Shown here piece after piece: positions 1 through 64,000 of a stretch of 64,000 bases of DNA. How positions within the stretch are numbered: the stretch's first letter is position 1; each line of letters begins with the position of its first letter. Location: positions 54,104-118,103 of the forward strand of contig JAKOXV010000018.1 in assembly GCA_029780855.1 (NCBI GenBank), given 5' to 3'. The notes beneath the pieces are model-generated. The model searched no databases and was not told where the DNA came from. It worked only from the letters and a program-made list of their open reading frames with translations. Both the position numbers and the translations under genes were made by a program. Origin of the DNA: a bacterium. GTDB lineage: Bacteria > Patescibacteriota > Saccharimonadia > Saccharimonadales > JAUPVS01.

Positions 1-466
1 CTATGAGCGAAACCCTAATATCATAGTTCTTTACGTGACCGAGTTCGTGCGCAATTACTCCTTCTAGCTCAGTGTCGCTCAACATTTCTAGTAAACCACT
101 TGTCACCGCAACTATAGAGTGGTTTGGATCCCGTCCAGTAGCAAAGGCGTTGGGAGATGGATCGTCAATTATGTATACCTTGGGCATAGGTAACCCATCG
201 GTAATCGCCAGGTTTTCAACGATTCGCCATAACCGTACGTTATCGCGTTTTTGGATTTCGTGCGCACCATTCAGTGCGAGAGCCATCTTGCTAGAAATAA
301 AATACGTTATCAGTACATACACTAAACTACCTGCAATAACGAATGGCGTTATGCTTGGTTGACCGGTGTACTCGGCAAAAATCCAGCCCATACAACCAAC
401 AAACAGCAGAAAGAAAAATATCAAGAAAACCGTTTTTCTTTTGTTGGCCGCTATCTGACTATACAC
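1..466 (-). CDS. htpX: HtpX-type M48 zinc metalloprotease, N-terminal about 155 codons (gene continues past the left window edge)
   Basis: Own minus-strand translation from GTG 466-464 (AGGAAAG just upstream) gives VYSQIAANKRKTVFLIFFFLLFVGCMGW...DPSPNAFATGRDPNHSIVAVTSGLLEMLSDTELEGVIAHELGHVKNYDIR. It has two N-terminal TM helices and a HEXXH motif (HELGH). It is absent from the ORF track because it is truncated by the edge. Confidence 0.85.
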   Translation of the reverse strand, partial: MYSQIAANKRKTVFLIFFFLLFVGCMGWIFAEYTGQPSITPFVIAGSLVYVLITYFISSKMALALNGAHEIQKRDNVRLWRIVENLAITDGLPMPKVYIIDDPSPNAFATGRDPNHSIVAVTSGLLEMLSDTELEGVIAHELGHVKNYDIRVSLI

Positions 467-504
467 GTGACTTTCCTTACCTGTTTATCTTAGGAACTAC
501 TTGC

Positions 505-1065
505 CTAAAACTTAACGTCGACTGGATTTTGAATATTGGCAGCTTCGCCTTCATCAACTTCAAAGAAGTCACGCTTTTTAAAACCAAGCATATTAGCAAA
601 TAAATTGGTAGGAAATGTCTGGATTTTGATGTTCAGGTCACGCACAGAACCATTATAAAAGCGGCGTGATGCCTGGATTTTATCTTCCGTATCAACTAAC
701 TCTGCTTGCAGTTCTTTAAAGTTCTCATTCGCCTTAAGGTCTGGGTACGCTTCTGCAACAGCAAAGAGGCTCTTTAGTGTTTGCTGGAACTGGTTCTCTG
801 CTTTGGCAGTTTCAGCAACTCCCTGTGCGCCCATAGCCTGAGTACGAGCTTCTGTGACCTTTTCAAACACTTCTTTTTCATGGGTTGCATAACCCTTTAC
901 CGTGTTCACAAGATTTGGAATCAGGTCATATCGGCGCTTTAGCTGCACCGTAATATCGCTCCACGCTTCACTAGTACGTGTATTTAGTCGAACGAGGCTG
1001 TTATACATAAAGATCAGCCCCAGGACGATCAATCCTACTACTACAAGAATTATAATAAGTGTCAT
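505..1065 (-). CDS. lemA: LemA family membrane protein
   Basis: 186 aa with an N-terminal TM helix, then YNSLVRLNTRTSEAWSDITVQLKRRYDLIPNLV...RRFYNGSVRDLN, typical of LemA. It lies directly upstream of htpX, a common pairing. Confidence 0.9.
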   Translation of the reverse strand: MTLIIILVVVGLIVLGLIFMYNSLVRLNTRTSEAWSDITVQLKRRYDLIPNLVNTVKGYATHEKEVFEKVTEARTQAMGAQGVAETAKAENQFQQTLKSLFAVAEAYPDLKANENFKELQAELVDTEDKIQASRRFYNGSVRDLNIKIQTFPTNLFANMLGFKKRDFFEVDEGEAANIQNPVDVKF

Positions 1066-1162
1066 GTCTTCCCTGCTCCCACGTTATTTATACGTATATT
1101 GTAGCACTTCCCACCATAGTAATCACTAGGTATCAGCACCTTTCTAAGCCTGTTCTCAACAA

Positions 1163-1186
1163 AGAAAAAACCCAGGCAACCTGGGC
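1163..1186 (-). terminator. Intrinsic terminator following tRNA-Leu(GAG)
   Basis: Hairpin CCCAGG-CAA-CCTGGG (1171-1185), with an A-run on the plus strand that reads as a T-run on the minus strand. Confidence 0.6.
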
Positions 1187-1194
1187 TGTTTCTT

Positions 1195-1281
1195 TGGTGC
1201 GCGAGAGAGGACTTGAACCTCCACGTCCTTGCGAACACCACGACCTCAACGTGGCCTGTCTACCAATTCCAGCACTCGCGC
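1195..1281 (-). tRNA. tRNA-Leu (anticodon GAG), CCA encoded
   Basis: The reverse complement folds as a class II tRNA. Acceptor is GCGCGAG/CTCGCGC. Anticodon arm is CCACG-TTGAGGT-CGTGG. It has a long variable arm and the T-loop GGTTCAAGTCC. Confidence 0.9.
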
Positions 1282-1378
1282 ATAAATTAGACCAACCAAA
1301 TATACTACATTTTACCCACAATTTAAAGTGTTAGGCACTTGCTTTTTTAGACATAAACAGGTATTATTTTGCGGTCTT

Positions 1379-1398
1379 GGGTGATTAGCTCAGCTGGC
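1379..1398 (+). repeat. Exact 20-nt copy of the 5' end of tRNA-Val (stub)
   Basis: GGGTGATTAGCTCAGCTGGC is identical to 1500-1519. The sequence diverges afterwards. Confidence 0.9.
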
Positions 1399-1499
1399 GC
1401 AGCTTGCTGCAAGAATAGAAAACCGCACACGGTGCTCTAGCCAAAAGTAAACTGAACTAGCACTACATAACCGGTACCCGTACATTACAAGACCAATTT

Positions 1500-1576
1500 G
1501 GGTGATTAGCTCAGCTGGCTAGAGCACCTCGTTTACACCGAGGGGGTCGGGGGTTCGAGTCCCTCATCACCCACCA
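1500..1576 (+). tRNA. tRNA-Val (anticodon TAC), CCA encoded
   Basis: 77 nt. Acceptor is GGGTGAT/ATCACCC. Anticodon arm is CCTCG-TTTACAC-CGAGG. T-loop is GGTTCGAGTCC. Confidence 0.95.
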
Positions 1577-1582
1577 CGCAAA

Positions 1583-1608
1583 GGGACCCCGAATATGGGG
1601 TCTTTTTG
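1583..1608 (+). terminator. Intrinsic terminator after tRNA-Val
   Basis: GGACCCC-GAATAT-GGGGTC followed by TTTTT. An outer stem extends back to the CCA end (CCACGCAAA / TTTGTGTGG). Confidence 0.75.
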
Positions 1609-1734
1609 TGTGGCTTTGTGCTCAAGTGGACTCGAACGGGATTGCCAGTGACAATCCCCGAACCCTGCTCGTCATATGCCAGTGGCATATGAAAGAGTTG
1701 TCTTGGCAAAACTAATTTTGTTTTGCCGGCAAGG

Positions 1735-1755
1735 CGAGTCCCTCATCACCCACCA
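1735..1755 (+). repeat. Exact 21-nt copy of the 3' end of tRNA-Val (stub)
   Basis: CGAGTCCCTCATCACCCACCA is identical to 1556-1576. Confidence 0.9.
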
Positions 1756-1763
1756 TACAAAGG

Positions 1764-1788
1764 CACTCACGTTATGTGAGTGTTTTTT
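1764..1788 (+). terminator. Second intrinsic terminator, after the tRNA-Val 3' stub
   Basis: CACTCAC-GTTAT-GTGAGTG followed by TTTTTT. Confidence 0.7.
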
Positions 1789-1867
1789 CGTGCAGAATAG
1801 AGGGCCAAAAGTTTATCTGTAAGAATCCTCACAGCGTCAAAAAGCTTCGGATAGTACCATTCACACT

Positions 1868-2227
1868 ATGCCAGGTGAACAATATTTGAAGGTAGCAGCA
1901 GCAAACATTAGACGTGCCGCTCTTGAAATAGAGCGACACATAGCTAGCCTTCGTACGGAAATAAATCGCAAACGCAGTGAAATGGATCAGCAGATCAGAG
2001 ATCTGGAAACCGAAAAGAATCAGGAAAATAGCGAATCCGGCAAGGGTGACATAGATAATAACGAACGTATGGACCATATCAAAAAAGCCCAAGCATTACG
2101 GGACGAAATCCAAAGGAAACATCAAGAATTCAATAAAATCCACGCCGAACTGGACCAGCAGATAAGAGAGCAAGAGAGTCGCGCAAAGGAACTGCAGTCT
2201 CAAGCATCTGGCTTTGAAAGCACCTAA
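1868..2227 (+). CDS. Hypothetical coiled-coil protein (119 aa)
   Basis: Charged, heptad-like sequence rich in E/K/R/Q. No recognisable motif. The opposite-strand ORF 1829-2092 looks like a shadow. Confidence 0.5.
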   Translation: MPGEQYLKVAAANIRRAALEIERHIASLRTEINRKRSEMDQQIRDLETEKNQENSESGKGDIDNNERMDHIKKAQALRDEIQRKHQEFNKIHAELDQQIREQESRAKELQSQASGFEST

Positions 2228-2266
2228 TCCAATCCCTCGCCTTAACCGTATGCATGGAGACTTGTG

Positions 2267-2599
2267 CTATTTGTGTTTTTTTCGAATGCGTCGCACAAAG
2301 AGACTGCCCACCACTATCGCACCTACGGACACAGCCGCAGCAGCTTCGCCCTTTCGGTGACGTATCACAAACTCTTTTGCTTCAGTAATCCTTGATCTTG
2401 GCACCTCAACCGGTTGTGTGATGCGTTCGCCTGTCTCTGGATTAATACTTAGCAGATTGTGCGCTACGTATTCAGGGTCTTCACTCTCACCAGCTGGATA
2501 AGACTGATGTCTCCAACCATCCTCCGTAACAAACAATAGTGCTTCGTCGTCATCAGGAGTTACGTATGATCTTTTTTCTGGTTCTTCACGCCTAATCAT
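2267..2599 (-). CDS. Hypothetical protein with C-terminal TM anchor (110 aa)
   Basis: Acidic N-terminal part, then a hydrophobic AAAAVSVGAIVVGSLFV segment followed by RRIRKKHK. Confidence 0.5.
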   Translation of the reverse strand: MIRREEPEKRSYVTPDDDEALLFVTEDGWRHQSYPAGESEDPEYVAHNLLSINPETGERITQPVEVPRSRITEAKEFVIRHRKGEAAAAVSVGAIVVGSLFVRRIRKKHK

Positions 2600-2673
2600 C
2601 GGAGCTTAAATATAGCACGCTTTCTTACCTATGAAAATCACACCCAATTGTGCCATAGCTATAACCGTTGCAG

Positions 2674-3030
2674 TTACTTGCGAAGTATCTTATCTATCGC
2701 CTTTCCTTTTGCTAGCTCGTCAACTAATTTATCCAGGTAACGGATCTCTTGCACGATCGGATCTTCTATCTCTTCTACTCGTACTCCGCACACAACGCCC
2801 GTTATTAGCCTTCGTGATGGGTTCATATAGGGGGCTTTTGTAAAGAATGTTTTAAAATCAGTCTCTTTCTTCACTTCTTGCTGGATTTGTTCATTGGTAT
2901 AACCCGTAAGCCAAGTAATAATTGCATCGACCTCTGCTTTAGTGCGTTGTTTTCTCTCTGCTTTAGCAATATATAGCGGGTAAACGCTCCCAAAACTCAT
3001 CGTGTATAGTCGGGTTGTTTGCTTGTCCAT
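2674..3030 (-). CDS. DUF2200 family protein
   Basis: [34 protein letters not shown] matches the characteristic N-terminal block of DUF2200 as I recall it. Confidence 0.7.
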
Positions 3031-3117
3031 AAATAAGTATTATACGCTGGAAAAAATATCCTCAGGATAAAAAACAGCACCGCCAAAAGAGACGGTGCTG
3101 TTTGGTAGCAAGAGCGC

Positions 3118-3306
3118 TTAACTCCAGCCAAATGCCTGGCTCAAAATCCATACGCTCAACGCAATGGAAATAAAGAACAGGCCTAAGCCAACGGGGCTTC
3201 CCCAGCTAAACCATGAACCCCAGGAACGCCAATGTTTCAGGCTGTTCTCATAGCTCCAGCCGGTTTCGGCCTCGGTGTCTTTCAGGTTTTTACTGTGCTT
3301 TTGCAT
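3118..3306 (-). CDS. Small Trp-rich membrane protein (62 aa)
   Basis: Single C-terminal TM (GLGLFFISIALSVWILSQAF). The WSW-rich segment has no known motif. Confidence 0.4.
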   Translation of the reverse strand: MQKHSKNLKDTEAETGWSYENSLKHWRSWGSWFSWGSPVGLGLFFISIALSVWILSQAFGWS

Positions 3307-3509
3307 AGCTTTACCTTTTGTTAATTAATGAGAGTCTGTCAGTGCAGGGTTCGACGATGTCCCATGCAGTGCATACTTACCCATTCCTTCATGATCCAAT
3401 GTGTCTTCCCATGTTGTTCGCCGAATGAGCAGCGCATGGTTGGTTGCGACGACCACGTTAACGATATTTAACCATAAATCTACTGCCCAACAAATAAGTT
3501 TCTCGGTTG

Positions 3510-4067
3510 CTAATCCATTAGCTTTAGCAGCTTAGTTACCGTATTCCATGTACGTATGGTCATGGATTTATACTGTCGGGTTCCCATAATCTTGTTGAGT
3601 CTGTTCTTGGTCCTTTCGGCACTCAAGCGCTGTGAATACACAACCCCTTCGCCTGGCCACACCGCATCAACACCCGACCGTGGATTAAATACAGGAAGCA
3701 CCTCCCCAATGTCCATATCCATCAGGAAAATCACATCACTATGGTAGATCTCTGGCTGCTCTCCAAATCCTTGCGGTTTGGCATCTACAACCTTTTTAAG
3801 CTGCTCACGTGTTAATACCAGGATTTTGATCAACTCGCTATCAAGTGCGAAACACTTTGGAAGAGTCGCTTCAATCTGATCTTTAACCTCCCGGGGACTT
3901 TTAGCGGATTCTAGAATTACATTGCCACTAGCTATGTAGGTCAGCACATGCAAAAAACCGGCTTCTTCAAGGCATTTTTTTAGCTCCGACATGGGAAGTT
4001 TATTCTTGCCGCCTACGTTTATTCCGCGCAGCAACACCACGTACTTAGTCAAAGTGTCTTTTTGCAT
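3510..4067 (-). CDS. DUF1697 family protein
   Basis: The N-terminus YVVLLRGINVGGKNKLPMSELKKCLEEAGF is the DUF1697 signature. Confidence 0.8.
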   Translation of the reverse strand: MQKDTLTKYVVLLRGINVGGKNKLPMSELKKCLEEAGFLHVLTYIASGNVILESAKSPREVKDQIEATLPKCFALDSELIKILVLTREQLKKVVDAKPQGFGEQPEIYHSDVIFLMDMDIGEVLPVFNPRSGVDAVWPGEGVVYSQRLSAERTKNRLNKIMGTRQYKSMTIRTWNTVTKLLKLMD

Positions 4068-4099
4068 CTTCCTATTGTAGCAACTAGCTCTACACCTAC

Positions 4100-4609
4100 T
4101 TACAGGTGGTTTACTATTTCTTCAAGCTTATCAAGTGTTTGGTCAAAACCTTGTTCCATACCCATTTCGAGCACTGTTCTTAGAGCTTCTTCACTATCGT
4201 AGTAAGTTACTGCATGGAGTAGTGTCGAATCGCCCTTAACAATTAAATCAATGTTGTTTTTTGAGGCCGGCAAGTCCGTATTTATGTTACCTTGGTCATC
4301 GGTAAAGTAATCGGTGTAGCTCAGCGAGGTTGTAGGATTTATTTTGGTAAATACCATTTTCCCAGCACTCGTTTGACCGTACCACTCCCCCTGTGATTTA
4401 TCTACACATTTCATGACGTAGATGTTTTCGCCATTTTCGGTGAAATCAAACTTTTTTGATGTTACCTCCCAACCTTGCGGAGCAAACCACTGCTCAAATA
4501 CTTCCTTATCGCTATATGCCCGCCAGAGCTTTTCTTGGGGAGCGTTAAAGCTGCGCTCCATGGTTAATGTCTTTTTATCATCGCTCACTGTAAATGTTGT
4601 TTTACCCAT
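4100..4609 (-). CDS. SRPBCC/AHSA1 (Aha1-like) domain protein
   Basis: TLTMERSFNAPQEKLWRAYSDKEVFEQWFAPQGWEV is typical of the AHSA1/SRPBCC fold. I chose the start at the ATG (MGKTTF) that abuts the ArsR stop codon. Confidence 0.7.
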   Translation of the reverse strand: MGKTTFTVSDDKKTLTMERSFNAPQEKLWRAYSDKEVFEQWFAPQGWEVTSKKFDFTENGENIYVMKCVDKSQGEWYGQTSAGKMVFTKINPTTSLSYTDYFTDDQGNINTDLPASKNNIDLIVKGDSTLLHAVTYYDSEEALRTVLEMGMEQGFDQTLDKLEEIVNHL

Positions 4610-4611
4610 AC

Positions 4612-4935
4612 TTAATCCTCCTTCAAAATTGCTTCTAATGTATCGAACCGCCCTGACCACATAGCTGCATACTGCTCAATGTGTTTTTGGGCAACCTTAA
4701 TAGTGCTCGGCACAATAACTACAATCTGCTCCTTTCCTCGCCGACGCTTAGTTATCAGGTTGGCTTTCTCCAGTACTTTTATGTGTTTAGAGATGGCTGC
4801 AAACGTCAATTTATAGTGCATGGCAATTTCGCCAATACTCATTTCTACTTCCGCAACCTGCGCCAAAATACTGCGCCGTGTTGCATCGGAAAGAGCCGTA
4901 AATAGTAAATCTAGTTGTACATTTGATTCAACCAT
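4612..4935 (-). CDS. ArsR/SmtB family transcriptional regulator
   Basis: Winged HTH LFTALSDATRRSILAQVAEVEMSIGEIAMHYKLTFAAISKHIKVLEKANLI. ArsR plus an AHSA1-domain gene is a frequent pair. Confidence 0.85.
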   Translation of the reverse strand: MVESNVQLDLLFTALSDATRRSILAQVAEVEMSIGEIAMHYKLTFAAISKHIKVLEKANLITKRRRGKEQIVVIVPSTIKVAQKHIEQYAAMWSGRFDTLEAILKED

Positions 4936-5010
4936 GTAGTTGAATGATAGTCTTGATCTACTTCCTTGTCAACAACAATTTCACTTAATAGCCAGAACTG
5001 TTTGACCATA

Positions 5011-5037
5011 TAAAAAGCCCTAGCTTTTGCTAAGGCA
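5011..5037 (-). terminator. Intrinsic terminator after the tRNA-Phe 3' stub
   Basis: Plus strand reads AAAAA-GCCCTAGC-TTTT-GCTAAGGC. On the minus strand this is a hairpin followed by a T-run. Confidence 0.6.
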
Positions 5038-5044
5038 TTTTATT

Positions 5045-5063
5045 TGGTGGCTCCTCCCCAGAC
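5045..5063 (-). repeat. Copy of the 3' end of tRNA-Phe (stub, one extra C)
   Basis: TGGTGGCTCCTCCCCAGAC compared with 5181-5198 TGGTGGCTCCTCCCAGAC. Confidence 0.85.
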
Positions 5064-5145
5064 CTCAGCCTCCGGCTTCGCGCAACTCAGTTGGCGTCGA
5101 ACTGCTTTTGCTTTGCAAAAGCTCCAGTTCGTTCGGGAGAGCTTC

Positions 5146-5172
5146 ACGAAAAAACCCCACACAAGGTGGGGT
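5146..5172 (-). terminator. Intrinsic terminator after tRNA-Phe
   Basis: Plus strand reads AAAAAA-CCCCAC-ACAA-GGTGGGG. The minus strand shows a hairpin plus T-run immediately 3' of the CCA. Confidence 0.75.
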
Positions 5173-5180
5173 ATCTTTCG

Positions 5181-5256
5181 TGGTGGCTCCTCCCAGACTC
5201 GAACTGGGGACACAAGGCTCTTCAGGCCTCTGCTCTACCAACTGAGCTAAAGAGCC
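5181..5256 (-). tRNA. tRNA-Phe (anticodon GAA), CCA encoded
   Basis: Reverse complement is GGCTCTTTAGCTCAGTTGGTAGAGCAGAGGCCTGAAGAGCCTTGTGTCCCCAGTTCGAGTCTGGGAGGAGCCACCA, with anticodon loop CTGAAGA. Confidence 0.95.
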
Positions 5257-5374
5257 AAATTGGACTACTAATCATGCTTTTAATTTATGTGGCCGGCCTT
5301 CATCGCGCTCTAACGCTCGGCGGTTTGTAATTATACCGCCTTCGCTACTGACATCAAATTTAACAATTTGCTGT

Positions 5375-5412
5375 CATCAGGCCTCTGCGTTTGCGAACTG
5401 AGCTAAAGAGCC
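5375..5412 (-). pseudogene. Degenerate copy of the 5' half of tRNA-Phe (acceptor to anticodon loop)
   Basis: In sense orientation: GGCTCTTTAGCTCAGTTcgcaaacGCAGAGGCCTGAtGA versus the intact gene GGCTCTTTAGCTCAGTTggtagaGCAGAGGCCTGAaGA. Similarity stops in the anticodon loop. Confidence 0.8.
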
Positions 5413-5484
5413 ACAATAACTACCGTATTTTAAGGGAATATCCTCTATTCTACAAGGGGTAGGCTATCGTATACTGAAAGCTAC

Positions 5485-6321
5485 ATGAAAATAACAAAAA
5501 CTACCCGTGACCAATTAGTAGCCCTTCCGCTCACGGCCGTGGTCTGCGTGGCCCTTATTTTGCTGCTGTGGCTGGAGATAATTTTAATCAACCGCTTCAC
5601 CAGCGAAGCTATAAAAGTACACATTCGCCTCAGCGATGTACTAGTTGGGTTAACCATTTACCTCAAAACGTCCATAGACTTTGCTATGTTCATTGGCCGC
5701 TTAATGGATAAGAATCCCGGGCTCAAAGGACGTATAGGAATAGAGATTGGTACCGCGCTCGGAAACGCTGCTGGTACGTTTGGCATTCTGCTGGTCTGGG
5801 CGTTCTTTAAAGAAGTTAGCTGGCTCCTGGCTATTATGATCTTTATTGCTGCATTGGTGTTAATCCGGCTAGCTCAGGATGGTCTTGAGCACGTAGACAT
5901 ACAAAACAGCCGCTATCCAAAAGCCTTTCGAGCTTTTGTGCGCGGCTTTGACACCACACTAAAAGTAGTAAACAAATATCTTGACCCTCTGCTGTCCAAA
6001 ATCCTTCCGGGCCGCAGCTTATCGGTAGAAACCAAAACAAGCTTGTGGGCACTTTTGGCTATGTCCTTTACCGTACCATTTATTTTAGGTCTGGATGATT
6101 TTGCTGGGTACGTTCCGCTATTCAACATAGTAAATGTGTTTGGGTTCGCGACCGGCGTATTTGTGGGTCACATGCTACTGAATATATTTTTGTACCTATC
6201 ACCTAAACGCACCATTAAGGCAGTTAAAAACCCGATCATCGCAGTACTTGGTAGTATCGCATTTATCATTTTGGCCGGCTGGGGACTATTCGAAGCCTAC
6301 AAACTCCTCTTTATTCATTAA
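5485..6321 (+). CDS. Polytopic integral membrane protein, family not recognised (278 aa)
   Basis: Seven to eight hydrophobic helices, for example LPLTAVVCVALILLLWLEIILI and WLLAIMIFIAALVLI. No diagnostic motif identified. Confidence 0.6.
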   Translation: MKITKTTRDQLVALPLTAVVCVALILLLWLEIILINRFTSEAIKVHIRLSDVLVGLTIYLKTSIDFAMFIGRLMDKNPGLKGRIGIEIGTALGNAAGTFGILLVWAFFKEVSWLLAIMIFIAALVLIRLAQDGLEHVDIQNSRYPKAFRAFVRGFDTTLKVVNKYLDPLLSKILPGRSLSVETKTSLWALLAMSFTVPFILGLDDFAGYVPLFNIVNVFGFATGVFVGHMLLNIFLYLSPKRTIKAVKNPIIAVLGSIAFIILAGWGLFEAYKLLFIH

Positions 6322-6323
6322 TG

Positions 6324-8021
6324 CTAACCCTTGCCCCAAACGCTATTTAACGCTATAATCTCCCCTGTTCTAACCCAAAAAGGGAAAAGAGCAGCCCAAG
6401 CAAAAAACGCATTTTTTGCCCGGCGCGATGAGAAAAACCGTAGGTTTGTCTCATTACTATGCGAGACTAGCTCAGTTGATAGAGCGCTTCCTTGCCAAGG
6501 AAGAGGCCACGGGTTTGAGTCCCGTGTCTCGCACCAAATGTTTGAATTATGAGCCGCAAGGCTCTTTTTCTTTGTCTCAACGACTGTTCTAAAGGGGTCG
6601 TTGAGTATATAAGACAACTTCTTATCCTTTAGTTCAATGTTTGAAAGTACGTATTCTAGCAACTTCTGTCTAAGCCCCTCATCGCTCTCATTGAACAGCT
6701 GTTCAGCCCGTTGAGCCAAGTCTAACAGATAGGATGCAGTAACTTGAAAGTCTTTATTGTCGCTTGTTAGCAACTTTAGGCGGTCATTTAGCTCCTGCTG
6801 TTTCTTTTCTAGCTCAGTTGCAATTTCATCGTGGAATGTCTGTGTAATACGACCCTCAAGCAAGTCATAGTAAACCTTTCGCATTTTTTCCTTGAGTTTG
6901 TCGTACTCAGCACGGGTCTGCTCAATGTTTTGCGTGAAGTATAGCTGCTGGTCGTTATGACGGTTACGCAGCTCGGTAATGACTTTATCTAACCACTTCT
7001 CAGGCACGTCTATAAATCCTATATCTTCCGTAACCTTATCAATTACGAGGCTAACGGCTGTATTCGGATTATCGCACTTTGAGTTGGCACACCGCAAATA
7101 CACGGTGTTACGAGCCTTGAACGGCGATACTGCACGTCCGCATTTACCGCACTTCACTATCTTTTTCAGGGTAAAGTCTTTGCTGTCGTACTTAGTCATC
7201 TCGTGCTTACGCTCATCACGGACACGCTGTACCTGATTGTATAAGCCACGACTGATTAGCGGCGGGTACTTGTGCGGGTAGCGTCTGCCAGCGTGAACCA
7301 TAAAGCCGCAGTAAAACTCGTTGCTTAGTATTCGCTCAAGAAATTGTTTGCTTGGTGCTTTACTACCAGCAATGTTGCTACGAAAGCCCATCTCACGCAG
7401 TTCCTTAGCGATAACGGCGTATGAAATGCCTCTTGCTCGCATCTCGTAGGCTTTTACAATGTAGTGAGCCTTAGTGTCATCAACCTCAATGTCTTTGATA
7501 GGTTTCTGTGGCGTACCGCCTTTCAGGACGTTTTTGTAGCCAACAGGTGCTCTATGTACCCATATACCCTCACTGAGCATTTGTTCAAAGCGGCGTTTGA
7601 CGTTATCACGGATACTGTCTGAGTAGTATTTAGCCAGTGCCATACCAATACCAAGCCTGAACCAATCAGCTGCTGACGAGTTTTGGTCAATGTACAAACT
7701 GTCGTGTGGGAAGTGCAGCTCAATTTTTCCGAGCTTTACCAGCTGCTGCAATGCTTTTACTTCTTCTTGGCTACTATCACGGGTAAAGCGGTCTATCTTA
7801 TCAAAGACCACGTAACACAAGCCAGTTTGTTTGTGGATGTGTTCAACTAACTTTCCGAACTTCTGCCGCTCGTCTTTATGAGCACTTTCGTCAAACTCGT
7901 GATACTCGTATGGTAGTTTCTTCTGTTCGGCATATCTTTCAAGCCGTAACTTCTGAGCTGGCAACGCTTTTCGTTGCTCTATATCTGATACTCGTGCGAT
8001 TAGGATTATCTTTGCGTCCAT
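6324..8021 (-). CDS. Large serine recombinase (integrase)
   Basis: N-terminal resolvase domain with catalytic Ser context IILIARVSDIEQR. It also has a recombinase domain, a zinc ribbon CGKCGRAV...LRCANSKCDNPN, and a C-terminal coiled coil. The ORF has no stop until 6324, so the last roughly 70 codons run antisense through the tRNA-Gly gene. Confidence 0.85.
   Translation of the reverse strand: MDAKIILIARVSDIEQRKALPAQKLRLERYAEQKKLPYEYHEFDESAHKDERQKFGKLVEHIHKQTGLCYVVFDKIDRFTRDSSQEEVKALQQLVKLGKIELHFPHDSLYIDQNSSAADWFRLGIGMALAKYYSDSIRDNVKRRFEQMLSEGIWVHRAPVGYKNVLKGGTPQKPIKDIEVDDTKAHYIVKAYEMRARGISYAVIAKELREMGFRSNIAGSKAPSKQFLERILSNEFYCGFMVHAGRRYPHKYPPLISRGLYNQVQRVRDERKHEMTKYDSKDFTLKKIVKCGKCGRAVSPFKARNTVYLRCANSKCDNPNTAVSLVIDKVTEDIGFIDVPEKWLDKVITELRNRHNDQQLYFTQNIEQTRAEYDKLKEKMRKVYYDLLEGRITQTFHDEIATELEKKQQELNDRLKLLTSDNKDFQVTASYLLDLAQRAEQLFNESDEGLRQKLLEYVLSNIELKDKKLSYILNDPFRTVVETKKKSLAAHNSNIWCETRDSNPWPLPWQGSALSTELVSHSNETNLRFFSSRRAKNAFFAWAALFPFWVRTGEIIALNSVWGKG
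6461..6536 (+). tRNA. tRNA-Gly (anticodon GCC), CCA encoded; integration target (attL side)
   Basis: Acceptor GCGAGAC/GTCTCGC. Anticodon arm CTTCC-TTGCCAA-GGAAG. T-loop GGTTTGAGTCC. Confidence 0.95.
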
Positions 8022-8044
8022 AATGTTTACTCCTTACTAACTTA

Positions 8045-9235
8045 CTATAACTTACCAGTATTTTCAATGTTTGATAGAAACTCTGACATTTTCGTAGGTG
8101 TAAACCGCTGCAATGCCTCGTCTATATGCACAAACGCTGTATAGCGATGTGCTTGCGGTGCATTTAGCAGTGGCTTTATGCGATACCACGCTTGCTTGCC
8201 AAAGCGAGCCTCAAGCGTGTTTCGTAAGCCGACAACACCTGCCTGACTAGCAATGAGCATCCCTGCCACTGCTGCTAGTGCAGCTTGTGGGGTAACGTCA
8301 TCGTTTGCCTCAAGGTAGTTTTGTAAAAGCTCGTACGGCTGTTTTACGTCCAGTGCCAACATATCTACATTGGCTGTCAGCTTTTTCCAGTGCTTGAGTA
8401 GTATGTTTTGGCACAACTTCATATTGAATAGGCTTTCAAATGTCCATTGTTCTAAGTCTGGGTAGGCTCGCTTGATAGAGGCTCTACCGACAAAGCGTAC
8501 TTCATATCTGAATACTTCCATTGGTCGGTATTCGGATAGACCCTCAAGCAAATTGAGCTGCACCGAGCTGTCTTTTTCAAAAGCTCGTTTGTTGCTTTTC
8601 TTTGCTTTTAGCAAGTCAGCCATTTTGTCGTAAAAGGCTATATCAAGTGAGTTAGCGTGAATGTGTACGACGTGTCCATCACGAAAATCGGTCTTCTGAA
8701 AATCGTACGTCTTGCTTACATCCAGCTTGCCCATTGTATTGAGGATTGTTTGGCACGATGTGTAGTCAAGAAACACAATGTTCTTAGACGGATGCCAAGC
8801 TGAAATATCAGCGTGAGCAAGCTGTGGTTTGAAGAACCGATGACCGAGCAATTCGTGCAAAGCTGTCTGCAATGCGGTAAGCAGAGCGTCAAAGTCTTTT
8901 TCTTCTAGCTCATCAAAGTTGTTGCCAAACAACATCTTTGGTGCTGAAAACTCAACTGCCAATTCGTATGTTACTGCACCGAACTTTCGCACTCGCTTGT
9001 ACATTGTCAGTCGTGGCATATACTTGCCCATCTTGGCGTATGTAGGCGAGGGGTTGAGGAATGTCTTGCCATAGCCTCTGCTGTTTACGAGCTGCTCAAG
9101 TGTGATTGGCGTAAACCTGCTGCCATCAAAGACCAGCGGATTATGTACGGGTATGAGTAGTTTTACTGTGTCTACCATAGCGTTCATCACTTCTTTCAAA
9201 TAACTCAACGCACTTAGCAATAACTGCTTGCTCAA
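8045..9235 (-). CDS. Putative replication initiation protein (resembles phage/plasmid gene II/X-CRI type); otherwise hypothetical
   Basis: The segment MPRLTMYKRVRKFGAVTYELAVEFSAPKMLFGNNFDELEEKDF recalls the conserved block of phage CRI / gene II replication proteins. Recognition is from memory only. The start is uncertain (overlaps the upstream ORF; alternative ATGs at 9187 and 9178). Confidence 0.4.
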   Translation of the reverse strand: MSKQLLLSALSYLKEVMNAMVDTVKLLIPVHNPLVFDGSRFTPITLEQLVNSRGYGKTFLNPSPTYAKMGKYMPRLTMYKRVRKFGAVTYELAVEFSAPKMLFGNNFDELEEKDFDALLTALQTALHELLGHRFFKPQLAHADISAWHPSKNIVFLDYTSCQTILNTMGKLDVSKTYDFQKTDFRDGHVVHIHANSLDIAFYDKMADLLKAKKSNKRAFEKDSSVQLNLLEGLSEYRPMEVFRYEVRFVGRASIKRAYPDLEQWTFESLFNMKLCQNILLKHWKKLTANVDMLALDVKQPYELLQNYLEANDDVTPQAALAAVAGMLIASQAGVVGLRNTLEARFGKQAWYRIKPLLNAPQAHRYTAFVHIDEALQRFTPTKMSEFLSNIENTGKL

Positions 9236-9452
9236 TAACTCTGCCAGCCTCTTTGGTTACTGGGTAAAAGTAGTTGAGCTGGCGTGAGCCAACTTTCTTA
9301 GTTGGGTAGGTTATGCGATAGCCTGTGCCGTCTAGCCGCTGGTGTACGCCAAGCGAGCCAATGAACAACTGCCCATCAATCAGGCAGCTGGCAAAAGCTA
9401 CAAGTCCGTCAGTCGGTTTGACTGGCGTTATACTCACTTCGCTAACGGTCAT
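9141..9452 (-). CDS. SpoVG-like nucleic-acid-binding protein
   Basis: VSITPVKPTDGLVAFASCLIDGQLFIGSLGVHQRLDGTGYRITYPTKKVGSRQLNYFYPVTKEAGRVIEQAVIAK follows the SpoVG pattern: a beta-hairpin with 'G.l.A.asi.ld..f.v..i.v', then 'fv.mPs.k...g...d..hPi....r..i..avl'. Confidence 0.6.
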   Translation of the reverse strand: MTVSEVSITPVKPTDGLVAFASCLIDGQLFIGSLGVHQRLDGTGYRITYPTKKVGSRQLNYFYPVTKEAGRVIEQAVIAKCVELFERSDERYGRHSKTTHTRT

Positions 9453-9514
9453 TTTTCTTTCGCTCCATCGCTATTTCCTTATTGCTTGCCCAAGACCAAG
9501 CCGAAAGAAGTATG

Positions 9515-9733
9515 CTAATCAGTTTGTTGAGTGTTATTCGTAGTACCTTGTAGAAAATCATCACTTTCGTTCCTTTGTTCATTAGGTTGCCTTGAGGCAA
9601 AATCCATTTGTATAAGCACGTCAAAGAAACCAGTAAGGTTGTGGATTGCCTTATCGCTCAACTCAGCAGCCACGCCATCGTTTGCGGCGTTATCTTGTGG
9701 TTCTGCTGGTAGTGGTTTATTCTTCGTTGCCAT
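9515..9733 (-). CDS. Small acidic hypothetical protein (72 aa)
   Basis: ORF only. It is in the same orientation as the flanking element genes. Confidence 0.35.
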   Translation of the reverse strand: MATKNKPLPAEPQDNAANDGVAAELSDKAIHNLTGFFDVLIQMDFASRQPNEQRNESDDFLQGTTNNTQQTD

Positions 9734-9820
9734 ATAAAAAGTAGCCTCACTAACGAGACTACTTGCACGGCATACGAGCCAACCTAGACGCTCACTGGCT
9801 CACATTTCGCTCACATTTTA

Positions 9821-11716
9821 CTACTGATATTTTGTCTGTATTCGTACTTTTCCAGCTTTGAACTTTAACAGTTTCTCTATACCCAAGTCGTTCTTAACTC
9901 TTTTGTTTACCCTCAAGTGAGCGTCATAAACCGCACGTTGGCTGTCTTGGCTTTTTGGCGAGTATTCCAAAATGTCATCCTCTTTCGCAGCCACTCTACG
10001 GTTTCTAAAGACGAGCTTGCACATATAATGTTCTATCGTTTCGTCAGGTATCTCGCACGTCTTACCCGTGAATGTCAGCTTACTGGCTTTTGCGTCAAAC
10101 CTTACTTTATCCTGACCCGTTGGTTCTGGCTTTGGCTCAGACTTAGCATTTGGCTGCTCTTTGGCAGGTTCTTTACTTTGGGTCTCAGTTTTTGGCTCTT
10201 GGTTGTATTTTGCTGCTGTCTTTTCTAAACGCTTTTCAAAGTTGGCGTTCAGACGAGCCTTTTCTTTACGATGCTCCGCAATGGCTTTATCCGTGTCATC
10301 TAATACCCGTTGCTCATCTTCTTCTAACTTGAATGCTCCAACTCCATCAGCCTTTTCAACCCAAAGTCGTTCTAGCTTGCCATAAAAGCCCCATAGCTCA
10401 GGTCGCATAAACTCGTATCCAATATCCAAGTCTTCCATATTGCCCATAAAGGTATCGTATATAGACGGCTTTTCTTCACGTAATTTAGCAAACTCATCTT
10501 GGGCGAGTATTTTGTCTATTCTAATTGTGAGTAGCAGATAACTACGATTGAGTAAGCCGTCTTCAAAACCTACATAACCGAATGACATTGCATCGTATAC
10601 TTCGCATATCTTGCCCCAAAAAATCATTAGCATCTGCATATCACGCAAATGACCCAAGTTGTTCTTTAGCTCATCAAAAGCGGTTTTTTGATGCTCAGTA
10701 AGCTCAAGTTCATAAGACTGCTTATCAGCAGTTGTCTTCGGACGACCTTTGACGACAAATGTTTTACTACCTGAATACTGGTCAATAAACTCGTTTACCT
10801 GCTTGAAGCTCAGCGGCTTGAATGACGATAAAGGTACACGAATTGGTTTCTGGTCGTTGTCGCCAAACGCTTTACCGACTACTGCCATAAAGAGTATCAG
10901 GCGTTCTTGTTCAGATGTTGCTGCAATGGTTTCGCTATTATCTTCTAGTTTTGGCTTATTGTCTGTTTTTTCCTCTGCAACATTATCATCAAAATGAGCG
11001 GGAGCATCATCGGGATAGTTAGGTTGCGGTTTCGGTTCTTTGTCTATGACTAGCTTTTTCGTCAATGCAGCAGTTTTACTGTTTGGCGAGTTGGTAATTA
11101 GCTCCAAGAATACCGCATCAAACCTACGACGACTTGCCGTTACTTTGTACAGCTGAGTTGTGCTGTTCGGCGATGGCTTGTACAGCTCGTAAGAGTTGAT
11201 AGCACCAACCTCTTTGAGAAACCTTAGTGCCTTAGAGTGTATCTGCTTGATGTGGTATAGCGATAGGCTCTTTTCGTGTACGCCTTTCCAAAGGGTCGCA
11301 GTGCTTTTGTCTGCCTCAAATGTTGCAATACCATCAGTGCGGATGTTTAGTTCTTGGTTTATCAGTTCGGCTACTGCATAAATCCGATAGTAGTTGTCGT
11401 GCGTTAGGTTTTTAACGCCAAAACGGTTAGACGCATAAATCGTGTCGTAATACTCATCAAAACTTGGCAGTACCTCAATTTTATAATTTGAGTAGTTCGG
11501 TCTATCGGCTCTAATTACATTGCCAGTTGGCTTTTCAAGTAACCTGACAATTCCATCGGCTGCTAACTTCTCAAGAATTGTTTTTAGCTCAAGTCTTGTT
11601 ACTTTTTCCTTGTCTATTGCATCGGGGTCTAAAAAACAAGGCTGGCTGTCAGCACTAAGTTGGTTTGCGGTATCAATTTGACCGAGCAGGTATAGTATTT
11701 TTTCTGTGGCGTTCAT
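9821..11716 (-). CDS. Large hypothetical protein of the element (about 631 aa), with a K/E/P-rich region in the C-terminal quarter
   Basis: Long uninterrupted ORF. Start taken at the ATG (MNATEK) preceded by AGAGAAG. No motif recognised. Confidence 0.6.
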   Translation of the reverse strand: MNATEKILYLLGQIDTANQLSADSQPCFLDPDAIDKEKVTRLELKTILEKLAADGIVRLLEKPTGNVIRADRPNYSNYKIEVLPSFDEYYDTIYASNRFGVKNLTHDNYYRIYAVAELINQELNIRTDGIATFEADKSTATLWKGVHEKSLSLYHIKQIHSKALRFLKEVGAINSYELYKPSPNSTTQLYKVTASRRRFDAVFLELITNSPNSKTAALTKKLVIDKEPKPQPNYPDDAPAHFDDNVAEEKTDNKPKLEDNSETIAATSEQERLILFMAVVGKAFGDNDQKPIRVPLSSFKPLSFKQVNEFIDQYSGSKTFVVKGRPKTTADKQSYELELTEHQKTAFDELKNNLGHLRDMQMLMIFWGKICEVYDAMSFGYVGFEDGLLNRSYLLLTIRIDKILAQDEFAKLREEKPSIYDTFMGNMEDLDIGYEFMRPELWGFYGKLERLWVEKADGVGAFKLEEDEQRVLDDTDKAIAEHRKEKARLNANFEKRLEKTAAKYNQEPKTETQSKEPAKEQPNAKSEPKPEPTGQDKVRFDAKASKLTFTGKTCEIPDETIEHYMCKLVFRNRRVAAKEDDILEYSPKSQDSQRAVYDAHLRVNKRVKNDLGIEKLLKFKAGKVRIQTKYQ

Positions 11717-11762
11717 CACTTCTCTCAAAACACGTTTCTGGTAAGTCGTGTATAGTTATAGT

Positions 11763-11966
11763 ATGACACAATCAGGAAAAAAAGAGCCGAAGCTACTCAC
11801 GCTCAAACAGGCGTGTGAACTGCTGAATTGTCATCCAAACACGCTACGTGCGTGGGATGAAAAAGGTTACTTAGTTGCTGTGCGTTTTGGAACACGTCGT
11901 GATAGGCGATATAAACGGGAAGATGTGATGAAGTTATTGGAAAAAAATGACACAAGAAAAAACTGA
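11763..11966 (+). CDS. Excisionase/MerR-type helix-turn-helix DNA-binding protein
   Basis: LLTLKQACELLNCHPNTLRAWDEKGYLVAVRFGTRRDRRYKREDV is the excisionase-family HTH_17/MerR pattern. It is divergent from the replication genes. Confidence 0.75.
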   Translation: MTQSGKKEPKLLTLKQACELLNCHPNTLRAWDEKGYLVAVRFGTRRDRRYKREDVMKLLEKNDTRKN

Positions 11967-12816
11967 CACAACAAGTGAAAGCATAGAAACCGAACACGTA
12001 ACGCCACAATCAAAAAGTGGTCTTAGTAAACATATCAAGATAACTTTAGGGATTGTCGGGGCTTTATTGCTCATTCCTCTTTCTTACGCTGGTTATGTCT
12101 ATGCCGCCTCGCCAGCCGTCATACGCAACCCGAAGCTAGAACACTATCATTTCCGTATGCAAATACTGGTAAACGGCAAAGCCGAAGACTTTAGTAGCAA
12201 GGCTTACCAGACTGGCTATGCTAAAGACCAGTGCAATGCTAACTTGCCTGAACAACCAATCCACTTTCACGACAATAAAGACCAGTTTACTCATATCCAC
12301 TGGGAAGGTATGACGGGTGGTATGGTTATGAAGTATTACGGCTGGAACTATATCGGTGGTATGAGCAACGCACTTGGCTACAAGCTGGATAATCTCAAAG
12401 ACCCGCAAAAGGTAACAACTCACGGCAATTACCTACCAGCCGTACCAAAAGACGCTACTTTCTATGTCTACACGGGCGATGAGAACAGCTACAAAGAACG
12501 TACTTTCAACGACTGGAAAAGCCAAGACTTAGAAACCTTTTTCGGCACTACCAGTAATTTCCCAGCTCACGACATAAACAAAGGCAAGAAGACGAGCTTA
12601 CTAGATACGTTGTTCCCGAAAGCCTACGCACACGGCACAGAAAATGACGGAGATGGCAACGATGGTAGTGAAACCGATCAAGAAAAGCGAACACGCATCA
12701 ACAACCTCGTTGGCAGTGTCGTTGTATTCGTGCAAAAAGACAAGCCAACCGACCAGCAAGTCAAAGACCGATTTAATAAACTACTGCCCCTAGATGACAG
12801 TACGTGTGGGGGTTAA
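11947..12816 (+). CDS. Membrane-anchored exported protein, His/Trp-rich, unknown function (289 aa)
   Basis: N-terminal TM ITLGIVGALLLIPLSYAGYVYA. Contains HYHFRMQ..., IHFHDNKDQFTHIHWEGMTGG, and a C-terminal DDSTCGG. Its stop lies 2 nt before the CDF start. Confidence 0.55.
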   Translation: MTQEKTDTTSESIETEHVTPQSKSGLSKHIKITLGIVGALLLIPLSYAGYVYAASPAVIRNPKLEHYHFRMQILVNGKAEDFSSKAYQTGYAKDQCNANLPEQPIHFHDNKDQFTHIHWEGMTGGMVMKYYGWNYIGGMSNALGYKLDNLKDPQKVTTHGNYLPAVPKDATFYVYTGDENSYKERTFNDWKSQDLETFFGTTSNFPAHDINKGKKTSLLDTLFPKAYAHGTENDGDGNDGSETDQEKRTRINNLVGSVVVFVQKDKPTDQQVKDRFNKLLPLDDSTCGG

Positions 12817-12818
12817 AA

Positions 12819-13709
12819 ATGAGCCATAATCACGACCAAAACAATAACGATGGAAGTATCAAGTTCGGGCTAGTTCTGAACACTGGCTTTACCATTGTTG
12901 AGTTTATCTTCGGCATACTGACAGGCAGCCTTGCTCTTATAGCAGACGCTGCTCATAACCTGACAGATACCTTTACACTCTCAGTATCATTTATCGCAAA
13001 CCGTCTTGCACGGCGTGAAGCAAATGACAGTAAAACCTTTGGCTATGGACGTGCAACGATACTCGCTGCCTTGCTCAATGCTACTGTAATGCTGGCTGTT
13101 GCAGCCTTTATCGTCATTGAGGCTGTTCAACGGCTTGGCAATCCGCACCCCGTAGAGGGCGGTGTCGTGGCTGCTGTGGCGTTTGTCGGCATACTGGTAA
13201 ATGGCTCAATCGCTATTGTTCTGTCCAAAAACCGCAAAGACTTGAATATGCGGAGTGCCTTTGTAGATATGGCGTTTGACGCACTATCTTCACTCGGAGC
13301 TGTTATAGCTGGTCTGATTATCTGGCTCACAGGCATAACTTGGGTAGATAGTGCCGTAGGTTTAGTGATTGCTGCCTTATTGGTCTACAACACGCTCAAA
13401 ATACTACGTGAAGCGGTGCAAATACTACTTGAGGGTACGCCAAAAGACTTGGATACTGCAGCAATAACCCAAGCCATTACTGATACTGACAAAGTATTAT
13501 CCGTAGACGATATGCACGTCTGGGCTATCCGCTCAGGTTATAACGCTCTAAGCTGCCATATTGCGATTGATGAAACTGACCTAAAAGACAGCCGAAACAT
13601 TGTAGAGGTTGTAAAAGCCAAGCTACGCAAAGACTACGATATTCAACACGCTACGATTGAAGTTGAGCTAGAAGACTGTACCAAGCACGACGAACACGAG
13701 CGACATTAG
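12819..13709 (+). CDS. Cation diffusion facilitator (CDF) family divalent-metal efflux transporter
   Basis: His-rich N-terminus MSHNHDQ, TM2 motif LALIADAAHNLTDT, TM5 VDMAFDALSSLG, and a C-terminal cytoplasmic domain ending HDEHERH. Confidence 0.9.
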   Translation: MSHNHDQNNNDGSIKFGLVLNTGFTIVEFIFGILTGSLALIADAAHNLTDTFTLSVSFIANRLARREANDSKTFGYGRATILAALLNATVMLAVAAFIVIEAVQRLGNPHPVEGGVVAAVAFVGILVNGSIAIVLSKNRKDLNMRSAFVDMAFDALSSLGAVIAGLIIWLTGITWVDSAVGLVIAALLVYNTLKILREAVQILLEGTPKDLDTAAITQAITDTDKVLSVDDMHVWAIRSGYNALSCHIAIDETDLKDSRNIVEVVKAKLRKDYDIQHATIEVELEDCTKHDEHERH

Positions 13710-13720
13710 GGCAATGAAGT

Positions 13721-14671
13721 ATGAAGCTGAGAAAGTATCTTACTATCAGTCGCAGCCAGTTCGTTGAAGCCTCGCTGATAACGGCTCTACAAAGCTGTTC
13801 TGATAAATCGCCAGTTAAACTGATTGAACACTGCAATTCGCTCAACAATAGCTATAAACGACGTAACTACACAACTGTTGCCATTGTCATACGAGGGGTG
13901 CTTGATTACATACCGACCATTTTTGGTTTTGCAAATACTACTCAGGTTTACTCAGAATTACAGGGTAGGCGAACATTCAAGGACGCATTGAAGCAGCTTG
14001 ACCAAGCCAGTCGCAACCTTGCTGATGATGGTTTGCACAGTCCAGCTCGTAAAGATGAAACACTCAAAGTTAGTAAGCTGACTGTTGATAATCTACAAGG
14101 AAACCTTGCTATTGTGCTGAGTGAAACAGCCACACAACTACGAACAAAGGATTTGCGTGACGACGGAAATGCCAAGTTAGACGAGCAAAGAGCCGTAAAA
14201 CCCAAGCGACAAAAGTCGCAGCTGGAAACCTTTGAGGATTACATTGTAAATAAGCAATGGACTGAGCAGGAACTAGATGGCGATACGGTTTGGATTTGCG
14301 AAACGGATAACCTCTACCAAATACACAGCCGAGGCGATTATGACGAGTTTAGTGAGCTGTGGACACAGGTTTATCCTGATAAAAACGGTTCAGGTAAGCA
14401 TAGCGTTGACCTTGTATATGCTGGCACAATCATCAAGCGGTTTACGTTCATCTACTGTGACGGCGGTCGTATAAGTGTAGTTATGCCTGAGCTTTATATA
14501 GCACCAGAGCATCGTATTCCAAATAAAGACTGGAACGACAAAACAGATTACCGTGAGTATTTCTGGAAAAAGGACAGTATCAAGTTCAAGTTGATGAAGC
14601 TCATCGGTAGTTTTTACATCTACAACACGCCAGAGGGTGTGGCTAAACACTCAAACATACAGATAAAATAG
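13721..14671 (+). CDS. Hypothetical protein (316 aa)
   Basis: ORF between the CDF and csoR modules. No motif recognised. Confidence 0.5.
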   Translation: MKLRKYLTISRSQFVEASLITALQSCSDKSPVKLIEHCNSLNNSYKRRNYTTVAIVIRGVLDYIPTIFGFANTTQVYSELQGRRTFKDALKQLDQASRNLADDGLHSPARKDETLKVSKLTVDNLQGNLAIVLSETATQLRTKDLRDDGNAKLDEQRAVKPKRQKSQLETFEDYIVNKQWTEQELDGDTVWICETDNLYQIHSRGDYDEFSELWTQVYPDKNGSGKHSVDLVYAGTIIKRFTFIYCDGGRISVVMPELYIAPEHRIPNKDWNDKTDYREYFWKKDSIKFKLMKLIGSFYIYNTPEGVAKHSNIQIK

Positions 14672-14777
14672 CCGTCCAGAAAACGCTTGGCAAAGTTGCC
14701 CCCAAAAATTGGGTACTTATACGGCGGAGTACCTACAACAGATATAAGGGGAGACTACCCCCCTACTAACACGCCGT

Positions 14778-14806
14778 TTGCATAGTACCCCTAGGGGGTA
14801 TATAGT
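14778..14806 (+). promoter_or_regulatory. Sigma70-type promoter with an embedded CsoR-type operator
   Basis: TTGCAT (14778-83), a 17-nt spacer, then TATAGT (14801-06). The spacer is the GC-rich inverted repeat TACCCCTAGGGGGTA (14786-14800), closely resembling known CsoR boxes (TACCC..GGGGGTA type). A second G/C-tract pseudo-palindrome lies at 14747-14765. Confidence 0.65.
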
Positions 14807-14813
14807 AAGAGGT

Positions 14814-15098
14814 ATGATAGGCGATATAAAACAGCGTGCTTTGCACCGAGCCAAGATACTTGAGGGTCAAATGCGTGGTGTTCAGAAGATGATTGAAAAC
14901 GAAGACTACTGTATGGACATACTCACGCAGAGCCTGGCTATTCAAAAGTCTATTGGCTCACTCAATAAGCTGATACTTGAAAACCACGTGCGAACGCACA
15001 TTAAAGAGAACCTTAGTTCAAGCTCCGAAGACGAACAAGAAAAAGCAGTAGCCGAATTGTTAGAACTGTACGAGCTAACAAACGTAAGGGGTAAATAG
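14814..15098 (+). CDS. csoR: CsoR/RcnR family metal-sensing transcriptional repressor
   Basis: KQRALHRAKILEGQMRGVQKMIENEDYCMDILTQSLAIQKSIGSLNKLILENHVRTHI is the DUF156 pattern, including the conserved Cys in YC.D.L.Q and a His in the last helix. Confidence 0.9.
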   Translation: MIGDIKQRALHRAKILEGQMRGVQKMIENEDYCMDILTQSLAIQKSIGSLNKLILENHVRTHIKENLSSSSEDEQEKAVAELLELYELTNVRGK

Positions 15099-15100
15099 CC

Positions 15101-15469
15101 GTGAAGCTATTAACAGCTATTAAAAACACCCTTGTTCTATTGGCTGTTGTGTTACTAAACTCGCTTACCTTTGTTGGTCATTCAGCGGCAATGAGCACAA
15201 TGTCGCACGAAATGGGCGGTATGAAACATACTTCAAGCGATGCAACTTCGTGTGCAACTCTTTGCCGCACAGCAGTTGTTAACAAAGAAGAAAACGCCAT
15301 TCGGAGCGATGAGAACGAAGATGATGACGAGCCAGCCTTGCCGTTCTATGCTCAAAACCAACAGTTGTACTTAGATAGTAAATCTATATCTCAGCGGCTA
15401 TACGCAGCCGAAATAAAACCGCCGCCAAAGATACCGATTTACATACTCTATGGTGTATTCAGAGCGTGA
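15101..15469 (+). CDS. Secreted Met/His-rich small protein (putative Cu-binding)
   Basis: GTG start and a signal-like LVLLAVVLLNSLTFVGHSAA. Then MSTMSHEMGGMKHTSSDATSCATLC. Its position is between csoR and DUF305. Confidence 0.55.
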   Translation: MKLLTAIKNTLVLLAVVLLNSLTFVGHSAAMSTMSHEMGGMKHTSSDATSCATLCRTAVVNKEENAIRSDENEDDDEPALPFYAQNQQLYLDSKSISQRLYAAEIKPPPKIPIYILYGVFRA

Positions 15470-15519
15470 GATTTTGTTTGTACTAACAAGCAATTCCTAA
15501 ACGTAACTTTGGAGAACCT

Positions 15520-16185
15520 ATGAAGAAGAACAATATAATCATCGTCGCTATCGTGGCAGTCGTTGCTATTGCTGGCGTAAGTATTTACGCAATAAGCAAG
15601 AATAACGACAAAAATATGATGGACGATAATATGATGGGCAACAACTCATCGCAACAATCAGCAAGCGGAACAGTAGATAAAAACTCATCCGAATACAAGA
15701 TGTACAGCGAGCTAAAGGGCGAAGACTATGACCGAATGTTTCTTGCCAATATGATTGCCCACCATCAGGGTGCAGTTGATATGGCAAACCTCGCACTGAC
15801 CAGTGCCAAACACCAGGAAATTAAAGATATGGCAAACAACATCATATCGGCTCAAACCAAAGAAATTGGTGATATGCAAAGCTGGCAATCGTCTTGGGGT
15901 TATCCTGCCAGCAGCGGCTCTATGATGGAAGACCACTCGTCAATGGGAATGATGAACGATATGGCTGGTATGACCGATAAACTCAAGGGTTTGTCTGGGG
16001 ATGCGTTTGATAAAGCGTTTCTATCTTCAATGATTGAGCACCATCAATCGGCTATCAATATGGCATATCCTGGACAAACAAATGCTCAACACGAGGAAGT
16101 AAAAATACTAACAAAAGCTATCGTTGATGCACAGAGCAAGGAGATTGCCCAAATGCAGCAGTGGCAAAAAGACTGGGGCTACTAA
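15520..16185 (+). CDS. DUF305 domain protein (duplicated four-helix metal-related domain)
   Basis: Two repeats of D..FL..MI.HHQGA..MA (YDRMFLANMIAHHQGAVDMA and FDKAFLSSMIEHHQSAINMA), plus an N-terminal TM/signal. Confidence 0.85.
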   Translation: MKKNNIIIVAIVAVVAIAGVSIYAISKNNDKNMMDDNMMGNNSSQQSASGTVDKNSSEYKMYSELKGEDYDRMFLANMIAHHQGAVDMANLALTSAKHQEIKDMANNIISAQTKEIGDMQSWQSSWGYPASSGSMMEDHSSMGMMNDMAGMTDKLKGLSGDAFDKAFLSSMIEHHQSAINMAYPGQTNAQHEEVKILTKAIVDAQSKEIAQMQQWQKDWGY

Positions 16186-16194
16186 GGAATAAAT

Positions 16195-16704
16195 ATGAAA
16201 GACAAAGTATTTTACGGGTTTCTAGCACTCGTGGTCGTTGGTTTTTTGGGGTTTGCAGTTGCCAATAAAGCACCTGAAAAGCCTAGACCAGGAACAGAAC
16301 ACCAAGATAATGGTCGTAAGCACGTGCAATCAAAGAAGTATGGTGGCGATGAGCCGCCTACTTCTGGCGACCACGCAGAGCCTTTAGCTTGGCAAGTCTA
16401 CGACCAAGAAGTACCTGATGCGAATGTGATACACAATATGGAACACGGCGGTGTCTATATTTCATATCGTCCTGACCTGCCAAAAGACCAAATAGACAAA
16501 ATCAAGGCATTGTTTTCAAAACCTTACTCAAATGCAAAGTTCAGCCCGACAAAGGCAATTGTTGCACCTCGTGCTGAGGATAAAGCACCAATTGTAATGT
16601 CATCGTGGACACGCAGTGAGAGTTTTCAGAGTTTTGATGAGGCTAAGATGATTGAATACTACTTGGCAAATATAGGTAAAAGTCCAGAACCAGGAGCAAG
16701 CTAA
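16195..16704 (+). CDS. DUF3105 domain protein
   Basis: N-terminal TM, then PPTSGDHAEPL...NMEHGGVYISYRPDLP...APIVMSSW, which matches the DUF3105 pattern as I recall it. Confidence 0.7.
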   Translation: MKDKVFYGFLALVVVGFLGFAVANKAPEKPRPGTEHQDNGRKHVQSKKYGGDEPPTSGDHAEPLAWQVYDQEVPDANVIHNMEHGGVYISYRPDLPKDQIDKIKALFSKPYSNAKFSPTKAIVAPRAEDKAPIVMSSWTRSESFQSFDEAKMIEYYLANIGKSPEPGAS

Positions 16705-18737
16705 TGGAACACTCGCACCACGCACACCAACACAGTGAACACCAAGAACACGACAAACACGCTGGTCATTCAGTTGCTATGTTCAAGGATAAGTTCTGGC
16801 TATCGTTTATTTTGACCATACCCGTACTAGCATATAGCGAGATGATACAGCACTGGTTGAACTTTACGCCGCCAGCATTTCCTGGCTCGCAGTATGTGCC
16901 GTTTGTCCTAAGTACCATCATATTCTTTTACGGCGGTACGGTGTTCATCAAGGGTGCGTGGAACGAGTTAAAAGCCAAATTGCCAGGTATGATGACGCTT
17001 ATCAGCCTGGCAATTATCACAGCTTACGTGTATAGCGTTGCAACGCAGTTTTGGCTATCAGGCGAGGGTTTCTTTTGGGAGCTAGCAACTTTGGTAACCA
17101 TTATGCTGCTAGGGCATTGGCTTGAAATGGCATCGGTAGCAAAAGCCGAGGGTGCTTTAGATGCCATATCTAAACTACTGCCTGATAAAGCTGAAAAGTT
17201 AGTCAACGGAAAGCCAAAGCAAGTCTTGGTTAGCGAGCTGAAAGTTGGCGACTTAGTATTGATACGTCCTGGCTCTCGCATTCCTGTTGATGGCGTAATC
17301 ACAGATGGTAAATCGTCAATTGATGAAGCTGCTATCACTGGCGAAAGTAAACCAGTAAGCAAATCTGTAAATGATGAGGTTGTCGCTGGTACGGGCAACC
17401 AAGACGGCTCGCTGACCGTAAAGGTTACGAAAATCGGTCAAGATACAGCACTCGCAGGAATTATGCGGCTTGTTGCCGAAGCTCAAAGCTCAAAATCAAA
17501 TGTGCAGGTACTGGCAGATAAGGCAGCATTTGCCCTTACTATCATTGCTATTGCAACAGCTATCATTACTTTTATTTACTGGGTGTTTGCTAAAGATACG
17601 GCTTTCGCACTTGAACGTTCGGTAACAGTTTTGATTATCGCCTGTCCTCACGCACTTGGCTTAGCAATCCCACTGGTTGTTTCAATTTCAACTGCTATAT
17701 CTGCACGAAGCGGCTTGCTTGTCCGCAAGCGTCTGGCACTGGAAGCGGCTCGCAACCTAGACTGGGTACTTTTTGATAAGACGGGTACGCTTACTAAAGG
17801 CGAACACGGCGTAACGGATATTTGGGCTACAAAAGGTTATACCGAGGAAGATATTTTGCACCTAACCGCTAGTCTTGAGCAGAACAGTGAACATATCGTA
17901 GGTAAAGGCATAGTCGGCGAGGCAACTAAAAGGCACGTTCATTTAGATAAAGTTGAAGACTTTGCCGCTCTGCCTGGTTTGGGTGTTAAGGGCAAATTGC
18001 ACGGTAAAGATAACTTCGTAGCGGCAAGTTATCGTTATATCAAAGAAAATAAACTCAAAGTTCCTGATGATATTGAGCGGTATTCAAAGCAAGCCGCTAA
18101 GGACGGTAAAACTGAGGTTTATTTGATTAAAGATAACCAGTTAGTTGTGGGGGCAATTGCTCTGGCTGATGTTATCCGTGAGCAGTCAAAGCAAGCCATT
18201 GCTGCACTTAAAGCCGAGGGCGTAAAGACTGCAATGGTAACTGGCGACAGCCAAGATGTAGCGGCTTATGTTGCAAAGCAGCTTGGCTTAGACCAGTATT
18301 TTGCTGAGGTGCGACCAGAGGATAAGGCGACAAAGGTTAAAGAATTACAGCGAACTGGCAGCAAAGTGGCATTTGTTGGCGATGGAATAAACGATGCACC
18401 TGCACTAACAACCGCTGATATTGGTATGGCTATCGGTGCTGGCACGGATGTAGCAATCAAATCAGCTGACATTATATTGGTTAAAAGCGACCCAAGAGAT
18501 GTGATAAGGGTAATCCACTTGTCCAAAGCGACTTATCGTAAGATGGTTCAGAACCTGGCGTGGGCTACTGGCTATAATGTGGTAGCTATTCCGCTTGCGG
18601 CAGGTGTGCTTTACGGTTCAGGTATTGTCTTATCGCCAGCGGTTGGAGCTGTTCTAATGTCGCTATCAACTGTGATTGTGGCTATCAATGCTCAGCTGCT
18701 AAGGCGTGTTCACTACCATCCAGGTCATAGCCACTAA
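16704..18737 (+). CDS. copB: Heavy-metal P1B-type ATPase, CopB-like (P1B-3 signature)
   Basis: His-rich N-terminus [24 protein letters not shown] motif CPH ([11 protein letters not shown]). [21 protein letters not shown](x4)P (GYNVVAIP) and MSLST in the last helices, the subgroup 1B-3 hallmarks. Confidence 0.9.
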
Positions 18738-18883
18738 GCATTTACTTCAATTTGGCATAAAAAATAGGCATTGCTGCCTAGTTGTTTGAAAGTCTGAGCG
18801 TGTTTTATATCAAGTTATCCGCTAATCTAAATTGTTCAGCCAGATGTTTTAGCTTATAATCCTCTTGAGCAAGCGTAGCTGCC

Positions 18884-18912
18884 GTTTGAAATGCGTCAAC
18901 TATGCTGCACCA
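18884..18912 (+). repeat. 29-nt direct repeat, copy 1 (ends in tRNA-3'-end-like ...CTGCACCA)
   Basis: GTTTGAAATGCGTCAACTATgCTGCACCA, 28/29 identical to 19821-19849. Confidence 0.9.
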
Positions 18913-18955
18913 TTACAACCCAAACGTTTTTTGCCCAGAGAGCTTTCAAACATTT

Positions 18956-18977
18956 AGACCCTTCCGGGTCTTTTTTG
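18956..18977 (+). terminator. Intrinsic terminator upstream of the NTase gene
   Basis: AGACCC-TTCC-GGGTCT followed by TTTTTT. Confidence 0.65.
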
Positions 18978-18990
18978 TTAAGATTGATTT

Positions 18991-19767
18991 ATGAACAACT
19001 TGTTGCCAATTGATTTTAAAGACGAACGTGGGCGAAAAGTTTTTGAAGAAGTAATTGAAAATCTTCCAGAAGACGTTGAAGTTTACCTTATTGCAGGCAG
19101 TCTACGAAACGCAATTGATAGACATTTTCATAGCGGCAGCAAATTAGAGCAGCGAGATTATGACCAAATTGTTATTAAAGGTAGCGATAAGTACCTTGCC
19201 TACCTAAAAAATCTTGGCTTTTATGACGGACGCATTCAGCGACCAACGCAAAAAGTGCAAATCAAATCATTTGTAGGCAATGAAGACCCAGAAGATTTTG
19301 CAAACAACCTTGTTTTTGACATTCATCTAATGGACGGCACGGATGTTCTAGACAACCTCAAAAATCACGTCGGATTAAAAGTAAACGGCAACGCAATCTC
19401 TATTAGGGACATATTTTCTGATGACTGGCAGAATAAACTCGTTTCATTACCAGGTGCATTGCAGTCTATTGAAAAGAAGCAGCTGAAACTAAACCCCGAA
19501 GGCTACAAACACCAAGCGGCAAATTTGTTTTCAGTGATAAGGTTCGTGCATAATGGCTATGAGCCGCCTAGAAAAGAAGACATAATGCTGCTGGTTCAAG
19601 AGCTGCCACGAGTTGAAGATGACCGGTACGAAAAGAATGTACAAAAGGTTTATAAATACGTTGGCGGTGAAGAAAACGCTCGCAAGATTTGCCAAGAGAT
19701 AGGCATAGATTTTAATGTATTTGATAAACAGGCGGTAATCAAGAGATTAAGTCAGGAGACAAATTAA
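18991..19767 (+). CDS. Nucleotidyltransferase-fold protein resembling the head domain of CCA-adding/poly(A) polymerase enzymes (258 aa)
   Basis: VYLIAGSLRNAIDRHF...RDYDQIVIKG parallels the vYLVGGaVRD...kDiDi motif of PolyA_pol/CCA enzymes. A further acidic DIHLMDGTD follows. Assignment is from motif memory only. Confidence 0.45.
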   Translation: MNNLLPIDFKDERGRKVFEEVIENLPEDVEVYLIAGSLRNAIDRHFHSGSKLEQRDYDQIVIKGSDKYLAYLKNLGFYDGRIQRPTQKVQIKSFVGNEDPEDFANNLVFDIHLMDGTDVLDNLKNHVGLKVNGNAISIRDIFSDDWQNKLVSLPGALQSIEKKQLKLNPEGYKHQAANLFSVIRFVHNGYEPPRKEDIMLLVQELPRVEDDRYEKNVQKVYKYVGGEENARKICQEIGIDFNVFDKQAVIKRLSQETN

Positions 19768-19770
19768 AGA

Positions 19771-19797
19771 TAGCCGCAAGATGGGCTAGTTTTTTGT
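19771..19797 (+). terminator. Intrinsic terminator after the NTase gene
   Basis: TAGCC-GCAAGATG-GGCTA followed by GTTTTTTG. Confidence 0.55.
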
Positions 19798-19820
19798 TGT
19801 TGTATTCTTCTATTGCAGAT

Positions 19821-19849
19821 GTTTGAAATGCGTCAACTATCCTGCACCA
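19821..19849 (+). repeat. 29-nt direct repeat, copy 2
   Basis: GTTTGAAATGCGTCAACTATcCTGCACCA. Confidence 0.9.
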
Positions 19850-19887
19850 ATAAGAATGCCCCACCTTGCGTGGGGTTTTCTTATTGG
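19846..19887 (+). terminator. Two-tier terminator hairpin starting at the CCA of repeat copy 2 (same design as genuine tRNA terminators here)
   Basis: CCAATAAGAA-tg-CCCCAC-CTTGC-GTGGGG-t-TTCTTATTGG. Confidence 0.6.
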
Positions 19888-19999
19888 TCTGTGGACGCAC
19901 GGACGCAAAACCGTGAAATTGCGAAGCAATTTGGGTTTGATAATTTGTTTGCTCTCGCAGGAGTTTGCTCCGAGAAAGCAGGCAAATTTCCGGTTATTA

Positions 20000-20014
20000 C
20001 CGTGTTTCGCACCA
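20000..20014 (+). repeat. Putative attR core: 15-nt copy of the tRNA-Gly 3' end
   Basis: CCGTGTTTCGCACCA compared with 6522-6536 CCGTGTCTCGCACCA (14/15). A weaker copy, GGGTTTGA...TCTCGCA, lies at 19933-19960. Confidence 0.6.
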
Positions 20015-20058
20015 TGCTAAAATCATAAACATTAAACTGTAAAAATTAGGAGTAAAAA

Positions 20059-20439
20059 ATGGCTAAATACGTGGACGGTTATGTGCTAGTAGTACCCAAC
20101 GGCAAAGAAGCTGAGTATGAAAAAATGGCCGAAGAAGGCCGTGATCTATGGATGAAGCACGGCGCATTACAATATTTTGAATGCAAGGGTGACGACCTGA
20201 AACAGCAGGATAATGGAGAAGAAAAATCACGTGCCTACAGTGAGATGACTGCTGCTGATGCAGATGAAAATGTGTGGTTTTCTTTTATTATTTTTGAATC
20301 AAAAGAAGCCCGAGACAACGCAAACAAAAAAGTCATGGAAGAGATGGGCGAACTATACAAAGACATGACTAACTTTGAAATGCCAATGGACATAAAGAAA
20401 ATGGCCTACGGTGGTTTTGAAGTCGCCGTAGAAGGATAA
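20059..20439 (+). CDS. DUF1428 family protein
   Basis: MAKYVDGYVLVVPNGKEAEYEKMAEEGRDLWMKHGALQYFECKGDDL is typical of DUF1428. A good RBS (AGGAG) lies 8 nt upstream. Confidence 0.8.
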   Translation: MAKYVDGYVLVVPNGKEAEYEKMAEEGRDLWMKHGALQYFECKGDDLKQQDNGEEKSRAYSEMTAADADENVWFSFIIFESKEARDNANKKVMEEMGELYKDMTNFEMPMDIKKMAYGGFEVAVEG

Positions 20440-20571
20440 CTAGCGTATTTAACACAACAGTTTGTTTACTCCCGTAACGATAAGCTTTTCCACAGCATTA
20501 TTTGTTTGTCTTCCCAATTCAACAAAATGATGATGTTAGACTGAAAATACTAATAAGTGGAGGATCTACTC

Positions 20572-21906
20572 GTGAGAAAACGCCTTATAGCAACTTTAAT
20601 GGCGGCAACAGGAGGGATGCTCCTGGCTATTGCGGGACTATTTCCACTAGCTGCTTCTGCCGCAACACCAACCGTTGAAACGGTGGTAGTAACACCGGGA
20701 GATATGGCCACCAGCGTAGCTGACGTTACAGCACGGCCTAATTCTTGGTTCTTCTATAACGATGAAAACGACACTATTGATAACAGTCTTGGTTCGTTCG
20801 TAAACGGCCCGGCAACGCCGCCCGCTGGTTCTGGCAGCGTTGAAATCAATGTGTCTGGAACACAGCGCCGTAATTTGGCGACATACCAGTTTAGTGGCAC
20901 TAAACTGGCCGACATAACAGAGCTAAAGTTCAGTACCTACAACGCGTCAGCAACAAATGGCGGTAGCGCGAATCGGTCAGGCTACCTGAACTTTAATGTG
21001 GATTTTAACGGTACTGACACCTGGCAAAAACGCCTGGTGTACCTACCTACCGATAACGGTGCTGTGCAGCAGGATACCTGGCAGGAATGGGATGCCGTAA
21101 ACGGCGGAAATGCCCTGTACCGCTACTCTGGCGCTACATGGCCAGGAACCGCTACACCTGGAACAACTCCCCGAACACTGAGCGATGTAATCAGCTCATA
21201 TTCCGGAATACGGATCAGAGTTACAGATTCGTGGTTAGGAATCCGTGTGGGTGAGCCATACGCCGACGGCTACACCGAAAACATCGACAAAGTGGTGTTT
21301 GGCACCGCTAGCAAAGTCACTACCTTTGACTTTGAAGCGGTACGTGCTGCATCGGGAGCGATCGTAAAACCAGTAGAAAACAAGCACTACACCAAAACCC
21401 TCAAACTAAAGGCTACCTACGACGACGGGGATAGCGTTAACGATGATGCGGTGCAATGGGCTGTTCGACAGGGAACATGTGCCGCTGGCACTAACACGGT
21501 ATTCGGCAACGTGGATGGACACAATGATGCCTACCAGTGGGATGGTGCGACCTTTACGGCCAATTTAGACATCCGCTCTACGGCCGCTGGGCAGTACTGC
21601 TTCATCTTTAACCCAACCGATGATCCAGGACAACAGAACGTACGTGAAACACGCACCTTCTACATCGATGCCTACGTACCGCAGGATAAAGACGACTGTA
21701 AGAATAATGGATGGCAAATTTACACGAACCCTAGTTTCAAAAACCAAGGTCAGTGCGTGAAGTATGTCAATCATCACGACGACCACGGCCATGATGGCGA
21801 CCACGATGATCACCACCATAAGCCAACCAAAAAGGAGATCAAAAAAGCCGTTAAGCACTGGTACAAGTACTGGCACAACTGGCACTGGTCATTCTCTAGG
21901 TGGTAA
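20572..21906 (+). CDS. Secreted protein with His/Asp-rich and Trp/Lys-rich C-terminal tail (about 444 aa)
   Basis: GTG start 7 nt after GGAGGA. Signal peptide LMAATGGMLLAIAGLFPLAASA. The tail reads HHDDHGHDGDHDDHHHKPTKKEIKKAVKHWYKYWHNWHWSFSRW. Confidence 0.65.
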   Translation: MRKRLIATLMAATGGMLLAIAGLFPLAASAATPTVETVVVTPGDMATSVADVTARPNSWFFYNDENDTIDNSLGSFVNGPATPPAGSGSVEINVSGTQRRNLATYQFSGTKLADITELKFSTYNASATNGGSANRSGYLNFNVDFNGTDTWQKRLVYLPTDNGAVQQDTWQEWDAVNGGNALYRYSGATWPGTATPGTTPRTLSDVISSYSGIRIRVTDSWLGIRVGEPYADGYTENIDKVVFGTASKVTTFDFEAVRAASGAIVKPVENKHYTKTLKLKATYDDGDSVNDDAVQWAVRQGTCAAGTNTVFGNVDGHNDAYQWDGATFTANLDIRSTAAGQYCFIFNPTDDPGQQNVRETRTFYIDAYVPQDKDDCKNNGWQIYTNPSFKNQGQCVKYVNHHDDHGHDGDHDDHHHKPTKKEIKKAVKHWYKYWHNWHWSFSRW

Positions 21907-21930
21907 TTCACTACCCTAAGTAACCAGCTC

Positions 21931-21965
21931 ATAACCGCTCTGCATCAACCAGAGCGGTTATTTAA
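21931..21965 (+). terminator. Hairpin terminator after the 444-aa gene
   Basis: ATAACCGCTCTG-CATCAAC-CAGAGCGGTTAT followed by TTAAT (weak T-tract). Confidence 0.5.
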
Positions 21966-22040
21966 TGGAAGCATATTACGGGATGAAGCCAAGCTTTTTA
22001 TAGGATTACCGCTGTAATTCTGATAAAATACCACCGTTAT

Positions 22041-22114
22041 GGCGCCGTGGCGGAGTGGTTACGCAGAGGTCTGCAAAACCTTGTACACGAGTTCGAATCT
22101 CGTCGGTGCCTCCA
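22041..22114 (+). tRNA. tRNA-Cys (anticodon GCA), CCA encoded
   Basis: Acceptor GGCGCCG/CGGTGCC. Anticodon arm AGAGGT-CTGCAAA-ACCT.. T arm ACGAG-TTCGAAT-CTCGT. Confidence 0.9.
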
Positions 22115-22202
22115 GGGCGAGTGGCGGAATTGGTATACGCGACGGACTTAAAATCCGTTGGCTGAATAAGCCTTGAGGGTTCGAGTCCCTCCTCGCCCAC
22201 CA
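22115..22202 (+). tRNA. tRNA-Leu (anticodon TAA), CCA encoded; starts at the nucleotide after the tRNA-Cys CCA
   Basis: Acceptor GGGCGAG/CTCGCCC. Anticodon arm CGGA-CTTAAAA-TCCG. Long variable arm. T-loop GGTTCGAGTCC. Confidence 0.9.
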
Positions 22203-22240
22203 AGAACTGAACCCCGTATTTTGCGGGGTTTTGTTCTTGG
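22203..22240 (+). terminator. Two-tier intrinsic terminator after tRNA-Leu(TAA)
   Basis: (CCA)AGAAC-tg-AACCCCG-TATTTT-GCGGGGTT-tt-GTTCTTGG. Confidence 0.7.
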
Positions 22241-22377
22241 CTGAAAGAGGAAGAAACTGAACTGCTTCAGTTTCGTGGGACTCGAACAGGCGGAGCGTTG
22301 TCTGAGTTTGAGCGAAAGTAAAAGGCGAAGACCGCGAGCCGGGCCCGCGAGATTTTTCCGTCAGGAAAAATACTTGT

Positions 22378-22403
22378 GGGTCGAAGTCCCTCCTCGCCCA
22401 CCA
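22378..22403 (+). repeat. Degenerate copy of the 3' end (T-arm to CCA) of tRNA-Leu(TAA)
   Basis: GGGTCGAAGTCCCTCCTCGCCCACCA compared with 22177-22202 GGGTTCGAGTCCCTCCTCGCCCACCA. Confidence 0.85.
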
Positions 22404-22410
22404 CTAAAAA

Positions 22411-22433
22411 GGCTCCCAGGTGGGAGCCTTTTT
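22411..22433. terminator. Bidirectional hairpin terminator (after the tRNA-Leu stub on plus; after the FAD oxidase gene on minus)
   Basis: AAAAA-GGCTCCCA-GGTGGGAGCC-TTTTT. Confidence 0.7.
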
Positions 22434-22450
22434 ATTTGGTTTGCAGATTC

Positions 22451-24088
22451 CTAAGATCGGGGCAAATGATTAGCCAAAGAACTCAATGAATATTCGTTAC
22501 GGAGCAGCGGACGCACAGACTCAGAAGTAACGCCAACTTTTACGCCAGGATTTAGGGTGCCGTACGGGTCAAAAATTGCTTTTACCTTTTCAAACACACC
22601 GTAGATGTCCTGACCGTATAGTTCAGGAAGATATGGTGCTCGCAAACGGCCGTCATTATCTTCCCCACTGGTACTACCACCCAAGGAAATTACCATCTTG
22701 TAGTATTCATCCATGACCCTAAACGCTCGCTGACGGTCACCAACTTGGCTTAGATCAAGTAGCGGCTGTAAGCGCAGGCTTCCGCTACCGGCATGCCCCC
22801 AAACCGCTACATTCAGGTGGTTGCGCGTAAAAATCTCGTACACTGACTTGAGGTACTCTTCAAACCGCTCTACTGGCACGATCCCGTCTTCTATGACCGG
22901 AATCGCTTTGGTATTTCCCTCCACGTGTGCAAACAGTAATGAAGCACTATGCCTAATTTTCCATAGTTCTGCCTGACGCTTGATATCCCGCTCTACATCA
23001 CATGAAACCTCATACTTTTGCAGTATTTTTTGGGTTTTCTTGACCATGCGCTTTTGCTGCCGATCATTAAGCTCATCGAACTCGATCAAAAGTACTAGCT
23101 TGGGGAACGGTTTGTGTAATAGATCCTCGAGAAGATTAGGGTTCTGGGATTCTACAAAATTGAGCAAGTTTTCATCCACCATTTCAACGGCACTTGGTGA
23201 ATCAGGAAGCTTATTGAGATCATGTACGATCTCCCCAGCTGTTTTTAGATCATCACAGTAAGCTACCACAAGCGTTGTCTGAGGGTTGTAAGGTTCGGTA
23301 GAAAGCTCGGCTTGCGTGATGATACCGAGCGTTCCCTGGGAACCGATAAATAAGGGCGTTAGATCCATGGAGCCGTCTTTTTTGCGCACATCCCAAATAT
23401 TAAACCCAGCGGTATTGCGAGGAACTTTGATGGGATTTTCTTGAATGATATCGCGATGTTCCTCAAACAGCTTGTCTAGTGAACGGTATATTTCGCCCTC
23501 AAACGTGGCTAGACCTAGCTTTTTGTTGACCTCACGCTTGCTTATACGTCCGGTGCGGATAACCTCGCCGTTAGCGAGTACTACCTTAAGGCTATGAACA
23601 TACTGCCCCATTGAGCCGTACTTAATACTCTTTTCTCCTGCGGCATTGTTGGCGATTGCTCCACCCACCGTGCTGTACTCTAACGATGCTGGATATGGCG
23701 GCACGTACCTGCCATGGGTATGTAGCGCTTCTTGGAGTTTCCCAAAGTTAATACCCGGCTCAACAGAAACTGCTCCGCTTTTACTATCCAGTTCTAAGAT
23801 TCGGTTAAGATGTGCCGGGAACACCATTACGATTCCGCTACCAATAGCCGCACCGCCAAAATCAGTCCCGGAGCCCCGTGAAGTTATGGGTATGACCCTG
23901 CCCCGCTCTGCTAGCTGCCAGCAAAATCTTGCCGTTTTGCGAATGTCATTTTCATTCCGCGGATATAAAACAACCGATGGCATCACGCTAAAAACGCTTG
24001 CATCGGTAGAAAAATAACGCCTAATTTCAGGATTGGCCATTACCTCACCTAGGACATGTTCCTGGAGGTACAGTGCGACCTTATTCAT
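22451..24088 (-). CDS. FAD-linked oxidase / GlcD-like dehydrogenase
   Basis: FAD_binding_4 pattern PSVVLYPRNENDIRKTARFC...ITSRGSGTDFGGAAIG, plus the C-terminal FAD-oxidase_C motif GSTSGEDNDGRLRAPYL...FDPYGTLNPG. Start chosen at the ATG at 24088; an alternative TTG is at 24115. Confidence 0.85.
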   Translation of the reverse strand: MNKVALYLQEHVLGEVMANPEIRRYFSTDASVFSVMPSVVLYPRNENDIRKTARFCWQLAERGRVIPITSRGSGTDFGGAAIGSGIVMVFPAHLNRILELDSKSGAVSVEPGINFGKLQEALHTHGRYVPPYPASLEYSTVGGAIANNAAGEKSIKYGSMGQYVHSLKVVLANGEVIRTGRISKREVNKKLGLATFEGEIYRSLDKLFEEHRDIIQENPIKVPRNTAGFNIWDVRKKDGSMDLTPLFIGSQGTLGIITQAELSTEPYNPQTTLVVAYCDDLKTAGEIVHDLNKLPDSPSAVEMVDENLLNFVESQNPNLLEDLLHKPFPKLVLLIEFDELNDRQQKRMVKKTQKILQKYEVSCDVERDIKRQAELWKIRHSASLLFAHVEGNTKAIPVIEDGIVPVERFEEYLKSVYEIFTRNHLNVAVWGHAGSGSLRLQPLLDLSQVGDRQRAFRVMDEYYKMVISLGGSTSGEDNDGRLRAPYLPELYGQDIYGVFEKVKAIFDPYGTLNPGVKVGVTSESVRPLLRNEYSLSSLANHLPRS

Positions 24089-24163
24089 ACCTAAAGTTAC
24101 CCCTATATTCAACAATTAGTAATAGTTTTTTTACTCATTTATCATAGCACACCGGGAGCAACC

Positions 24164-24250
24164 TGGTGCGGATGAGAGGACTTGAACCTCCACGGGATTA
24201 CTCCCACTACGTCCTGAACGTAGCGCGTCTACCAATTCCGCCACATCCGC
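24164..24250 (-). tRNA. tRNA-Leu (anticodon CAG), CCA encoded
   Basis: Reverse complement: acceptor GCGGATG/CATCCGC, anticodon arm CTACG-TTCAGGA-CGTAG, long variable arm, T-loop GGTTCAAGTCC. Confidence 0.9.
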
Positions 24251-24380
24251 ATACTTTTTAACCATAGGTTCAAGAAATTATTATAGAGGACTTGGTCACC
24301 TCCGGCGACCCCGAAACTTCACTGTTGCCAACAAGTTGTCACCGGAAGGTTTCCTTGCAACATGCCACTGGCATGTTTCA

Positions 24381-24446
24381 CCTCCACGGGATTACTCCCG
24401 TCTTGCGTCCTGAACGTAGCGCCATCGCCTATTCCGCCACATCCGC
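24381..24446 (-). pseudogene. Decayed upstream copy of tRNA-Leu(CAG), 5' end to T-stem
   Basis: In sense orientation: GCGGATGTGGCGGAATaGGcgAtgGCGCTACGTTCAGGACGcAagacGGGAGTAATCCCGTGGAGG. The anticodon stem is broken. An insertion of about 85 nt precedes a T-arm-like GGAGGTgaCCAAGTCCTCT (24279-24297). No acceptor 3' strand remains. Confidence 0.8.
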
Positions 24447-24511
24447 ATACTTTTTTACCTATGGTCGCGTCTATGGTACGGTTTTTAGGCTAAAAACTCA
24501 AGAGGTAGCGG

Positions 24512-26299
24512 CTAGTTTATGTCCACGTAAGCCTGGTGTATCATCCAGTTTTCGACGTTAGCATATCGGTCGGTGCCGGTATTTATGGGATGCTCGTGTA
24601 GCCCCGCTACTGACTCCGCCGTTACGTACAAGAACCGTGGCTGGTATAGCGCCACAGCCGGCGCATCGTTTCGCCAAGCTTCCAAAAACGGTCGGTATTT
24701 GATTGCCCGCAGCGCCGGTTCTGTACGCGTGCGCCCAGCTTCCAGGGCCTTGTCTGCCACAGAAGACTTATATTCAGAAAAGTTTAGCCGGTTAGCGGAA
24801 CGGATGTCAGCTTGGCTACTGTGCCAGTAGGCAAAGACATCTGGGTCTACGCCAATAGAAATGCCGTACAGTAGCGCATCGTAGTTATGAAAGGCAAGCG
24901 TCGTTTGGATATCACTCGTTTCTTGGCGGGTAAAGTTTGCATCCGCCCCCACAGCCTTCCACTGTTTTCGCAGCTGATTTGCAACGTACGTGTACTCTGG
25001 CGTGTTTTCAGTCACTACCTGGAAACTCAGTGGCTTGCCGGCCTTTGCCCTAATACCGTTAGCCTGTTTCACCCAGCCTGCTTGATCCAGTAACAAATTG
25101 GCAGCATCAACATTGTAGGGCAACTGCGCTAGTGCAGCGTCATGGCCTACTTGGGTTCGCAGAAACGGTTCGTTTGCAGCCTGAACCGCGTATCCCAGCC
25201 CTTTTCTGATTTGGGCAGTATCGGTAGCCTGAACGAGCGCCTTTCGTACCGCAGCATCTGACAGAACGTCACTACTTGTTTTAAAGAACACCATGGCTTC
25301 GCTCGTTAGCGGAAAACCGTTCTCATGTGCCAGTGTGTGCTGCTTTTTCCACTTCTCTGGCATTTCATCCAACCCTACCAAACCGTCTAGCTCACGTTTT
25401 TCAAAACTATTCATGAGATTACTCTTGCTATGGAAAGCCCGAATGACAAAACCGTTCAGTTTAGGGGCACCGCCTATGTAATTATCGAATTTGGCCAAGC
25501 CCACCCGTTCTTCGCGTGTCTCTGGCGTTCCTCCGCTAACCTCTACTGTCTTCCATTTAAACGGTCCGGCGCCAACTGGTGCTGTGGTATTAAAGGCGAT
25601 TGAACGTAACTGTGTGGGTGGTATCCCAGAAAGCAGGTGCTTTGGCACGATACCGTTTGTCATAGCATACGGGAATGAGCTGAGTGCCTGCGGGAGGGTA
25701 AAGGTTACCGTTTTTGCATCCACAGCAGCCACCTGTACCCCTTGCCAGCTAGACGCCAGCGGAGATTTGGCATCGGGGTTTTGGATCGTTGCATAGGTAA
25801 ATACTACGTCTTCTGCGGTGAGCGGTTCACCATCGTGCCAGGTTATGCCTGTTTTGAGATGCACAGTATACACATTACCGCGATCGTTTATCTCATAATC
25901 GTTTGCTAGATCACCTGCTAGAACGTTTTGGTTGTTGTATTTAAACAAACCTGCAAAAACTAACTTTGAAACCGAGCTATCTACTGGACCTGTTGCGTAC
26001 AGAGGGTTTGCGTTGGTAAATGTGCCGAGGATTCCTTCTGTATAGGTTCCGCCAGGCACCGGTTGTAGCGACTGATAGTACTGGCTCAGACTGCGGGTTT
26101 GCACCACCAGCATCCCGATAAGTAACCCAAGCAATAGAACCCATGTGAGCAAGAATCGTCGTACAAACCATAATCGACTTAGCCTCCGAACCACATGCTG
26201 CTCTAGCTGCTCTTCAGCCTGTTCGCTCATGTTTTCTACTTGGCGTCGACTGTGCCGAAACCTTCTTCTCCAACGGAGTTTAGTTGTACGATCAATCAT
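24512..26299 (-). CDS. Solute-binding protein family 5 (peptide/nickel ABC-type substrate-binding protein) with N-terminal TM anchor
   Basis: YTVHLKTGITWHDGEPLTAEDVVFTYATIQNPDAKSP and the overall 595-aa size are typical of SBP_bac_5. The N-terminal TM is FLLTWVLLLGLLIGMLVV. No permease or ATPase genes are adjacent. Confidence 0.8.
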   Translation of the reverse strand: MIDRTTKLRWRRRFRHSRRQVENMSEQAEEQLEQHVVRRLSRLWFVRRFLLTWVLLLGLLIGMLVVQTRSLSQYYQSLQPVPGGTYTEGILGTFTNANPLYATGPVDSSVSKLVFAGLFKYNNQNVLAGDLANDYEINDRGNVYTVHLKTGITWHDGEPLTAEDVVFTYATIQNPDAKSPLASSWQGVQVAAVDAKTVTFTLPQALSSFPYAMTNGIVPKHLLSGIPPTQLRSIAFNTTAPVGAGPFKWKTVEVSGGTPETREERVGLAKFDNYIGGAPKLNGFVIRAFHSKSNLMNSFEKRELDGLVGLDEMPEKWKKQHTLAHENGFPLTSEAMVFFKTSSDVLSDAAVRKALVQATDTAQIRKGLGYAVQAANEPFLRTQVGHDAALAQLPYNVDAANLLLDQAGWVKQANGIRAKAGKPLSFQVVTENTPEYTYVANQLRKQWKAVGADANFTRQETSDIQTTLAFHNYDALLYGISIGVDPDVFAYWHSSQADIRSANRLNFSEYKSSVADKALEAGRTRTEPALRAIKYRPFLEAWRNDAPAVALYQPRFLYVTAESVAGLHEHPINTGTDRYANVENWMIHQAYVDIN

Positions 26300-26326
26300 A
26301 AAACCACCGGGGATTACGGTTAATAT

Positions 26327-26539
26327 CTACACCAATACACTTAACAGTATGGAGAGCGAAAAAATAATCGCAAACACAATAGTAATTTGATGAAGTGTCT
26401 TATCAGTACCTCTACGTACCGTGTTTACTTCACCGCCACTACCGAGGCCTGCGCCCAAGCTAGCACCACGCGTCTGGACCAGGATCAGAATTGTCAGTAT
26501 CACCATGGACACGAGTGTTATGTAGTTAAAAATGTTCAT
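26327..26539 (-). CDS. secG: Preprotein translocase subunit SecG
   Basis: 70 aa with two TM helices and the central loop LVQTRGASLGAGLGSGG, characteristic of SecG. Confidence 0.8.
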   Translation of the reverse strand: MNIFNYITLVSMVILTILILVQTRGASLGAGLGSGGEVNTVRRGTDKTLHQITIVFAIIFSLSILLSVLV

Positions 26540-26901
26540 CGTTCCTCCAAAATAGTTGTCACTAGATAGTTTACCAACCCAATGACCATACCGGCAAGCA
26601 TGGCGACCCAGAAGTTCTTAACCTGAAGCTGCGTGTAGAGGTGACTAGCCAGGAGCACCATAAGACCATTTATAACAATCATAAACAGACCCAGACTAAA
26701 TAAAATAGCCGGTAAAGACAACACGATAACGATTGGCTTAATGATTGAATTGATTATTGCCAGCACTAATCCGGAAACCACAATAACGCCCAGTTTACTG
26801 CCGTAGTTAATACTCTCGCTCCCGAGTAGGCTAGCGGCGATCCATAAACCCAAACCGCTCACAAACCAACGAATAATAAATCTTCCGATTGCGCTGTTCA
26901 T
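26536..26901 (-). CDS. Four-TM membrane protein of the YvlD / holin superfamily IV type
   Basis: RWFVSGLGLWIAASLL...IINSIIKPIVIVLSLPAILFSLGLFMIVINGLML matches the Phage_holin_4_2-like pattern. Confidence 0.65.
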   Translation of the reverse strand: MNSAIGRFIIRWFVSGLGLWIAASLLGSESINYGSKLGVIVVSGLVLAIINSIIKPIVIVLSLPAILFSLGLFMIVINGLMVLLASHLYTQLQVKNFWVAMLAGMVIGLVNYLVTTILEER

Positions 26902-26929
26902 AATTAATAAGCTTTAGAGCTATTGTAGG

Positions 26930-28153
26930 TTAGGAAAGCTCCCGTGGCAACTTTTTACTCATAATCTCGTACCCATTCGCCGTAATTAAGACGTCATCTT
27001 CAATCCGAACGCCAATTCCCTCCTGGGGGATATAAATACCTGGCTCTACGGTAATCACCACATTTTCTTCTAACGGCCTATCATACTCACCCACATCATG
27101 AGTGTCTAGGCCAAGATAGTGAGATGTAGCGTGTGGGTAGTATTTTCTGACCGTATCATGATTAATAGTTTTAATCAGTCCGATTTCCCGTAGTTTTTCG
27201 TCCATGTACTGCTCAATTAGCTGCTCATTTTCACGTAACAATGCACCTGGCTTAAGCAAACTGAGAGCATAGTTTTGCACATCAAGAACTGCCGCGTAAA
27301 CATCTCTCTGGCGTTTTGTTGGCTTTCCAAAGTGCAAGGTACGAGTAATATCAGCTGAGTAGTTGTCTACTTCCGCACCGATATCAATAACTACAAACTG
27401 GTTGCTGCGGATTTCTCCGTTATTATCCGTATCGTGAAGCACACAAGCACGTTCACCAGCAGACACGATAGGTGCAAAGGCGTGGGCTTGGGCGCCATGC
27501 TTTCTAAAATGGGCGGTTATATCTGCTTCTATCTCATATTCATACTCGTAACGGGCTTTTTTTGCGATTCTCTTGATTACCTGGCTGGTTATGTCAATCG
27601 CTTCCCCCATGGCGGCTAGCTCTTCCGGCTGCTTGACCATACGCATGCGTGCGAGGTGGCGGGAAATATCGAGCAGTTCAATAGCTGCGTTACCCTCTTT
27701 CAGACGTTCCACCATCTTCGCGCGGGCAGGGTTAGTATACATACCGTAATGATTAGAGTATGCCGGCGGAACTGGAAGCGTAGCAACGTGCTTTACTTTG
27801 CCTAACCGTTTATGTAGCTTTTTCCAACCCTCTTTTTCATCCAAAACCATATCAACGCCAGAAACTTCCCTGAGCACATCCCCATTCTGCGCACCATCAA
27901 AGAGCTCTTTTACTTCACCATAGTTGGGCAAAATCAGAAAGTCCTGGGATTTATCCATTACCAGAACAACATCTGGATCAGGAACACCGGTTAAGTACCA
28001 AAAGCTACTATCTTGCCTAAAACTAAAAGCAGAATCGCCGTTTCGCTGCAGCAACCCATTCGCCGTTAAAACAATGGGGGCTGTGCCACTAAAAAGTTCC
28101 CGCAAGCGCCTGCGGTTATTTGAAAAAAAATCCGAGTCAAAATGTCTATACAT
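26930..28153 (-). CDS. pepP: Xaa-Pro aminopeptidase (M24B family)
   Basis: Creatinase-like N-domain plus M24 metal ligands: VVIDIGAEVDNYSADITRT, HATSHYLGLDTHD, TVEPGIY, IRIEDDV. Confidence 0.85.
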   Translation of the reverse strand: MYRHFDSDFFSNNRRRLRELFSGTAPIVLTANGLLQRNGDSAFSFRQDSSFWYLTGVPDPDVVLVMDKSQDFLILPNYGEVKELFDGAQNGDVLREVSGVDMVLDEKEGWKKLHKRLGKVKHVATLPVPPAYSNHYGMYTNPARAKMVERLKEGNAAIELLDISRHLARMRMVKQPEELAAMGEAIDITSQVIKRIAKKARYEYEYEIEADITAHFRKHGAQAHAFAPIVSAGERACVLHDTDNNGEIRSNQFVVIDIGAEVDNYSADITRTLHFGKPTKRQRDVYAAVLDVQNYALSLLKPGALLRENEQLIEQYMDEKLREIGLIKTINHDTVRKYYPHATSHYLGLDTHDVGEYDRPLEENVVITVEPGIYIPQEGIGVRIEDDVLITANGYEIMSKKLPRELS

Positions 28154-28187
28154 AACGATGCTCAGCTAGTATACCAAAAAGACCAGC

Positions 28188-29690
28188 CTATGGTTTGCTT
28201 GTCCGAAGATATTGCGACACAATCGCAGCTTTTTGTTTGCCGATTACCCGGCTCAGATCCCACTCACTAGCGTGACTAACACTCCTCATTGAACCAAACG
28301 AACGGAGCAGCTTTTTGCGCGTAGCCGGGCCAATTCCGGGAATATCATCTAGCAAGCTTGCTGTTTGGCGCTTAGTTTTTAGCACCGAATGGTAGCTTAC
28401 AGCAAAGCGGTGTGATTCATCGCGGATTCGCTGCAAGAGCTTCACAATATGTGAACTTTTGGGAAGCAGAACCCGTATGTAGCTATCATCCTGAGTCAAT
28501 ATCGCATTGTTTTTAGCAGCATAGTCCCTGTTGAGCATGACGCTGGAAGCGTCCCGGGAAATCACAATTTCCTCCTCTCGCTTAGCTAGACCAATCATAG
28601 GGAGCTTGGAAAACCCAGCAGCGTCACGGGCTTCTATGGCACTACTTAGTTGCCCCTTTCCTCCGTCAATCAGAAACAGGTTGGGCAGACCCCAATCTTT
28701 CCGGTTTTTTTCACCAAGACGGCGAGTAATCGTTTCATTCATGTGAGCGAAGTCATTATTGCCCGGAAGGCGCATTTTAAATTTTCGGTACGCAGCTTTG
28801 TCCGGTATACCATTGGTAAAAACCACCATACTGGCAACGTTATCCGTTCCGCTCATGTGGCTGATATCGTATCCCTCTACCCTGCGAGGTGTCTCGGAAA
28901 GTCCTAGGAGTTCCGCTAAACCTTGCAGTCCAAGGTCCTTACTGATGTCCATAAATTCTTTGTCAGAAAAAACTACCTGTTTGCTCAGCCCCTTGATCGC
29001 AAACAGCTGGTTCCGTAGATGCACCGCATTCTCAAAGTCTTGGGATTTTGAAGCTTTAATCATGTCTTTTTCAACTTCACGTATCAGTTTGCTTCTTTCT
29101 CCCCGGAGGTATTGCATGAGCTTACGGAGGTTTTTGCGATATTCTTGCAATTCGGTTTTGTTTTCCTCTAGTCCAGGGCAGAGCCCAAGATGATACTGCA
29201 AACAGGCACGCTTGGGAATATTGCGGACGTGCGTAGAGTAAGGAAATGCCCGGCGCAAATAGTGCAACGCTCGTCTAACTGCACCAGCAGCAAAGTATGG
29301 TCCAAAATATTCTGCTCCATCATCCAGCGGACGGCGAGTTACCGTTACCGTGGGATGATTACTTTTATAATCTATTCGCACGTAGGCCGTACTCTTGTCA
29401 TCGCGCAGCAGGATATTGTACCGCGGCAAATAGCGACGCACTTGTTCGGCTTCTAAAAATAGTGCGTCTATTTCACTATCGACCGTTATCCACTCAATGT
29501 CTGCAATCTCCTGTACGAGCGCATCGGTTTTTGGGTCTCTATACCGGCTTGCCTGAAAATACTGTCGAACACGATTACGCAAATTAGCAGCTTTGCCAAT
29601 GTAAATAATCTGCCCCTTTTTGTCTTTATGAAAATAGACGCCGGGATCTTTGGGAAGTTCGCTCAACTTTTTTTCTAACTGCATATTCAT
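28188..29690 (-). CDS. uvrC: Excinuclease ABC subunit C (short, 500 aa)
   Basis: GIY-YIG N-terminus GVYFHKDKKGQIIYIGKAANLRNRVRQYF, an RNase H-like endonuclease region (EGYDISH), and a C-terminal HhH IPGIGPATRKKLLRSFGS. Confidence 0.9.
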   Translation of the reverse strand: MNMQLEKKLSELPKDPGVYFHKDKKGQIIYIGKAANLRNRVRQYFQASRYRDPKTDALVQEIADIEWITVDSEIDALFLEAEQVRRYLPRYNILLRDDKSTAYVRIDYKSNHPTVTVTRRPLDDGAEYFGPYFAAGAVRRALHYLRRAFPYSTHVRNIPKRACLQYHLGLCPGLEENKTELQEYRKNLRKLMQYLRGERSKLIREVEKDMIKASKSQDFENAVHLRNQLFAIKGLSKQVVFSDKEFMDISKDLGLQGLAELLGLSETPRRVEGYDISHMSGTDNVASMVVFTNGIPDKAAYRKFKMRLPGNNDFAHMNETITRRLGEKNRKDWGLPNLFLIDGGKGQLSSAIEARDAAGFSKLPMIGLAKREEEIVISRDASSVMLNRDYAAKNNAILTQDDSYIRVLLPKSSHIVKLLQRIRDESHRFAVSYHSVLKTKRQTASLLDDIPGIGPATRKKLLRSFGSMRSVSHASEWDLSRVIGKQKAAIVSQYLRTSKP

Positions 29691-29750
29691 GCACTCTACA
29701 GTATAGCTCTCTACCCCTGTTATTGAAAGTTACGAACATTTCGGAATTAT

Positions 29751-30199
29751 GAGGACGCGTGCGAAGAAGAGCTGGGGGTGGGGGTTGTTACTAGGGTGCA
29801 CTCATTTCCGAGTACCACTTTTCACGAACCCCCACCGGCTCACAGCTTGTTCGACTTGCGCAACTCGTGGTGGACGTAGCCCGCCGAAACCACAAGAAGG
29901 ACGATGATCAGCGCCGAAGCACCGACGATGCCTGCCGCTTTAACTCCTTCGAGTCGCTCGGGGTTCTCATTGATGAACTCCAAGCGGCTGTTGAAGTAGT
30001 AGACGCACACTCCCACGGGGATTGCGACGCCGAGGAACAGCAGGATGTAGGTGATGGTCTTTGCCTTGTTGCTCATTTGCACAGCTCCTTGGTCTTTTGC
30101 CTACGATTGATTGCCGGCAATGGTTCGGGAATGAAGTCGGTTCCGCCCGCTTCTTATGAGACCCCTTAACCAACCAAGGTGGAAAACGCACGCGTCCTC
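29751..30199. other. High-GC (about 55-63%) 449-bp insert bounded by perfect 13-bp inverted repeats
   Basis: GAGGACGCGTGCG at 29751-29763 and its reverse complement CGCACGCGTCCTC at 30187-30199. Outside these, ATTTCG(G) (29738-29744) faces CGAAAT (30200-30205). Hand counts of 60-nt lines give 55-63% GC inside, against about 37-43% in the flanks. Confidence 0.6.
29840..30082 (-). CDS. Small two-TM membrane protein encoded in the high-GC insert (80 aa)
   Basis: TITYILLFLGVAIPVGVCVYYF and GIVGASALIIVLLVVSAGYV are the two TM helices. G/C-ending codons are strongly preferred, unlike the surrounding genes. Confidence 0.6.
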   Translation of the reverse strand: MQMSNKAKTITYILLFLGVAIPVGVCVYYFNSRLEFINENPERLEGVKAAGIVGASALIIVLLVVSAGYVHHELRKSNKL

Positions 30200-30278
30200 C
30201 GAAATATACATAACTATCTCAGTGCTTTACGTGAGGGTTACCCCTTGACGTAACAGCATTATTATAGCATAAGCTTAA

Positions 30279-31163
30279 CTATTTTGCAATAGCTTGAGTT
30301 GTTACGCAATCGGTGCACAGGTCTTTATTGGCACAGTTTTCGCAGACGAGAACAAGCCGATTACATGCGACATTGGCGCAATTTTCATAGTTGCTGGTTT
30401 TTCCATTGCAGTGGACGCATTCACCAATGTCTTTGGATTTTTCTGAAAATCGCTGGTTCATACGGCCATCAAAAATATACAGAGAACCTTCCCATAACCC
30501 TTCATCGCCGTACTTTTCACCATACTTTACAATTCCACCGTCCATCTGGTAGACCTCTGTAAAACCTTTCTCCTTCATAATAGGAGTTAAGATTTCACAG
30601 CGCACGCCACCCGTGCAATAGGTGACTACCGGTTTATCCTTAAGTTCATCGTACTTACCGCTATCAATTTCTTTTACAAAATCATGTGTAGTACGAGTAT
30701 CTGGAACAACTGCATTTTTGAACTTGCCTACCGCAGCTTCGTACGCGTTCCGGCCATCAAAGAACACCACATCTTCACCGCGTTCTTCCATGAGTTTATG
30801 TAGTTGTTCGGGCTTGATATGTTTGCCGCCGTTTTTTACTCCATGCTCGTCTACTTGTATGGCGTCAGGAGCACCGAACGCCACCAGCTCCGGCCGTACT
30901 TTTACTGAAAGTTTCGGGAACTCATTACCCGTTCCATCACTCCACTTATACATAATCCCTTTGAATATAACTGAGCGATTCATCTCACGTTTATATTCAC
31001 GAAGATTCTCAATATTCCCGCCAAGCGTGCCGTTGATGCCGTGTTTGCTCACAATAATTCGACCTTTGAGATGTAAGCGCACACATAGCTCTCGCTGCCA
31101 GCGCATAGTCATCTCTGGATCGGCCACCGGAACAAATTTGTAGTAAAGGATTACCTTATTCAT
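30279..31163 (-). CDS. trhO: Rhodanese-domain tRNA uridine(34) hydroxylase TrhO (UPF0176/YceA family)
   Basis: MNKVILYYKFVPVADPE...KGRIIVSKHGINGTLGG, the rhodanese active-site loop YCTGGVRCE, and a C-terminal Cys cluster CVHCNGKTSNYENCANVACN. Confidence 0.85.
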   Translation of the reverse strand: MNKVILYYKFVPVADPEMTMRWQRELCVRLHLKGRIIVSKHGINGTLGGNIENLREYKREMNRSVIFKGIMYKWSDGTGNEFPKLSVKVRPELVAFGAPDAIQVDEHGVKNGGKHIKPEQLHKLMEERGEDVVFFDGRNAYEAAVGKFKNAVVPDTRTTHDFVKEIDSGKYDELKDKPVVTYCTGGVRCEILTPIMKEKGFTEVYQMDGGIVKYGEKYGDEGLWEGSLYIFDGRMNQRFSEKSKDIGECVHCNGKTSNYENCANVACNRLVLVCENCANKDLCTDCVTTQAIAK

Positions 31164-31219
31164 ATTCAGGAGCAAAGTATAGCACCACACCCCTGTTTTG
31201 TCACGCTCTTTAGACCGTG

Positions 31220-31897
31220 CTAGGCTTCAGATTTTTCCGCTTCTTCAGTGCCTTCTTCGGATGGCGCAGTTGCTTCTTCGGCGGTTTCACCGGCATCTTG
31301 CTCGGCCATTTCAGCAGCTGCAGCGTTAGCTTCAGCCACCTGGTCACGTGGCATTTCAACCGTGGCAATGGTAGTTTCCGGATCTGTTAGTAGTGTTAGT
31401 TGCGACGGAATGGTGATATCTGCGACTGTCAGCTTGTCGCCCACTTCGGCAAGTTTGGTAGCATCCACGACTACTTCATCAACTAGATCCTTTGGCAGGC
31501 CCTCTACTTCAATAGTTTCTAGATGAGTCAAAACCATAAGACTGGCTCGTTCAGCTGGAATGTCGCCTTCAAGGCGTACAGGTACTTCTGTTTCTACCTT
31601 TTGGTCTTGCTTGATAGCGTTAAAGACCACGTGCCTTAGGTTGTTTTTGCGGGGCTCAAAAGTCGCATCCTTGATTAGGGCGAGGTATTTTTTATTACCC
31701 ACACTCAGGTTTACTGGATGGTGTTTTCCAGCCTGCTTATAGACTTTGTACATTTCCATGTACGGAGCCATGACGATAATCGAATCCTTGCCATGATCAT
31801 GGATTACGGCTGGTACTTTACCATCGTTACGTAATTGCTTAACTTGCTTCCCTAAAACATCTCGGGATTCTAATGATAATGAAATCTGGTCGGACAC
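31220..31897 (-). CDS. rplY: 50S ribosomal protein L25 / general stress protein Ctc
   Basis: LSLESRDVLGKQVKQLRNDGKVPAVIH...HPVNLSVGNKKYLALIKD...LRHVVFNAI, with an acidic C-terminal tail. Confidence 0.9.
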   Translation of the reverse strand: MSDQISLSLESRDVLGKQVKQLRNDGKVPAVIHDHGKDSIIVMAPYMEMYKVYKQAGKHHPVNLSVGNKKYLALIKDATFEPRKNNLRHVVFNAIKQDQKVETEVPVRLEGDIPAERASLMVLTHLETIEVEGLPKDLVDEVVVDATKLAEVGDKLTVADITIPSQLTLLTDPETTIATVEMPRDQVAEANAAAAEMAEQDAGETAEEATAPSEEGTEEAEKSEA

Positions 31898-31979
31898 TGT
31901 CCCTCCTTTGTTTGTACATACTATTATAGCAAAGTTTCAAGATGGACGGCGGACGACTTTCCGGGTATTGTATAGCTAC

Positions 31980-32627
31980 ATGATTGGACTCGATGTAGAA
32001 AAAATCGTTCAGAGCGGAGGTATTCTGCTTGTTGGAGCGATAATATTCGCAGAATCCGGACTGCTCATAGGGTTTTTCTTACCAGGAGACACGTTACTCT
32101 TTACCGCTGGTTTCTTTGCTGCCCAAGGTAAACTTCCCTTAGGCTGGTTAATAGTAACTGTTATCGTTGCTGCTATTGCTGGCGACAGTGTTGGGTACAG
32201 CATAGGTAGACGCACCGGACCCCGCATTTTCCGTAAAAAAGATGGTATATTTTTCCGCAAAGAGTATATTGAACGTGCCGAAAAGTTTTATGAAGATCAC
32301 GGCGGTAAAACGATCATCCTGGCCCGTTTTGTGCCAGTCATAAGAACCTTTGCTCCGCTGGTTGCCGGTGTTGGGCAAATGCACTACCGTCGTTTTATCT
32401 CCTTCAATATCATTGGTGGCGTAATCTGGGGAGCCGGCGTAACCCTGCTTGGCCACTGGCTTGGTAGCAAAATTCCAAACATCGACAAGTACCTGCTTCC
32501 TGCTGTGTTACTAGCCACCTTCTTCACCTTCAGCCCAATGATCCTGCATATCTTACGCGACAAAAGAATGCGCCAGGGCGTTTGGAATAAGTTAAAGTTC
32601 TGGCAGAAAAACGAGATCACTGACTAG
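31980..32627 (+). CDS. DedA family membrane protein
   Basis: FAESGLLIGFFLPGDTLLFTAGFFAAQG...GKTIILARFVPVIRTFAPLVAGV is the DedA/SNARE-associated signature. Confidence 0.85.
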   Translation: MIGLDVEKIVQSGGILLVGAIIFAESGLLIGFFLPGDTLLFTAGFFAAQGKLPLGWLIVTVIVAAIAGDSVGYSIGRRTGPRIFRKKDGIFFRKEYIERAEKFYEDHGGKTIILARFVPVIRTFAPLVAGVGQMHYRRFISFNIIGGVIWGAGVTLLGHWLGSKIPNIDKYLLPAVLLATFFTFSPMILHILRDKRMRQGVWNKLKFWQKNEITD

Positions 32628-32903
32628 GTGGCCTTCGGCATTCGCTAGTTCTAGCCAGCCCTCATAGTTGTAGTTGTGTAACAAAAGGTATAGCTGCTTA
32701 CCGCGTTCAACGTACTCTTCAATGCTTTCTTGCCGATTTGTCACAACCCGAACGAGGCTATCCAGGCAGAAATCTAAATCCGCGCGCAATCCTCTTTTGT
32801 GAGGCGCCCGAGCGGTGAGCATTTCTAACGTATCAATGGCCCCGGTCAATGCCGTTACTTCAATGTCCCGAATTTCTCGATTCGTTTCCGACTGCGAGTT
32901 CAT
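32592..32903 (-). CDS. Hypothetical protein (103 aa), start overlapping the uvrA stop by 4 nt
   Basis: ORF only. Predicted helical, with no motif recognised. Confidence 0.45.
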
Positions 32904-35710
32904 AGTACGTGCTTAAGATACTGTCCCGTGTAAGAGTCTTTTACCTTGGCGACCTGCTCGGGAGTGCCCTCGGCAACCACCCTACCACCGCCATCACCGC
33001 CCTCAGGACCCATATCAATAATATAATCCGCTGATTTTATGACGTCGAGATTGTGCTCAATAATTACCATGCTATTTCCGGCGTCAACCAGGGCATGTAA
33101 TACGCCGAGAAGTTTGTGGACATCGTCCATATGCAGGCCGGTTGTTGGTTCGTCAAGGATATATAACGTCCTGCCGGTTGGTCTACGAGAAAGCTCTGTT
33201 GCGAGCTTGATTCGCTGCGCTTCACCACCAGAAAGCGTGGTTGCCGGCTGTCCTAATGCGATGTAGCCAAGACCAACATCAACCAGTGTCTGCAGCTTGC
33301 GGGCGATTGCCGGAATGTTTTCAAAAAACTCTAGGGCCGTTTCACAGGTCATTTCTAGAACGTCACTGATAGTCTTACCTTTGTAGTGGATTTCTAACGC
33401 TTCCCGGTTATAGCGCTTGCCGTGGCACACTTCACAGGGAACATACACATCAGGCAAAAAGTGCATTTCTATTTTTATGATTCCGTCTCCGGCACAGTTT
33501 TCACAGCGGCCGCCCTTAACATTAAAACTGAATCTACCTGCCTTATAGCCACGGAGTCGAGCTTCAGGAGTGTTAGCAAAAAGCTCTCGTATTGGCGTAA
33601 ACAAGCCGGTATAGGTAGCGGGGTTTGAGCGTGGCGTACGTCCGATTGGTGATTGATCTATCACGATTGCTTTGTCGAGCTGCTTGATGCCTTCGATATC
33701 TTCGTGGTGTCCGGGTACGGTGTTGGCACGATGTAGCCTTGCCTGTAGTTCTTTGGCCAGAATATCGTTGATCAGGCTTGACTTGCCAGAACCTGAAACA
33801 CCGGTTACAACCACCATCTGCCCCAAAGGCACATCGACACTAACGTTCTTGAGGTTGTTTTCTGTTGCACCCTTAATGGTCAGTTTTTTACCGTTGCCGG
33901 AACGACGCTTTTTAGGTACGGCTATTTTTTTATCGCCACGGAGATACTGTGCGGTAATACTCTCTTTTACTTTAGCTACCGTTTCGGGATCGCCCTGTGC
34001 CACCACATTGCCTCCATGCACCCCAGCACCGGGACCGATATCTAGCAGATAGTCAGCCGTTCTAATAGTGTCCTCATCATGTTCTACCACGATCACGGTA
34101 TTACCAAGATCTCGAAGGTGTTTAAGTGTTTCTATGAGCCGACCATTATCCCGCTGATGAAGCCCAATAGAAGGTTCGTCCAGCACGTAGAGTACGCCCA
34201 TTAGACCAGAGCCTATTTGTGTTGCCAATCGAATACGCTGCGCTTCACCGCCTGATAACGTTACGGCACTGCGCAGCAAGGTGAGGTAGTTCAATCCCAC
34301 GTCCTGAAGAAACTTCAGACGTGCGCAGATTTCCTTTAATACTTGTTCGGCAATTTTGGCGTCTTTTTGGTTTAATTTGAGACTAGCAAAGTAGCTGTTT
34401 GCATCATCAATAGACAGCTGACATACATCCATGATCGAATGATTATCGATGGTAATCGCCAGAACTTCCGGCTTTAAGCGCAGACCGTTACAGGCATGAC
34501 ATGGGCGCTCTTGCATAAAACGTTCAATATCACGACGCATGAAATCGCTGTCGGTTTCTTTGTGCCGGCGCTCTAAGTTTGGAATCACCCCTTCGTAGGT
34601 CGTTTCAAAATTACGACCCAAACCGAGCGATACCTTATATTTCTCGCTTCCTGTACCGTATAAAATCTTATCAAGCTGATCTTTTGTCAGTTCGCTGGTG
34701 GGTACCTGCAGGCTAAATCCATAGCGGTCGGCAACTGCTTGTAGTTTTTTCATGTACCATGCATCACTATTCACGCGGTTGTAGGGACGGATAGCTCCCT
34801 CGGCGAGCGTTAACCTACCGTTAGGAATAACCAATTCTGGGTCAACTTCCAAACGTGACCCCAGACCGGTACAAACCGGACAAGCCCCATGGGGACTATT
34901 AAAACTGAACGTTCGGGGTTCAAGTTCGGGAATAGCTACATCAGGATGGTCCACGCAACCGTACTTTAAGCTGTAAAAAGACTCCTCGTTGGTTTCTGCA
35001 TTTAGCACCTTTAGTTTTCCATCAGCCACCTCGATAGCCTGCTCTACTGATTGTGCCAAGCGGGTCTGACTGTCTGTATTGTTTACCAGGCGGTCTATAA
35101 CAATATCGATACTGTGCTTATAGTTTTTGTCGAGTTCCGGAAACTCATCTAACGCATAGACGACCCCATCTACTCGAGCGCGCGCAAAACCAGCGCGCGT
35201 ATATTGTTCGGGGATATGTTCAAAAGCACCTTTTTTATCTACCACTACCGGTGCCAAAATCATAAGTTTAGCGTCCGCAGGCATGCTAGAGATCTTGTCA
35301 ACAATCGCAGTACTGGTTTGACGAGCAACCGGTTTTCCACAAACTGGACAGTGCGGAACGCCTATACGGGCAAATAGTAGCCTTAGGTAATCATAAATCT
35401 CTGTCACGGTGGCTACGGTTGAGCGGGGGTTACGGCTCGTCGATTTTTGGTCGATCGATATGGCCGGGCTTAACCCGTCGATCTGATCAACGTCAGGTTT
35501 TTCCATCAGCCCTAAGAATTGGCGAGCATACGAACTTAGGCTCTCAACATAGCGACGCTGGCCCTCTGCGTAAATAGTGTCAAAAGCCAAAGATGACTTT
35601 CCAGATCCTGAAAGCCCCGTAATCACCACTAGCTTGCCGCGAGGGATGGTGACATCAACGTTTTTTAGGTTGTGCTCTCGAGCACCCTTAACAACAATCT
35701 TCTCACTCAT
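32900..35710 (-). CDS. uvrA: Excinuclease ABC subunit A
   Basis: Two ABC ATPase modules ([14 protein letters not shown]; [13 protein letters not shown]; LSGGEAQR twice) and zinc-finger Cys pairs. 936 aa. Confidence 0.97.
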
Positions 35711-35746
35711 AAACTGAGCTATTGTACCAGTTTATGAAGCGATTTT

Positions 35747-36514
35747 CTACCCCTGTTCTGCTAGTATGCCCGTTGAGTCTTGGGGTAATCGAACATTTAT
35801 CGGATATTCCTGCCGATCAGACCGCGTTGGACGTAGATAAATAACGGGGTCGTCCAGGTAGATTTCGTCGCCTATCGCCTCTTCTAGCTCATTGCGAACT
35901 GCTCGCAGTTCGTGGTTTCTAATACCTCCCGGTTTGTGAGCGATGGTAATATGCGGCGTGGTTGAAAGACCATACGTTACAAACCGAGGATTATCGGACA
36001 TGGCATTCGCAATTGATCCCACGCAAAAACTATTTTCTGCGACCAGCGTTCCGATTGGCATAGCTTCACCATACGTGTCTTTCATTGCATAGTGTCTGCG
36101 AAGCCCCTTCCAACCACTCAGTTCAACGCCCAGCTTATCGTTGTTAGCCCCAAAACGAGCTATTCTACCCAAGGGAACAGCAAGCTTATGGGGAGTACCA
36201 TCAAGTAACTTCTCTAAACCATCCCGTGTTTGATAGGCGATATTTTCGATTTCTTCAGGAGTGGGTCGAGCCCAGGCTTCGCGTAAACGATCCACAAATC
36301 GGTTTCTTTCAATAATCGTCATCCCTAGCTGAGAGGGCTGATACGTATGGTAGTGCGAGCCCAAGATAGACTGCACATCGCGCTGCATCTCTACGGGTCT
36401 ATCAGTATCGAGTGATACTCCGCGCCTGACAGAAAAGGCCGGAACAAAATACGTCGGCGCCTCTCTATGCATTAAATTACTGCGAGGCCTACGAGCGTGA
36501 TTTGCTCCTCCCAT
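35747..36514 (-). CDS. Hypothetical protein; possible 2H-phosphoesterase-like fold (255 aa)
   Basis: Two H-x-T-like motifs (SHYHTYQ and TPHITIAH) about 135 residues apart. This is a weak assignment. Confidence 0.35.
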   Translation of the reverse strand: MGGANHARRPRSNLMHREAPTYFVPAFSVRRGVSLDTDRPVEMQRDVQSILGSHYHTYQPSQLGMTIIERNRFVDRLREAWARPTPEEIENIAYQTRDGLEKLLDGTPHKLAVPLGRIARFGANNDKLGVELSGWKGLRRHYAMKDTYGEAMPIGTLVAENSFCVGSIANAMSDNPRFVTYGLSTTPHITIAHKPGGIRNHELRAVRNELEEAIGDEIYLDDPVIYLRPTRSDRQEYPINVRLPQDSTGILAEQG

Positions 36515-36638
36515 TTCGTCTCCTTTTCTTTGGATTTCAGAATAGCATCTGTAAGAAATCTAACATTAGCACTATCGTAAGTAAACATTTTTTGCAAAAA
36601 TTGCAACAATTTTTAGCATTAGCACTAATACAATAGTA

Positions 36639-36666
36639 TTGACATTATATCAATTTTATTTAAAAT
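36639..36666 (+). promoter_or_regulatory. Sigma70-type promoter for the 65-aa ORF
   Basis: TTGACA (36639-44), a 16-nt spacer, then TAAAAT (36661-66), 27 nt before the ATG at 36693. Confidence 0.5.
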
Positions 36667-36692
36667 ACAAATAAAGTAATAAGGGTGCGTGT

Positions 36693-36890
36693 ATGCTAGA
36701 CCTAATCGTACTGGGCCAGATCCCAGGAACAAATATCCAAATAACCTTTTCTTTGTTTGGTTTGGTCATGATCGTGCTGCTGAGCGTGGCGTTCATTCAT
36801 ATACGTCACAAAAATCTACGAGATCTTAAAGACACCATGAAGCGTCGATTTGAAATCATTACGCTTAGTAATCTTGATCAACAGGCATAA
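36693..36890 (+). CDS. Small membrane protein (65 aa)
   Basis: One TM (ITFSLFGLVMIVLLSVAFIHI). AAGGGTG lies upstream and the promoter is nearby. The 3' end overlaps the convergent sbcB. Confidence 0.45.
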   Translation: MLDLIVLGQIPGTNIQITFSLFGLVMIVLLSVAFIHIRHKNLRDLKDTMKRRFEIITLSNLDQQA

Positions 36891-38307
36891 TGGCCTCGGC
36901 GTACAGCTGAAGTTCTTCCAATAAGTACTGCTTTTCAAGCGAAAGACCTTTGCTCTGCGATAACTCCTGCAAACGGTTCATGTACTTTTGTAACCGGCTC
37001 GAAGCACCGCCCTGCAGCAGTCTATTAGTCCTAAACAATTCCCACGCTGCCCTTTCTTCACTACTTAAGGACTCGGGATAATTACGCGCTTTATACAGAG
37101 GCAATAGTGCTTTTAGCCGACTATCTTTGAGCTTAGATTCAAAAGCAGAGATATCTGATGCATCACTCGCCCGGATGGCCCGACAAACCGTCTTATCCGC
37201 ATCAGGAATAAAGCCATCATACAATTGGCTGTCGACCTCTTGTTCACTCGCCAATAGCTGCGTCTGTTGTTCCTTATTCATAATCTCAAGTGCCTCAAGA
37301 ACGTGCTTAACAAACTTTGGATGTTCCTGTATCAAGCGAAGGTTTTTGGATGTATCTGTAAGCGTAATCCCAATTCTCTCTTTACTCGCATCATCCAGTA
37401 CTCCTAGTGGTGCAATCGCTGGACAGCGATTATATTGCAACGTTTTAATTGGTAGTGGGATGTCTTGGCGATCTTTTTTATACTTCCACAGCTCAACCAA
37501 TTCTGTGGGGCTTTTGTCCAGGAACTCCGCAGGATCATACCGAAGGTCATAGACCAGTGCCGCTTTACGCTCCGGATGGTTCGCGATTTTTGCGACAACT
37601 GTTGTTTTTTGATATTCAGACGCATACTTACCAGAGGTGTACACAAAGGGCTGACCTGCATCTACGAGCTCGGCTATTTTTTCTTTTTTGCGCATAGTTA
37701 ATAGGTAGTCGAAGAGTTTTTGGTGCTTATTTCTAATCAATCGGGCAACAGCGATTGTCGCCTTGACATCACTTAGCGCATCATGAGCGTCGGCATGATC
37801 AAGCCCGTTCACGTCCGTCAACAGTTCAAGCCGGTTAGTTGCGTTTCCTTTTGCATCAACCGGCCATTCTATACCGTCGGGACGCAATGCCCGAGTCATT
37901 CGGACGACGTCTAACATATCCCAACGACTTCTCCCATCTTGCCACTGCCATTCGTACGGATCATAAAAGTTCCGGTAGTGCAGAAAACGCATGAATTCGT
38001 CGTCAAATCTAACCGTATTAAAACCCACAAAAATCGTGCCAGGGGTAGCAACTTGCTCAGAAAATATCTTTAAAAATTCCGCTTCCGTAATACCCTCTGC
38101 TCTGGTGAGCTGGGGCGTAATGCCGGTTACTAGTATGGCATCGGGCTCAGGCAGGATGTCATCGGTCATTCTAATGAGTGCATTTATCGGTTCACAAAGG
38201 GGCTTTAAAGAAAGATCGGTGCGCTGACCAGCAAACTGCATTATTCGGGATTCTCGAGGGTTAATACCGCTCGTTTCAAGATCGTAAAAGAAAAAACTTT
38301 CTTGCAC
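36865..38307 (-). CDS. sbcB: Exodeoxyribonuclease I
   Basis: DEDDh exonuclease motifs FFFYDLETSGINP, VGFNTVRFDDEF and HDALSDV, plus the SH3-like and C-terminal helical domains. 480 aa. Confidence 0.9.
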   Translation of the reverse strand: MQESFFFYDLETSGINPRESRIMQFAGQRTDLSLKPLCEPINALIRMTDDILPEPDAILVTGITPQLTRAEGITEAEFLKIFSEQVATPGTIFVGFNTVRFDDEFMRFLHYRNFYDPYEWQWQDGRSRWDMLDVVRMTRALRPDGIEWPVDAKGNATNRLELLTDVNGLDHADAHDALSDVKATIAVARLIRNKHQKLFDYLLTMRKKEKIAELVDAGQPFVYTSGKYASEYQKTTVVAKIANHPERKAALVYDLRYDPAEFLDKSPTELVELWKYKKDRQDIPLPIKTLQYNRCPAIAPLGVLDDASKERIGITLTDTSKNLRLIQEHPKFVKHVLEALEIMNKEQQTQLLASEQEVDSQLYDGFIPDADKTVCRAIRASDASDISAFESKLKDSRLKALLPLYKARNYPESLSSEERAAWELFRTNRLLQGGASSRLQKYMNRLQELSQSKGLSLEKQYLLEELQLYAEAIMPVDQDY

Positions 38308-38335
38308 TCCTCTAGTGTACCATCGCTACATACGT

Positions 38336-39601
38336 TTAGTATTCGATTGGATCAAAACCTTCTACGATGATTTTGTCGCCCGCTTCTATGCCCTGACGTT
38401 TTAGTTCACGCATTATACCCATCTTTTTCATGATATCTCGCAAGCGCTGTACTCCGTGAAAGTTAGAGAAATCGGTGCGCGCTGCAAATTTTGCAATTTT
38501 GCGCCCATGAATTACGAAACCTTCTTTAGTTTTTACTACTTTCCACGTTTCGTCTTCATCACCAAGTCGTATAACTGGCAGCTCCTGCGGAGCGTTCTGC
38601 TGCTTTATTTTTTCCTTCTGTACGAGCTTGTTAGTGGCGTACAGTAGATCTTTAACTCCCTGGCCACTTTGAGCAGAGATGGCAAACAGCTTAGTCTTTT
38701 TGGGTATGACTTTTTGTAGTTCGGCCAACTTTTCGCTAACCATCTCTTCATCAAATCCATCTACCTTATTAAGCGCAACGAGCTCTGGTAACTTAGAAAG
38801 GTCTGTACTGTAGGATTTTAACTCGTTCTGAATCGTTTTGTATGCACTTACGATATCTTCCTGGTAGATGTCGATGAGATGAATCAGTACGCAGGTACGT
38901 TCTATGTGCCGTAAGAATTCATCACCTAAGCCCTTCCCCTGGCTTGCTCCCCCAATAAGTCCTGGAATATCTGCCAGAAGTAGGCTTGAAGAATCGTCTA
39001 TATCCACTACCCCCAGGTTTGGTTTTAAGGTCGTAAAAGGATAGTTAGCTATTTCAGGCTTGGCATTACTGGTGACACTCAACAAAGTTGATTTGCCGGC
39101 GTTCGGGAGACCAACAAGACCAACATCCGCAATCATTTTAAGCTCTAGCAAACCTTCAAACTCTTCTCCCGCCTCACCTTTTTCAGCTAGGCGAGGGGTC
39201 TGCCGAGTAGAGGATATGAAGTGTGCATTCCCAAAACCACCCCTACCGCCTTTTGCAATAACCGCTTCTTGACCATCATGCACGAGGTCAGCAAGGACTT
39301 CGCCTTCGTGAGAAGCAACCACCGTCCCCACAGGTACATCTACTACGAGGTCTTCCCCACTCCGTCCATGTTTTTTACGCTTCCCGCCGGATTGCCCAGG
39401 CGCTGCCTTTAGAAGTTTTTGATACCGGAACGATGCAAGCGTGTTTTGGTTACGACTAGCCCGCAATACTACACTTCCGCCGTTTCCGCCATCGCCGCCG
39501 TCCGGACCACCCTTATCGATAAATTTTTCATGCCTGAAGCTAACGATGCCGTTTCCGCCATCGCCCGCTTGAACCAAAACTTTCACTTTATCAACAAACA
39601 T
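38336..39601 (-). CDS. obg: GTPase Obg/CgtA
   Basis: The Gly-rich Obg fold (MFVDKVKVLVQAGDGGNG...GGPDGGDGGNGGSV), G motifs GLPNAGKST, DIPGLI, NKVD, and a C-terminal OCT domain. Confidence 0.97.
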   Translation of the reverse strand: MFVDKVKVLVQAGDGGNGIVSFRHEKFIDKGGPDGGDGGNGGSVVLRASRNQNTLASFRYQKLLKAAPGQSGGKRKKHGRSGEDLVVDVPVGTVVASHEGEVLADLVHDGQEAVIAKGGRGGFGNAHFISSTRQTPRLAEKGEAGEEFEGLLELKMIADVGLVGLPNAGKSTLLSVTSNAKPEIANYPFTTLKPNLGVVDIDDSSSLLLADIPGLIGGASQGKGLGDEFLRHIERTCVLIHLIDIYQEDIVSAYKTIQNELKSYSTDLSKLPELVALNKVDGFDEEMVSEKLAELQKVIPKKTKLFAISAQSGQGVKDLLYATNKLVQKEKIKQQNAPQELPVIRLGDEDETWKVVKTKEGFVIHGRKIAKFAARTDFSNFHGVQRLRDIMKKMGIMRELKRQGIEAGDKIIVEGFDPIEY

Positions 39602-39645
39602 ACAACTCTAGGATACCTTACTGAGTACTCAATAAACCAGCAGTA

Positions 39646-40716
39646 TTAATAAATATACGAATATGCGGCAGCCTGGCTAGCAGAAAGAGTCTTGTAGCTT
39701 ACCTTACCCCAGCCCACAGTGTTCATCTCTGAGATAAGCACACTTCCGTCATCGTTAACTTTTTCAACGAACCCTACATGGCCGTAGTAATCGCGTGGCG
39801 GCACCCACCACACCGCACCAGCTTGAGGTACATTACCTACCGGTAAACCAGCTCGCTGCGCAAGAACCTTCCAGGTACTCGCATTACCCAAGTTACTTGG
39901 AATTGGTTTGCCGATTTGGGAACGACGTACCGCTACCCACCAGGTACAGTAACCGTAATCATAGCCGTTTCCGCCATATACCGGGGAATACCCACCCCAG
40001 GCAAAGCCAGCGTACGACGCAGCTGTCCGCGCATAACCTGTGGCCTGAGTTGGAGGAGAACCGTCAGGAATTATGATGTACTCGCCAATCGGCAAGCCAC
40101 TAATCTCAGCATCATTAATAGCAACGAGCAGATCTTTATTAGCGTGGTACTTTTGAGCCAGACTATCAGCTGTATCACCGGAAGTTGTCTTATAGACAAT
40201 TCCGTTAACCGGTGAAATCAGCAATTGTTTTCCGGCGGCCACAGTATCGCCCGTTAGACTATTGGACCAACGTACGGTATCTGACGTAATCCCAAACTTA
40301 GCAGCAATACTTGAAACGGTATCGCCTGCCTGTACTACGTATGTTTGAATGTCTTTACGAGACTTTAATCCGGCAGATATAACCTGTGGTTTTGCAATCA
40401 CTTCTTGATCATTAGAGCTAACCGCCAGCTGGGCATTTACCGTGTCTGCCTTGTTGGTGACGGCCGATGCTTCATCTAGTCCGGACACTCGGGCAATATG
40501 TACAGCGATATCAGCAGAAGACAACTGGTCAAGTGGATTAACCGTCTGAGTATTGTCACTTGGTGCGATTGCGGCATTTTGTACGGGGGCCTCACTGTTG
40601 GTGTGACGAGCCTGTACTACGAAAGTTACCACTATGAGCAACAGCGCAAGGTTGGCAGCGACCAAACCATAGCGAATAACCCGCCGTTTTGATTTCTTCG
40701 GCAGGCGTTTATACAT
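39646..40716 (-). CDS. Secreted/anchored peptidoglycan hydrolase with LysM repeats and a C-terminal CHAP domain
   Basis: N-terminal TM. Two LysM repeats (YVVQAGDTVSSIAAKFGIT; YKTTSGDTADSLAQKYHAN). CHAP Cys/His context YGYCTWWVA...GHVGFVEKV. Start taken at ATG 40716; a TTG at 40797 is possible. Confidence 0.85.
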   Translation of the reverse strand: MYKRLPKKSKRRVIRYGLVAANLALLLIVVTFVVQARHTNSEAPVQNAAIAPSDNTQTVNPLDQLSSADIAVHIARVSGLDEASAVTNKADTVNAQLAVSSNDQEVIAKPQVISAGLKSRKDIQTYVVQAGDTVSSIAAKFGITSDTVRWSNSLTGDTVAAGKQLLISPVNGIVYKTTSGDTADSLAQKYHANKDLLVAINDAEISGLPIGEYIIIPDGSPPTQATGYARTAASYAGFAWGGYSPVYGGNGYDYGYCTWWVAVRRSQIGKPIPSNLGNASTWKVLAQRAGLPVGNVPQAGAVWWVPPRDYYGHVGFVEKVNDDGSVLISEMNTVGWGKVSYKTLSASQAAAYSYIY

Positions 40717-40992
40717 TCTGGAATACCTTTTACCAGACGCAATATCCCCTAATTGGGCTGCTCGCTTCTGACTAAGGTCTAAGATACGAATATGCAATCT
40801 CCGGCATTACTGCCAAATTACAGGAATTGTACGTAACAGAGGTCGACCGAAGTGCTTCTGTTAGGCTATCAATCCTGGCAACCTTCTACCTCTGTTATTT
40901 TGCAATACAAACAGTAGTGGGCTGCGCCTAAAAGTATACCAAAACGAGGCTAAAAAGCAACTCCTGAAGCACTTTTGCCACCCCTGTAAACT

Positions 40993-42051
40993 CTACTGAT
41001 TACAGAGCTTTTTACAGTATTGTTTTGTGAGCGCTTCATGCTCCTCTATGGTGTGGGAGAAATAAGTTTTCCCATCATCACCAGAAACAAAGTACAACCA
41101 ATCAGTGGCTGCCGGATGGGCAACCGCTTGGAGAGAAGATTCACTAACATTGCTTATTGGCCCTGGTGGTAGGCCAGCATACAGGTGGGTGTTATAGGAT
41201 GAATCATATGTTAAAGAAGGTGCCTTGCCCGCTACGAACGATCCGTAGAACGCAGTAACATCGGAGCCGAGCGGCATGTTTTGGCTCAGACGTTTAAGAA
41301 ACACTTGGGCAGCCTGGGCTCTATCACTATTGTTAGAGACTTCTTGTTCAACAATAGAGGCTAGTGTGACGCCCTGGTGAACGGTAAGCCCCTGACTGAC
41401 AAACGCCGCCCTTAGTTCTGGGGTTAGGTGTTTTTGCATTTCGTCCAATGACTGCCGAATGATAGTTTGGGGCGTTGTTTCTGCAGTTTTCTGAAACGAT
41501 TCTGGGTACAAATACCCTTCCAAACTTGCCCCTTCCGGTTTATCTACTAGCGCCGGATGGCCAACGTATTGGGCCGGGTCAAATGCTTTTTCCACTTCCT
41601 TGGCGTCAAATCCCGCATTGATCATGGCGCTCTTAATTTGGTCTAGGCGCTGTGCCGGCAGGATGGTGAAGAGATTTTTTAAAATATGACCCTTGGTGAG
41701 GATATCTACAATTTCTCCTACGCTCTGACTCGGTCGGAGCGAGTACGTGCCCGCCTGGAGTTTGTCTTGAAGATTCTTGTTTCTAACATACTGCTCAAAA
41801 ACGCGATTGTTTCTAATCAATCCGTTTTCTTTTAGGTTTACCGCAATATCGTGAACGGTAGACCCTTCTTCTACCGTAATAATCGTTGCGGTTTGACTAT
41901 TGCTAACCGGTTTTAGGTTTTGTTCGTAGTAGCGCCTACCCATGTACGCCAGTCCGGCCGTTACCAATAACACCACCACAATCAGACTCACCACAATCTT
42001 GAGGCCTTTTCGCTGATTAAACTGGTTGTTAGTGCTGAGAAAGTTCTTCAT
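40993..42051 (-). CDS. mltG: Endolytic murein transglycosylase MltG (YceG-like)
   Basis: N-terminal TM, a LysM-like domain, and the catalytic region LEGYLYPESF...TLASIVEQE...YNTHLYAGLPPGPISN. Confidence 0.9.
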   Translation of the reverse strand: MKNFLSTNNQFNQRKGLKIVVSLIVVVLLVTAGLAYMGRRYYEQNLKPVSNSQTATIITVEEGSTVHDIAVNLKENGLIRNNRVFEQYVRNKNLQDKLQAGTYSLRPSQSVGEIVDILTKGHILKNLFTILPAQRLDQIKSAMINAGFDAKEVEKAFDPAQYVGHPALVDKPEGASLEGYLYPESFQKTAETTPQTIIRQSLDEMQKHLTPELRAAFVSQGLTVHQGVTLASIVEQEVSNNSDRAQAAQVFLKRLSQNMPLGSDVTAFYGSFVAGKAPSLTYDSSYNTHLYAGLPPGPISNVSESSLQAVAHPAATDWLYFVSGDDGKTYFSHTIEEHEALTKQYCKKLCNQ

Positions 42052-42068
42052 GCATTATGCTCCGTACA

Positions 42069-42485
42069 TTATGGGTGAGTACTTAGATAATCTTCTAGTA
42101 TATAGGTTGCCGCCAAGGCATCAACATCACCCTTAGCATAGGAACCTTTTTTCGCTAGTTCTGTCTCTGATTTTACGGAAGTAAGTGTTTCGTCCTGAAA
42201 GCTTATCGGGACAGTAATGCGCTTTGCCAGTTGGTCAGCAAATAGTTTTATGGCTTCTGTCTGCTGCGTCTCTTGCCCCTGCATGCCTCTGGGTAAGCCA
42301 ATGACCAGCTGGCAGGCAGTTTCTCTGGCTAGAATCTTTTTAATATCTTCAATGACCGATTCACTAACCGCTAGTGTCTCCATCGGGGTTGCCAAGCGAG
42401 CTACAACATTGGCGCTAGCCATGCCGATTCGTTTTGCGCCTACATCCAAACTAACGATACGGGCATTAGGGTTTTTTGTTGTCAT
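42069..42485 (-). CDS. ruvX: Putative pre-16S rRNA nuclease / Holliday junction resolvase-like RuvX (YqgF)
   Basis: IVSLDVGAKRIGMA...VIGLPRGMQGQETQQTE...FQDETLTS is the YqgF pattern. Confidence 0.85.
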   Translation of the reverse strand: MTTKNPNARIVSLDVGAKRIGMASANVVARLATPMETLAVSESVIEDIKKILARETACQLVIGLPRGMQGQETQQTEAIKLFADQLAKRITVPISFQDETLTSVKSETELAKKGSYAKGDVDALAATYILEDYLSTHP

Positions 42486-44169
42486 TTGGCGTATCAAACA
42501 CAATCGTTATCTTGCTTGTCTTCTTGGGGGTCTTACCTACCCAGAACGGGCTGTAGTCCACGGTTACATCTTTGATTCCGGGACGTGCTTCAATGATGCT
42601 TTTAGTTTCACCCTTCTTCTTGCCCGCTATTTCTTTTTTAATCCCTTCGGCATCCAGCTGAGGACCGGCCTTGACTATGGATTGCACGGTAATCTTAACT
42701 TGGGCTGCATTTTTATCGCCCTGGATAACGTAGCTGGCATCAGCTAGTCCATCATCAAGTATTGATTGCTTTGACGTATCAATCTGGGTTTTTGCATTCT
42801 CGGTGACCAGTTTCTTTAGGTCATCTTTATTTACTCCGAGCATAGAATACTTAGTGGTGGAAGTTACGGTGACTTCAGAAGCTTCGTCACCAACGTTAGG
42901 CGTGGTTGTTACCTCTGGATCGCCAACATTAAAGGTGTCTTTAAGCGCGATCATAGTATCTTTTTCAAGGTTTTTCGCCAATTCATCTTCTGCGGTTTGA
43001 GAGTTACTTTCGGCAAGCTTTTGCTTTGCACTATCGACATCCGCCTGGCTGACGACCTTAACAATGGCGTCAGTCCCCCCTGAAGCAGAACCAGTAGCAC
43101 TTACGTCACTACGTCCGGCAACGGTAAAAGTTGAGGAGCCCGTATTATATGCCGCCCCCGGGTTTTGGGCGGTAATACTGACATCATTTGAAGAAAAGTT
43201 TACACAACCACCAGAAATCGAGCCTGGCGAAAAGCTTGCAGTCTCTTGGGTGATATACGTATGACCATTTGCACTAACGCCAGTTCCTGACGGTACTGAA
43301 GATGGTGTCGTAAAGCTACCGCACACCTGTGTGCTCATTTTTACTGTACCGGTTGCCTTAGCGCCATTATTCTTTTGTCCTGTAGCTGCCACTTTTTGGG
43401 TATTGGTCTTTTTGGTCTCCTTGCGCTCTGCAGGAACAATTTTCTTATCTGCATCAAGCGTAGTCGCCGTAGTACTTGCGGTAAACGGAATATTCGCGTT
43501 TACGGTGGTTGAGTCGGTCTTGATGGTGATTTTAGCCTTTGGCATTGCAAACAGGGCGAGATATATACCGACAGCCAACAAGATGATTGCTGCTCCGCCC
43601 AGCATTAACCAAAGCCGAAACTTATCAAAATTAGGTATTTTTATCTTTTTATCGCCTTTTTTTGCTGCCTTTTTGGTACCTGATGTTCCTGCTGCAGCGG
43701 CTGGTTCGGGATCATCCAATTCTATAGGTTCATCATCTTCGTCACTACTGACCGCCGCACCAACTGCGGCAGCACCGGACAGCTCACCGACAGTTTTACT
43801 CTTATCAACCGGCTCTGAAGGGGCCGCTTCTTCTAGTTCATCTTCGCTTATTTGCGGCTCAGGAGCCTGGGTTGCAGTCGGGGCTGTAGGGATTGCCGGT
43901 TTAGACTGCAAATTCTTTGCAACATGTAAACCAACCGCACCAGCTAGGGGTAGTAACCCAGCTTCCGAAGTTATTAATACTACTTTTTTTGCTTCATTAT
44001 CGGCAGTTCTTTTAAGTAGCTTCATATTGACGATGCTCTGCAGGACAGCGGCTCGCTTAGGAAGAACGAGGGCGATTATTTTTTTATCACTCCCCCTTAC
44101 CTTGTCGATGATATTCGTTATTTCATCGTCAACATCGATATAGATTGTTTCTTTGGCAACCGCAGTCAT
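42466..44169 (-). CDS. Bitopic membrane protein of unknown function (567 aa), translationally coupled to the FtsA-like gene
   Basis: About 95-aa N-terminal cytoplasmic domain (TIYIDVDDEITNIIDKVRGSDKKIIALVLPKRAAVLQ...). Then an acidic/Pro-rich linker, a TM (LWLMLGGAAIILLAVGIYLALFAM), and an extracytoplasmic T/S-rich domain of about 350 aa. Confidence 0.7.
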   Translation of the reverse strand: MTAVAKETIYIDVDDEITNIIDKVRGSDKKIIALVLPKRAAVLQSIVNMKLLKRTADNEAKKVVLITSEAGLLPLAGAVGLHVAKNLQSKPAIPTAPTATQAPEPQISEDELEEAAPSEPVDKSKTVGELSGAAAVGAAVSSDEDDEPIELDDPEPAAAAGTSGTKKAAKKGDKKIKIPNFDKFRLWLMLGGAAIILLAVGIYLALFAMPKAKITIKTDSTTVNANIPFTASTTATTLDADKKIVPAERKETKKTNTQKVAATGQKNNGAKATGTVKMSTQVCGSFTTPSSVPSGTGVSANGHTYITQETASFSPGSISGGCVNFSSNDVSITAQNPGAAYNTGSSTFTVAGRSDVSATGSASGGTDAIVKVVSQADVDSAKQKLAESNSQTAEDELAKNLEKDTMIALKDTFNVGDPEVTTTPNVGDEASEVTVTSTTKYSMLGVNKDDLKKLVTENAKTQIDTSKQSILDDGLADASYVIQGDKNAAQVKITVQSIVKAGPQLDAEGIKKEIAGKKKGETKSIIEARPGIKDVTVDYSPFWVGKTPKKTSKITIVFDTPNDNKKP

Positions 44170-45446
44170 ACTCGTAACATCCTATCCAATCTTTGTTTTA
44201 TGGATTGCTTAGCGCTTATTGTATCATCTTGCTGCTGGAGCGTATCAAGCCCCACTCTGAGCAAGCCCATAGCAGTTATGAAGGTGTGGTCGGATATTTT
44301 TCCTGTACGGTCGGTTATTCCGACGACCTGCTCGGGTTGGATGTGTTGAACAATCGGTTTACGGGTAAACGGCAGCTCAGAAAACCATGATTTTTCATTC
44401 AGCGTATCTACCAAAATATCCAGTGAAGAGCCGCCGCCACATAATAGTAAGCGGTGTGGCAGATGATCAAGCATGTCAAACTCTGCGAGTGCTAATTCAA
44501 CACCGCTGATCCAGACATCAGCAGTACGCCCCAACGCCGCCTCAATAGCTGGAACCTTTGGTTGTGGAACTTTGTTGGTGTTTAGACCGAGCTTAAGTTC
44601 TTCAGCCTGGGCAAACGATACACCGATTTCTTTTTCAATTGAACGAGTGTAGGCCCGACCACCGATGCCAAACATCTTCGTGCCCTGAACGCCGCCGTCA
44701 TTTATTACCGCTATATCAGTGGTGCCGCCACCGACATCCATCAAAATAGCGCTCATGCTAGCATTTGGATCATCGCCGATTACCGATCGCGAAACGGCAA
44801 ATGGCTCTGCTGCCACCGCAAGCAGATCCAAATCAAGTTCCTGGGCGGTTTTTTCCAAGGCACCGATATGTATCATGGGTGCAAAAGCAGTATATAGTTG
44901 TACTACCACTTCCTTTCCCTGAAATCCGATAGGGTTCGTTACCTTATATCCATCTATTTCAATACCAACTAAGGCACTGTTTACGAGCCGAACCTCTACT
45001 TCTTTACCGCCCAACTCCCAGGCAAGTTGCTTTTTAGCTCTTGCCTCTGCTCGGTCCTGAACTAACGAAATAATACGTTCTACTTCTTCTACATCAAGTG
45101 CTTTGGAAGCGTTCTTTCGGGTACAGCGAACTGTTGTGGTGGTGCCTTTTACGAGCTCACCGGCAATGCCGATAACTGCGGTGCGCACACTTACACCAGC
45201 CTGCTGCTCAGCTTGGTTTAGCGCATCGTTACAGTTTTTTACGACACTGGTAATATCGGCGATTGCTCCGGCCTGCATGTCGTTGAGTTCCTGATGTGCC
45301 CGCCCAACGCCAATAATTTCTATCTTAGAACCAGTAACTTTTCCGATGAGCGCTTTTACAAACTCGGTTCCGATATCTAATCCGACGAGGTATTGGCTGG
45401 AAGCGTCTTGTTTTAGGGGACGCAAACTCTTAATTTTATCAAGCAT
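44166..45446 (-). CDS. ftsA: Actin-fold ATPase of the FtsA/PilM type
   Basis: YLVGLDIGTEFVKALIG (phosphate 1), ILMDVGGGTTDIAV (phosphate 2), LLCGGGS (adenosine). 426 aa. The FtsA versus PilM choice is not resolved by the sequence alone. Confidence 0.6.
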   Translation of the reverse strand: MLDKIKSLRPLKQDASSQYLVGLDIGTEFVKALIGKVTGSKIEIIGVGRAHQELNDMQAGAIADITSVVKNCNDALNQAEQQAGVSVRTAVIGIAGELVKGTTTTVRCTRKNASKALDVEEVERIISLVQDRAEARAKKQLAWELGGKEVEVRLVNSALVGIEIDGYKVTNPIGFQGKEVVVQLYTAFAPMIHIGALEKTAQELDLDLLAVAAEPFAVSRSVIGDDPNASMSAILMDVGGGTTDIAVINDGGVQGTKMFGIGGRAYTRSIEKEIGVSFAQAEELKLGLNTNKVPQPKVPAIEAALGRTADVWISGVELALAEFDMLDHLPHRLLLCGGGSSLDILVDTLNEKSWFSELPFTRKPIVQHIQPEQVVGITDRTGKISDHTFITAMGLLRVGLDTLQQQDDTISAKQSIKQRLDRMLRV

Positions 45447-45484
45447 AATCTCTTTGATTATAGCATGGGAATATGAGAGGAAGC

Positions 45485-45730
45485 CTAGAGTTTTTCGGAA
45501 TTATGCTGAGTATCTACTGCAGCTGTATTCTGGCTCATTTGCACATCATAGGCGGCGAGCACTTCGTTAGGTATCGGCCCCTCCACCACTATCGCTACGT
45601 GTCCGAGCAGCGGCTCGACGTTACGGCTACCAGGAAAACATTCCATGAGGGCATCAATTGGATCGCCTTCACCATCCTTTACGATTTCTAAACGCGTTCC
45701 GTTACGACCACTGCCCGAGTAGACACGCAT
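45485..45730 (-). CDS. Orphan ORF (81 aa) in a locally GC-rich intergenic patch
   Basis: ORF only. Hand-counted GC is about 53-62% against about 43% background. No motif recognised. Confidence 0.3.
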   Translation of the reverse strand: MRVYSGSGRNGTRLEIVKDGEGDPIDALMECFPGSRNVEPLLGHVAIVVEGPIPNEVLAAYDVQMSQNTAAVDTQHNSEKL

Positions 45731-45818
45731 AGCATTCCTTTCAAGAGTATTTATGTGATTTTCCTCGAGAGATTATACAACCCTTGCCAGTAGACACAAG
45801 CGGCAGATTTACAACGTT

Positions 45819-47777
45819 TTACTGCAGCACCGCTTTAATGCGCCGAACCCCTGATGAAGAAGCTTCTTCTTTAAGGATCTTAAAGCGTTTGCCGTCTTCG
45901 AATAACTGCATGGTATGGTCGACATGAGGACCACCACAAATCTCAAAGCTAAATGGTCGCTCATTTGGATCCGCATTAGGGTCTTTCATGGAATAGACTT
46001 TTACCATCTCGCCGTAACGATCACCGAACTGACCGAGCGCTCCGAGCTTTCCTGTTGCCTCCTCGGTTGGGTATTCCGCCCAAGAAACTTGTAAATCTTT
46101 AGCAATCTGCTCGTTTACAATGTCCTCTACGGCTTTTATTTGTTCGGGAGTCACCTTTTCGGGATGACTAAAATCAAACCGTAAACGCTCTTCAGTAATG
46201 TTTGAGCCGCGCTGAACCACGTGATCACCAAGGACATCGCGGAGTGCCTGGTACATTAAGTGCGTAGCAGTATGATACTTCTTGTGCTGCAGCGTGTGAC
46301 CACCCAGTCCGCCCTTAAACGTGCCCTTGGCGGCAGTTTGCGAACGCTTTCGCTGTTCTTCCATTTTGGCGTCAAATTCTGCGCGCCAGTTATCAGAAAG
46401 TGGGATTCCTCGTTTAAAAGCTTCCTCTGTACTAAGCTCTACGGGAAAACCATAGGTATCGTACAAAGTAAACACTCTTTCCCCGGTGAGAGTTTCCGGT
46501 ACAGAACCCCCGATTGTATCTGGACCACCGATAGTTGAAACACCGATCGTGAATGGGCGAGTACCCTTTTCAAATTCCTTGAGGCCTTTGCGCAAGGTTT
46601 GACGAAAGGCTTTTTCTTCACGCACCAGCACCTCCACAATGAGGTCTTTCTGCTTGGCAACTTCCGGGAAATCGTTATGGTACAGCTCAGCGATTACCGG
46701 TACTAAGTCCTGCAAAAAGTTCTGTTCTATTCCCAGTTCAAACGCAAAGCGAATAGCTCTACGCAATAAACGCCGCATAACATACCCTTGTTCTTTATTG
46801 CTGGGCTTTACGCCGTCAACCGCCAAAAACGTTGCTGCTCGCAGGTGATCCGCAATAACGCGCATACTGTTGGTGTGCGATTCGTATGGCTTGCCACTGA
46901 TCTTTTCTAGTTCTGCAATGATCGGCCAGATTACACTGACCTTAAATGCATCAGGATTGTCGATTGCCGCCATGGCAATTCGCTCTAAACCACCACCGAA
47001 GTCTACGTTAGCTTTTGGCAACTTTTTAAAGCCTTCGGCTGTTTTTACATACTCCATGAATACCGAGTTGCCTATTTCTACAAAACGACCACAGTCACAG
47101 TTGGGATGACAGAACTCACCGTGCACAGGATTGTGCTCAACAAAATCAAACTCATAAAATACTTCGCTATCCGGGCCGCCTGGTTCTCCGGCTGGCATAT
47201 CATCTATCTTGCCGCTCCGGCACCACCAGTTTTTACTCGCGTCATAAAAGAAGATTCGTTCACCCGGCTTGGTTCCCCGCTTGGAACCATCAACTTCTGA
47301 ACCAATTTCTGCCTCTTTGGCTTCCACTCCCGCCTTTTTAAACAACTCTGCCCAGATTTTGGCACTTTCTGTATCTTTTGGGATGTCGTTTTTGCTATCG
47401 CCAATAAAGCAGGTAACGTACAGCTTGCTTGGGTCAACACCCACAACGTCAGTTAAAAATTCAAAAAACCAGGGAAGCTGGTCTTGCTTAAAATAGTCAC
47501 CAAGACTCCAGTTGCCAAGCATTTCAAAAAATGTTGTGTGTCGATTATCACCGACCTCTTCAATATCTTGTGCGCGCAAGCAGGTTTGACTGTCCGTTAA
47601 GCGGTTACCCAGAGGGTGCGATTCGCCAAGTAAGTACGGTATGAGCGGTTGCATACCAGAGCCGGTAAATAGGGTGGTTGGGTCGTTATCGGGCACCAGT
47701 GGAGCACGCGGAATTACCTTGTGGCCACGTTTTTCAAAAAACTCCAAATAGGATTTACGTATTTCTTGGGCATTCAT
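45819..47777 (-). CDS. alaS: Alanine--tRNA ligase, short form lacking the C-terminal C-Ala domain (652 aa)
   Basis: MNAQEIRKSYLEFFEKRGHKVIPRAPLVP...FTGSGMQP is the class II core. The editing-domain motifs HTATHLMYQALR and CGGPHV are present. The protein ends soon after the editing domain. Confidence 0.95.
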   Translation of the reverse strand: MNAQEIRKSYLEFFEKRGHKVIPRAPLVPDNDPTTLFTGSGMQPLIPYLLGESHPLGNRLTDSQTCLRAQDIEEVGDNRHTTFFEMLGNWSLGDYFKQDQLPWFFEFLTDVVGVDPSKLYVTCFIGDSKNDIPKDTESAKIWAELFKKAGVEAKEAEIGSEVDGSKRGTKPGERIFFYDASKNWWCRSGKIDDMPAGEPGGPDSEVFYEFDFVEHNPVHGEFCHPNCDCGRFVEIGNSVFMEYVKTAEGFKKLPKANVDFGGGLERIAMAAIDNPDAFKVSVIWPIIAELEKISGKPYESHTNSMRVIADHLRAATFLAVDGVKPSNKEQGYVMRRLLRRAIRFAFELGIEQNFLQDLVPVIAELYHNDFPEVAKQKDLIVEVLVREEKAFRQTLRKGLKEFEKGTRPFTIGVSTIGGPDTIGGSVPETLTGERVFTLYDTYGFPVELSTEEAFKRGIPLSDNWRAEFDAKMEEQRKRSQTAAKGTFKGGLGGHTLQHKKYHTATHLMYQALRDVLGDHVVQRGSNITEERLRFDFSHPEKVTPEQIKAVEDIVNEQIAKDLQVSWAEYPTEEATGKLGALGQFGDRYGEMVKVYSMKDPNADPNERPFSFEICGGPHVDHTMQLFEDGKRFKILKEEASSSGVRRIKAVLQ

Positions 47778-47868
47778 ATCTGTTACATTCTACCAGAACC
47801 AGTGAGAAGTCTGAACATTGAAATCTTCGGTATATTTGACAACAGGAGTATTCTAGTACATAAGACAT

Positions 47869-49536
47869 ATGGAGAAATCGATTTTTGACGCAACCCAAGA
47901 AAGCAATCCACTCACAGACCTAGGTTCTGAACACCCCGAAATGTCACGGTGGCGTCATATCAGGAAACCGGCTGCATTTGTGGCTGGATGTGCCGCACTG
48001 GGAGCGGCCTACGGCGCATATCGAGGCGCAACAGAACCCACCAGTATTCAACTTGGCCCCAACCGAGCAAGCGTTCATGTTACTGCCGATGAAACCCTGA
48101 CCGTAAACTTTGCAAAGGATCAGTATCTCACCTGGCCGTTGGATACCGTTGGTTTTGGTGCTGATGTCACCGTGGGTGATTTGTCTGTGCAAGAGAACAG
48201 TCAGGGTAATCCCAACCTCGATCAAGTGGTATCTGAATACGTTCAGTTGTTTTCGGCTAATTCAGAGTATCTGGCAACGGATGTACGAAACAAGGTAATT
48301 GACAACATTGAAGGAACTGCACTGCTTTGGGGTTTGTTGGGTTCACTCGGCGCGTTAAGTTGCCTGGCGATGCACTATCGGACACCTACGCATACTCGAG
48401 ATGCGGCATTTGAGTATTTTCACGCACTCCGCAAGCCAGCCGCCAAAATAGCCTTGGGAACCACCCTTGTCGCTGCACCAGTGGTAATTATTGGTAGCGA
48501 CACCTTTACTCCCCCCGAAAAGCAAGCTGCAGCACTTTCAAACGGCGCGCCTACCAGCCCGGTATTTAACGGTACTTTCTTAGAAAATGCCACTATTCAT
48601 GGTGAATATCTAAAAATGGCCATCAATACAATCGCCGGTCCGGCTCTAGAAAAAATTCAATCGGTTAACACATACTACGAAAACTCTGCCCGAAAGTTTT
48701 CCGAACAATTTACCGAACGCTATGGTGACAGCTTTGATCGAGGAGATGCAACGTGGGCATTTGTTGCTGCCGATGAACATTGCAATATTGGCGCAAACAA
48801 GTTTTGGGGATCGGTTATAGCTCACTATATGCCCGACGTAGCCTTTTTAGCCGGCGATCAGACTAATGATGGCACTGAAGCAGAAGGTGTTTGCGTGGCG
48901 AGTGAAGCATCAGCACTCAAAGGCATTCCGGCGGTAGTTTCTGGAGGCAACCATGATTCACTACAAACAGCCGAGCAAGACCGAGCCAACAATATACGGG
49001 CAGACTTTGGGAGTACTACCGAAGTAGCAGGTTTCCGGGTATTTACTGAAACGGATCCACGTCTCGATTCGTTTGGTGACGAAACGCGCAAAACAGACGA
49101 AACAGATGTTGAATATGCACTTCGGATTAGACGCGCGGTTTGTAAAGATAAACCTGACATCTTACTGGTGCATGATCCTGGTTTAATTTATGCAACCGTA
49201 AAACAGGGCTGTGCTAAACTAGCGATTTCTGGTCACCTGCACCAACAGAATGGCCCTTTCTACGTGCAGACTCTTGAGGGCGAGCGGTCTTACCAGTTTG
49301 TGCAAGGTACGAGTGGTGGCATTAAACCAGCGACTCTCGCGCTATTTTATTTCAAAAACGAGGAACCAGCTCTTAGCAGCTTGCTAAAGTTTGATCCCGA
49401 AACCAAAGAGCTATTAGGGCGAATAGACATCACCCTCAATCCCGATGGAACACCAGAAATTAGTGACTTCATCCCCGTATCCAGGGCACAAGCACTGCCA
49501 AAAACTCCTCAAGAATACCAAGGCCAAATCGACTGA
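47869..49536 (+). CDS. Membrane-associated calcineurin-like metallophosphoesterase (555 aa)
   Basis: Motifs FVAADEHCN, LAGDQTNDG, SGGNHDS, LLVHDP and ISGHLHQQ in canonical order, with N-terminal TM segments. Confidence 0.75.
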   Translation: MEKSIFDATQESNPLTDLGSEHPEMSRWRHIRKPAAFVAGCAALGAAYGAYRGATEPTSIQLGPNRASVHVTADETLTVNFAKDQYLTWPLDTVGFGADVTVGDLSVQENSQGNPNLDQVVSEYVQLFSANSEYLATDVRNKVIDNIEGTALLWGLLGSLGALSCLAMHYRTPTHTRDAAFEYFHALRKPAAKIALGTTLVAAPVVIIGSDTFTPPEKQAAALSNGAPTSPVFNGTFLENATIHGEYLKMAINTIAGPALEKIQSVNTYYENSARKFSEQFTERYGDSFDRGDATWAFVAADEHCNIGANKFWGSVIAHYMPDVAFLAGDQTNDGTEAEGVCVASEASALKGIPAVVSGGNHDSLQTAEQDRANNIRADFGSTTEVAGFRVFTETDPRLDSFGDETRKTDETDVEYALRIRRAVCKDKPDILLVHDPGLIYATVKQGCAKLAISGHLHQQNGPFYVQTLEGERSYQFVQGTSGGIKPATLALFYFKNEEPALSSLLKFDPETKELLGRIDITLNPDGTPEISDFIPVSRAQALPKTPQEYQGQID

Positions 49537-49574
49537 TATGTTGCGCTCATACTGTATTGGTTATATACTCTTTC

Positions 49575-49602
49575 TTGAACTTTAAAATGTAAACAATATA
49601 AA
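49575..49602 (+). promoter_or_regulatory. Sigma70-type promoter of the candidate leader RNA
   Basis: TTGAAC (49575-80), a 16-nt spacer, then TATAAA (49597-602). Confidence 0.5.
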
Positions 49603-49608
49603 GAGTGC

Positions 49609-49737
49609 AGCGAGAGTCCTAGCTTGTCGACCTGCCAGCAACCTGTCACTAGATAAGGTGCTCCATCTAGCCCATACGTGGGGAAGATATTGCTACACAA
49701 TAATCCTTTCCTATGTATGCACGGAAAGGATTTTTTT
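49609..49737 (+). promoter_or_regulatory. Candidate cis-regulatory leader (riboswitch/attenuator-like, about 130 nt) ending in a terminator that contains the downstream gene's SD
   Basis: The terminator AATCCTTTCC-TATGTATGCAC-GGAAAGGATT plus T7 (49702-49737) ends 1 nt before the ATG at 49739. Its 3' arm GGAAAGGA is the only SD-like sequence. Upstream hairpins include CTAGAT-AAGGTGCTCC-ATCTAG. Class not recognised. Confidence 0.4.
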
Positions 49738-49738
49738 A

Positions 49739-50257
49739 ATGGCCGAATCGGCAGCTTCACAGTTAGAACAAACTGCTCATAGCCCGTATATATTTCAGCA
49801 GTTTATTGCTATGGTTGTGCAGCAGTGCTTAGATGAAACGTTACTTACTAGACAGTATAGCCTTACCTTTTATGGCCACAATGAACATGCACCCATAAAG
49901 GAAGATGTATCGGTTACACTCGGGGTACTACTCCGTGAGGACGGGACAAAACAAATGACCCGAATTGGCAATGTGGAGCGGATCTTATCCGGCACCACGA
50001 TCGGCCTGGGATCCCAAATAGGCGATGGTTCCATAATTAAAAGAGCGCAGATTGAAGCGGGAGCAACTATCGAGCCATACAGTCTTCTGGAATTTGGAAC
50101 GTACGTTGGCGAAGATGCAATAATTTCACAGGGTGGAAAGCTCTGTACTCAATCGCAACTTGGAGCTCGAGCAATTATGGGCGAGGGAGCCGAACTCAAT
50201 TACGACACCCTGTTAGATACCGACCAAAAAGTAGAGCCGTTTACGGTCCACTACTAG
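49739..50257 (+). CDS. Left-handed beta-helix (hexapeptide-repeat) protein, function unknown (172 aa)
   Basis: The C-terminal half has hexapeptide-like periodicity: GTTIGLGSQIGDGSIIKRAQIEAGATIEPYSLLEFGTYVGEDAIISQGGKL. Confidence 0.55.
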   Translation: MAESAASQLEQTAHSPYIFQQFIAMVVQQCLDETLLTRQYSLTFYGHNEHAPIKEDVSVTLGVLLREDGTKQMTRIGNVERILSGTTIGLGSQIGDGSIIKRAQIEAGATIEPYSLLEFGTYVGEDAIISQGGKLCTQSQLGARAIMGEGAELNYDTLLDTDQKVEPFTVHY

Positions 50258-50261
50258 TTAT

Positions 50262-51305
50262 CTATACGATTATTCCGCCGCCTAGGACCTGTCCACCATC
50301 ATAAATAACTGCCGATTGACCGGGCGTTATAGCACGAACTTCGTCATCAAGCTGCACCTCTAAGCCGGTATTAGTCGGCCGTATTGATGCGCCGACCAAC
50401 GGAGCCCGATACCGAGTCCGTACTTGAAATGTGCTGGTCAACTCTGGCTCACCGTTAATCCAATGTACGCTTGTTAGCTTCAGATTTTTGTGCCAAAGAC
50501 GTTGGTCATCAAGATTCGTCGTAACATACACCTCATTCTTGGCCATATCTTTACCTACTACGTAATAGGGCAAACCTCCGCCAACATGTAAACCATGTCT
50601 TTGACCAATAGTATAAAAAATCGCTCCATCGTGCTCCCCGACCACTACTCCATCCTGCTGAATGATTTTTCCTGGCGTTGTTGTAACGTATTGCTCCAGA
50701 AACTCTCTGATTCCCACTTTTCCCACAAAACAGATTCCCTGGCTATCCTTTTTTTCGGCCGTTACAAGTCCAAGACGTTTAGCTTCTGCTCGGACCTCCG
50801 CTTTTGTTTTGAATTCTCCAATGGGCATGAGGCTCTTTTGCAATGCCGCTTCAGAAACTCTATACAGAAAGTATGTCTGATCCTTGTCTAGATTATTGGC
50901 TGTCAGGAGCTTACCGTTATGTATACGTGCATAGTGCCCAGTGGCAATCATGTCTGCTCCATCGTCTAGCGCAGTATCTAGAAAGAGTTTAAACTTTACC
51001 TCTTGATTGCACATGATATCGGGGTTAGGGGTTCGTCCTGCCTTATATTCGTCTATCATGTAATCCACGACTTTTTGCCGGTACTCTTTTTCGAAATCGT
51101 ACATTTTGAACGGTATTTTTAACTGTACGGCCACACGCTTGGCGTCTTGGTAATCATCCTTCCAGGGGCAAGGAAAACCGGGAAGATCCTGACTCCAGTT
51201 CTTCATGTATACACCCGTAACGTCGTAGCCCTGCTGTACGAGCAGTGCTGCGGTAACCGATGAATCTACACCTCCGCTGAGGCCAACGTATACTTTTTTT
51301 GACAT
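50262..51305 (-). CDS. mnmA: tRNA 2-thiouridine(34) synthase MnmA
   Basis: PP-loop VGLSGGVDSSV, catalytic Cys contexts NPDIMCNQE and DSQGICF. 347 aa. Confidence 0.95.
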   Translation of the reverse strand: MSKKVYVGLSGGVDSSVTAALLVQQGYDVTGVYMKNWSQDLPGFPCPWKDDYQDAKRVAVQLKIPFKMYDFEKEYRQKVVDYMIDEYKAGRTPNPDIMCNQEVKFKLFLDTALDDGADMIATGHYARIHNGKLLTANNLDKDQTYFLYRVSEAALQKSLMPIGEFKTKAEVRAEAKRLGLVTAEKKDSQGICFVGKVGIREFLEQYVTTTPGKIIQQDGVVVGEHDGAIFYTIGQRHGLHVGGGLPYYVVGKDMAKNEVYVTTNLDDQRLWHKNLKLTSVHWINGEPELTSTFQVRTRYRAPLVGASIRPTNTGLEVQLDDEVRAITPGQSAVIYDGGQVLGGGIIV

Positions 51306-51327
51306 AACTAAAGCATTTTATCAAATA

Positions 51328-52227
51328 TTATTTAGAATCCGAACCATCTCGCTCGAGTCGACGCCGTAGATTCAGAATTGCACTGCGGTTTCCCAGCCAG
51401 AACGACAAAAGTGCCACGATGACAATTATTAACAGCCACAACCACCATGGATAGGTCTGACAAATCTGAATAATCTTTGACCCCGTTCCATCTGAGCTTT
51501 TCTGGGCGACTGCTCCGTTAGCAATACCCACCACCTGCAAGAACGCTGAGTCCCCGTTTTTATCGGTAGCTATGATAATTATGTTATACACACCTGAGCT
51601 AGTATAGACGTGGGCTAAATCCATGTTGCCGGGGAATTCCTGACTCTTTAGATCTATCGTGCCATCGCCCCAGTCCACGCTTACCGCGTAAGGACCGGCA
51701 CCCCCCGATATGCTGATTGGCCAAGTGAGCGTGTCATTGGGATTAGCACCACGCTTCGCATAGTTACTAGTAAGCGATATACGCTTACCAACACCGCCAT
51801 ATTTTGCATCGTTAAAGGTCACGCTTACCGTATTTGAATCTGGCCCTGCTTGGTCTAGAGCATCGTATACCCGGGCAACCAAGTCGTTTTTACCGCTAAA
51901 AAGATCAATTTGCAATGAATAACTACCGTTCTGACACTGAATGGACCCGGCAAAGACCTGGTTTTTAAAGATCTTTACCAGCACATCTGCGGGACAAAGC
52001 CCCGACACTCTAACGGGGATGCTCGTAAAGGTCTGCCCATTAGTTGGCGTTGTGATAGTAGCACCAGTAGCAGGTGGTGGTGCAGCAACTTCACCCTGTA
52101 AACCAACTGAACCACTCTTCTGGGTGGCCGCAGCGACTGAGTTAATTGGCACGGCAGCAAAAAGGAGTACCGCAAAAAACCCTATTGCAAAGAAATATGA
52201 ATGAATTTTGAGGAATCTTTTCATCAC
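51328..52227 (-). CDS. Secreted Ig-like/PKD-domain protein with C-terminal TM anchor (299 aa)
   Basis: Signal peptide (FFAIGFFAVLLFAAVPINSVAA). PKD-like motif YAVSVDWGDGT...HVYTSSGVYNIIIIATDKNGDSA. C-terminal TM WWLWLLIIVIVALLSFWL. Confidence 0.7.
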   Translation of the reverse strand: MMKRFLKIHSYFFAIGFFAVLLFAAVPINSVAAATQKSGSVGLQGEVAAPPPATGATITTPTNGQTFTSIPVRVSGLCPADVLVKIFKNQVFAGSIQCQNGSYSLQIDLFSGKNDLVARVYDALDQAGPDSNTVSVTFNDAKYGGVGKRISLTSNYAKRGANPNDTLTWPISISGGAGPYAVSVDWGDGTIDLKSQEFPGNMDLAHVYTSSGVYNIIIIATDKNGDSAFLQVVGIANGAVAQKSSDGTGSKIIQICQTYPWWLWLLIIVIVALLSFWLGNRSAILNLRRRLERDGSDSK

Positions 52228-52265
52228 GCTTACCCTTTATACTAGCAGATACGTGCGCAGATTAC

Positions 52266-53252
52266 TTACCGGCGTTTGCGTGAGGGTCGCGAAACACCGC
52301 GGTAGCGTCGGTAAGCAATCCAGATACCGGCCACCAACAGCGCCAAAATAAGCAGAATGATGATTAACATCCAGAACGGAATGTACCAGACAGCTTTTTT
52401 GTACACTAATACATCAGAACCATTACCGTAAGAAATGCTCGCAAGAATCGTATACCTACCAGGACTTTTTACGTTTTTTATCTCGTCTTTAAAAATACGG
52501 GTACTGTTTGGAAGAATATTCGCTCGAGGGGTTATGTTATTTACCTCATACGAGTACACTTCTTTTCCGCTCATGTTTTTAACTACTACACGACCAAATG
52601 GTTTTGCAAAGCCGTTTCCAAAATTTTTGAGTTCTACCCCTACGTGGTCTGGGGGACTCGTAAAGAATACGCCTGAACTATCGCCACGATATGCGAGCAC
52701 GTTAGTGAGCTGCACTTGCTGCTTGATATTGCCGGGAACCTCAATCAAAACCAGCGTACTTACACTAGCCGATAGTGCTACTTCCCCATTTTGTGGAGCG
52801 TTAGATCCACCAGGTATTGCAAGATAGCGAATAATTCCAAAGTAGCCACCAGGAGGAATGCTGGCTGGCATCTGTACGAATACGGTGACATGCTTTGTTT
52901 CACCGGCCTTCAGGGGAACATCATCAAGACCTGCGACGTAATCACGAATACTAGTGGAACTTTTTTTGCTAGTATCAACGATAATCCTAGGATTACCGGT
53001 GGCATTATCGGATTCAAAATCATTTACATAGGGACGGGCTGTTATGTCACCTTCCGTAACATTCTTCAGTGTAATGTCGATTTTATCGGCTTCACCGGGT
53101 TTCAACGAAAGCTCTACACGCGTTGGCGAAATACTCAAACCACTGGAGTTTTTTTGCTGCGCTGCTACTGGTGTGGCTACAGCAAGCAAAAGAGTGGCGA
53201 CCGCAGCCAGCACAACTCTTTGTATAGATAGTTTTAATTTCCCTCGCTTCAT
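52266..53252 (-). CDS. Membrane-anchored two-domain Ig-like protein resembling PapD-like chaperones / DUF916-DUF3324 proteins of WxL loci (328 aa)
   Basis: Signal peptide. GLSISPTRVELSLKPGEADKIDITLKNVTEGDITARPYVNDF has chaperone-like first strands. A second beta domain follows (VGVELKNFGNGFAKPFGRVVVKN...PGRYTILASISYG). C-terminal TM FWMLIIILLILALLVAGIWIAY followed by RRYRG. Confidence 0.55.
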   Translation of the reverse strand: MKRGKLKLSIQRVVLAAVATLLLAVATPVAAQQKNSSGLSISPTRVELSLKPGEADKIDITLKNVTEGDITARPYVNDFESDNATGNPRIIVDTSKKSSTSIRDYVAGLDDVPLKAGETKHVTVFVQMPASIPPGGYFGIIRYLAIPGGSNAPQNGEVALSASVSTLVLIEVPGNIKQQVQLTNVLAYRGDSSGVFFTSPPDHVGVELKNFGNGFAKPFGRVVVKNMSGKEVYSYEVNNITPRANILPNSTRIFKDEIKNVKSPGRYTILASISYGNGSDVLVYKKAVWYIPFWMLIIILLILALLVAGIWIAYRRYRGVSRPSRKRR

Positions 53253-53311
53253 AGTGTATTTACGTTAATTGTAACAAAACGCTCCTGTCTTACAAAAAAT
53301 ACTCACCTTAA

Positions 53312-54601
53312 TCAGTACGTCGCAACCACAATAAAGTCTGCTTGCGCAGTGTAGGCACCGGTTGGTGTCGTGATACTGGGTGTGGCAGCAAACTTAAGCA
53401 CCAGGGCCTCGTCATCAACAACAGTTGATGAACTAGCTATTTGAGTGGCGGTACCACCCTCTACCCACGCGTAACCGGCCGAGTTACCAAACGTAGTCGC
53501 CGTTGCGCCGATATAGTTTGTGCTAGCCTTGAGATTGTTTGTGCCACTGGTTAATGCGCAGGAATAGGCGCTCGTAGAACCGCAGTTAGTGCCCGCAACG
53601 GTCATCCCAAACTTTTCTGTTCCAGCGGTAAACGTACCTTGCGTGCCACCTTGGGCATCGATACACTGGTCGGTGTTGACGCTACCGGCATTACAGGTTG
53701 AGCCAGAGACCCTTAGCGTACCGAGATGGTTCGTACCCGACTGCTGCACCGCCTTGTAACTAACCGTGGCACCGTTTACGGCGTTTGTCCGTAGCATAGC
53801 TACCGCATTCGTGTTACTACCTCCCGTGGTGGTAGATACCGGGGTTACTGATATGGTCGAAGAGTCAAGCGTTCCGAGGTTGACCGAAGATCCGCTCACG
53901 CCACTACAATCAGCAGCAACTGAAGTAGTAGCGTCATCAACCGCACTAGAACCAACACAGAATGATAATACTTCTTGGATTGCGGCGTTAATGGTAAGTG
54001 TTTGGGTTGTTGATGATGCTACGGTTCCCTGATCTAAGATACTGCCTACGGTGTAGGTATTGAGGTTGTAGGTGGTTATCCGCACAAAGAACGTACCGAT
54101 GGCCGTGGGGTTTTGGATACTGTTCAGCGTAAGGGTGTGGGCTGTTGTGCTAGTTTCTGCGGTGGTTGCACCGGTTCGTTTCATACACAAGACACTCGCG
54201 CTTGCCGTACAATCGTTTGCTCCAGTTGCATCCTTAGCAAAGCTTGTAGCATTATCGCCCCAGTTAGCCTGCGAGCTAAAGGTTGCGCTCGACCACGAGA
54301 ATCCTGTCGGAGCCGTACAAGTACCGAGTGCGGTAGTACAGACATTAAACTGTAGGCCGTTTACCGCTGTTCCTGCTCCCGTAGAAGCCGGTTTGAAGCT
54401 AAAGATATACTGCGTGGTTGCGCTCGAACCGGCACTAGACGCCGTACTTATAGACAATGAGCGGCTCGATAACTGTCCTGCCGCATAAGCTGGTGCTGAA
54501 CCAAAGGCCATAAATAGTCCGCTCGCCGCGATAACCATCGCTTGGACGACTACTACCAATATTTGTATTTTATTTTGCACCCGTTTGAATACTTTTTGCA
54601 T
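53312..54601 (-). CDS. Secreted T/S/G/A-rich beta protein, fibre-subunit candidate, paralog A (429 aa)
   Basis: Signal peptide ending APAYA|AGQL. Ten Cys in five conserved pairs. C-terminus PTGAYTAQADFIVVATY. Confidence 0.7.
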   Translation of the reverse strand: MQKVFKRVQNKIQILVVVVQAMVIAASGLFMAFGSAPAYAAGQLSSRSLSISTASSAGSSATTQYIFSFKPASTGAGTAVNGLQFNVCTTALGTCTAPTGFSWSSATFSSQANWGDNATSFAKDATGANDCTASASVLCMKRTGATTAETSTTAHTLTLNSIQNPTAIGTFFVRITTYNLNTYTVGSILDQGTVASSTTQTLTINAAIQEVLSFCVGSSAVDDATTSVAADCSGVSGSSVNLGTLDSSTISVTPVSTTTGGSNTNAVAMLRTNAVNGATVSYKAVQQSGTNHLGTLRVSGSTCNAGSVNTDQCIDAQGGTQGTFTAGTEKFGMTVAGTNCGSTSAYSCALTSGTNNLKASTNYIGATATTFGNSAGYAWVEGGTATQIASSSTVVDDEALVLKFAATPSITTPTGAYTAQADFIVVATY

Positions 54602-54678
54602 TCAGTCTCTCTCTGTTTTCTTAAATCTTTAAGAACATTATAACCATAATAGTAATAAAGCGCAAAATGCTTTTTTGG

Positions 54679-55731
54679 TTAAAATTGTGCAACCGCAATA
54701 TACGTTAGCGTCGTGGTGTACTGCCCGGGTTTCTGATCCCTTGGTATATTGACGATGTAGCTTACGGTCATCCGGGTATGATCGGTTGATGATGTAGCGC
54801 TTGCGACAGCATCACCCGTATTAAAGGCGAACTGATTTTGATTAGCATAGCTCCCTATTGGCGTTGCACTGCCAGAGCCGTCAGGCTCTGAGCCAACGCT
54901 AGGTACAGTATTTTGACGCAGATTCAGACCAAACTGCGGCTGGCCGGGGAGACTTGGGGTGGGGCTTGTAAGGGCCGTAATTGTATTATTACCGGATGTC
55001 ATTGTTGTACCACTCACGTACGCAACGTAGCCACCGGGGTCATTGGTAGCGATAGAAAACTGCGAGGTAGCGGTACGAACGGTAGTGTTACTCAGTGTTC
55101 CGAGGTTAATTGAGTCTCCATTTGCGCTTGAGCAGTCGATCGCTAGAGTCACCGCCACGCACAGCTTAATAAACGGCGGCACATAGGCACCAACAGAAAA
55201 AAAATTTTGGGTAGCATACGCAACCGCTCCTTGATCGGTCGATGAACCACTGCCATCCGTAGATGCAAATGTCCTAATTCGTACAAAAACCGTTTGGTTG
55301 GCAGTCGAAGGGTTGGTTATACCACTAAATTGGTAAGTGCTGGCAATGGGTGTCGCACCAGCTACGGGCCTAGTTAGTAGCAATGAAGTAGCGGTAGTAT
55401 TTCCGGCGTCTATACTAAACCCTACATTTCCTGATTGTTGACTCAGCGTAGCCCCACTGACGTCAAGGCCCGTCGGCGCAACACAGGGGTCCTCAAAAAG
55501 TGCGGAGTTACTACAGTACAAGAACTGTACCGACCCGACGTTTGAGGTAGAGGTGAACGTAAAACTGTACGTATATACCGCAGTTGCACTCGGTACCGCA
55601 GTCGATACGGCAACGCTTCTTTGTGACAGAATTAACGCCGAAACAACACTTGGGTTCAGAGCAGAAATAAGCAGCAAGGCCACACCAGCGGCTAAGGCAA
55701 AGAGCCGAATCTTGTGTTGTATAAAAGCCAT
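54679..55731 (-). CDS. Secreted beta-rich protein, fibre-subunit candidate, paralog B (350 aa)
   Basis: Signal peptide LLLISALNPSVVSA. Shares the blocks INLGTL..., GGY.A.V, FGLNL. C-terminus KPGQYTTTLTYIAVAQF. Confidence 0.7.
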   Translation of the reverse strand: MAFIQHKIRLFALAAGVALLLISALNPSVVSALILSQRSVAVSTAVPSATAVYTYSFTFTSTSNVGSVQFLYCSNSALFEDPCVAPTGLDVSGATLSQQSGNVGFSIDAGNTTATSLLLTRPVAGATPIASTYQFSGITNPSTANQTVFVRIRTFASTDGSGSSTDQGAVAYATQNFFSVGAYVPPFIKLCVAVTLAIDCSSANGDSINLGTLSNTTVRTATSQFSIATNDPGGYVAYVSGTTMTSGNNTITALTSPTPSLPGQPQFGLNLRQNTVPSVGSEPDGSGSATPIGSYANQNQFAFNTGDAVASATSSTDHTRMTVSYIVNIPRDQKPGQYTTTLTYIAVAQF

Positions 55732-55744
55732 GGAAAACCTTCCG

Positions 55745-57013
55745 TTAGTAGGTTGCTACCGCAATAAAGTCACTTTGAGCAGTATAAGAGCCGGTGGGTG
55801 TTGTAATACTTGGCGTAGCAGCAAACTTAAGTATCAGCGCTTCATTGTCCACGACCGTTGACGAGCTAGCAATCTGCTGTGCGGTGCCGCTTTCATCCCA
55901 GGCGAAGCCAGAAGAATTTCCAAAGGTTATTGCACTTGCGCCAATGTAGTTAGTGCTAGCCTTGAGATTATTTGTACCACTAGCGAGCGCACAGGAGTAT
56001 GACGTCACTGCGCCACAGTTTGTGCCAGCTACCGTCATGCCAAATTTTTCTGTCCCAGCAGTAAACGTCGCCTGAGTAGCACCTTGGGCATCGATACACT
56101 GATCGGTATTAATATTACCGACGTTACAGCTAGCTCCGGAAACCCGCAGTGTTCCTTGATGGTTTGTACCCGTCTGCTGAACCGCCCGGTAACTTACCGT
56201 AGCACCATTGACTGCATTAGTGCGCATCATTGCCACTCCATTAGTATTGCTACCACCACTGGAAACTGCCACTGGGGTTACCGAAACAATACTTGAATCC
56301 AGCGTGCCGAGGTCTACAGCCGTACCGCTAATAGCACTACAGTCAGCGCCCGGTGAAGTCGTTGCGTCGTTAACAGCTGTTGCACCGATACAAAAAACTA
56401 ACACTTCTTGGATGGCGGCATTAACGGTCAGTGTTTGGGACGTAGACGCTGCGACAGTGCCCTGATCCACGATACTGCCCGCCGTGTAGGTATTCGTAGA
56501 GTAGGTTGTGAGCCGTAAAAACCAGGTGGTATTGGCGGCCGCAACGTTTGTGGCACTATTAATGACAATTGTTTTTGCTGTTCCGCCGGCCGTTTCTGAA
56601 GTCGTGTCGGTTCGGTTCAAACAGAGCGTAGCGGTACCCGCTGTACAGTCATTTGCTCCTGTTGCATCTTTTGCAAAGTTAGTGGCCCCCGTCCAGTTTG
56701 ACTGGGATCCATAGGTGGCGCTAGCAAATACAGCCCCGGGGGAGTTACAGGTACCCAACGCTGTATCACATGCAGCAATCTTGATTCCTTGGACTTGTCC
56801 AGCAGTTCCCAGCTGGAAGCTTAATGTCCAGGTACTAGAGGCGCTCGGTACCGCGGTGGTGATTGCTACGGACCTCTGTGTAAGCTGACCAGCGGCATAC
56901 ACATTACCAAACAACAGCAGGGGAGCGACTAGTGCTATCGCAAGAACCGCGGCAGGAAGCGCAAGATATACAGAACGCAGCTGCTGCTTCAGAGGGGGGA
57001 TGCTCATTCGCAT
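55745..57013 (-). CDS. Secreted T/S/G/A-rich beta protein, paralog A' (422 aa), close relative of 53312-54601
   Basis: Long near-identical blocks with paralog A (for example GSNTN.VAM.RTNAVNGATVSY.AVQQ.GTNH.GTLRVSG). C-terminus PTGSYTAQSDFIAVATY. Confidence 0.7.
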   Translation of the reverse strand: MRMSIPPLKQQLRSVYLALPAAVLAIALVAPLLLFGNVYAAGQLTQRSVAITTAVPSASSTWTLSFQLGTAGQVQGIKIAACDTALGTCNSPGAVFASATYGSQSNWTGATNFAKDATGANDCTAGTATLCLNRTDTTSETAGGTAKTIVINSATNVAAANTTWFLRLTTYSTNTYTAGSIVDQGTVAASTSQTLTVNAAIQEVLVFCIGATAVNDATTSPGADCSAISGTAVDLGTLDSSIVSVTPVAVSSGGSNTNGVAMMRTNAVNGATVSYRAVQQTGTNHQGTLRVSGASCNVGNINTDQCIDAQGATQATFTAGTEKFGMTVAGTNCGAVTSYSCALASGTNNLKASTNYIGASAITFGNSSGFAWDESGTAQQIASSSTVVDNEALILKFAATPSITTPTGSYTAQSDFIAVATY

Positions 57014-57136
57014 TACTTCTCCTTATAATTGGTGTACTTTTGATTTTTGTTTATGTGGTATATGGTCCTGATTATAGTAAAGCGTTTTTGCTTTGTACAC
57101 CCTGTTAGAAAAAGTTATCCACAACTTACCATTCAA

Positions 57137-57928
57137 CTAGTAGGTCGCAACCACCACCAGATCCTGGTTCATAACGTAGTGGCCTGCCTTGCTTATGGGG
57201 CTCATGTTGGCGATGTACGAAATAGTATACGAAGTTTTCCCCCAGCCTTTGGCGCCCGATTGCGCCACAATATCACCCTTTACATACTTGAACAGACCAG
57301 GTGTGTTGTATCCGGCGGCTGCTTGACCAGCCGCAAAGGTACTATCTGGCGCCTGAGCCGGATTATTCCCCAAGTCACAACCAGCGCCACAGAAATTGGT
57401 GTTTTTAACCAGGTTCATACCGAACTGTTCAGTTCCCGGACTCGGCGCGGTGGCAGATGTGAGATTTGCAAGGGTCGCCCCTCCCTCACTGGTTGGCGGA
57501 TTCCCCATCGTTTGAACGGTGTACCCGCTATTGACATACGCTCGAACACTAAAGGTTGCACTGCCTGAGGCGGTGGAGCTTGCGCTCAACGTTCCAAAGT
57601 CAACTTGCGTAGTGTCTACGATGAACTCCAAAAACGGTTCGTTTGGCGTTAAGAATCCAGCTTCCGCCCCATAGTTACTACTCGCAACCGTCCCAACCCC
57701 TAATGATCCGGCAGATGCCTGACCGGAATAACTAGGTGAACTCAAATTATTATCAGCGCCGGTTCCCAGCTGGGCTTCTTCTATGCGATAGTTGGGCGAA
57801 CTATACTGGGCATGCACAGCACCCGGTAACGCAAATATTCCTCCAATTAGCGCAATTACAACAACTAACCTCGAGAGGTAGTGTTTTGTTACGTGTTTGT
57901 TTTCACCCCTAAACCACAAGCGCTTCAT
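57137..57928 (-). CDS. Secreted beta-rich protein, smaller paralog C (263 aa)
   Basis: Signal peptide ending GAVHA|QYS. Blocks VDFGTL, GYTVQ, EQFGMNL. C-terminus KAGHYVMNQDLVVVATY. Confidence 0.7.
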   Translation of the reverse strand: MKRLWFRGENKHVTKHYLSRLVVVIALIGGIFALPGAVHAQYSSPNYRIEEAQLGTGADNNLSSPSYSGQASAGSLGVGTVASSNYGAEAGFLTPNEPFLEFIVDTTQVDFGTLSASSTASGSATFSVRAYVNSGYTVQTMGNPPTSEGGATLANLTSATAPSPGTEQFGMNLVKNTNFCGAGCDLGNNPAQAPDSTFAAGQAAAGYNTPGLFKYVKGDIVAQSGAKGWGKTSYTISYIANMSPISKAGHYVMNQDLVVVATY

Positions 57929-57946
57929 AGTACTGTCATTGTAGCA

Positions 57947-58630
57947 TTAAATCGCCTGGAACGACTTGACGATGCGGGTGATCGTTCGGTCATCAGGCGT
58001 ATAGCGTAAATCTCGGTAATTGATTATGTACTGTGCCATTTCACCACTGGTGCGCCGAAGTGGTAGTTCGTAACTTCCACCGCTCTGAGTTACGAGAACT
58101 GAATACTGAGGTGTGTCAGGTACGCAAGGAAAACTGGTGCCATTCATAGTGACCATATGCGGCTTCATAAGTTCGTTTGCACCATACATCGTTCTACAGT
58201 GATCGGTCATACTGCTCGGCTGAAGCGAATTGTTGTGCACGATCGTACTTGGTAAAGCCCGGGATACATACAGATTTGCTGGGTTTTCATTTACGTAAAT
58301 AATAAGCTCGTGCTCTACCAGTCCGTCTTTGTGTTTATAGTAGACAAATTTGTTAGTAGTAGTGCTTTTATCAGCTTCCCAAGATCCTCCGGAATCTTCA
58401 AATTCAAAATAGGCAGTCTTGTAAACCTGTAATGCCGCAACACTACTCGCTTCTGAAAGCGCCGAACTTACCGCATCTTGCTGTTGCAAATCACGCCATA
58501 TTTTATAGGATCCAAACAAAACTGCTCCCACGATCAGTAGAATAAAAAACCCAAGCACAAACTTGCGACGCCGGTAGCGGCGAAGCTGTTTTCTTTGTAG
58601 AGAAGTGTCTGGATCGTACTGTATGCGCAT
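57947..58630 (-). CDS. N-terminally anchored extracytoplasmic protein, unknown function (227 aa)
   Basis: Basic N-terminus RRYRRRKF followed by the TM VLGFFILLIVGAVLFGSY. First gene of the minus-strand surface cluster. Confidence 0.6.
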   Translation of the reverse strand: MRIQYDPDTSLQRKQLRRYRRRKFVLGFFILLIVGAVLFGSYKIWRDLQQQDAVSSALSEASSVAALQVYKTAYFEFEDSGGSWEADKSTTTNKFVYYKHKDGLVEHELIIYVNENPANLYVSRALPSTIVHNNSLQPSSMTDHCRTMYGANELMKPHMVTMNGTSFPCVPDTPQYSVLVTQSGGSYELPLRRTSGEMAQYIINYRDLRYTPDDRTITRIVKSFQAI

Positions 58631-58725
58631 GTTTGTTTCTGATGTTAGCGCACAGGCCGTGCAATACGCTAACGCTTACTTTATACTGTAGGCATAGTAT
58701 ACCTTTTGAGTGGACGAAAATAAAC

Positions 58726-59744
58726 GTGCAAGACGATCAACAGAACAACTTACAGCAAGGCTCACTTGAGGCACAGGCACCCGTACACGAGGCGCCCTTA
58801 AGCCCCCAGGATGTATCGCTTGACGCCCCAACAGAACCCGGGGGTGCCGCTTTTAGCGAAGCGCCAAACCAACCCCAGGAAGTAATGCAGCCAAAAAAGA
58901 AACAACGATTATCGCTCAGAATAAAATCGTGGTTTAAGCGTTTCAATATATACGCTTTGGTGTTTTTTGCCCTACTCGCTTTTTGTATAATCGGGGTGTT
59001 CATCACCAATGAAATCCGCAGCCGCAACAATACTGACACCACCACCAAAACACTGAGCAACGATGCACTTGATCAGCTCAATAACAGCGATGTAAAAATT
59101 GGTGACCCTAAACAGGTGCTCGGCATAGAATCAAACACAATCTTTGCAGGAAAGGTACTTGTACGCGACAGCCTGGAGGTAGCTGGCTCATTAAAGCTCG
59201 GTGGTGAGCTATCTCTGCCCGGTCTAACGGTTGCTGGCACTAGCAACTTTGACCAAATAAAAGGTAATGATATTGCTATATCCAATAATGCTGCCATTCA
59301 GGGGCAGGTAACCATACAGAAGAGCCTCAATGTTAATGGCGGAGGTTCTTTTGCTGGAACGCTTTCAGCACCTCAGATTACCGTAGATACACTGCAGCTC
59401 AACAAGGATTTGCGACTTTCCCACCACATCGATCCTACTGGGGCAACCCCCAGAACTACTAATGGCACAGCGCTCGGTAGCGGCGGCACTGCATCGGTAA
59501 GTGGTACGGATACTGCCGGAACAGTGAGCATTAATACCGGTTCAAGCCCTCCTGCGGGCTGTTTCGCTACTATTTCATTTACCCAGAGTTTTACCGCAAC
59601 ACCGCACATCGCCTTAACACCCGCCAATTCCGCAGCCGCTTCACTCAACTACTACGTGAGCCGAAATGCCGCGAGTTTTTCAGTCTGTTCAGCAAGCACT
59701 CCGAGTGCCGGACAGAATTACATTTTTGACTTTATAGCAATCGA

Positions 59745-59748
<4 letters not shown>
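58726..59748 (+). CDS. Membrane-anchored protein with a beta-helix-like repeat region (bactofilin-like periodicity)
   Basis: TM IYALVFFALLAFCIIGVFI, then VLVRDSLEVAGSLKLGGELSLPGLTVAGTSNFDQIKGNDIAISNNAAIQGQVTIQKSLNVNGGGSFAGTLSAPQITVDTLQL. The start is uncertain: GTG 58726 was chosen, and the track ORF starts at 58633. Confidence 0.55.
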
Positions 59749-62228
<2,480 letters not shown>

Positions 62229-62232
<4 letters not shown>

Positions 62233-63668
62233 CGTTTTTGCTCCAGTAGACTACGCTTTTTCAATGCTTCTTTAGCTGCATCATAGGCTGATTCATCTTT
62301 TATACCAGCTGCAACCTCATTAGCGGCTTGGCGCATGGCTGACATATCCAACACTTCATTATCACCAAGATTGAGAACTATATCCATCATGAGCTGTTGG
62401 GCGAGCACCGAAAACGTTTCATTTGGCCCCTGGGTAACCAGCTCTTTTAATCGCTTACCCGTCATCAAATCGTGTTTGGCGGCAAGTGCAAGTTCTGAGC
62501 CGAAGCGGGAAAATTCTTCGGCACGTCTAAACGCCGAAAGAACCCGAAACGCTAGCGCAGCCAGCTCTTTCTGTCGTTTACTATGACCACGACCTCCCAC
62601 ACGAGTAACGCTCAGTCCGGTATTTAGCGCCGGTCGGACACCATCGCGAAAAATATCCATATCCAATATCCACTGGCCATCGGTAATGGACATAATGTTC
62701 GTTGGTAGGTAGCCTGTTACGTCCCCACTTGGTGTCAACACAATGGGTAGTGCCGTGAGCGTCTTATGGTTTGCCGATAATCTTCCGGCGCGTTCAAGCA
62801 AACTAGAGTGCGCATAGAACATATCACCAGGATATGAATCGCGCCCAGGGCTAATTCCTGAAAGCAAGGATATTTCTCGGTACGCATGTGCGTGGCTTGT
62901 CAGATCATCATAGACAACTACCACATCGCGATCCTGTTTCTGCCATAAATATTCACCCATCGCGCAGGCCACATACGGTGCCAGGTAACTCATAATAAGT
63001 GACTCAAACGACGTTGACACCACCACGATGGCATTTTTGAGCGCATCGTTCTCTTCGAGTTTAGACAGTAAGCTATCGACATCACTCCGCCGTTTAGCAA
63101 TCAACACATAGATTACCACGACATCGGTTCCTCGCTGATTAATCGTTAGTTGCGAAGCGAGGGAACTCTTTCCCGTTTTACTATCACCAAGTATGGCAAG
63201 GCGCTGGCCTTTTACTATTGGAAACAAGGCATCAACCGCTGTTACTCCGCTTTCTAGCAGATCGTTCAGTGCCTCACGGGTATATAGCGGCGGAGCGGCG
63301 TTGAATACCGGCCACACGCCGTCTGCTGCAATCGGTCCCTTCCCGTCAAGTGGCTCTCCGGTGACCGATACGACCCTCCCGATAAAATCGTTTCCAACCT
63401 TTGACACAAGCTCATCATGTTGCACTACTGCCAGGGTGCCGGGGCTGAGCGTTTTAGTACCTAGATGCAAAACGACTACATACTCTTCAAACACATGGTG
63501 CACAAAACCCTTACTTCCGTCATCAAACATAACCAGTGAATGTACACTCACCGGCTGCAAGCCTTTTACGCGAACCAAAAATTGGTCTACCCCGACTACT
63601 TCACCTACCGGCTTCCCAGATTTCACCATTTGTTCAAAATGTCGTGCAGCGGTTTGTGGAGCGCTCAT
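62229..63668 (-). CDS. atpA: F0F1 ATP synthase subunit alpha (479 aa)
   Basis: P-loop [43 protein letters not shown]. Confidence 0.95.
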
Positions 63669-64000
63669 TTCCCACCCTCCATAAGCTCAATGAGCTGCTG
63701 TTTGCTACCAGTAAGATACTGGCGCAAACTAAAATCAAAGTATTTGTTTGTAGTGCGTACGATACACCCAGCCGCAATGCTTGGCTGTAAACCGACCTGC
63801 AGTAGCGTTAGGGGATGGACCTCTTTCCTGAACCAGCTCACGAGCTTTTGTAAGAAGGCACTGGTAGGCTCAGCAGCAAAACTTAGATGAATAACCGGCG
63901 CCTGTACTTTGAGCGTTTTTAAAATATCTTCCAGCTTTTGGAGCTGGTCAACGTGCAGCAAGTTTACGGCGTTCTCTTCAGCTATCTCTTCAAGCATTCG
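63665..64000 (-). CDS. atpH: F0F1 ATP synthase subunit delta, C-terminal part (frame open to the right window edge)
   Basis: Position directly upstream of atpA with a 4-nt overlap. The frame stays open through base 64000. Confidence 0.7.

Follow-up and report, generated by a model that had tools for sequence, protein, structure and literature searches.

A tRNA-Val gene flanked by partial copies of itself in a Saccharibacterium: candidate gene-restoring insertion modules without protein-coding genes

The DNA analysed here (the window; 64,000 nt of contig JAKOXV010000018.1 from a member of the Saccharimonadales) contains an intact tRNA-Val(TAC) gene, identified by ARAGORN and by the Rfam tRNA model (67 bits) at the place given by an earlier reading of the same DNA from its letters alone (the sequence-only reading). 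The gene is flanked on both sides by partial copies of itself, referred to here as stubs (Table 1). The 5' stub, 102 nt upstream of the gene, had been described as a 20-nt repeat; the exact direct repeat covers 22 nt (1377-1398 and 1498-1519) and includes the 2 nt upstream of the gene. Similarly, the inverted 12-mer noted at 1431-1442 is present and extends to 13 nt. It covers the D-loop, the 3' strand of the D-stem and the start of the anticodon stem, which is the segment following the break point of the 5' stub, and the stub and the inverted piece share only 4 nt. The 21-nt exact copy of the 3' end was recovered as reported, also in a contig of an independent assembly, and the similarity reaches 1766 with 91% identity across 32 nt. 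An inverted T-arm copy, GGACTCGAAC, is located 51 nt past the gene. In the predicted fold it pairs with 1735-1743, with GGACTCG(AAC) at 1628-1637 facing CGAGTCC at 1735-1741, and the right arm of this helix is indistinguishable from the T-loop copy of the tRNA. Positions 21-56 of the tRNA are absent from both stubs. Exact repeats of 20 to 22 nt within 250 nt cannot be chance. The spacers on the two sides (1399-1499, 101 nt, and 1577-1734, 158 nt) hold no gene.

The two terminators described earlier, one behind the gene and one behind the 3' stub, were both found, the first of them as a longer hairpin. Terminator 2 is plain in the sequence, and the hairpin scan gave its hairpin for the minus strand only. 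The downstream region is predicted to fold into a closing helix and three hairpins (z = −5.0); two of these, with GCCAGTG (1638-1658 and 1673-1691), correspond to the CCAGTG-type hairpins already seen in the sequence, and the third was added here. The fold of the whole upstream region is ordinary (z = −1.4). A candidate promoter (TTGCTT/TATTAT) ends 9 nt before the 22-nt repeat; it is weak, with a −35 box matching at three of six positions, and was not reported by the promoter scan. TATAAT-like boxes are located 14-20 nt ahead of the gene in relatives (tRNA-Val in L013, tRNA-Ala in L019).

Above threshold, the Rfam scan of the window gave tRNA matches only, and a permissive scan (E up to 10) of 1100-1900, 22000-24600 and positions 17550-17850 of contig L048 gave nothing credible. 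When 1377-1790 was compared by blastn with 50,697 phage records and 72,556 plasmid records, nothing but the tRNA body found a match; the similarity of the spacers to mobile elements, proposed earlier as a check, was absent from these records. No homologues were found for the neighbouring ORF 1868-2227, which were sought for orthologous loci, and exact-protein look-ups returned short Logan contigs of one sample only. A minus-strand tRNA pseudogene in the spacer was considered and rejected: its CCA-like end is the extended palindrome of terminator 1, and its T-loop-like piece is the inverted arm copy.

Table 1. Features at the tRNA-Val(TAC) locus (positions in the window)
Feature	Positions	Strand	Remarks
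Possible native promoter of the displaced 5' end	1339-1367	+	TTGCTT, 17 nt, TATTAT; identified by eye, putative
5' stub	1377-1398	+	Exact copy of TT and tRNA-Val positions 1-20; breaks in the D-loop
Interior of the upstream module	1399-1430	+	Hairpin GCAGC-TT-GCTGC (1399-1410), then A-rich stretch
Inverted copy of tRNA-Val positions 17-29	1431-1443	−	13 nt, reverse complement
Spacer, probably arriving with the upstream module	1444-1499	+	Possible −10 box TACATT at 1481-1486
tRNA-Val(TAC), intact	1500-1576	+	ARAGORN and Rfam
Terminator 1	1574-1613	+	Extended palindrome, 18 pairs, then T run; CCA of the gene pairs with TGG
Inverted T-arm copy	1627-1637	−	Reverse complement, tRNA positions 54-63; left arm of the closing helix, downstream module
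Interior of the downstream module (family A)	1638-1734	+	Three hairpins: 1638-1658, 1673-1691, 1705-1727
3' stub, tRNA-Val positions 57-77	1735-1766	+	21 nt exact (1735-1755) and 11 nt diverged trailer
Terminator 2	1764-1788	+	CACTCAC-GTTAT-GTGAGTG, then T6; probable native terminator of tRNA-Val

An arrangement of this kind could be mimicked by reads misjoined at a repeated tRNA, and the Logan contigs of SRR15686344 indeed break at 1220 and 1547, within tRNA genes. One of these independently assembled contigs (L002) is identical to the window from 1547 to a point past the 3' stub, and gene end, spacer, stub and terminator 2 are exactly the same in both. The 5' stub falls in the section from 1221 to 1546, for which there is no independent contig (L001 stops at 1220). 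Many assemblies made independently, among them complete chromosomes and long contigs, show the same architecture with homologous interiors, and an assembly artefact can practically be dismissed.

The claim that the layout recurs at three other tRNA loci of the window holds in part. Stubs were found at four of the seven tRNA genes, and apart from tRNA-Val both ends are affected only at tRNA-Phe (3' stub 5045-5058, 5' stub 5377-5412). tRNA-Leu(TAA) has a 3' stub alone (22385-22403) and tRNA-Leu(CAG) a 5' pseudo-copy alone (24380-24446); no stubs were found at the tRNA-Gly, tRNA-Cys and tRNA-Leu(GAG) genes of the window. The suspected genome-level pattern turned out to be lineage-wide. In 201 related loci (2.03 Mb, 413 tRNAs), 52 downstream and 35 upstream modules were detected on 20 and 17 isoacceptors, respectively, and on more than 20 in total, by exact matching, which favours young copies. 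The modules keep to one order. The direct stub lies farthest from the gene and is followed by the conserved interior, then by the adjacent arm in inverted orientation, then by a promoter or terminator, and finally by the intact gene. In 80 species-level loci of Saccharibacteria, upstream direct copies always begin at tRNA position 1 and downstream ones always finish at the 3' end, and the inverted pieces sit between stub and gene and span the segment adjacent to the break (for example, direct 1-19 and inverted 19-31 in L011, direct 1-37 and inverted 37-52 at tRNA-Phe of L023). When the flanks of 80 related loci were compared with tRNAs, the cognate tRNAs gave 73 hits and non-cognate tRNAs 8 on the same flanks. 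The tRNA sequence in downstream stubs begins at positions 54-60, or at 64-76 where the tRNA has a long arm, and most of these stubs are located 144-189 nt past the gene; the inverted arm copy is present in 34 of the 52 downstream modules, 43-74 nt after the gene. The flanking repeats measure 14-65 nt and always reach the end of the tRNA.

The majority of orthologous sites are empty. In related genomes, 19 of 25 tRNA-Val(TAC) genes lack a partial copy, as do many tRNA-Leu(TAA) loci, and the locus is therefore not the conserved, syntenic intergenic DNA that would have spoken against an insertion. Overall, 214 of 250 tRNAs were without a copy; about one in seven tRNA genes of the sampled relatives bears one or two compact non-coding modules, and the load is concentrated in some genomes. 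The 40 nt past the CCA differ between gene and stub in 48 of the 52 downstream modules, the block of identity being the tRNA part only, a difference that incoming DNA with a terminator of its own would produce. At one other locus the direction of displacement is visible: the single terminator of an empty site (L067) is homologous to the distal terminator of a filled one (L053).

We hold with moderate confidence that the tRNA-Val gene is flanked by two independent, protein-free, gene-restoring insertion modules of about 120 and 180 nt, which belong to a large family of tRNA-targeted mini-elements present in Saccharibacteria and other Patescibacteria. The upstream module would have entered the D-loop after position 20 and supplied positions 1-20 together with a promoter-bearing spacer, and the downstream module would have entered the T-loop after position 56 and supplied positions 57-77 with its own terminator. 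Each module thus would have brought a copy of the gene end that it displaced, and tRNA-Val stayed whole. The native 5' end would have been pushed outwards with its old promoter region to become the 5' stub, and the native 3' end with its old terminator to become the 3' stub; the downstream inverted copy may then pair with the stub and close the three-hairpin domain. By analogy with L053 and L067, terminator 2 is probably the native one, and the present gene would be a composite with positions 1-20 and 57-77 from the modules and a native middle. Entry presumably took place through site-specific recombination in the loop.

This explanation agrees with the sequence-only reading in that the stubs are junction duplications of DNA inserted at a tRNA gene, that the pattern extends over the genome and that every unit has a terminator to itself. 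A single cassette splitting an older gene does not fit the data, with two independent entries (D-loop and T-loop) and each type occurring alone at other tRNAs. The upstream type is found alone at tRNA-Val of L013, tRNA-Ala of L011, L013 and L019, tRNA-Arg of L114 and tRNA-Lys of L146, and the downstream type at tRNA-Leu(TAA) of L030.

The direct-inverted-direct order of tRNA arms (34 of 52 downstream and 18 of 35 upstream modules) and the position of the junctions at palindromes are also what local replication errors would produce, if snap-back template switching at two hairpins gave a triplication that was later remodelled without any mobile element. Tandem inversion duplications have reportedly been described in Salmonella. 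Four downstream modules (L030, L156, L163 and L204) have identical terminators behind gene and stub, which indicates local duplication in those cases, and L030 in addition contains a 95-nt perfect direct repeat. Template switching, however, can provide neither the non-tRNA interiors conserved between genomes nor the differing terminators of the other 48 modules, and the left-arm hairpin of interior family B (see below) is not derived from the host. At tRNA-Val, the order expected of a tandem inversion duplication is present, whereas the interiors are foreign and common to other genomes; the explanation is refuted for this locus, since its interior has homologues elsewhere, and we consider it very unlikely in general.

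The interiors fall into several families. Family A comprises the downstream interiors of tRNA-Val in the window, tRNA-Val in L071 and tRNA-Leu(TAA) in L030, which are homologous and show compensatory changes in the stems. Family B was found at tRNA-Leu(TAA) in the window (22236-22440) and tRNA-Val in L027, and its left-arm hairpin is conserved. In the upstream modules, an alignment revealed a small family, in which the order of 1399-1430 is repeated at tRNA-Val of L013, tRNA-Ala of L011, L013 and L019, tRNA-Arg of L114 and tRNA-Lys of L146. Family C, with an interior of about 87 nt, is represented in the window at 24295-24380 and by at least 125 metagenome copies from a set chosen by a family C pattern. 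In its alignment, 98.8% of the cells are paired, and 242 double compensatory changes contrast with 56 in shuffles. A G-U pair is conserved, and 67 G-U pairs are opposed by 4 A-C pairs, which identifies the tRNA-sense strand as the folded one. Family A might be a plain inverted version of family C: its interior matched the family C model weakly on the minus strand (15 bits, E = 0.1), whereas its GCCAGTG loops favour the plus strand. Family C had no match in Rfam, and a scan of viral contigs with a 17-mer from it gave four unrelated hits in high-GC coding sequence.

The structure of family C is strongly conserved on one strand, which points to a functional RNA; the insertion model leaves this conservation unexplained. 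The modules might accordingly be functional small RNAs, leaders or trailers, in which a structured core and a mimic of the tRNA end are kept by selection; they might sequester or pair with a tRNA strand, serve as processing substrate or decoy, or act as decoy attachment sites that shield the working gene. The covariation of the tRNA-sense strand is in accordance with such a role, as are the stubs that remained exact next to diverged trailers, the terminators of their own that end the downstream modules and the position of the upstream stubs behind an old promoter region. Against it stand the patchy distribution with mostly empty orthologous sites, the occupation of the same position by several unrelated interior families and the existence of nested and tandem copies. 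Furthermore, a strong terminator precedes the downstream modules, where no promoter is visible, and the upstream fold at tRNA-Val is ordinary. We regard this explanation as unlikely. A low probability is also assigned to a more speculative proposal, according to which family C and looser relatives of it, such as the three-hairpin core at tRNA-Val, would form a Patescibacteria-specific class of structured RNAs, catalytic or guiding a recombinase, that direct or license their own insertion into D- and T-loops of tRNA gene copies. They would be mobile RNA-like elements that lack protein genes, with the stubs as working anatomy and not as scars. An intron or intervening sequence of a working tRNA was rejected: of 104 metagenome copies of family C, only one (L196, with an intact gene alongside) yields a whole tRNA when the insert is removed, and judging from the junction sequences, the T-loop is one base short after removal. 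The lone exception is tRNA-Val(GAC) of L048, where removal of the insert restores a complete tRNA and no intact copy lies beside it.

The sequence-only reading had also considered att scars of an element with a lost interior, and decayed prophages or islands, whose interior genes were deleted while the att-flanking arms were left, could in principle explain the stubs. Genuine islands between tRNAs and stubs do occur in this group, as shown by L128, where 4.1 kb of metal-resistance cargo separate tRNA-Gln from its stub, and by the recombinase island at tRNA-Gly of the window, and the tRNA-integrating elements of Prochlorococcus leave partial tRNAs and degenerated remnants (bioRxiv 10.1101/2020.12.28.424599). 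However, independent loss would not yield a spacing of 144-189 nt in dozens of loci, nor does decay account for interiors conserved in sequence and structure across distant genomes and tRNAs or for perfect tandem repeats of the small unit (L163 and L149). Pseudogene fragments are not visible in the spacers. Like the tandem arrays and the cargo of L128, the nested copies that were also observed (L027, L098 and others) are typical of mobile DNA. The scar reading is not supported as it stands: the spacers are compact units of constant size, their interiors are conserved between distant genomes, and the helices of one interior family or more covary strongly. Decay of large elements is unlikely.

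Compact insertion modules at tRNA genes share several properties with known systems. Like tRNA-targeting integrative elements (prophages, islands, tycheposons), they insert within a tRNA stem-loop, keep the gene intact by bringing along the part that they displace and mark the far junction by a partial tRNA. The anticodon-loop and T-loop break points match the sublocations that Williams reportedly listed in 2002 for classical integrases. At tRNA-Val, repeats of gene parts at both junctions and empty sites were found, whereas an internal integrase was not. In contrast to these elements, the modules measure only 120-200 nt without an integrase or any other gene. Breaks in the D-loop are frequent among them, and the conserved structured non-coding interior is accompanied by the adjoining arm in inverted orientation. 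To our knowledge, tRNA-integrating elements restore the 3' part only, whereas many of the modules restore the 5' part, for which they would have to supply a promoter themselves. We know of no integrase model in which an inverted arm copy has an established role. A further parallel is found in Prochlorococcus, where repeated insertions at tRNAs displace older copies outwards and remnants build up (bioRxiv 10.1101/2020.12.28.424599).

Similarities to smaller elements are also apparent. The CIMEs (cis-mobilisable elements) of streptococcal ICEs and other non-autonomous att-flanked elements have att-like direct repeats and lack recombination genes, and the recombinase of a neighbouring or tandem element could mobilise them; CIMEs, however, are kilobases long and recognisably derived from ICEs, whereas no parent element with shared interiors was found for the modules. 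MITEs and the palindromic elements of Rickettsia resemble the modules in size (about 100-200 nt), in many copies per lineage and in strong hairpin potential, the short terminal inverted repeats of MITEs might have a counterpart in GGACTCG/CGAGTCC of the tRNA-Val downstream module, and small palindromic repeats are likewise inserted inside structural RNA genes. Unlike MITEs, the modules are flanked not by a short fixed target-site duplication but by a target-specific piece of 14-65 nt, the target gene is restored instead of interrupted, and the covariation is strand-specific with a conserved G-U pair. With intron-containing and split tRNAs of archaea the modules share extra sequence in the D-, anticodon- or T-loop and tRNA fragments next to conserved flanks, but an intact gene lies beside nearly all copies. 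The modules are best read as undescribed structured mini-elements beside many tRNA genes, a variant of tRNA-targeted integrative elements; a full-text literature search found no description of such tRNA-flanking modules. Saccharibacteria and other Patescibacteria have tiny genomes with few recognised mobile elements. If mobile, the modules would be the smallest known gene-restoring integrative elements, and if their cores are working RNAs, family C would be a widespread, strongly covarying RNA that is not in Rfam. Under either reading, the stubs should be considered when tRNAs are annotated and islands predicted in this phylum.

No recombinase, transposase or any other ORF was found inside the modules. 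The nearest recombinase gene to tRNA-Val, a large serine recombinase ORF at 6324-8021, lies beside tRNA-Gly and is 35% identical to the protein of L196; none lies at the tRNA-Val junctions. In seven metagenome loci, large serine recombinase ORFs converge on or overlap the tRNA adjoining family C copies, so that a recombinase at the junction was found there and at tRNA-Gly of the window. Among the protein partners near family C copies, large serine recombinases were the sole enzyme family of mobile DNA, with no cluster of transposases or reverse transcriptases. This circumstantial evidence makes the large serine recombinase a candidate enzyme, perhaps acting in trans or mobilising the modules along with larger islands. 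A site-specific recombinase is unlikely to work through a DNA circle as small as 120-200 bp. L113 lacks a recombinase, although its upstream module is the same as that of L186. The module loci are candidate recombinase attachment sites for the newly tractable Saccharibacteria, and since metal-resistance islands occur at the same sites, the modules, if mobile, would readily mark islands and hot spots of recombination in these genomes.

The layout described at the tRNA-Val(TAC) locus by the sequence-only reading is present in the window (G+C 46%, seven tRNA genes), with a 5′ copy, an inverted piece, a 3′ copy, and two terminators (see the table). Logan contig L002 (SRR15686344; other L-numbers denote related loci or contigs) is identical to the window from position 1547 on, through the 3′ stub (the partial tRNA copy at the far junction) and terminator 2. 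Second-assembly support thus begins at 1547, and the 5′ side comes from the window assembly alone. The same layout had also been claimed for three other tRNAs. It was found again at tRNA-Phe, which has both stubs, whereas tRNA-Leu(TAA) has only a 3′ and tRNA-Leu(CAG) only a 5′ stub. In the window, and likewise in L062, tRNA-Leu(GAG) (1195-1281, −) and tRNA-Val (+) are divergent, whereas most relatives carry both as a same-strand tandem, 15-30 nt apart, an arrangement implying that an inversion broke between the two genes.

Features of the window and direct/inverted copy pairs (pairs in tRNA positions)
Feature	Position	Strand	Remark
tRNA-Val(TAC), intact gene	1500-1576	+
5′ copy of tRNA-Val	1377-1398		first 20 nt and two preceding T, exact
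Inverted piece	1431-1443		reverse complement of tRNA-Val positions 17-29
Hairpin of 18 pairs and T run	1574-1613		3′ of intact tRNA-Val
Three hairpins	1638-1658, 1673-1691, 1705-1727		tRNA-Val downstream spacer
3′ copy of tRNA-Val	1735-1755		last 21 nt, exact; next 11 nt alike at 8/11
Second hairpin and T6 (terminator 2)	1764-1788		3′ of tRNA-Val 3′ copy
tRNA-Phe 3′ stub	5045-5058	−
tRNA-Phe 5′ pseudo-copy	5377-5412	−	extends to anticodon loop
Large serine recombinase homologue	6324-8021	−	Resolvase, Recombinase, zinc-ribbon domains; adjoins tRNA-Gly
Cation-efflux protein	12804-13709		tRNA-Gly to tRNA-Cys stretch
DUF305	15520-16185		tRNA-Gly to tRNA-Cys stretch
P-type ATPase	16704-18737		tRNA-Gly to tRNA-Cys stretch
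tRNA-Leu(TAA) 3′ stub	22385-22403
tRNA-Leu(CAG) 5′ pseudo-copy	24380-24446		positions 1-65
Pair, Ala L011	direct 1-19, inverted 19-31
Pair, Phe L023	direct 1-37, inverted 37-52
Pair, window Val	direct 1-20, inverted 17-29

The LemA protein encoded beside the Val locus (505-1065) has matches in Candidatus Saccharibacteria genomes (top identity 83%). Via LemA, 80 species-level loci with 10-kb flanks were collected, in which ARAGORN identified 250 tRNAs. Matched against their own 600-nt flanks, the tRNAs gave 73 partial copies, and non-cognate tRNAs matched against those flanks gave 8. In these loci, every upstream direct copy starts at tRNA position 1 and stops within positions 13-65, every downstream one starts within positions 54-72 and extends to the tRNA 3′ end, and inverted copies lie between stub and gene, covering the tRNA segment beside the stub's break point. 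Because the copies obey such strict rules in the relatives, the window Val locus exemplifies, in textbook fashion, a pattern found throughout the lineage. Just 36 of the 250 tRNAs have partial copies, and these cluster in few genomes (5/5 tRNAs in L027, 4/7 in L013, 4/7 in the window). The empty-site variants of tRNA-Val envisaged in the sequence-only reading do exist: 19 of 25 tRNA-Val(TAC) genes are without any copy, and in the closest relative (L003) tRNA-Val lies directly 3′ of tRNA-Leu(GAG) with one terminator and no stub.

In a larger sample (201 loci, 2.03 Mb, 413 tRNAs), the small non-coding inserts adjoining tRNA genes, here called modules, were counted by their exact stubs. This gave 52 downstream modules (20 isoacceptors) and 35 upstream modules (17 isoacceptors), with nine tRNAs having both. 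The distance from gene to downstream stub is mostly 144-189 nt, and an exact inverted T-arm copy lies 43-74 nt 3′ of the gene in 34/52 downstream modules. Over the 40 nt past the CCA, gene and stub are unlike in 48/52 cases, so the block common to both is the tRNA part alone. At tRNA-Phe (window 5045-5412, −; L071, L023, L027), the break of the upstream module lies in the anticodon loop (position 35-37), and the interior, GTAGCGARG ... CGAGCGTTAGAGC, is conserved at this tRNA across four or more genomes.

The non-tRNA interiors (cores) fall into families by sequence. Family A unites the Val downstream spacer with its homologous counterpart 3′ of tRNA-Val in L071 and with a likewise homologous 65-nt insert 3′ of tRNA-Leu(TAA) in L030, in the order inverted T-arm, GCCAGTG-loop hairpin, variable hairpin, GGCAAAAC/GTTTTGCC hairpin, and stub. 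The stems show compensatory changes among these three, and region 1615-1760 as RNA is predicted to form three hairpins inside a closing helix between GGACUCG and the stub's CGAGUCC (z = −5.0). In L030 (7006-7281), the family A core lies between perfect 95-nt direct repeats (tRNA 3′ end, terminator, left-arm hairpin), which point either to an event of very recent date or to a tandem duplication of part of the unit. Family B joins the window tRNA-Leu(TAA) spacer to the tRNA-Val spacer of L027, including the terminator 3′ of the stub; the acceptor part of the stub fits the local tRNA in each case. For the Val upstream spacer, the order of parts (D-loop-ending stub, short hairpin, A-rich stretch, inverted D-arm piece, and a spacer in which a −10-like box precedes the gene by 14-20 nt) recurs at L013 Val, three tRNA-Ala loci, L114 Arg, and L146 Lys. 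Taken as a whole, the Val upstream spacer does not stand out in its fold (z = −1.4). The spacers are elements rather than junk; searches against phage and plasmid collections gave no matches. Template-switch triplication of local DNA would account for the direct-inverted-direct order and for four cases with duplicated terminators, but fails on the foreign interiors.

Family C, which in the window is an insert within the pseudo-copy 5′ of tRNA-Leu(CAG) (24295-24380, minus strand), was found again in several Saccharibacteria loci and, by pattern scan, in at least 125 copies on at least 120 metagenome contigs. From 50 non-identical copies (87 positions), RNAalifold predicted four helices with compensatory changes at 24/32 pairs, of which the first and third helices are free of selection bias, the last having served as a copy-trimming filter and the search pattern having fixed part of the second. 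Paired cells amounted to 98.8% (82% in shuffles, 25-42% in slid controls) and double changes to 242 (56 in shuffles), values matched by none of 500 shuffles. The ratio of G-U to A-C pairs (67 vs 4) and one conserved G-U pair indicate that it is the tRNA-sense strand that folds. An Rfam search gave no family match. A family C model matched the Val downstream core weakly on the minus strand (15 bits, E = 0.1), and families A and C are treated as architecturally similar and only possibly homologous.

The family C site lies directly 3′ of the T-stem 5′ strand and T54 in the tRNA copy. Nearly all metagenome copies lie within a truncated tRNA copy, in its T-loop or D-arm, beside an intact gene; D-arm sites are found in copies of tRNA-Gly and tRNA-Pro, and other family C copies also serve as sites (nesting). 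A few lie in non-tRNA contexts (L103, L167, L169, L180, L126, L199), namely CAGAGGG-ending repeats and sequences resembling other structural RNAs. Since excision yields a whole tRNA in just 1/104 cases, family C is not an intron of working tRNA genes. Among the genome loci, L048 (17614-17777, +) is a lone exception, a complete tRNA-Val(GAC) with a 5′ TATAAT box and a T-loop split by a family C copy. No intact copy was seen within the 20-kb locus; minus the insert, ARAGORN recognizes a tRNA, but its T-loop has 6 nt and the CCA is not encoded. The locus may represent a gene that has died or a genuine intervening sequence.

The polarity of insertion can be read from tRNA-Leu(TAA) in L053 (filled, family C-like core) and L067 (empty), where the terminator of the empty site is the counterpart of the distal one at the filled site. 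The inserted DNA therefore spans the gene's T-loop to the core end and was the source of the proximal 3′ end with its terminator. Upstream modules, by mirror symmetry, would bring the proximal 5′ end and promoter; TATAAT occurs 3′ of the core in the window Leu(CAG) module, L062, and L192. The best-supported mechanism is a gene-restoring insertion, with the enzyme only a candidate: a module would enter a tRNA gene at the D-, anticodon-, or T-loop and restore it, the downstream type supplying the proximal 3′ end with terminator and the upstream type the proximal 5′ end with promoter. Also in keeping with repeated insertion at tRNA genes are the tandem arrays of L149 and L163 (the latter a pair of identical 175-nt units), the nested copies, and L128, where 4.1 kb of metal-resistance cargo separates tRNA-Gln from its stub. 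If cores and stubs were instead functional RNA, covariation and exact stubs would be explained, but not the patchy, nested, tandem distribution. It is rather improbable that the cores represent a novel type of RNA, one that inserts itself or acts as a guide.

We file the modules among tRNA-targeted integrative elements. It is well established, for example from Prochlorococcus tycheposons (bioRxiv 10.1101/2020.12.28.424599), that partial tRNAs flank integrated elements, that integrations succeed one another, and that remnants are left scattered. Integrase-borne islands likewise restore the gene on insertion, but the modules, at 120-200 nt, are miniature and without genes. New are their size, the lack of a gene, the restoration of the 5′ as well as the 3′ end, the D-loop break points, the inverted arm copy, and the conserved structured cores; a full-text literature search found no description of such modules.

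A large serine recombinase is the sole mobile-DNA enzyme recurring near family C copies, its ORF converging on the tRNA and often running antisense through the gene (seven metagenome loci). Its candidacy as the enzyme is circumstantial, because L113 and L186 have the same upstream module, without and with the recombinase, respectively. The window homologue crosses the whole tRNA-Gly (6461-6536, +) antisense before its stop codon, so that its ~70 C-terminal residues stem from antisense translation of tRNA-Gly and its leader; those of L143, L186, and L196 are likewise convergent and tRNA-overlapping. It lies at one end of ~15 kb that carry metal-resistance genes and extend to tRNA-Cys (about 6540-22040); this stretch also holds several ORFs without Pfam match and looks like an island. 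The metal-resistance cargo of L128 is similar to that found here. A second T-loop-to-CCA stub just 11 nt 3′ of tRNA-Gln(CTG) (L186 380-415; same tRNA-Gln in L113 and L143) is present both in a recombinase-island locus and in one without island. In the window, tRNA-Cys and tRNA-Leu(TAA) (22041-22202) abut at 22114/22115, the spacer ranging from 0 to >1000 nt in relatives, and in relatives (L038) tRNA-Phe, Gly, Cys, and Leu(TAA) all lie within ~0.6 kb of each other.

Follow-up and report, generated by a model that had tools for sequence, protein, structure and literature searches.

Near-identical repeats around a short nucleotidyltransferase gene in Saccharibacteria as probable attachment-site junctions of serine recombinase elements at tRNA-Gly

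Two near-identical 29-bp repeats flank a 258-aa nucleotidyltransferase (NTase) gene in a 64,000-nt stretch of Saccharibacteria DNA (the window, in its entirety). These repeats are very probably the crossover-proximal parts of two attR-type junctions from large serine recombinase (LSR) elements that insert at the 3' end of tRNA-Gly(GCC) and have their attP inside the integrase gene, the NTase being cargo. The supposed coupling of a CCA-like enzyme to repeats resembling tRNA ends would then be only apparent, with the enzyme as cargo and the repeats as integrase att scars.

Results

The repeat, GTTTGAAATGCGTCAACTAT(G/C)CTGCACCA on the plus strand, occurs at 18884-18912 (copy 1) and 19821-19849 (copy 2) with 28/29 identical positions. 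At up to 3 mismatches these two copies are its only matches in the window, 0 being expected from 100 shuffles. As originally predicted, a single 258-aa ORF (18991-19767) lies between the copies with terminators upstream and downstream; the terminator scan placed hairpins with T-runs at 18956-18971, 19771-19788 and 19858-19876. The last of these has an outer stem (19846-19864 / 19870-19888, inverted repeat I1) that pairs with ACCA, and a two-tier hairpin of the same type lies, again as predicted, 3' of most of the genuine tRNAs in the window, all of which encode CCA. The predicted extent of 29 bp stands at the right edge, which is sharp and falls precisely past ...GCACCA, but not at the left, where similarity runs ~76 nt further at ~50% DNA identity with a clearly conserved minus-strand protein. 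Each repeat is in fact the 3' end of a ~105-nt module, here called the tail module, found in ~100 Saccharibacteria genomes behind dozens of unrelated genes. The features around the two copies are:

18805-18912, minus strand: upstream tail module, a start-less 35-codon ORF (translation WCSIVDAFQTAATLAQEDYKLKHLAEQFRLADNLI plus stop; nhmmer score 96.9); its first 29 nt (18884-18912) are repeat copy 1, that is, the P arm and core of attR
18912/18913: attR, the junction of tail and leader
18913-18990, plus strand: leader module, ACCCAAAC...TTTCAAACAT, with a hairpin and a -10-like TAAGAT 7 nt before the ATG
18991-19767, plus strand: short class II NTase (head and neck), 258 aa, cargo of an integrase-less unit
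19739-19849, minus strand: downstream tail module (WCRIVDAFQTSAIEEYNNKKLAHLAAIFNLSPDLIS, 36 codons and a stop codon), with repeat copy 2 as its first 29 nt (19821-19849)
19846-19888, plus strand: two-tier terminator whose outer stem pairs with ACCA (inverted repeat I1 and terminator scan)

The downstream tail overlaps the last 29 nt of the NTase gene and belongs to a different integrase lineage, with 54% amino-acid identity to the upstream tail. The leader, with an ATG at +79/80, also stands 5' of at least five unrelated genes. The terminator at 19846-19888 would once have stood directly downstream of tRNA-Gly as its flank (B') and have been moved away by one insertion after another; the unoccupied tRNA-Gly genes in loci L085 and L080 are followed by a hairpin of the same type. 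A sigma-70 promoter in the repeat core was considered and rejected, the hexamer spacing being a misfit by eye and the scan that placed the terminators giving no site there. The core also bears a partial resemblance to a dif/Xer-like site (GGTGCGCATAA...TTATGTTAAAT), a reading that was set aside given the LSR evidence.

The other end of the proposed element lies at a tRNA-Gly gene in the same window:

6324-8021, minus strand: LSR ORF in its integrated form of 565 aa (Pfam Resolvase, Recombinase and Zn_ribbon_recom)
6461-6536, plus strand: tRNA-Gly(GCC), found by ARAGORN; its 3' end, ...CTCGCACCA, is the putative chromosomal (B) arm of the attachment site
6536/6537: attL, the junction of tRNA-Gly and F (junction alignment A6)
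6537-6850, minus strand: F module, ~105 codons at the end of the genuine integrase sequence (ITQTFHDEI...NSNI), which make up the P' side of attP
6537-18912, no strand: integrated island of 12.4 kb, with bounds from comparison of attL, attR, attP and attB and cargo from Pfam

The LSR matches all three Pfam domains (PF00239, 5.9e-16; PF07508, 1.6e-12; PF13408, 1.8e-4) as well as the PHROG 95 integrase (2.5e-59). Its codons 1-495 (8021-6537) are genuine integrase, and from W496 onwards there follow 70 unrelated codons, antisense of tRNA-Gly and beyond, the translation reading ...KKKSLAAHNSNI up to the junction and WCETRDSNPWPLPWQGSALSTELVSH after it. Besides the LSR, the island encodes three proteins with no family match, a CDF transporter, a CsoR-type repressor, DUF305 and DUF3105 proteins and a P-type (putatively Cu) ATPase. 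When 827 neighbouring ORFs were clustered by BLASTP, the family that recurred most was again an LSR, present at 22 loci.

The link between the tail and this recombinase is one of reading frame. The LSR C-terminal ...KKKSLxAHNSNI continues in frame either into WCxIVDAFQT..., the beginning of the tail ORF, or into antisense tRNA-Gly. A contiguous, in-frame F-tail form occurs in at least 30 database ORFs or clusters and in loci L076, L068, L053 and L119. In L119 (P0146) its protein is 99% identical to a query joining the window's F module to its upstream tail, and the form is also present in a diverged LSR lineage (L053, P0139). The F module itself, which is 96.5% identical to L119:288-605 and whose upstream boundary reads GG followed by ATTACACAGAC, persists in many genomes as a discrete fragment adjoining tRNA-Gly or tail cores. 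On sequence evidence the tail ORF is thus the displaced 3' end of the LSR gene. Among the best 120 of 242 hits in a database of 5.8 billion proteins and among the fetched loci, each contiguous form begins at the F boundary and is 113-162 aa long. That set contained no full-length LSR ORF running on into a tail, and an intact circular attP with a complete integrase is therefore a presumed form. Viral contigs yielded a single attL fragment only, with no sign that the element is a phage.

The window's attL and attR are part of a four-way set of junctions. Metagenome contig L119 carries an attP-type junction, tail to F, with a 6-nt overlap, GCACCA; it aligns with 18912-17918 of the window at 86% and with 6848-6531 at 96.5%. 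An attB-type junction, tRNA-Gly joined straight to a leader, is found in L087 and L053, where the sequence after tRNA-Gly is homologous to the window leader over at least its first ~25 nt. On paper, then, attL and attR would recombine across a short shared core into attP-type and attB-type junctions of the kinds seen elsewhere. GCACCA is all that tRNA-Gly and the repeats have in common (6 nt), the remainder of the repeat being integrase coding sequence. That the LSR is active in recombination, and where exactly its crossover dinucleotide lies, I infer from these junctions. As to position, in 34 of the 35 loci containing tRNA-Gly(GCC), that gene is upstream of the tail modules and co-oriented with them, and the hotspot is bounded by tRNA-Cys/tRNA-Leu(TAA), in the window as elsewhere.

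The mechanism that I propose is as follows. The attP would lie within the integrase gene, 35 codons upstream of its stop, so that in the free circular form the ORF would read ...NSNI-WCxIVDAFQT...LI*. Insertion at tRNA-Gly ...GCACCA would split this ORF: the 495-codon body would stay by the tRNA (attL), now reading antisense tRNA, and the 35-codon tail with its DNA-conserved 29-nt core would be carried to the opposite end of the element (attR), where the former downstream sequence of the tRNA comes next. Copy 1 would be the attR of the 12.4-kb metal-resistance island (6537-18912), and copy 2 the junction of an older unit without an integrase, consisting of leader, NTase gene and tail, which lay between tRNA-Gly and its native two-tier terminator before the island arrived. 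The need for recognition by the recombinase would keep the 29 bp nearly identical, with the neighbouring tail diverging as coding sequence does, and they would end in GCACCA because this hexamer is the identity common to attP and the tRNA (attB). Canonical LSRs do not recombine attP with attL; tail-F tandems and arrays of up to five tails per 8 kb would therefore need homologous recombination or relaxed site choice.

A variant of this explanation, possible in my view but rather unlikely, holds that the integrase-less units (leader or F, cargo, tail core) are cassettes mobilised in trans by the LSR, and that tRNA-Gly is a cassette platform, not a graveyard of decayed islands. A constant left-end module, either the 79-80-nt leader with its promoter-like -10 or the sharp-edged F, does precede different cargo; L009, L010 and L011 contain the identical NTase protein behind differing upstream tails; and the types of junction partner found after tRNA-Gly are those found after tail cores. 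However, neither a circular cassette nor a presence/absence pair was seen for any single cassette, the leader has no similarity to an F-type P' arm, and the tails form a decay series in which some old copies contain stop codons.

The reading of the tails as displaced integrase ends also fits their behaviour as a family. The pattern AATGCGTCANNTATNNTGCACCA matched 99 genomic stretches, whose titles are all Saccharibacteria/Saccharimonadales or unclassified bacterial except for four (Chloroflexi or Ktedonobacter). Because this pattern, by which the main copy set was gathered, fixes 19/29 core bases, core conservation in that set is partly by construction; among copies not chosen by pattern, pairwise identity is 0.75 in the core and 0.47 in the tail. 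Conservation extends over ~105 nt and ends precisely after ACCA. The genes preceding the module are unrelated to each other (they include a P-type ATPase, a DUF1428 gene and toxin-antitoxin genes), the left neighbour is co-oriented with ...ACCA in 90/95 cases, and several tails within one locus are invariably co-oriented. Read on the other strand, the module is an ORF of 35 codons with no start (WCxIVDAFQT...LI*), open over 35-41 codons in 94/105 copies and showing codon periodicity; its pN/pS is 0.44, compared with 0.9-1.2 for the two remaining frames of the same strand. When 5.8 billion proteins were searched with a profile of the tail, only chance ORFs of 37-69 aa were returned and no larger protein carrying the tail alone, and tail peptides had no match in Pfam. 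The idea that the tail is the displaced 3' end of a host gene was rejected on this account and has been superseded by the LSR link.

The coding signal might instead point to a small protein with a gene of its own (an antisense-encoded peptide, for example), which would converge on the upstream gene and have the 29-nt core as its translation-initiation region. Purifying selection is strong, the frame is intact in most copies and a few copies read MWC..., all of which such a gene would predict. It is nevertheless very improbable. The start codon is not conserved, an upstream start being present in 44% of copies, equal to the control frame and showing no enrichment. Conservation ends precisely at TGG, the 5' end directly adjoins terminator hairpins or tRNA genes, which leaves no space for a promoter, and wherever F adjoins the tail the frame is continuous with that of the LSR.

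The arrangement of the modules recalls integrons, in which case the ~105-nt modules would be attC-type sites ending promoter-bearing gene cassettes and recombined as folded single strands by a tyrosine recombinase. Arrays of 2-5 co-oriented modules spaced by 0.65-1.4 kb, one or two small genes (toxin-antitoxin pairs among them) before each module, and a sharp boundary with a conserved core are indeed what integron-like cassettes would look like. Yet I consider this highly improbable: neither strand of the module has a conserved hairpin (alifold energy ~ -1 to -3, comparable to column shuffles), the module codes for protein in continuity with a serine recombinase gene, it is an LSR that recurs as the recombinase, and a tRNA gene, in place of an attI site, serves as the platform.

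There remains the enzyme. Profile and structure evidence predict the 258-aa protein to be a very divergent short relative of the class II CCA-adding/poly(A) polymerases, which bears out its original assignment to that family (PF01743 superfamily) at ~60% of the usual length. A single sequence or narrow profile found no match in Pfam, NCBIfam, PHROGs, PADLOC or PDB sequences, the window NTase having no Pfam match even at E <= 1, and a first AF2 model (pLDDT 73) gave weak matches only. The link to CCA enzymes emerged only with a broad family profile and a structure model from a deep alignment. Searched against the PDB, the family HMM found class II CCA/A-adding enzymes at E = 6e-6, and 12/36 relatives matched PF01743, weakly (best 5e-6). 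The second AF2 model (pLDDT 94) matched CCA-adding enzymes in Foldseek at E = 7e-9 with TM 0.61-0.65 over ~240 residues, which correspond to ~240 columns of enzymes of 410-460 aa (TM normalised to the target 0.36-0.45).

G36, S37, D56 and D58 are conserved and D110 is nearly invariant, in keeping with a Pol-beta-type head domain that has a third carboxylate, and the head-and-neck fold and the G[GS]xxR[ND]...DxD motif are common to the NTase and to class II CCA/A-adding enzymes and poly(A) polymerase. Also common to them are a motif B of the NFTINGxA type and a motif D helix resembling LFAxxRF; the window NTase reads QAANLFSVIRF and HVGLKVNGNA at the motif D and B positions, where the family consensus is LFAxxRF and NFTxNGxA. 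The EDxxR of motif D, which templates the nucleotide, and the RRD of motif B are absent, and so are the body and tail domains with which CCA enzymes grip the acceptor/T arm of tRNA. At 258 aa the protein is shorter than CCA enzymes (~400-460 aa), and its family of ~71 representatives at 50% identity consists almost entirely of proteins of ~250 aa or shorter fragments. It is probably ordinary cargo, a minimal class II nucleotidyltransferase that could be catalytically competent without a tRNA-binding body and tail.

That a tRNA-3'-end-modifying enzyme travels between relic tRNA 3' ends, with enzyme and repeats functionally linked, is scarcely credible: the protein does belong to the PF01743 superfamily, the repeat-gene-repeat layout is kept in its relatives L009-L012 and L001, and the repeats do have GCACCA at their ends with tRNA-style terminators after them, but the identical type of module stands behind many unrelated genes, more distant NTase homologues (73-78% identity) lack it, the protein has no tRNA-binding body and tail domains, and the repeats, with 6 nt in common with tRNA, gave no tRNA-like structure in ARAGORN (both copies), Rfam (E <= 1) or RNAalifold (91 aligned copies). 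What had been called a striking coincidence of enzyme and repeat therefore dissolves, the same module following many unrelated genes in ~100 genomes as a dispersed repeat family unrelated to the NTase gene. Of the two readings first offered for the repeats, att sites proved essentially right and relic tRNA 3' ends did not; their tRNA-like ending arises because GCACCA is the crossover core common to tRNA-Gly.

Discussion

Which known systems do these elements resemble? The Resolvase-Recombinase-Zn-ribbon architecture of the window LSR is that of phiC31, Bxb1 and A118/LI-type elements, and short att sites, a small identical core and the logic of attB, attP, attL and attR are the same in LSR elements and here. 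The differences from known LSR elements concern the target (the 3' terminus of a tRNA gene, a choice more usual among tyrosine integrases), the position of attP inside the integrase ORF, where integration would exchange the last 35 codons, the pile-up of tails and integrase-3' fragments in tandem at one hotspot, and the host, a CPR bacterium.

tRNA-linked islands with tandem accretion, and displaced copies of gene 3' ends such as that of icd after integration of e14 or phage 21, offer a second parallel. There too a replacement or additional 3' segment is brought in by the element, and insertions that followed one another downstream of a single tRNA are marked by direct repeats. The duplicated coding segment here is however that of the integrase and not of the target gene, the tRNA giving GCACCA only.

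In gene organisation there is a likeness to the SSV-type "suicidal" tyrosine integrases (SSV1, pTN3, pT26-2), which have the att site within their own gene, whose ORF is partitioned by integration into a tRNA gene into pieces flanking the element, and which are stated to be exclusive to Archaea (PMC8371274). In both cases the integrase gene holds its own att site and the ORF is split to the element ends, here without a full-length contiguous form having been seen. The SSV-type split removes an essential part of the enzyme, whereas here only a 35-aa C-terminal extension beyond the conserved domains would be displaced, and the enzyme is a serine recombinase of Saccharibacteria rather than an archaeal tyrosine recombinase. 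A bacterial serine integrase gene with attP inside it has apparently not been described before; a search of the literature on integrons or cassettes in Saccharibacteria/Patescibacteria and on serine integrases with attP inside the gene found nothing relevant. It is conceivable, if doubtful, that the Saccharibacteria LSR elements with attP in the ORF are the first bacterial and the first serine-recombinase counterpart of such self-splitting, that insertion at tRNA-Gly swaps the last 35 residues, possibly as a switch of directionality or stability, and that the site is an integron-like platform at which promoter-bearing integrase-less units are stacked and exchanged by a serine recombinase.

A tRNA-Gly-linked hotspot conserved across Saccharibacteria, and a serine integrase gene that would span its own attP, should interest biologists of mobile elements and of the CPR. 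The compact att core (...GCACCA) could become a tool for the genetics of organisms in which manipulation is very difficult, and the tail modules are a simple sequence marker with which to map the flux of accessory genes in Saccharibacteria, among them metal resistance, toxin-antitoxin genes and the short NTase family.

Finally, dyad symmetry of the reconstructed attP and attB reached at best 11/26 matches, which is not above shuffles (mean 12.2). In the half-site model of the LI integrase, a distal motif is shifted by 5 bp between the P and B arms (PMC3783163). A single motif here, GTTTG, lies 25-29 nt from the ACCA end in the tail (P) arm and 20-24 nt from it in the tRNA-Gly (B) arm, and other tRNA-Gly genes have GTTAG.

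Repeats and the tail module

The original prediction described a nucleotidyltransferase (NTase) gene between two direct repeats, and this description is accurate: the 29-mer GTTTGAAATGCGTCAACTAT(G/C)CTGCACCA occurs twice (copies 1 and 2, 28/29 identical), a single 258-aa ORF lies between, and a tRNA-style terminator follows copy 2. No further copies were found in the window with up to three mismatches allowed, and shuffled sequences also predict none. The likeness of the copies runs on leftward past the 29-mer, where DNA identity is about 50%, and their minus-strand translations are related peptides (WCSIVDAFQTAATLAQEDYKLKHLAEQFRLADNLI and WCRIVDAFQTSAIEEYNNKKLAHLAAIFNLSPDLIS), each beginning precisely on the complement of CCA and reaching a stop about 35 codons on. 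Each of the window's seven tRNA genes encodes CCA, and most then have a hairpin terminator with an outer stem that base-pairs to ACCA, like the one behind copy 2; these two-tier hairpins follow most of the genes at 1195-1281, 1500-1576, 5181-5256, 6461-6536 and 22115-22202. The combination is a general habit of this genome rather than a peculiarity of the repeats.

Features of the window
6324-8021, minus strand: ORF of a large serine recombinase (LSR)
6461-6536: tRNA-Gly(GCC)
about 6850, inside the LSR gene: breakpoint of F, the last ~105 genuine integrase codons (6537-6850); also in L022, L024, L037, L038, L042, L045, L080, L086, L094, L111 and L119 (L-numbers denote loci or contigs of other genomes)
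6537-18912: integrated island, 12.4 kb, with the LSR, a CDF transporter, a CsoR-type repressor, DUF305, DUF3105 and a P-type ATPase
18884-18912: copy 1
18913-18990: leader; also in L009-L012, L030, L051, L057, L063, L073, L078, L087, L095 and L098
18913-19849: leader-NTase-tail unit, between copy 1 (attR) and the two-tier terminator at 19846-19888
18991-19767: 258-aa NTase ORF
19821-19849: copy 2

The pattern AATGCGTCANNTATNNTGCACCA matched 99 stretches in 185,579 species genomes, about four being expected by chance on my estimate. All but four carry Saccharibacteria/Saccharimonadales or unclassified bacterial titles; the four are Chloroflexi or Ktedonobacter. Aligned on ...ACCA, the copies are conserved over about 105 nt with a period of three and end abruptly after ACCA. 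Read on the minus strand, this module, the tail, keeps an open frame of 35-41 codons in 94 of 105 copies. Conservation is lowest at third codon positions, and pN/pS is 0.44, compared with 0.9-1.2 for the strand's other two frames; the tail is under purifying selection. A conserved start codon is absent, any upstream in-frame ATG, GTG or TTG occurring in 44% of copies, as in the control frame. The 29-nt core is more conserved as DNA than the tail (pairwise identity 0.75 versus 0.47), also in copies outside the pattern selection, and a decay series of old tails is present. Since the module shows no conserved secondary structure on either strand and no Rfam match, and is coding sequence continuous with an integrase, the suggestion that the repeats are relic tRNA 3' ends is wrong.

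In 90 of 95 cases the left-hand gene has the orientation of ...ACCA and terminates at the module's left edge, and these genes are mutually unrelated. Such dispersal, which the original prediction had itself named as contrary, leaves the proposed link between enzyme and repeats unsupported; the underlying element is moderately interesting in its own right. A tail profile search found 38 loci with 2-5 co-oriented copies, 0.65-1.4 kb apart, separated by small genes such as PIN/AbrB/MazF toxin-antitoxin pairs and DUF1428. L106 (five tails in 8 kb), L098, L087, L099 and L084 are accessory-gene arrays (PIN, AbrB/MazE, MazF, RelE-like, DUF1428) with each gene closed by a tail. Although similar to integron cassette arrays, they are linked to a serine recombinase and anchored at tRNA-Gly.

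The integrase and tRNA-Gly

When 827 ORFs neighbouring tails were clustered, the most recurrent family was an LSR. Its C-terminal region (...LSNIELKDKKLSYILNDPFxxxVExKKKSLxAHNSNI) continues in frame either as WCxIVDAFQT... (L076, L068, L053) or as WCGYRDSNPGP..., the antisense of a tRNA gene, which ARAGORN called tRNA-Gly(GCC) in every locus checked. In 34 of the 35 loci containing tRNA-Gly(GCC), it lies upstream of the tails and co-oriented with them; the opposite flank often carries tRNA-Cys/tRNA-Leu(TAA), the same arrangement as the window has. In some loci the tail is followed at once by tRNA-Val(TAC), which abuts the core in L073 and begins 17 nt on in L047. tRNA-Leu(GAG), at 1195-1281 in the window, also ends GCGCACCA; in L087 it lies just upstream of tRNA-Val, and it may be a second integration target.

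A junction-query database search yielded at least 30 distinct ORFs with integrase end and tail contiguous; a full-length integrase contiguous with a tail was not found among the best 120 of 242 matches in the 5.8-billion-protein database or in the fetched loci. All contiguous forms listed start at a constant breakpoint (...GG/ATTACACAGAC; protein ...GR/ITQTFHDEI), and F, about 320 nt, acts as a discrete module. The sequence beyond differs completely between genomes, and the breakpoint may mark a second site of recombination or a single ancestral deletion.

The island and its junctions

The window's LSR has Resolvase, Recombinase and Zn-ribbon domains and matches a PHROG integrase at 2.5e-59. 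Codons 1-495 end ...AAHNSNI at 6537, codon 496 (TGG) complements the CCA end of tRNA-Gly(GCC), and the ORF continues through the antisense tRNA; this join is attL. L119:600-1595 is 86% identical to window 18912-17918 (ATPase end and upstream tail, which holds copy 1), L119:288-605 is 96.5% identical to 6848-6531 (integrase 3' end), and the two matches share the six bases GCACCA, as expected of an attP-type junction. In L087 and L053, tRNA-Gly is directly followed by the leader found after copy 1, recognisable over its first ~25 nt, which is the attB-type arrangement. From these three junctions it follows that 6537-18912 is an integrated island with copy 1 as its attR, and the alternative suggestion that the repeats are att sites was right.

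Three sizeable island proteins (the 396- and 635-aa minus-strand ORFs beside the integrase, 8045-11728, and 11947-12816) have no Pfam or PHROG match, nor a PADLOC match where searched; a 316-aa ORF (13721-14671) weakly matches the PADLOC candidate PDC-S50 (2e-9). At the protein level the tail of the NTase unit has only 54% identity to the upstream tail; it therefore goes back to another integrase lineage and an earlier event, rather than to duplication by one insertion. The terminator at 19846-19888 is probably the original tRNA-Gly flank, judging from the unoccupied tRNA-Gly genes in L085 and L080.

Mechanism and comparison with known systems

Junction relationships and in-frame continuity across the core are clear in the sequences. 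I infer that the free element carries a complete integrase whose end is the tail, that the LSR is active as a recombinase and, likewise, where exactly it cuts. In line with the structural model of serine integrases (PMC3783163), the tail (P) arm has its distal GTTTG motif 5 bp farther out from the core than the tRNA (B) arm has; no dyad symmetry of attP or attB was measurable. Tandem tail-F junctions are not products of canonical LSRs, and may stem either from homologous recombination via F or from a relaxed choice of site.

In architecture and junctions the element agrees with serine-integrase integrative elements and would work likewise. An att site inside the integrase gene, which is split on tRNA integration, is known for SSV-type tyrosine integrases and was termed exclusive to Archaea in a 2021 review (PMC8371274). 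Here the enzyme is a serine recombinase from a bacterium, and no more than a C-terminal extension of 35 residues is displaced. In the limited literature covered, which makes for weak evidence, neither this arrangement nor cassette arrays turned up for Saccharibacteria.

A 430-nt attP-type tail-F fragment in Ktedonobacter racemifer DSM 44963 (L076:1134-1554; GC 43-46% in a higher-GC Chloroflexi genome) is 87% identical to the window's integrase 3' end. Among Chloroflexi MAGs, L068 has a shorter tail-F piece and L035 and L083 match the tail only. These copies suggest gene transfer from Saccharibacteria, or contamination.

The nucleotidyltransferase and its leader

Single-sequence searches of Pfam, NCBIfam, PDB sequences, PHROGs and PADLOC gave no match to the NTase. 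Homologues are scarce (36 among 5.8 billion proteins; 71 representatives at 50% identity). Almost all of them measure about 250 aa or are shorter fragments, and the sole taxonomic name on any match is Candidatus Saccharibacteria. The broad family alignment (A5) has the motifs GGxxRNA...QRDYD, NFTxNGxA, DIxxKxL and LFAxxRFxSxGF. Its HMM matched class II CCA-/A-adding enzymes in the PDB (3WFR/3WFO/3WFP, E = 6e-6; also 4WBY, 3H37, 1VFG and 1MIV), and 12 of the 36 members match PF01743 weakly. An AlphaFold model on A5 (pLDDT 94.3, pTM 0.89) matched CCA-adding enzymes (E = 7e-9, TM 0.61-0.65). The match spans ~240 residues, or about the first half of targets that are 410-460 aa long. The NTase is therefore a minimal PF01743-superfamily member made up of head and neck, with D56, D58 and D110 as plausible catalytic carboxylates. 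The predicted enzyme assignment thus held for the superfamily but not for a CCA-adding enzyme proper, since the EDxxR templating motif and the tRNA-holding body/tail domains are absent.

Neighbourhoods of the gene vary from genome to genome. The repeat-gene-repeat order is kept around NTases of at least 79% identity (L009-L012, L001), and more distant ones are without it. The last 29 nt of the gene (19739-19767) overlap the last codons of the downstream tail ORF in antisense, so the variable C-terminal end (...RLSQETN) may be partly set by integrase-tail sequence. The leader runs for about 79 nt after ...GCACCA (ACCCAAAC...TTTCAAACAT, followed by a hairpin and, 7-8 nt ahead of the ATG, a -10-like TAnnAT). 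It stands at a constant +79/80 spacing ahead of at least five unrelated genes and looks like a portable promoter giving leaderless mRNAs.

Follow-up and report, generated by a model that had tools for sequence, protein, structure and literature searches.

A candidate accessory-gene module with a predicted panhandle mRNA at the trhO-uvrC junction of Saccharimonadales

The trhO-uvrC junction and its GC-rich insert

The locus lies in a 64-kb window (the whole stretch of DNA analyzed, 64,000 nt) of a metagenome-assembled genome of Saccharimonadales, where a module of ~590 bp, roughly 29700–30290, is located on the minus strand between trhO and uvrC. The original prediction had placed a jump in base composition here, exactly at a perfect 13-nt inverted repeat, and both were confirmed. 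The sequence GAGGACGCGTGCG at 29751–29763 has its perfect reverse complement at 30187–30199, and the 449 bp that include both arms have a GC content of 56.1%, compared to 38 and 37% in the intergenic flanks. Sliding-window analysis identified the repeat-bounded segment as a strong compositional outlier: the mean GC content of 449-bp windows in the 64 kb is 46.4% (SD 3.0), and the maximum, 56.3%, is at position 29753, which makes this segment effectively the most GC-rich of the 64 kb. The extended symmetry of the flanks is also real, with 29725–29745 and 30198–30218 being 81% complementary, and so is the 7-nt indel on the left flank, GAATTAT at 29744–29750. As the original prediction cautioned, the 13-nt repeat taken alone is near chance level. 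What excludes chance is that homologous elements in other genomes have this repeat as well, with compensatory changes.

TrhO homologs with 83 to 86% identity are encoded in genomes where uvrC directly follows trhO, and the trhO-uvrC spacer is −7 to 48 bp in most relatives. Since trhO abuts uvrC in close relatives, the segment is an insert. An assembly chimera, in which reads of a high-GC organism were wrongly joined into the contig, could be considered, given that the source is a metagenome-assembled genome and that the contig carrying one of the homologous copies (L059) breaks inside the repeat. However, an identical sequence is present in an independent Logan assembly, and homologous elements occupy the same junction in unrelated samples. 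These observations effectively refute the chimera, whose probability we consider negligible.

Read along the minus strand, the module begins with a predicted promoter at 30261–30289. Its −35 element, TTGCAA (30284–30289), lies inside the last trhO codons (A-I-A-K-stop) and is followed, after a 17-nt spacer, by a TG-extended −10 element, TATAAT (30261–30266), giving 10 of 12 matches. A small hairpin is predicted at 30227–30253, between the predicted transcription start and the panhandle described below; hairpins are found at the equivalent position in two homologous copies, L053 and L030. The Shine-Dalgarno sequence AAGGAG (30085–30090) is 8 nt upstream of the ATG at 30076, which opens a reading frame, ORF78, extending to 29840. 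Beyond it, a predicted 3′ hairpin at 29777–29836 consists of a 10-bp G-run/C-run stem, GGUGGGGGUU/AACCCCCACC, and a loop of 40 nt that is itself structured. A clear U-tract is missing, and equivalent hairpins are present in L053 (GGTGGGGGT..ACCCCCACC) and L030. This stem had been noticed originally with the correct first arm (29777–29786), but its second arm is at 29827–29836 and not at 29818–29827. Last, a second −10-like box, TATACT, is located at 29700–29705, 9 nt upstream of the uvrC ATG (29688–29690). In relatives with an empty site, TATAAT is found ~6 to 7 nt before the uvrC start; in L053, CTATAAT is present on both sides of the element. The TATACT box is probably the native, near-leaderless promoter of uvrC.

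The reading frame was first described as 29840–30082 of the minus strand, coding for 80 amino acids with two transmembrane (TM) helices. The strand, the region, and the two predicted helices stand, while the likely start at 30076 shortens the product to 78 amino acids, in agreement with public annotation. The TM helices are predicted at approximately residues 7 to 28 and 45 to 68, and both the N terminus and the C-terminal tail are basic. The AlphaFold model is a helical hairpin (pLDDT of 76), for which Foldseek returned only generic hairpins from the PDB (E ≥ 0.8). The strong preference for G/C-ending codons was borne out: GC content at the first, second, and third codon positions is 56, 33, and 80%, compared to a third-position value (GC3) of 45.1 ± 3.6% in 49 host ORFs (maximum of 52%), and no 79-codon window of host genes exceeds 62%.

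Searches for relatives of the ORF78 protein returned the query itself and nothing else, both in a word-indexed search of 5.8 billion protein clusters and in an exhaustive phmmer search of 1.84 billion representatives. There was no match in Pfam, PHROGs, NCBIfam, or PADLOC and no tblastn match in phages, and no relative emerged when 185,579 species genomes and a set of viral contigs were scanned by pattern and tblastn. Overall, no ORF78 homolog was detected among ~15 billion proteins or in the 185,579 species genomes.

Homologous copies and the origin of GC richness

The family is known from three full copies and one partial copy, the window included. The further copies are at the same junction in other Saccharimonadales lineages; L053 and L030 are full, and L059 is represented by the 5′ part. 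The 64 kb hold no further copy. The window, L053, and L030 have in common the promoter, a 5′ block, a predicted three-way junction in the 5′ untranslated region (UTR) with a closing helix over the Shine-Dalgarno sequence, an ORF for a two-TM protein, the 3′ hairpin, and complementary, co-varying arms. Compared to the window, the 40-nt 5′ block is identical in L053 and 92.5% identical in L030. The same promoter is found upstream of the element in L053 and L059, and L030 has TTGACA-17-TAAAAT (11 of 12 matches). The preceding gene is also marked: among 121 TrhO sequences, the AIAK C terminus was found only in element-bearing ones. L054 has an empty site even though its TrhO and that of the element-bearing L053 share 93% identity.

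With a covariance model based solely on the window copy, L053 scored 65.6 bits (E = 2e-13) and L030 24.7 bits (E = 0.003), and there was no other match among 53 sources. Scanning viral contigs for the conserved 5′ block gave no match. Exact core-gap-core scans of genome, viral, and metagenome collections (gap of 393 to 423 nt) yielded no matches; they missed the other copies because the pattern is too strict, the spacing being different or the cores imperfect. Inserts at the same junction in L043, L051, L023, and L016 were inspected and set aside as they are not repeat-bounded relatives.

The proteins encoded at the same position by L053 and L030 are 64 and ~103 amino acids long, respectively, and BLASTP comparisons among the three ORFs were not significant; no relatives were found for the L030 ORF either. 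The module protein is fast evolving, its sequence having diverged beyond recognition while compensatory changes preserved the arms and UTR helices. Between the window and L053, nucleotide identity is 74% for trhO, 69% for uvrC, 90% for the 5′ block, and about 52% for the ORF. Divergence among the copies matches that of the flanking genes (69 to 74% nucleotide identity), and the module is best read as old and patchily distributed.

These comparisons bear on the suggestion, made in the original prediction, that the segment was recently transferred from a high-GC donor, possibly an actinobacterial host, into the trhO-uvrC junction. A GC content of 56% and a GC3 of 80% in a 46% GC genome, the sharp boundaries, and the empty sites of relatives all agree with such an event. 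It was not borne out by the searches. None of the collections searched yielded a relative at the protein or DNA level: phages and plasmids gave no blastn match to the segment, the ORF78 searches found only the query, and no relative was found in the 185,579 species genomes. The homologous copies were found instead in Saccharimonadales, with three more at the same site whose divergence is comparable to that of host genes; a recent arrival does not match copies that are as diverged as their flanking genes and yet all GC-rich. The anomaly itself is repeated in every copy, with a GC content of 52 to 56% in the elements and 29 to 38% in the flanks, and GC3 is 0.80, 0.65, and 0.79 in the ORFs of the three full copies compared to 0.40 to 0.45 in host genes. 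In addition, the ORFs fold better than their synonymous shuffles (see below). We therefore regard recent horizontal transfer as very unlikely.

Because no relative of the segment was found in a donor, the old copies at the same site are all GC-rich with high GC3, and the coding regions exceed their synonymous shuffles in predicted structure, the data suggest that GC richness belongs to a structured RNA module that maintains it and does not record a donor. Selection for RNA structure, rather than a foreign donor, best explains the high GC content and GC3, although a GC3 of 80% may be more than such selection can explain in full. GC-rich intergenic regions are known to mark structured RNAs in AT-rich genomes, which is the basis of GC-IGR searches for RNA motifs. 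The module resembles such motifs in that its intergenic region is exceptionally long and GC-rich, with a base composition that mirrors RNA structure, and it differs from them in that the region also holds an ORF and matches no Rfam family.

Repeat-bounded segments can also be mobile. A miniature transposable element would have the inverted repeats as terminal repeats recognized by a transposase acting in trans and the small ORF as a passenger. The element does lie between inverted repeats, and from copy to copy a change in one arm is accompanied by a change in the other, as co-varying complementary transposon ends would be expected to do; presence is patchy, with empty sites in close relatives, and the −10-like CTATA(A/C)T sequences on both sides of the element in the window and L053 could be a degenerate duplication. 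Like MITEs of the Correia, RUP, and ERIC types, the module is short, bounded by inverted repeats, and absent from the same site in relatives. In contrast to them, it has a promoter, a structured UTR, and a real ORF. No direct repeat that could be a target-site duplication adjoins the core or outer arms in the window, L030, or L053, and the only flanking repeats are the −10-like boxes 30 to 50 nt away. Conservation peaks in the core and the inner 5′ arm and fades outward, opposite to what is expected of transposon ends, and conservation is far weaker at the 3′ end than at the 5′ end. All four copies are at one locus in one orientation, the 64 kb contain a single copy, and the conserved unit reaches past the repeat to the promoter and the trhO terminus. 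A transposable element is therefore an unlikely explanation.

The placement of a perfect 13-bp repeat around ~420 bp between a promoter and uvrC would also suit an invertible DNA switch, in which a site-specific recombinase flips the segment and alters expression of the small ORF or of uvrC. Yet all four copies, as well as two assemblies of the source sample, show a single orientation, the core repeat of L030 is imperfect at the DNA level (10 of 12), and no recombinase gene was seen next to the locus. Such a switch is highly improbable. Taken as a whole, the insert is best explained as one copy of a rare small accessory-gene module that recurs in Saccharimonadales at the trhO-uvrC junction. 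No description of a trhO-uvrC module was found in the literature.

Predicted RNA structure and covariation

The predicted transcript has a 5′ UTR of ~120 nt and complementary 5′ and 3′ arms of 32 to 39 nt. On the 5′ side, the AT-rich outer arm, GATAGTTATGTATATTTCGGA (30198–30218), pairs with 29725–29745 in both minimum-energy and centroid folds; its predicted partner, the 3′ outer arm, corresponds to the CCGAAAUGUUCGUAACUUUC region (29725–29743). The 5′ core arm, GAGGACGCGUGCG (30187–30199), which is part of the conserved 40-nt 5′ block, has two predicted alternatives: a local hairpin, P1, or a 13-bp long-distance helix with its perfect complement, the 3′ core arm CGCACGCGUCCUC (29751–29763). 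Between the core and outer helices, the 7 nt described above as an indel (29744–29750) would form an asymmetric A/U-rich internal loop on the 3′ side, and A/U-rich loops of 5 to 10 nt are at the same place in L053 and L030. The structured part of the 5′ UTR (30085–30200) is predicted to contain P1 (30193–30200/30181–30188), P2 (30172–30179/30087–30094), and a three-way junction that P2 closes, thereby covering the first 4 nt of the Shine-Dalgarno sequence.

Single-sequence folds predicted P1, the three-way junction, and the Shine-Dalgarno–covering P2 independently in the window, L030, and L053. This shared fold was recovered by the single-sequence folds and the covariance model but escaped RNAalifold when a plain MAFFT alignment was the input. 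P2 (CCUUGGU/ACCAAGG) is predicted to cover the first 4 nt of the Shine-Dalgarno sequence in all three full copies, with compensatory changes. Covariation was counted on a 5′ UTR alignment of the three full copies that had been fitted to the covariance model. Of its cells, 93.5% are paired, and compensatory changes affect 12 of the 38 pairs; this level was reached in none of 500 shuffles, and slid controls gave 0 to 3 pairs.

The full-length RNAs of the three full copies fold as panhandles in both minimum-energy and centroid predictions (z = −5.9, −6.4, and −7.4). Cognate arm duplexes have energies of −44 and −39 kcal/mol, compared to −28 and −30 kcal/mol for cross-pairs of window and L030 arms. 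The arms contain two compensatory pairs, which are changes of the 5′ outer arm relative to L030, and a compensatory indel: an additional A in the 5′ arm of L030 is matched by an additional U in its 3′ arm. Coding regions are more structured than synonymous-codon shuffles (z = −2.2 and −2.8).

Rfam had no match at E ≤ 1 in the region; the only matches in the window were tRNAs, and L030 gave only a chance miRNA match. Several known element types were also considered and dropped: a riboswitch or ligand-binding aptamer (the junction and loop sequences are too variable), a retron (no reverse transcriptase gene next to the element), an integron attC site (the core sites do not match), and a LexA box (no GAAC-N4-GTTC motif).

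A possible folding gate for a membrane peptide

In the model we propose, the module, with a strong sigma-70–type promoter of its own, would produce a panhandle mRNA for a membrane-active peptide under a type I–like folding gate. We judge the model equally likely to be right or wrong. The inverted repeat would act mainly at the RNA level. During transcription, the 5′ core arm would first make the local hairpin P1, and P2 would close the three-way junction, hiding the first nucleotides of the Shine-Dalgarno sequence. After synthesis of the 3′ arm, the long 5′-3′ helix would shut the whole mRNA into a compact, stable, and poorly translated panhandle. Before the membrane peptide could be translated, the RNA would have to be refolded or processed, for example by RNase III or through a cut in the A/U-rich internal loop.

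That the product is membrane active and gated like the hok and aapA1 mRNAs is suggested by analogy. As in hok/Sok of plasmid R1 and aapA1/IsoA1 of Helicobacter pylori, the mRNA is predicted to be compact and highly structured, and it codes for a small hydrophobic membrane protein. Predicted likenesses include an anti–Shine-Dalgarno helix that masks the ribosome-binding site, a 5′-terminal hairpin, a 3′ stem-loop, and a 5′-3′ helix locking the full-length transcript. That the 5′ arm has two alternative partners agrees with sequential folding. Conservation is good in the RNA elements and poor in the protein sequence, and the occurrence is patchy, at a fixed intergenic site. Type I toxin mRNAs are described by anti–Shine-Dalgarno helices, 5′ and 3′ stem-loops, and 5′-3′ long-distance interactions, with toxins usually of 20 to 60 amino acids and mRNAs of 150 to 400 nt (PMC8594479). 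In the module, the anti–Shine-Dalgarno helix, the 5′-3′ interaction, and the stem-loops are all predicted, the 3′ hairpin lacking a U-tract. The sizes differ: the hydrophobic proteins of 78, 64, and ~103 amino acids, each with two predicted TM helices, are outside the range of ~20 to 60 amino acids and the usual single helix, the mRNA is about 480 to 540 nt, and the panhandle is much longer (32 to 50 bp). There is no sequence or Rfam similarity to the known systems, and the host is a bacterium of the Candidate Phyla Radiation (CPR). An antitoxin RNA is not apparent in any of the three full copies. An inward sigma-70–like antisense promoter is present only in the window (29723–29750) and in neither L030 nor L053, a comparison to be read with the uncertainty of CPR promoter rules.

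The same structural evidence would also fit a nontoxic small membrane protein gene whose long flanking helix is an RNase III–type processing or insulating stem. The helix would excise and stabilize the small mRNA and separate it from uvrC expression, and the 5′ UTR would merely tune translation. The processing stems of rRNA and of phage T7 R1.1 are classical RNase III sites. They, too, have long complementary flanks forming a 30- to 50-bp helix with an asymmetric internal loop, and differ in that the stem of the module encloses an mRNA for a small membrane protein and its cleavage is putative. The retention by uvrC of its own −10 box beside the start codon and the failure to find an antitoxin also favor such a stem. 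However, a protein evolving faster than its UTR and the patchy presence and absence among close relatives would be left unexplained, and we consider this reading possible but doubtful.

Returning to the folding gate, we can offer its widest form only tentatively. The module would be the first type I toxin-like, folding-gated membrane-peptide module in the CPR; its 40-nt 5′ block would be an RNA switch between a local hairpin and a whole-mRNA panhandle, and recombination at the trhO 3′ end would spread the unit or remove it, a replacement A-I-A-K-stop terminus traveling with the promoter.

Saccharibacteria and other CPR bacteria have tiny genomes and few known regulatory RNAs. The paper describing T1TAdb does not mention Patescibacteria (PMC8594479), and we found no literature linking Saccharibacteria with type I toxin-antitoxin systems or MITEs. 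A module whose RNA is more constrained than its protein would be notable because CPR regulatory RNAs are few and the type I literature is silent on Saccharibacteria and Patescibacteria. For genome scans, the locus calls for caution: selection for mRNA structure can lie behind an abrupt rise in GC content and a high GC3, which need not point to a foreign donor. If the proposed mechanism is true, the module would provide a testable case of RNA-folding control of a membrane peptide, perhaps selfish or stress linked, in an epibiont.

The GC-rich segment and its insertion site

The segment between trhO and uvrC is bounded by a 13-nt inverted repeat, GAGGACGCGTGCG at 29751–29763, with its perfect reverse complement at 30187–30199. 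The jump in composition reported in the original prediction was reproduced: the repeat-bounded 449 bp have a GC content of 56.1%, compared to a mean of 46.4% (SD 3.0, 449-bp windows) for the 64-kb window. The maximum among all 449-bp windows of the 64 kb, 56.3%, is located at 29753, and the intergenic flanks outside the repeat have 38 and 37% GC. The symmetry indeed extends into these flanks, where complementarity between 29725–29745 and 30198–30218 is 81% and one side carries a 7-nt insertion. The proposed 10-bp stem is also present, but its second arm lies at 29827–29836 and had been misplaced, the sole error among the features described. Overall, the feature is real and more organized than was initially supposed.

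The organism belongs to the Saccharimonadales, and the gene order on the minus strand is trhO, ORF78, and uvrC. The most likely start of ORF78 is the ATG at 30076, 8 nt after the Shine-Dalgarno sequence (SD) AAGGAG, yielding a product of 78 amino acids, as in the public annotation. The reported codon bias is pronounced: GC at the three codon positions is 56/33/80%, while GC3 in 49 host ORFs is 45.1 ± 3.6% (maximum, 52%), and no 79-codon stretch of host genes exceeds 62%. Hydropathy and an AlphaFold model agree with the suggested two transmembrane (TM) helices, with both predicting that the two helices form a membrane hairpin whose ends are basic. A 100–amino acid acidic ORF antisense to ORF78 (plus strand, 29867–30169) has its GC peak at codon position 1, not 3, and a similar ORF is found in L030, a metagenomic locus carrying another copy of the element. 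Such an ORF is the mirror image that usually accompanies a hydrophobic GC3-rich gene and not a second gene; it could be preferred by gene callers, hiding the true ORF.

The segment had been interpreted as a transfer from a high-GC donor. Insertion is supported by relatives with an empty site: in the closest ones found (TrhO 83 to 86% identical), uvrC follows trhO after 1 to 24 bp. The high-GC donor is unsupported, since the searches revealed no relative. ORF78 had no match other than itself, either among 5.8 billion protein clusters or in an exhaustive scan of 1.84 billion representatives; scans with its back-translated pattern revealed no relative in 185,579 species genomes or viral contigs; blastn against phage and plasmid collections returned nothing; and no Pfam, PHROG, NCBIfam, or PADLOC family reached threshold. 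An assembly chimera was ruled out by an independent assembly and by homologous copies in unrelated samples.

A survey of ~60 related loci showed that the trhO-uvrC junction is variable, with spacers of −7 to 48 bp in many loci and unrelated lineage-specific inserts of 92 to 2828 bp in about a quarter of the informative ones. Judging by the spacers of L011 to L052, the junction is a hot spot for lineage-specific genes: L011 and L060 carry an MFS transporter gene with a DUF1697 and a PNPOx-like gene; L025, L027, and L028 encode Q/P-rich proteins of ~420 amino acids; and further inserts contain other ORFs. Elsewhere in the window (26536–26901 and neighbors), a Phage_holin_4_2-family gene followed by secG lies just downstream of an M24 peptidase gene, an arrangement conserved across several relatives (L001, L004, and L008).

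In element-free relatives, a TATAAT box is located ~6 to 7 nt upstream of the uvrC start with no SD between them (L002, 4885–4905; L004, 4885–4912; L007, 2023–2044; L054, 2056–2083). This points to a uvrC mRNA that is leaderless, or nearly so, in these Saccharimonadales. In the window, a TATACT box (29700–29705, within 29688–29710) lies 9 nt before the uvrC ATG. Judged by sequence, this box and the CTATAAT of L053, another element-bearing locus, look like the native uvrC promoter.

Further copies, divergence, and the extent of the unit

Three further copies were found at the same junction. L030 is a JGI metagenome contig whose TrhO and UvrC are 76 and 78% identical to those of the window. It contains a 40-nt block 92.5% identical to window 30173–30210 and repeats the layout of the window: outer and core arms, a ~120-nt UTR, a two-TM ORF with a GC3 of 0.79, a hairpin of G and C runs, and, separating the core from the outer arm on the 3′ side, an A/T-rich insertion. 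In L053 (TrhO P0008, 80% identical), the gene order is the same, the 5′ block is identical over 40 nt, and the ORF encodes 64 amino acids with two TM helices (GC3 of 0.65). L054 lacks the element, its site reading TAA-N24-ATG with a single TATAAT box, though the TrhO proteins of L054 and L053 share 93% identity. The fourth copy is in L059 (TrhO P0013), a Logan contig that ends exactly inside the 5′ core arm (1400–1422). Long inverted repeats may break short-read assemblies, and the module could therefore be under-represented in public assemblies. When a covariance model was derived from only the window sequence, it detected L053 (65.6 bits, E = 2e-13) and L030 (24.7 bits, E = 0.003), with no other match in 53 sources; no Rfam family matched the element.

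Between the window and L053, nucleotide identity is 74% in trhO and 69% in uvrC; within the element, it is 90% in the 5′ block, 66% in the rest of the 5′ UTR, ~52% in the ORF, 64% in the 3′ UTR, and 77% in the 3′ arms. The element is thus at least as diverged as the host genes, and its RNA ends are more constrained than its protein. BLASTP among the three element proteins revealed nothing significant; a short TM1 stretch, FLG...C-x-[YW]-Y, is a hint of their common descent. All copies are GC-rich (52 to 56%, compared to 29 to 38% in the flanks; ORF GC3 of 0.65 to 0.80 compared to 0.40 to 0.45 in host genes), and two coding regions fold better than shuffles preserving protein and codon usage (z = −2.2 and −2.8). 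We therefore read the GC-richness as a product of selection on a structured mRNA. Capture on three independent occasions at one site, from an unseen high-GC pool, would be a less economical explanation.

All four copies start with a strong sigma-70–type promoter, TG-extended TTGCAA-17-TATAAT in the window, L053, and L059 and TTGACA-17-TAAAAT in L030. Its −35 element sits within the codons for the TrhO C terminus A-I-A-K-stop (window, 30279–30293; L053, 3880–3894; L059, 1330–1344). Among 121 TrhO sequences compared, this ending occurs only in the element-bearing P0002, P0008, and P0013. In L030, a relic, AGCATTGACAAAATAG (953–969), is still joined to the promoter, although a 63–amino acid ORF separates trhO from the element. 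The unit therefore seems to comprise the promoter together with a replacement trhO terminus, and it may replace the trhO 3′ end on gain. The separating ORF (L030, 763–954) has two TM helices, with only subthreshold similarity to the PLDc_N domain (E = 0.64).

The inverted repeat could also suggest a miniature transposon. This explanation is weakened by the lack of target duplication at the arms, by conservation that decays toward the arm tips and is far better at the 5′ than at the 3′ end, and by the fact that each copy is single and all lie at one locus. An invertible switch is unlikely because all copies share one orientation and the core repeat of L030 is imperfect.

Predicted RNA structure

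When folded separately, the 5′ UTRs of the window, L030, and L053 gave one common predicted structure, a 5′ hairpin (P1) and a three-way junction closed by a helix (P2) whose 3′ strand would cover the first four SD bases. An alignment guided by the model has 93.5% of its cells paired, and 12 of 38 pairs are changed on both sides; being fitted to the model and limited to three sequences, this covariation is supportive rather than conclusive. The observed pairing was reached by 0 of 500 shuffles, and slid controls gave 0 to 3 pairs.

For all three copies, the RNA between the predicted start and the 3′ outer arm is predicted to form a panhandle in both minimum-energy and centroid folds (z = −5.9, −6.4, and −7.4). 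The inverted repeat supplies the closing helix, made of outer and core arms with an asymmetric A/U loop. Cognate arm duplexes reach −44 kcal/mol (window) and −39 kcal/mol (L030), compared to −28 and −30 kcal/mol for the window/L030 cross-combinations. Two arm pairs are changed on both sides, and an additional A in the 5′ core of L030 has its counterpart in an additional U in the 3′ core.

The 5′ core arm is predicted to pair with either of two partners, one excluding the other: the adjacent CGUUUUCC, giving P1, or the distant 3′ core arm. The anti-SD strand of P2 adjoins the 5′ core arm. Overlap of these constraints would account for the conservation of these 40 nt, which exceeds that of any other part of the element.

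Comparison with type I toxin mRNAs

Type I toxin systems encode poorly conserved hydrophobic peptides and are patchily present at fixed intergenic sites. The element resembles them in each respect. Type I toxin mRNAs are described by a 5′ hairpin that forms first, SD sequestration, a 3′ stem-loop, and a 5′-3′ helix closing the finished transcript (PMC8594479; see also PMC5416894 and PMC6733600), all of which the element has as predicted structures. In contrast to type I systems, its proteins are larger, with two TM helices, its mRNA is longer, and no conserved antisense promoter was found. The one candidate, a sigma-70–like TTGAAA-16-AATTAT (plus strand, 29723–29750) facing into the 3′ end and partly created by the 7-nt GAATTAT insertion, is found in the window only; no equivalent was predicted in L053 or L030. 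Its predicted product would be antisense to the 3′ UTR of the element.

We therefore do not file the element as a type I toxin-antitoxin system; the type I toxin mRNA is its nearest functional analog. By this analogy, the element may work like a folding-gated toxin mRNA, which, taken jointly with the structural description, we consider about as probable as its opposite. The main rival keeps the same predicted RNA structure with a harmless membrane protein, the flanking stem serving as an RNase III–type processing site or an insulating helix.

The element represents a new and rare family, of which four copies are known; its predicted panhandle and SD-masking RNA is conserved, and its two-TM peptide diverges rapidly. 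A module of this kind would not have been expected in a CPR genome, and it can be tested directly, although every functional step proposed here is inferred.
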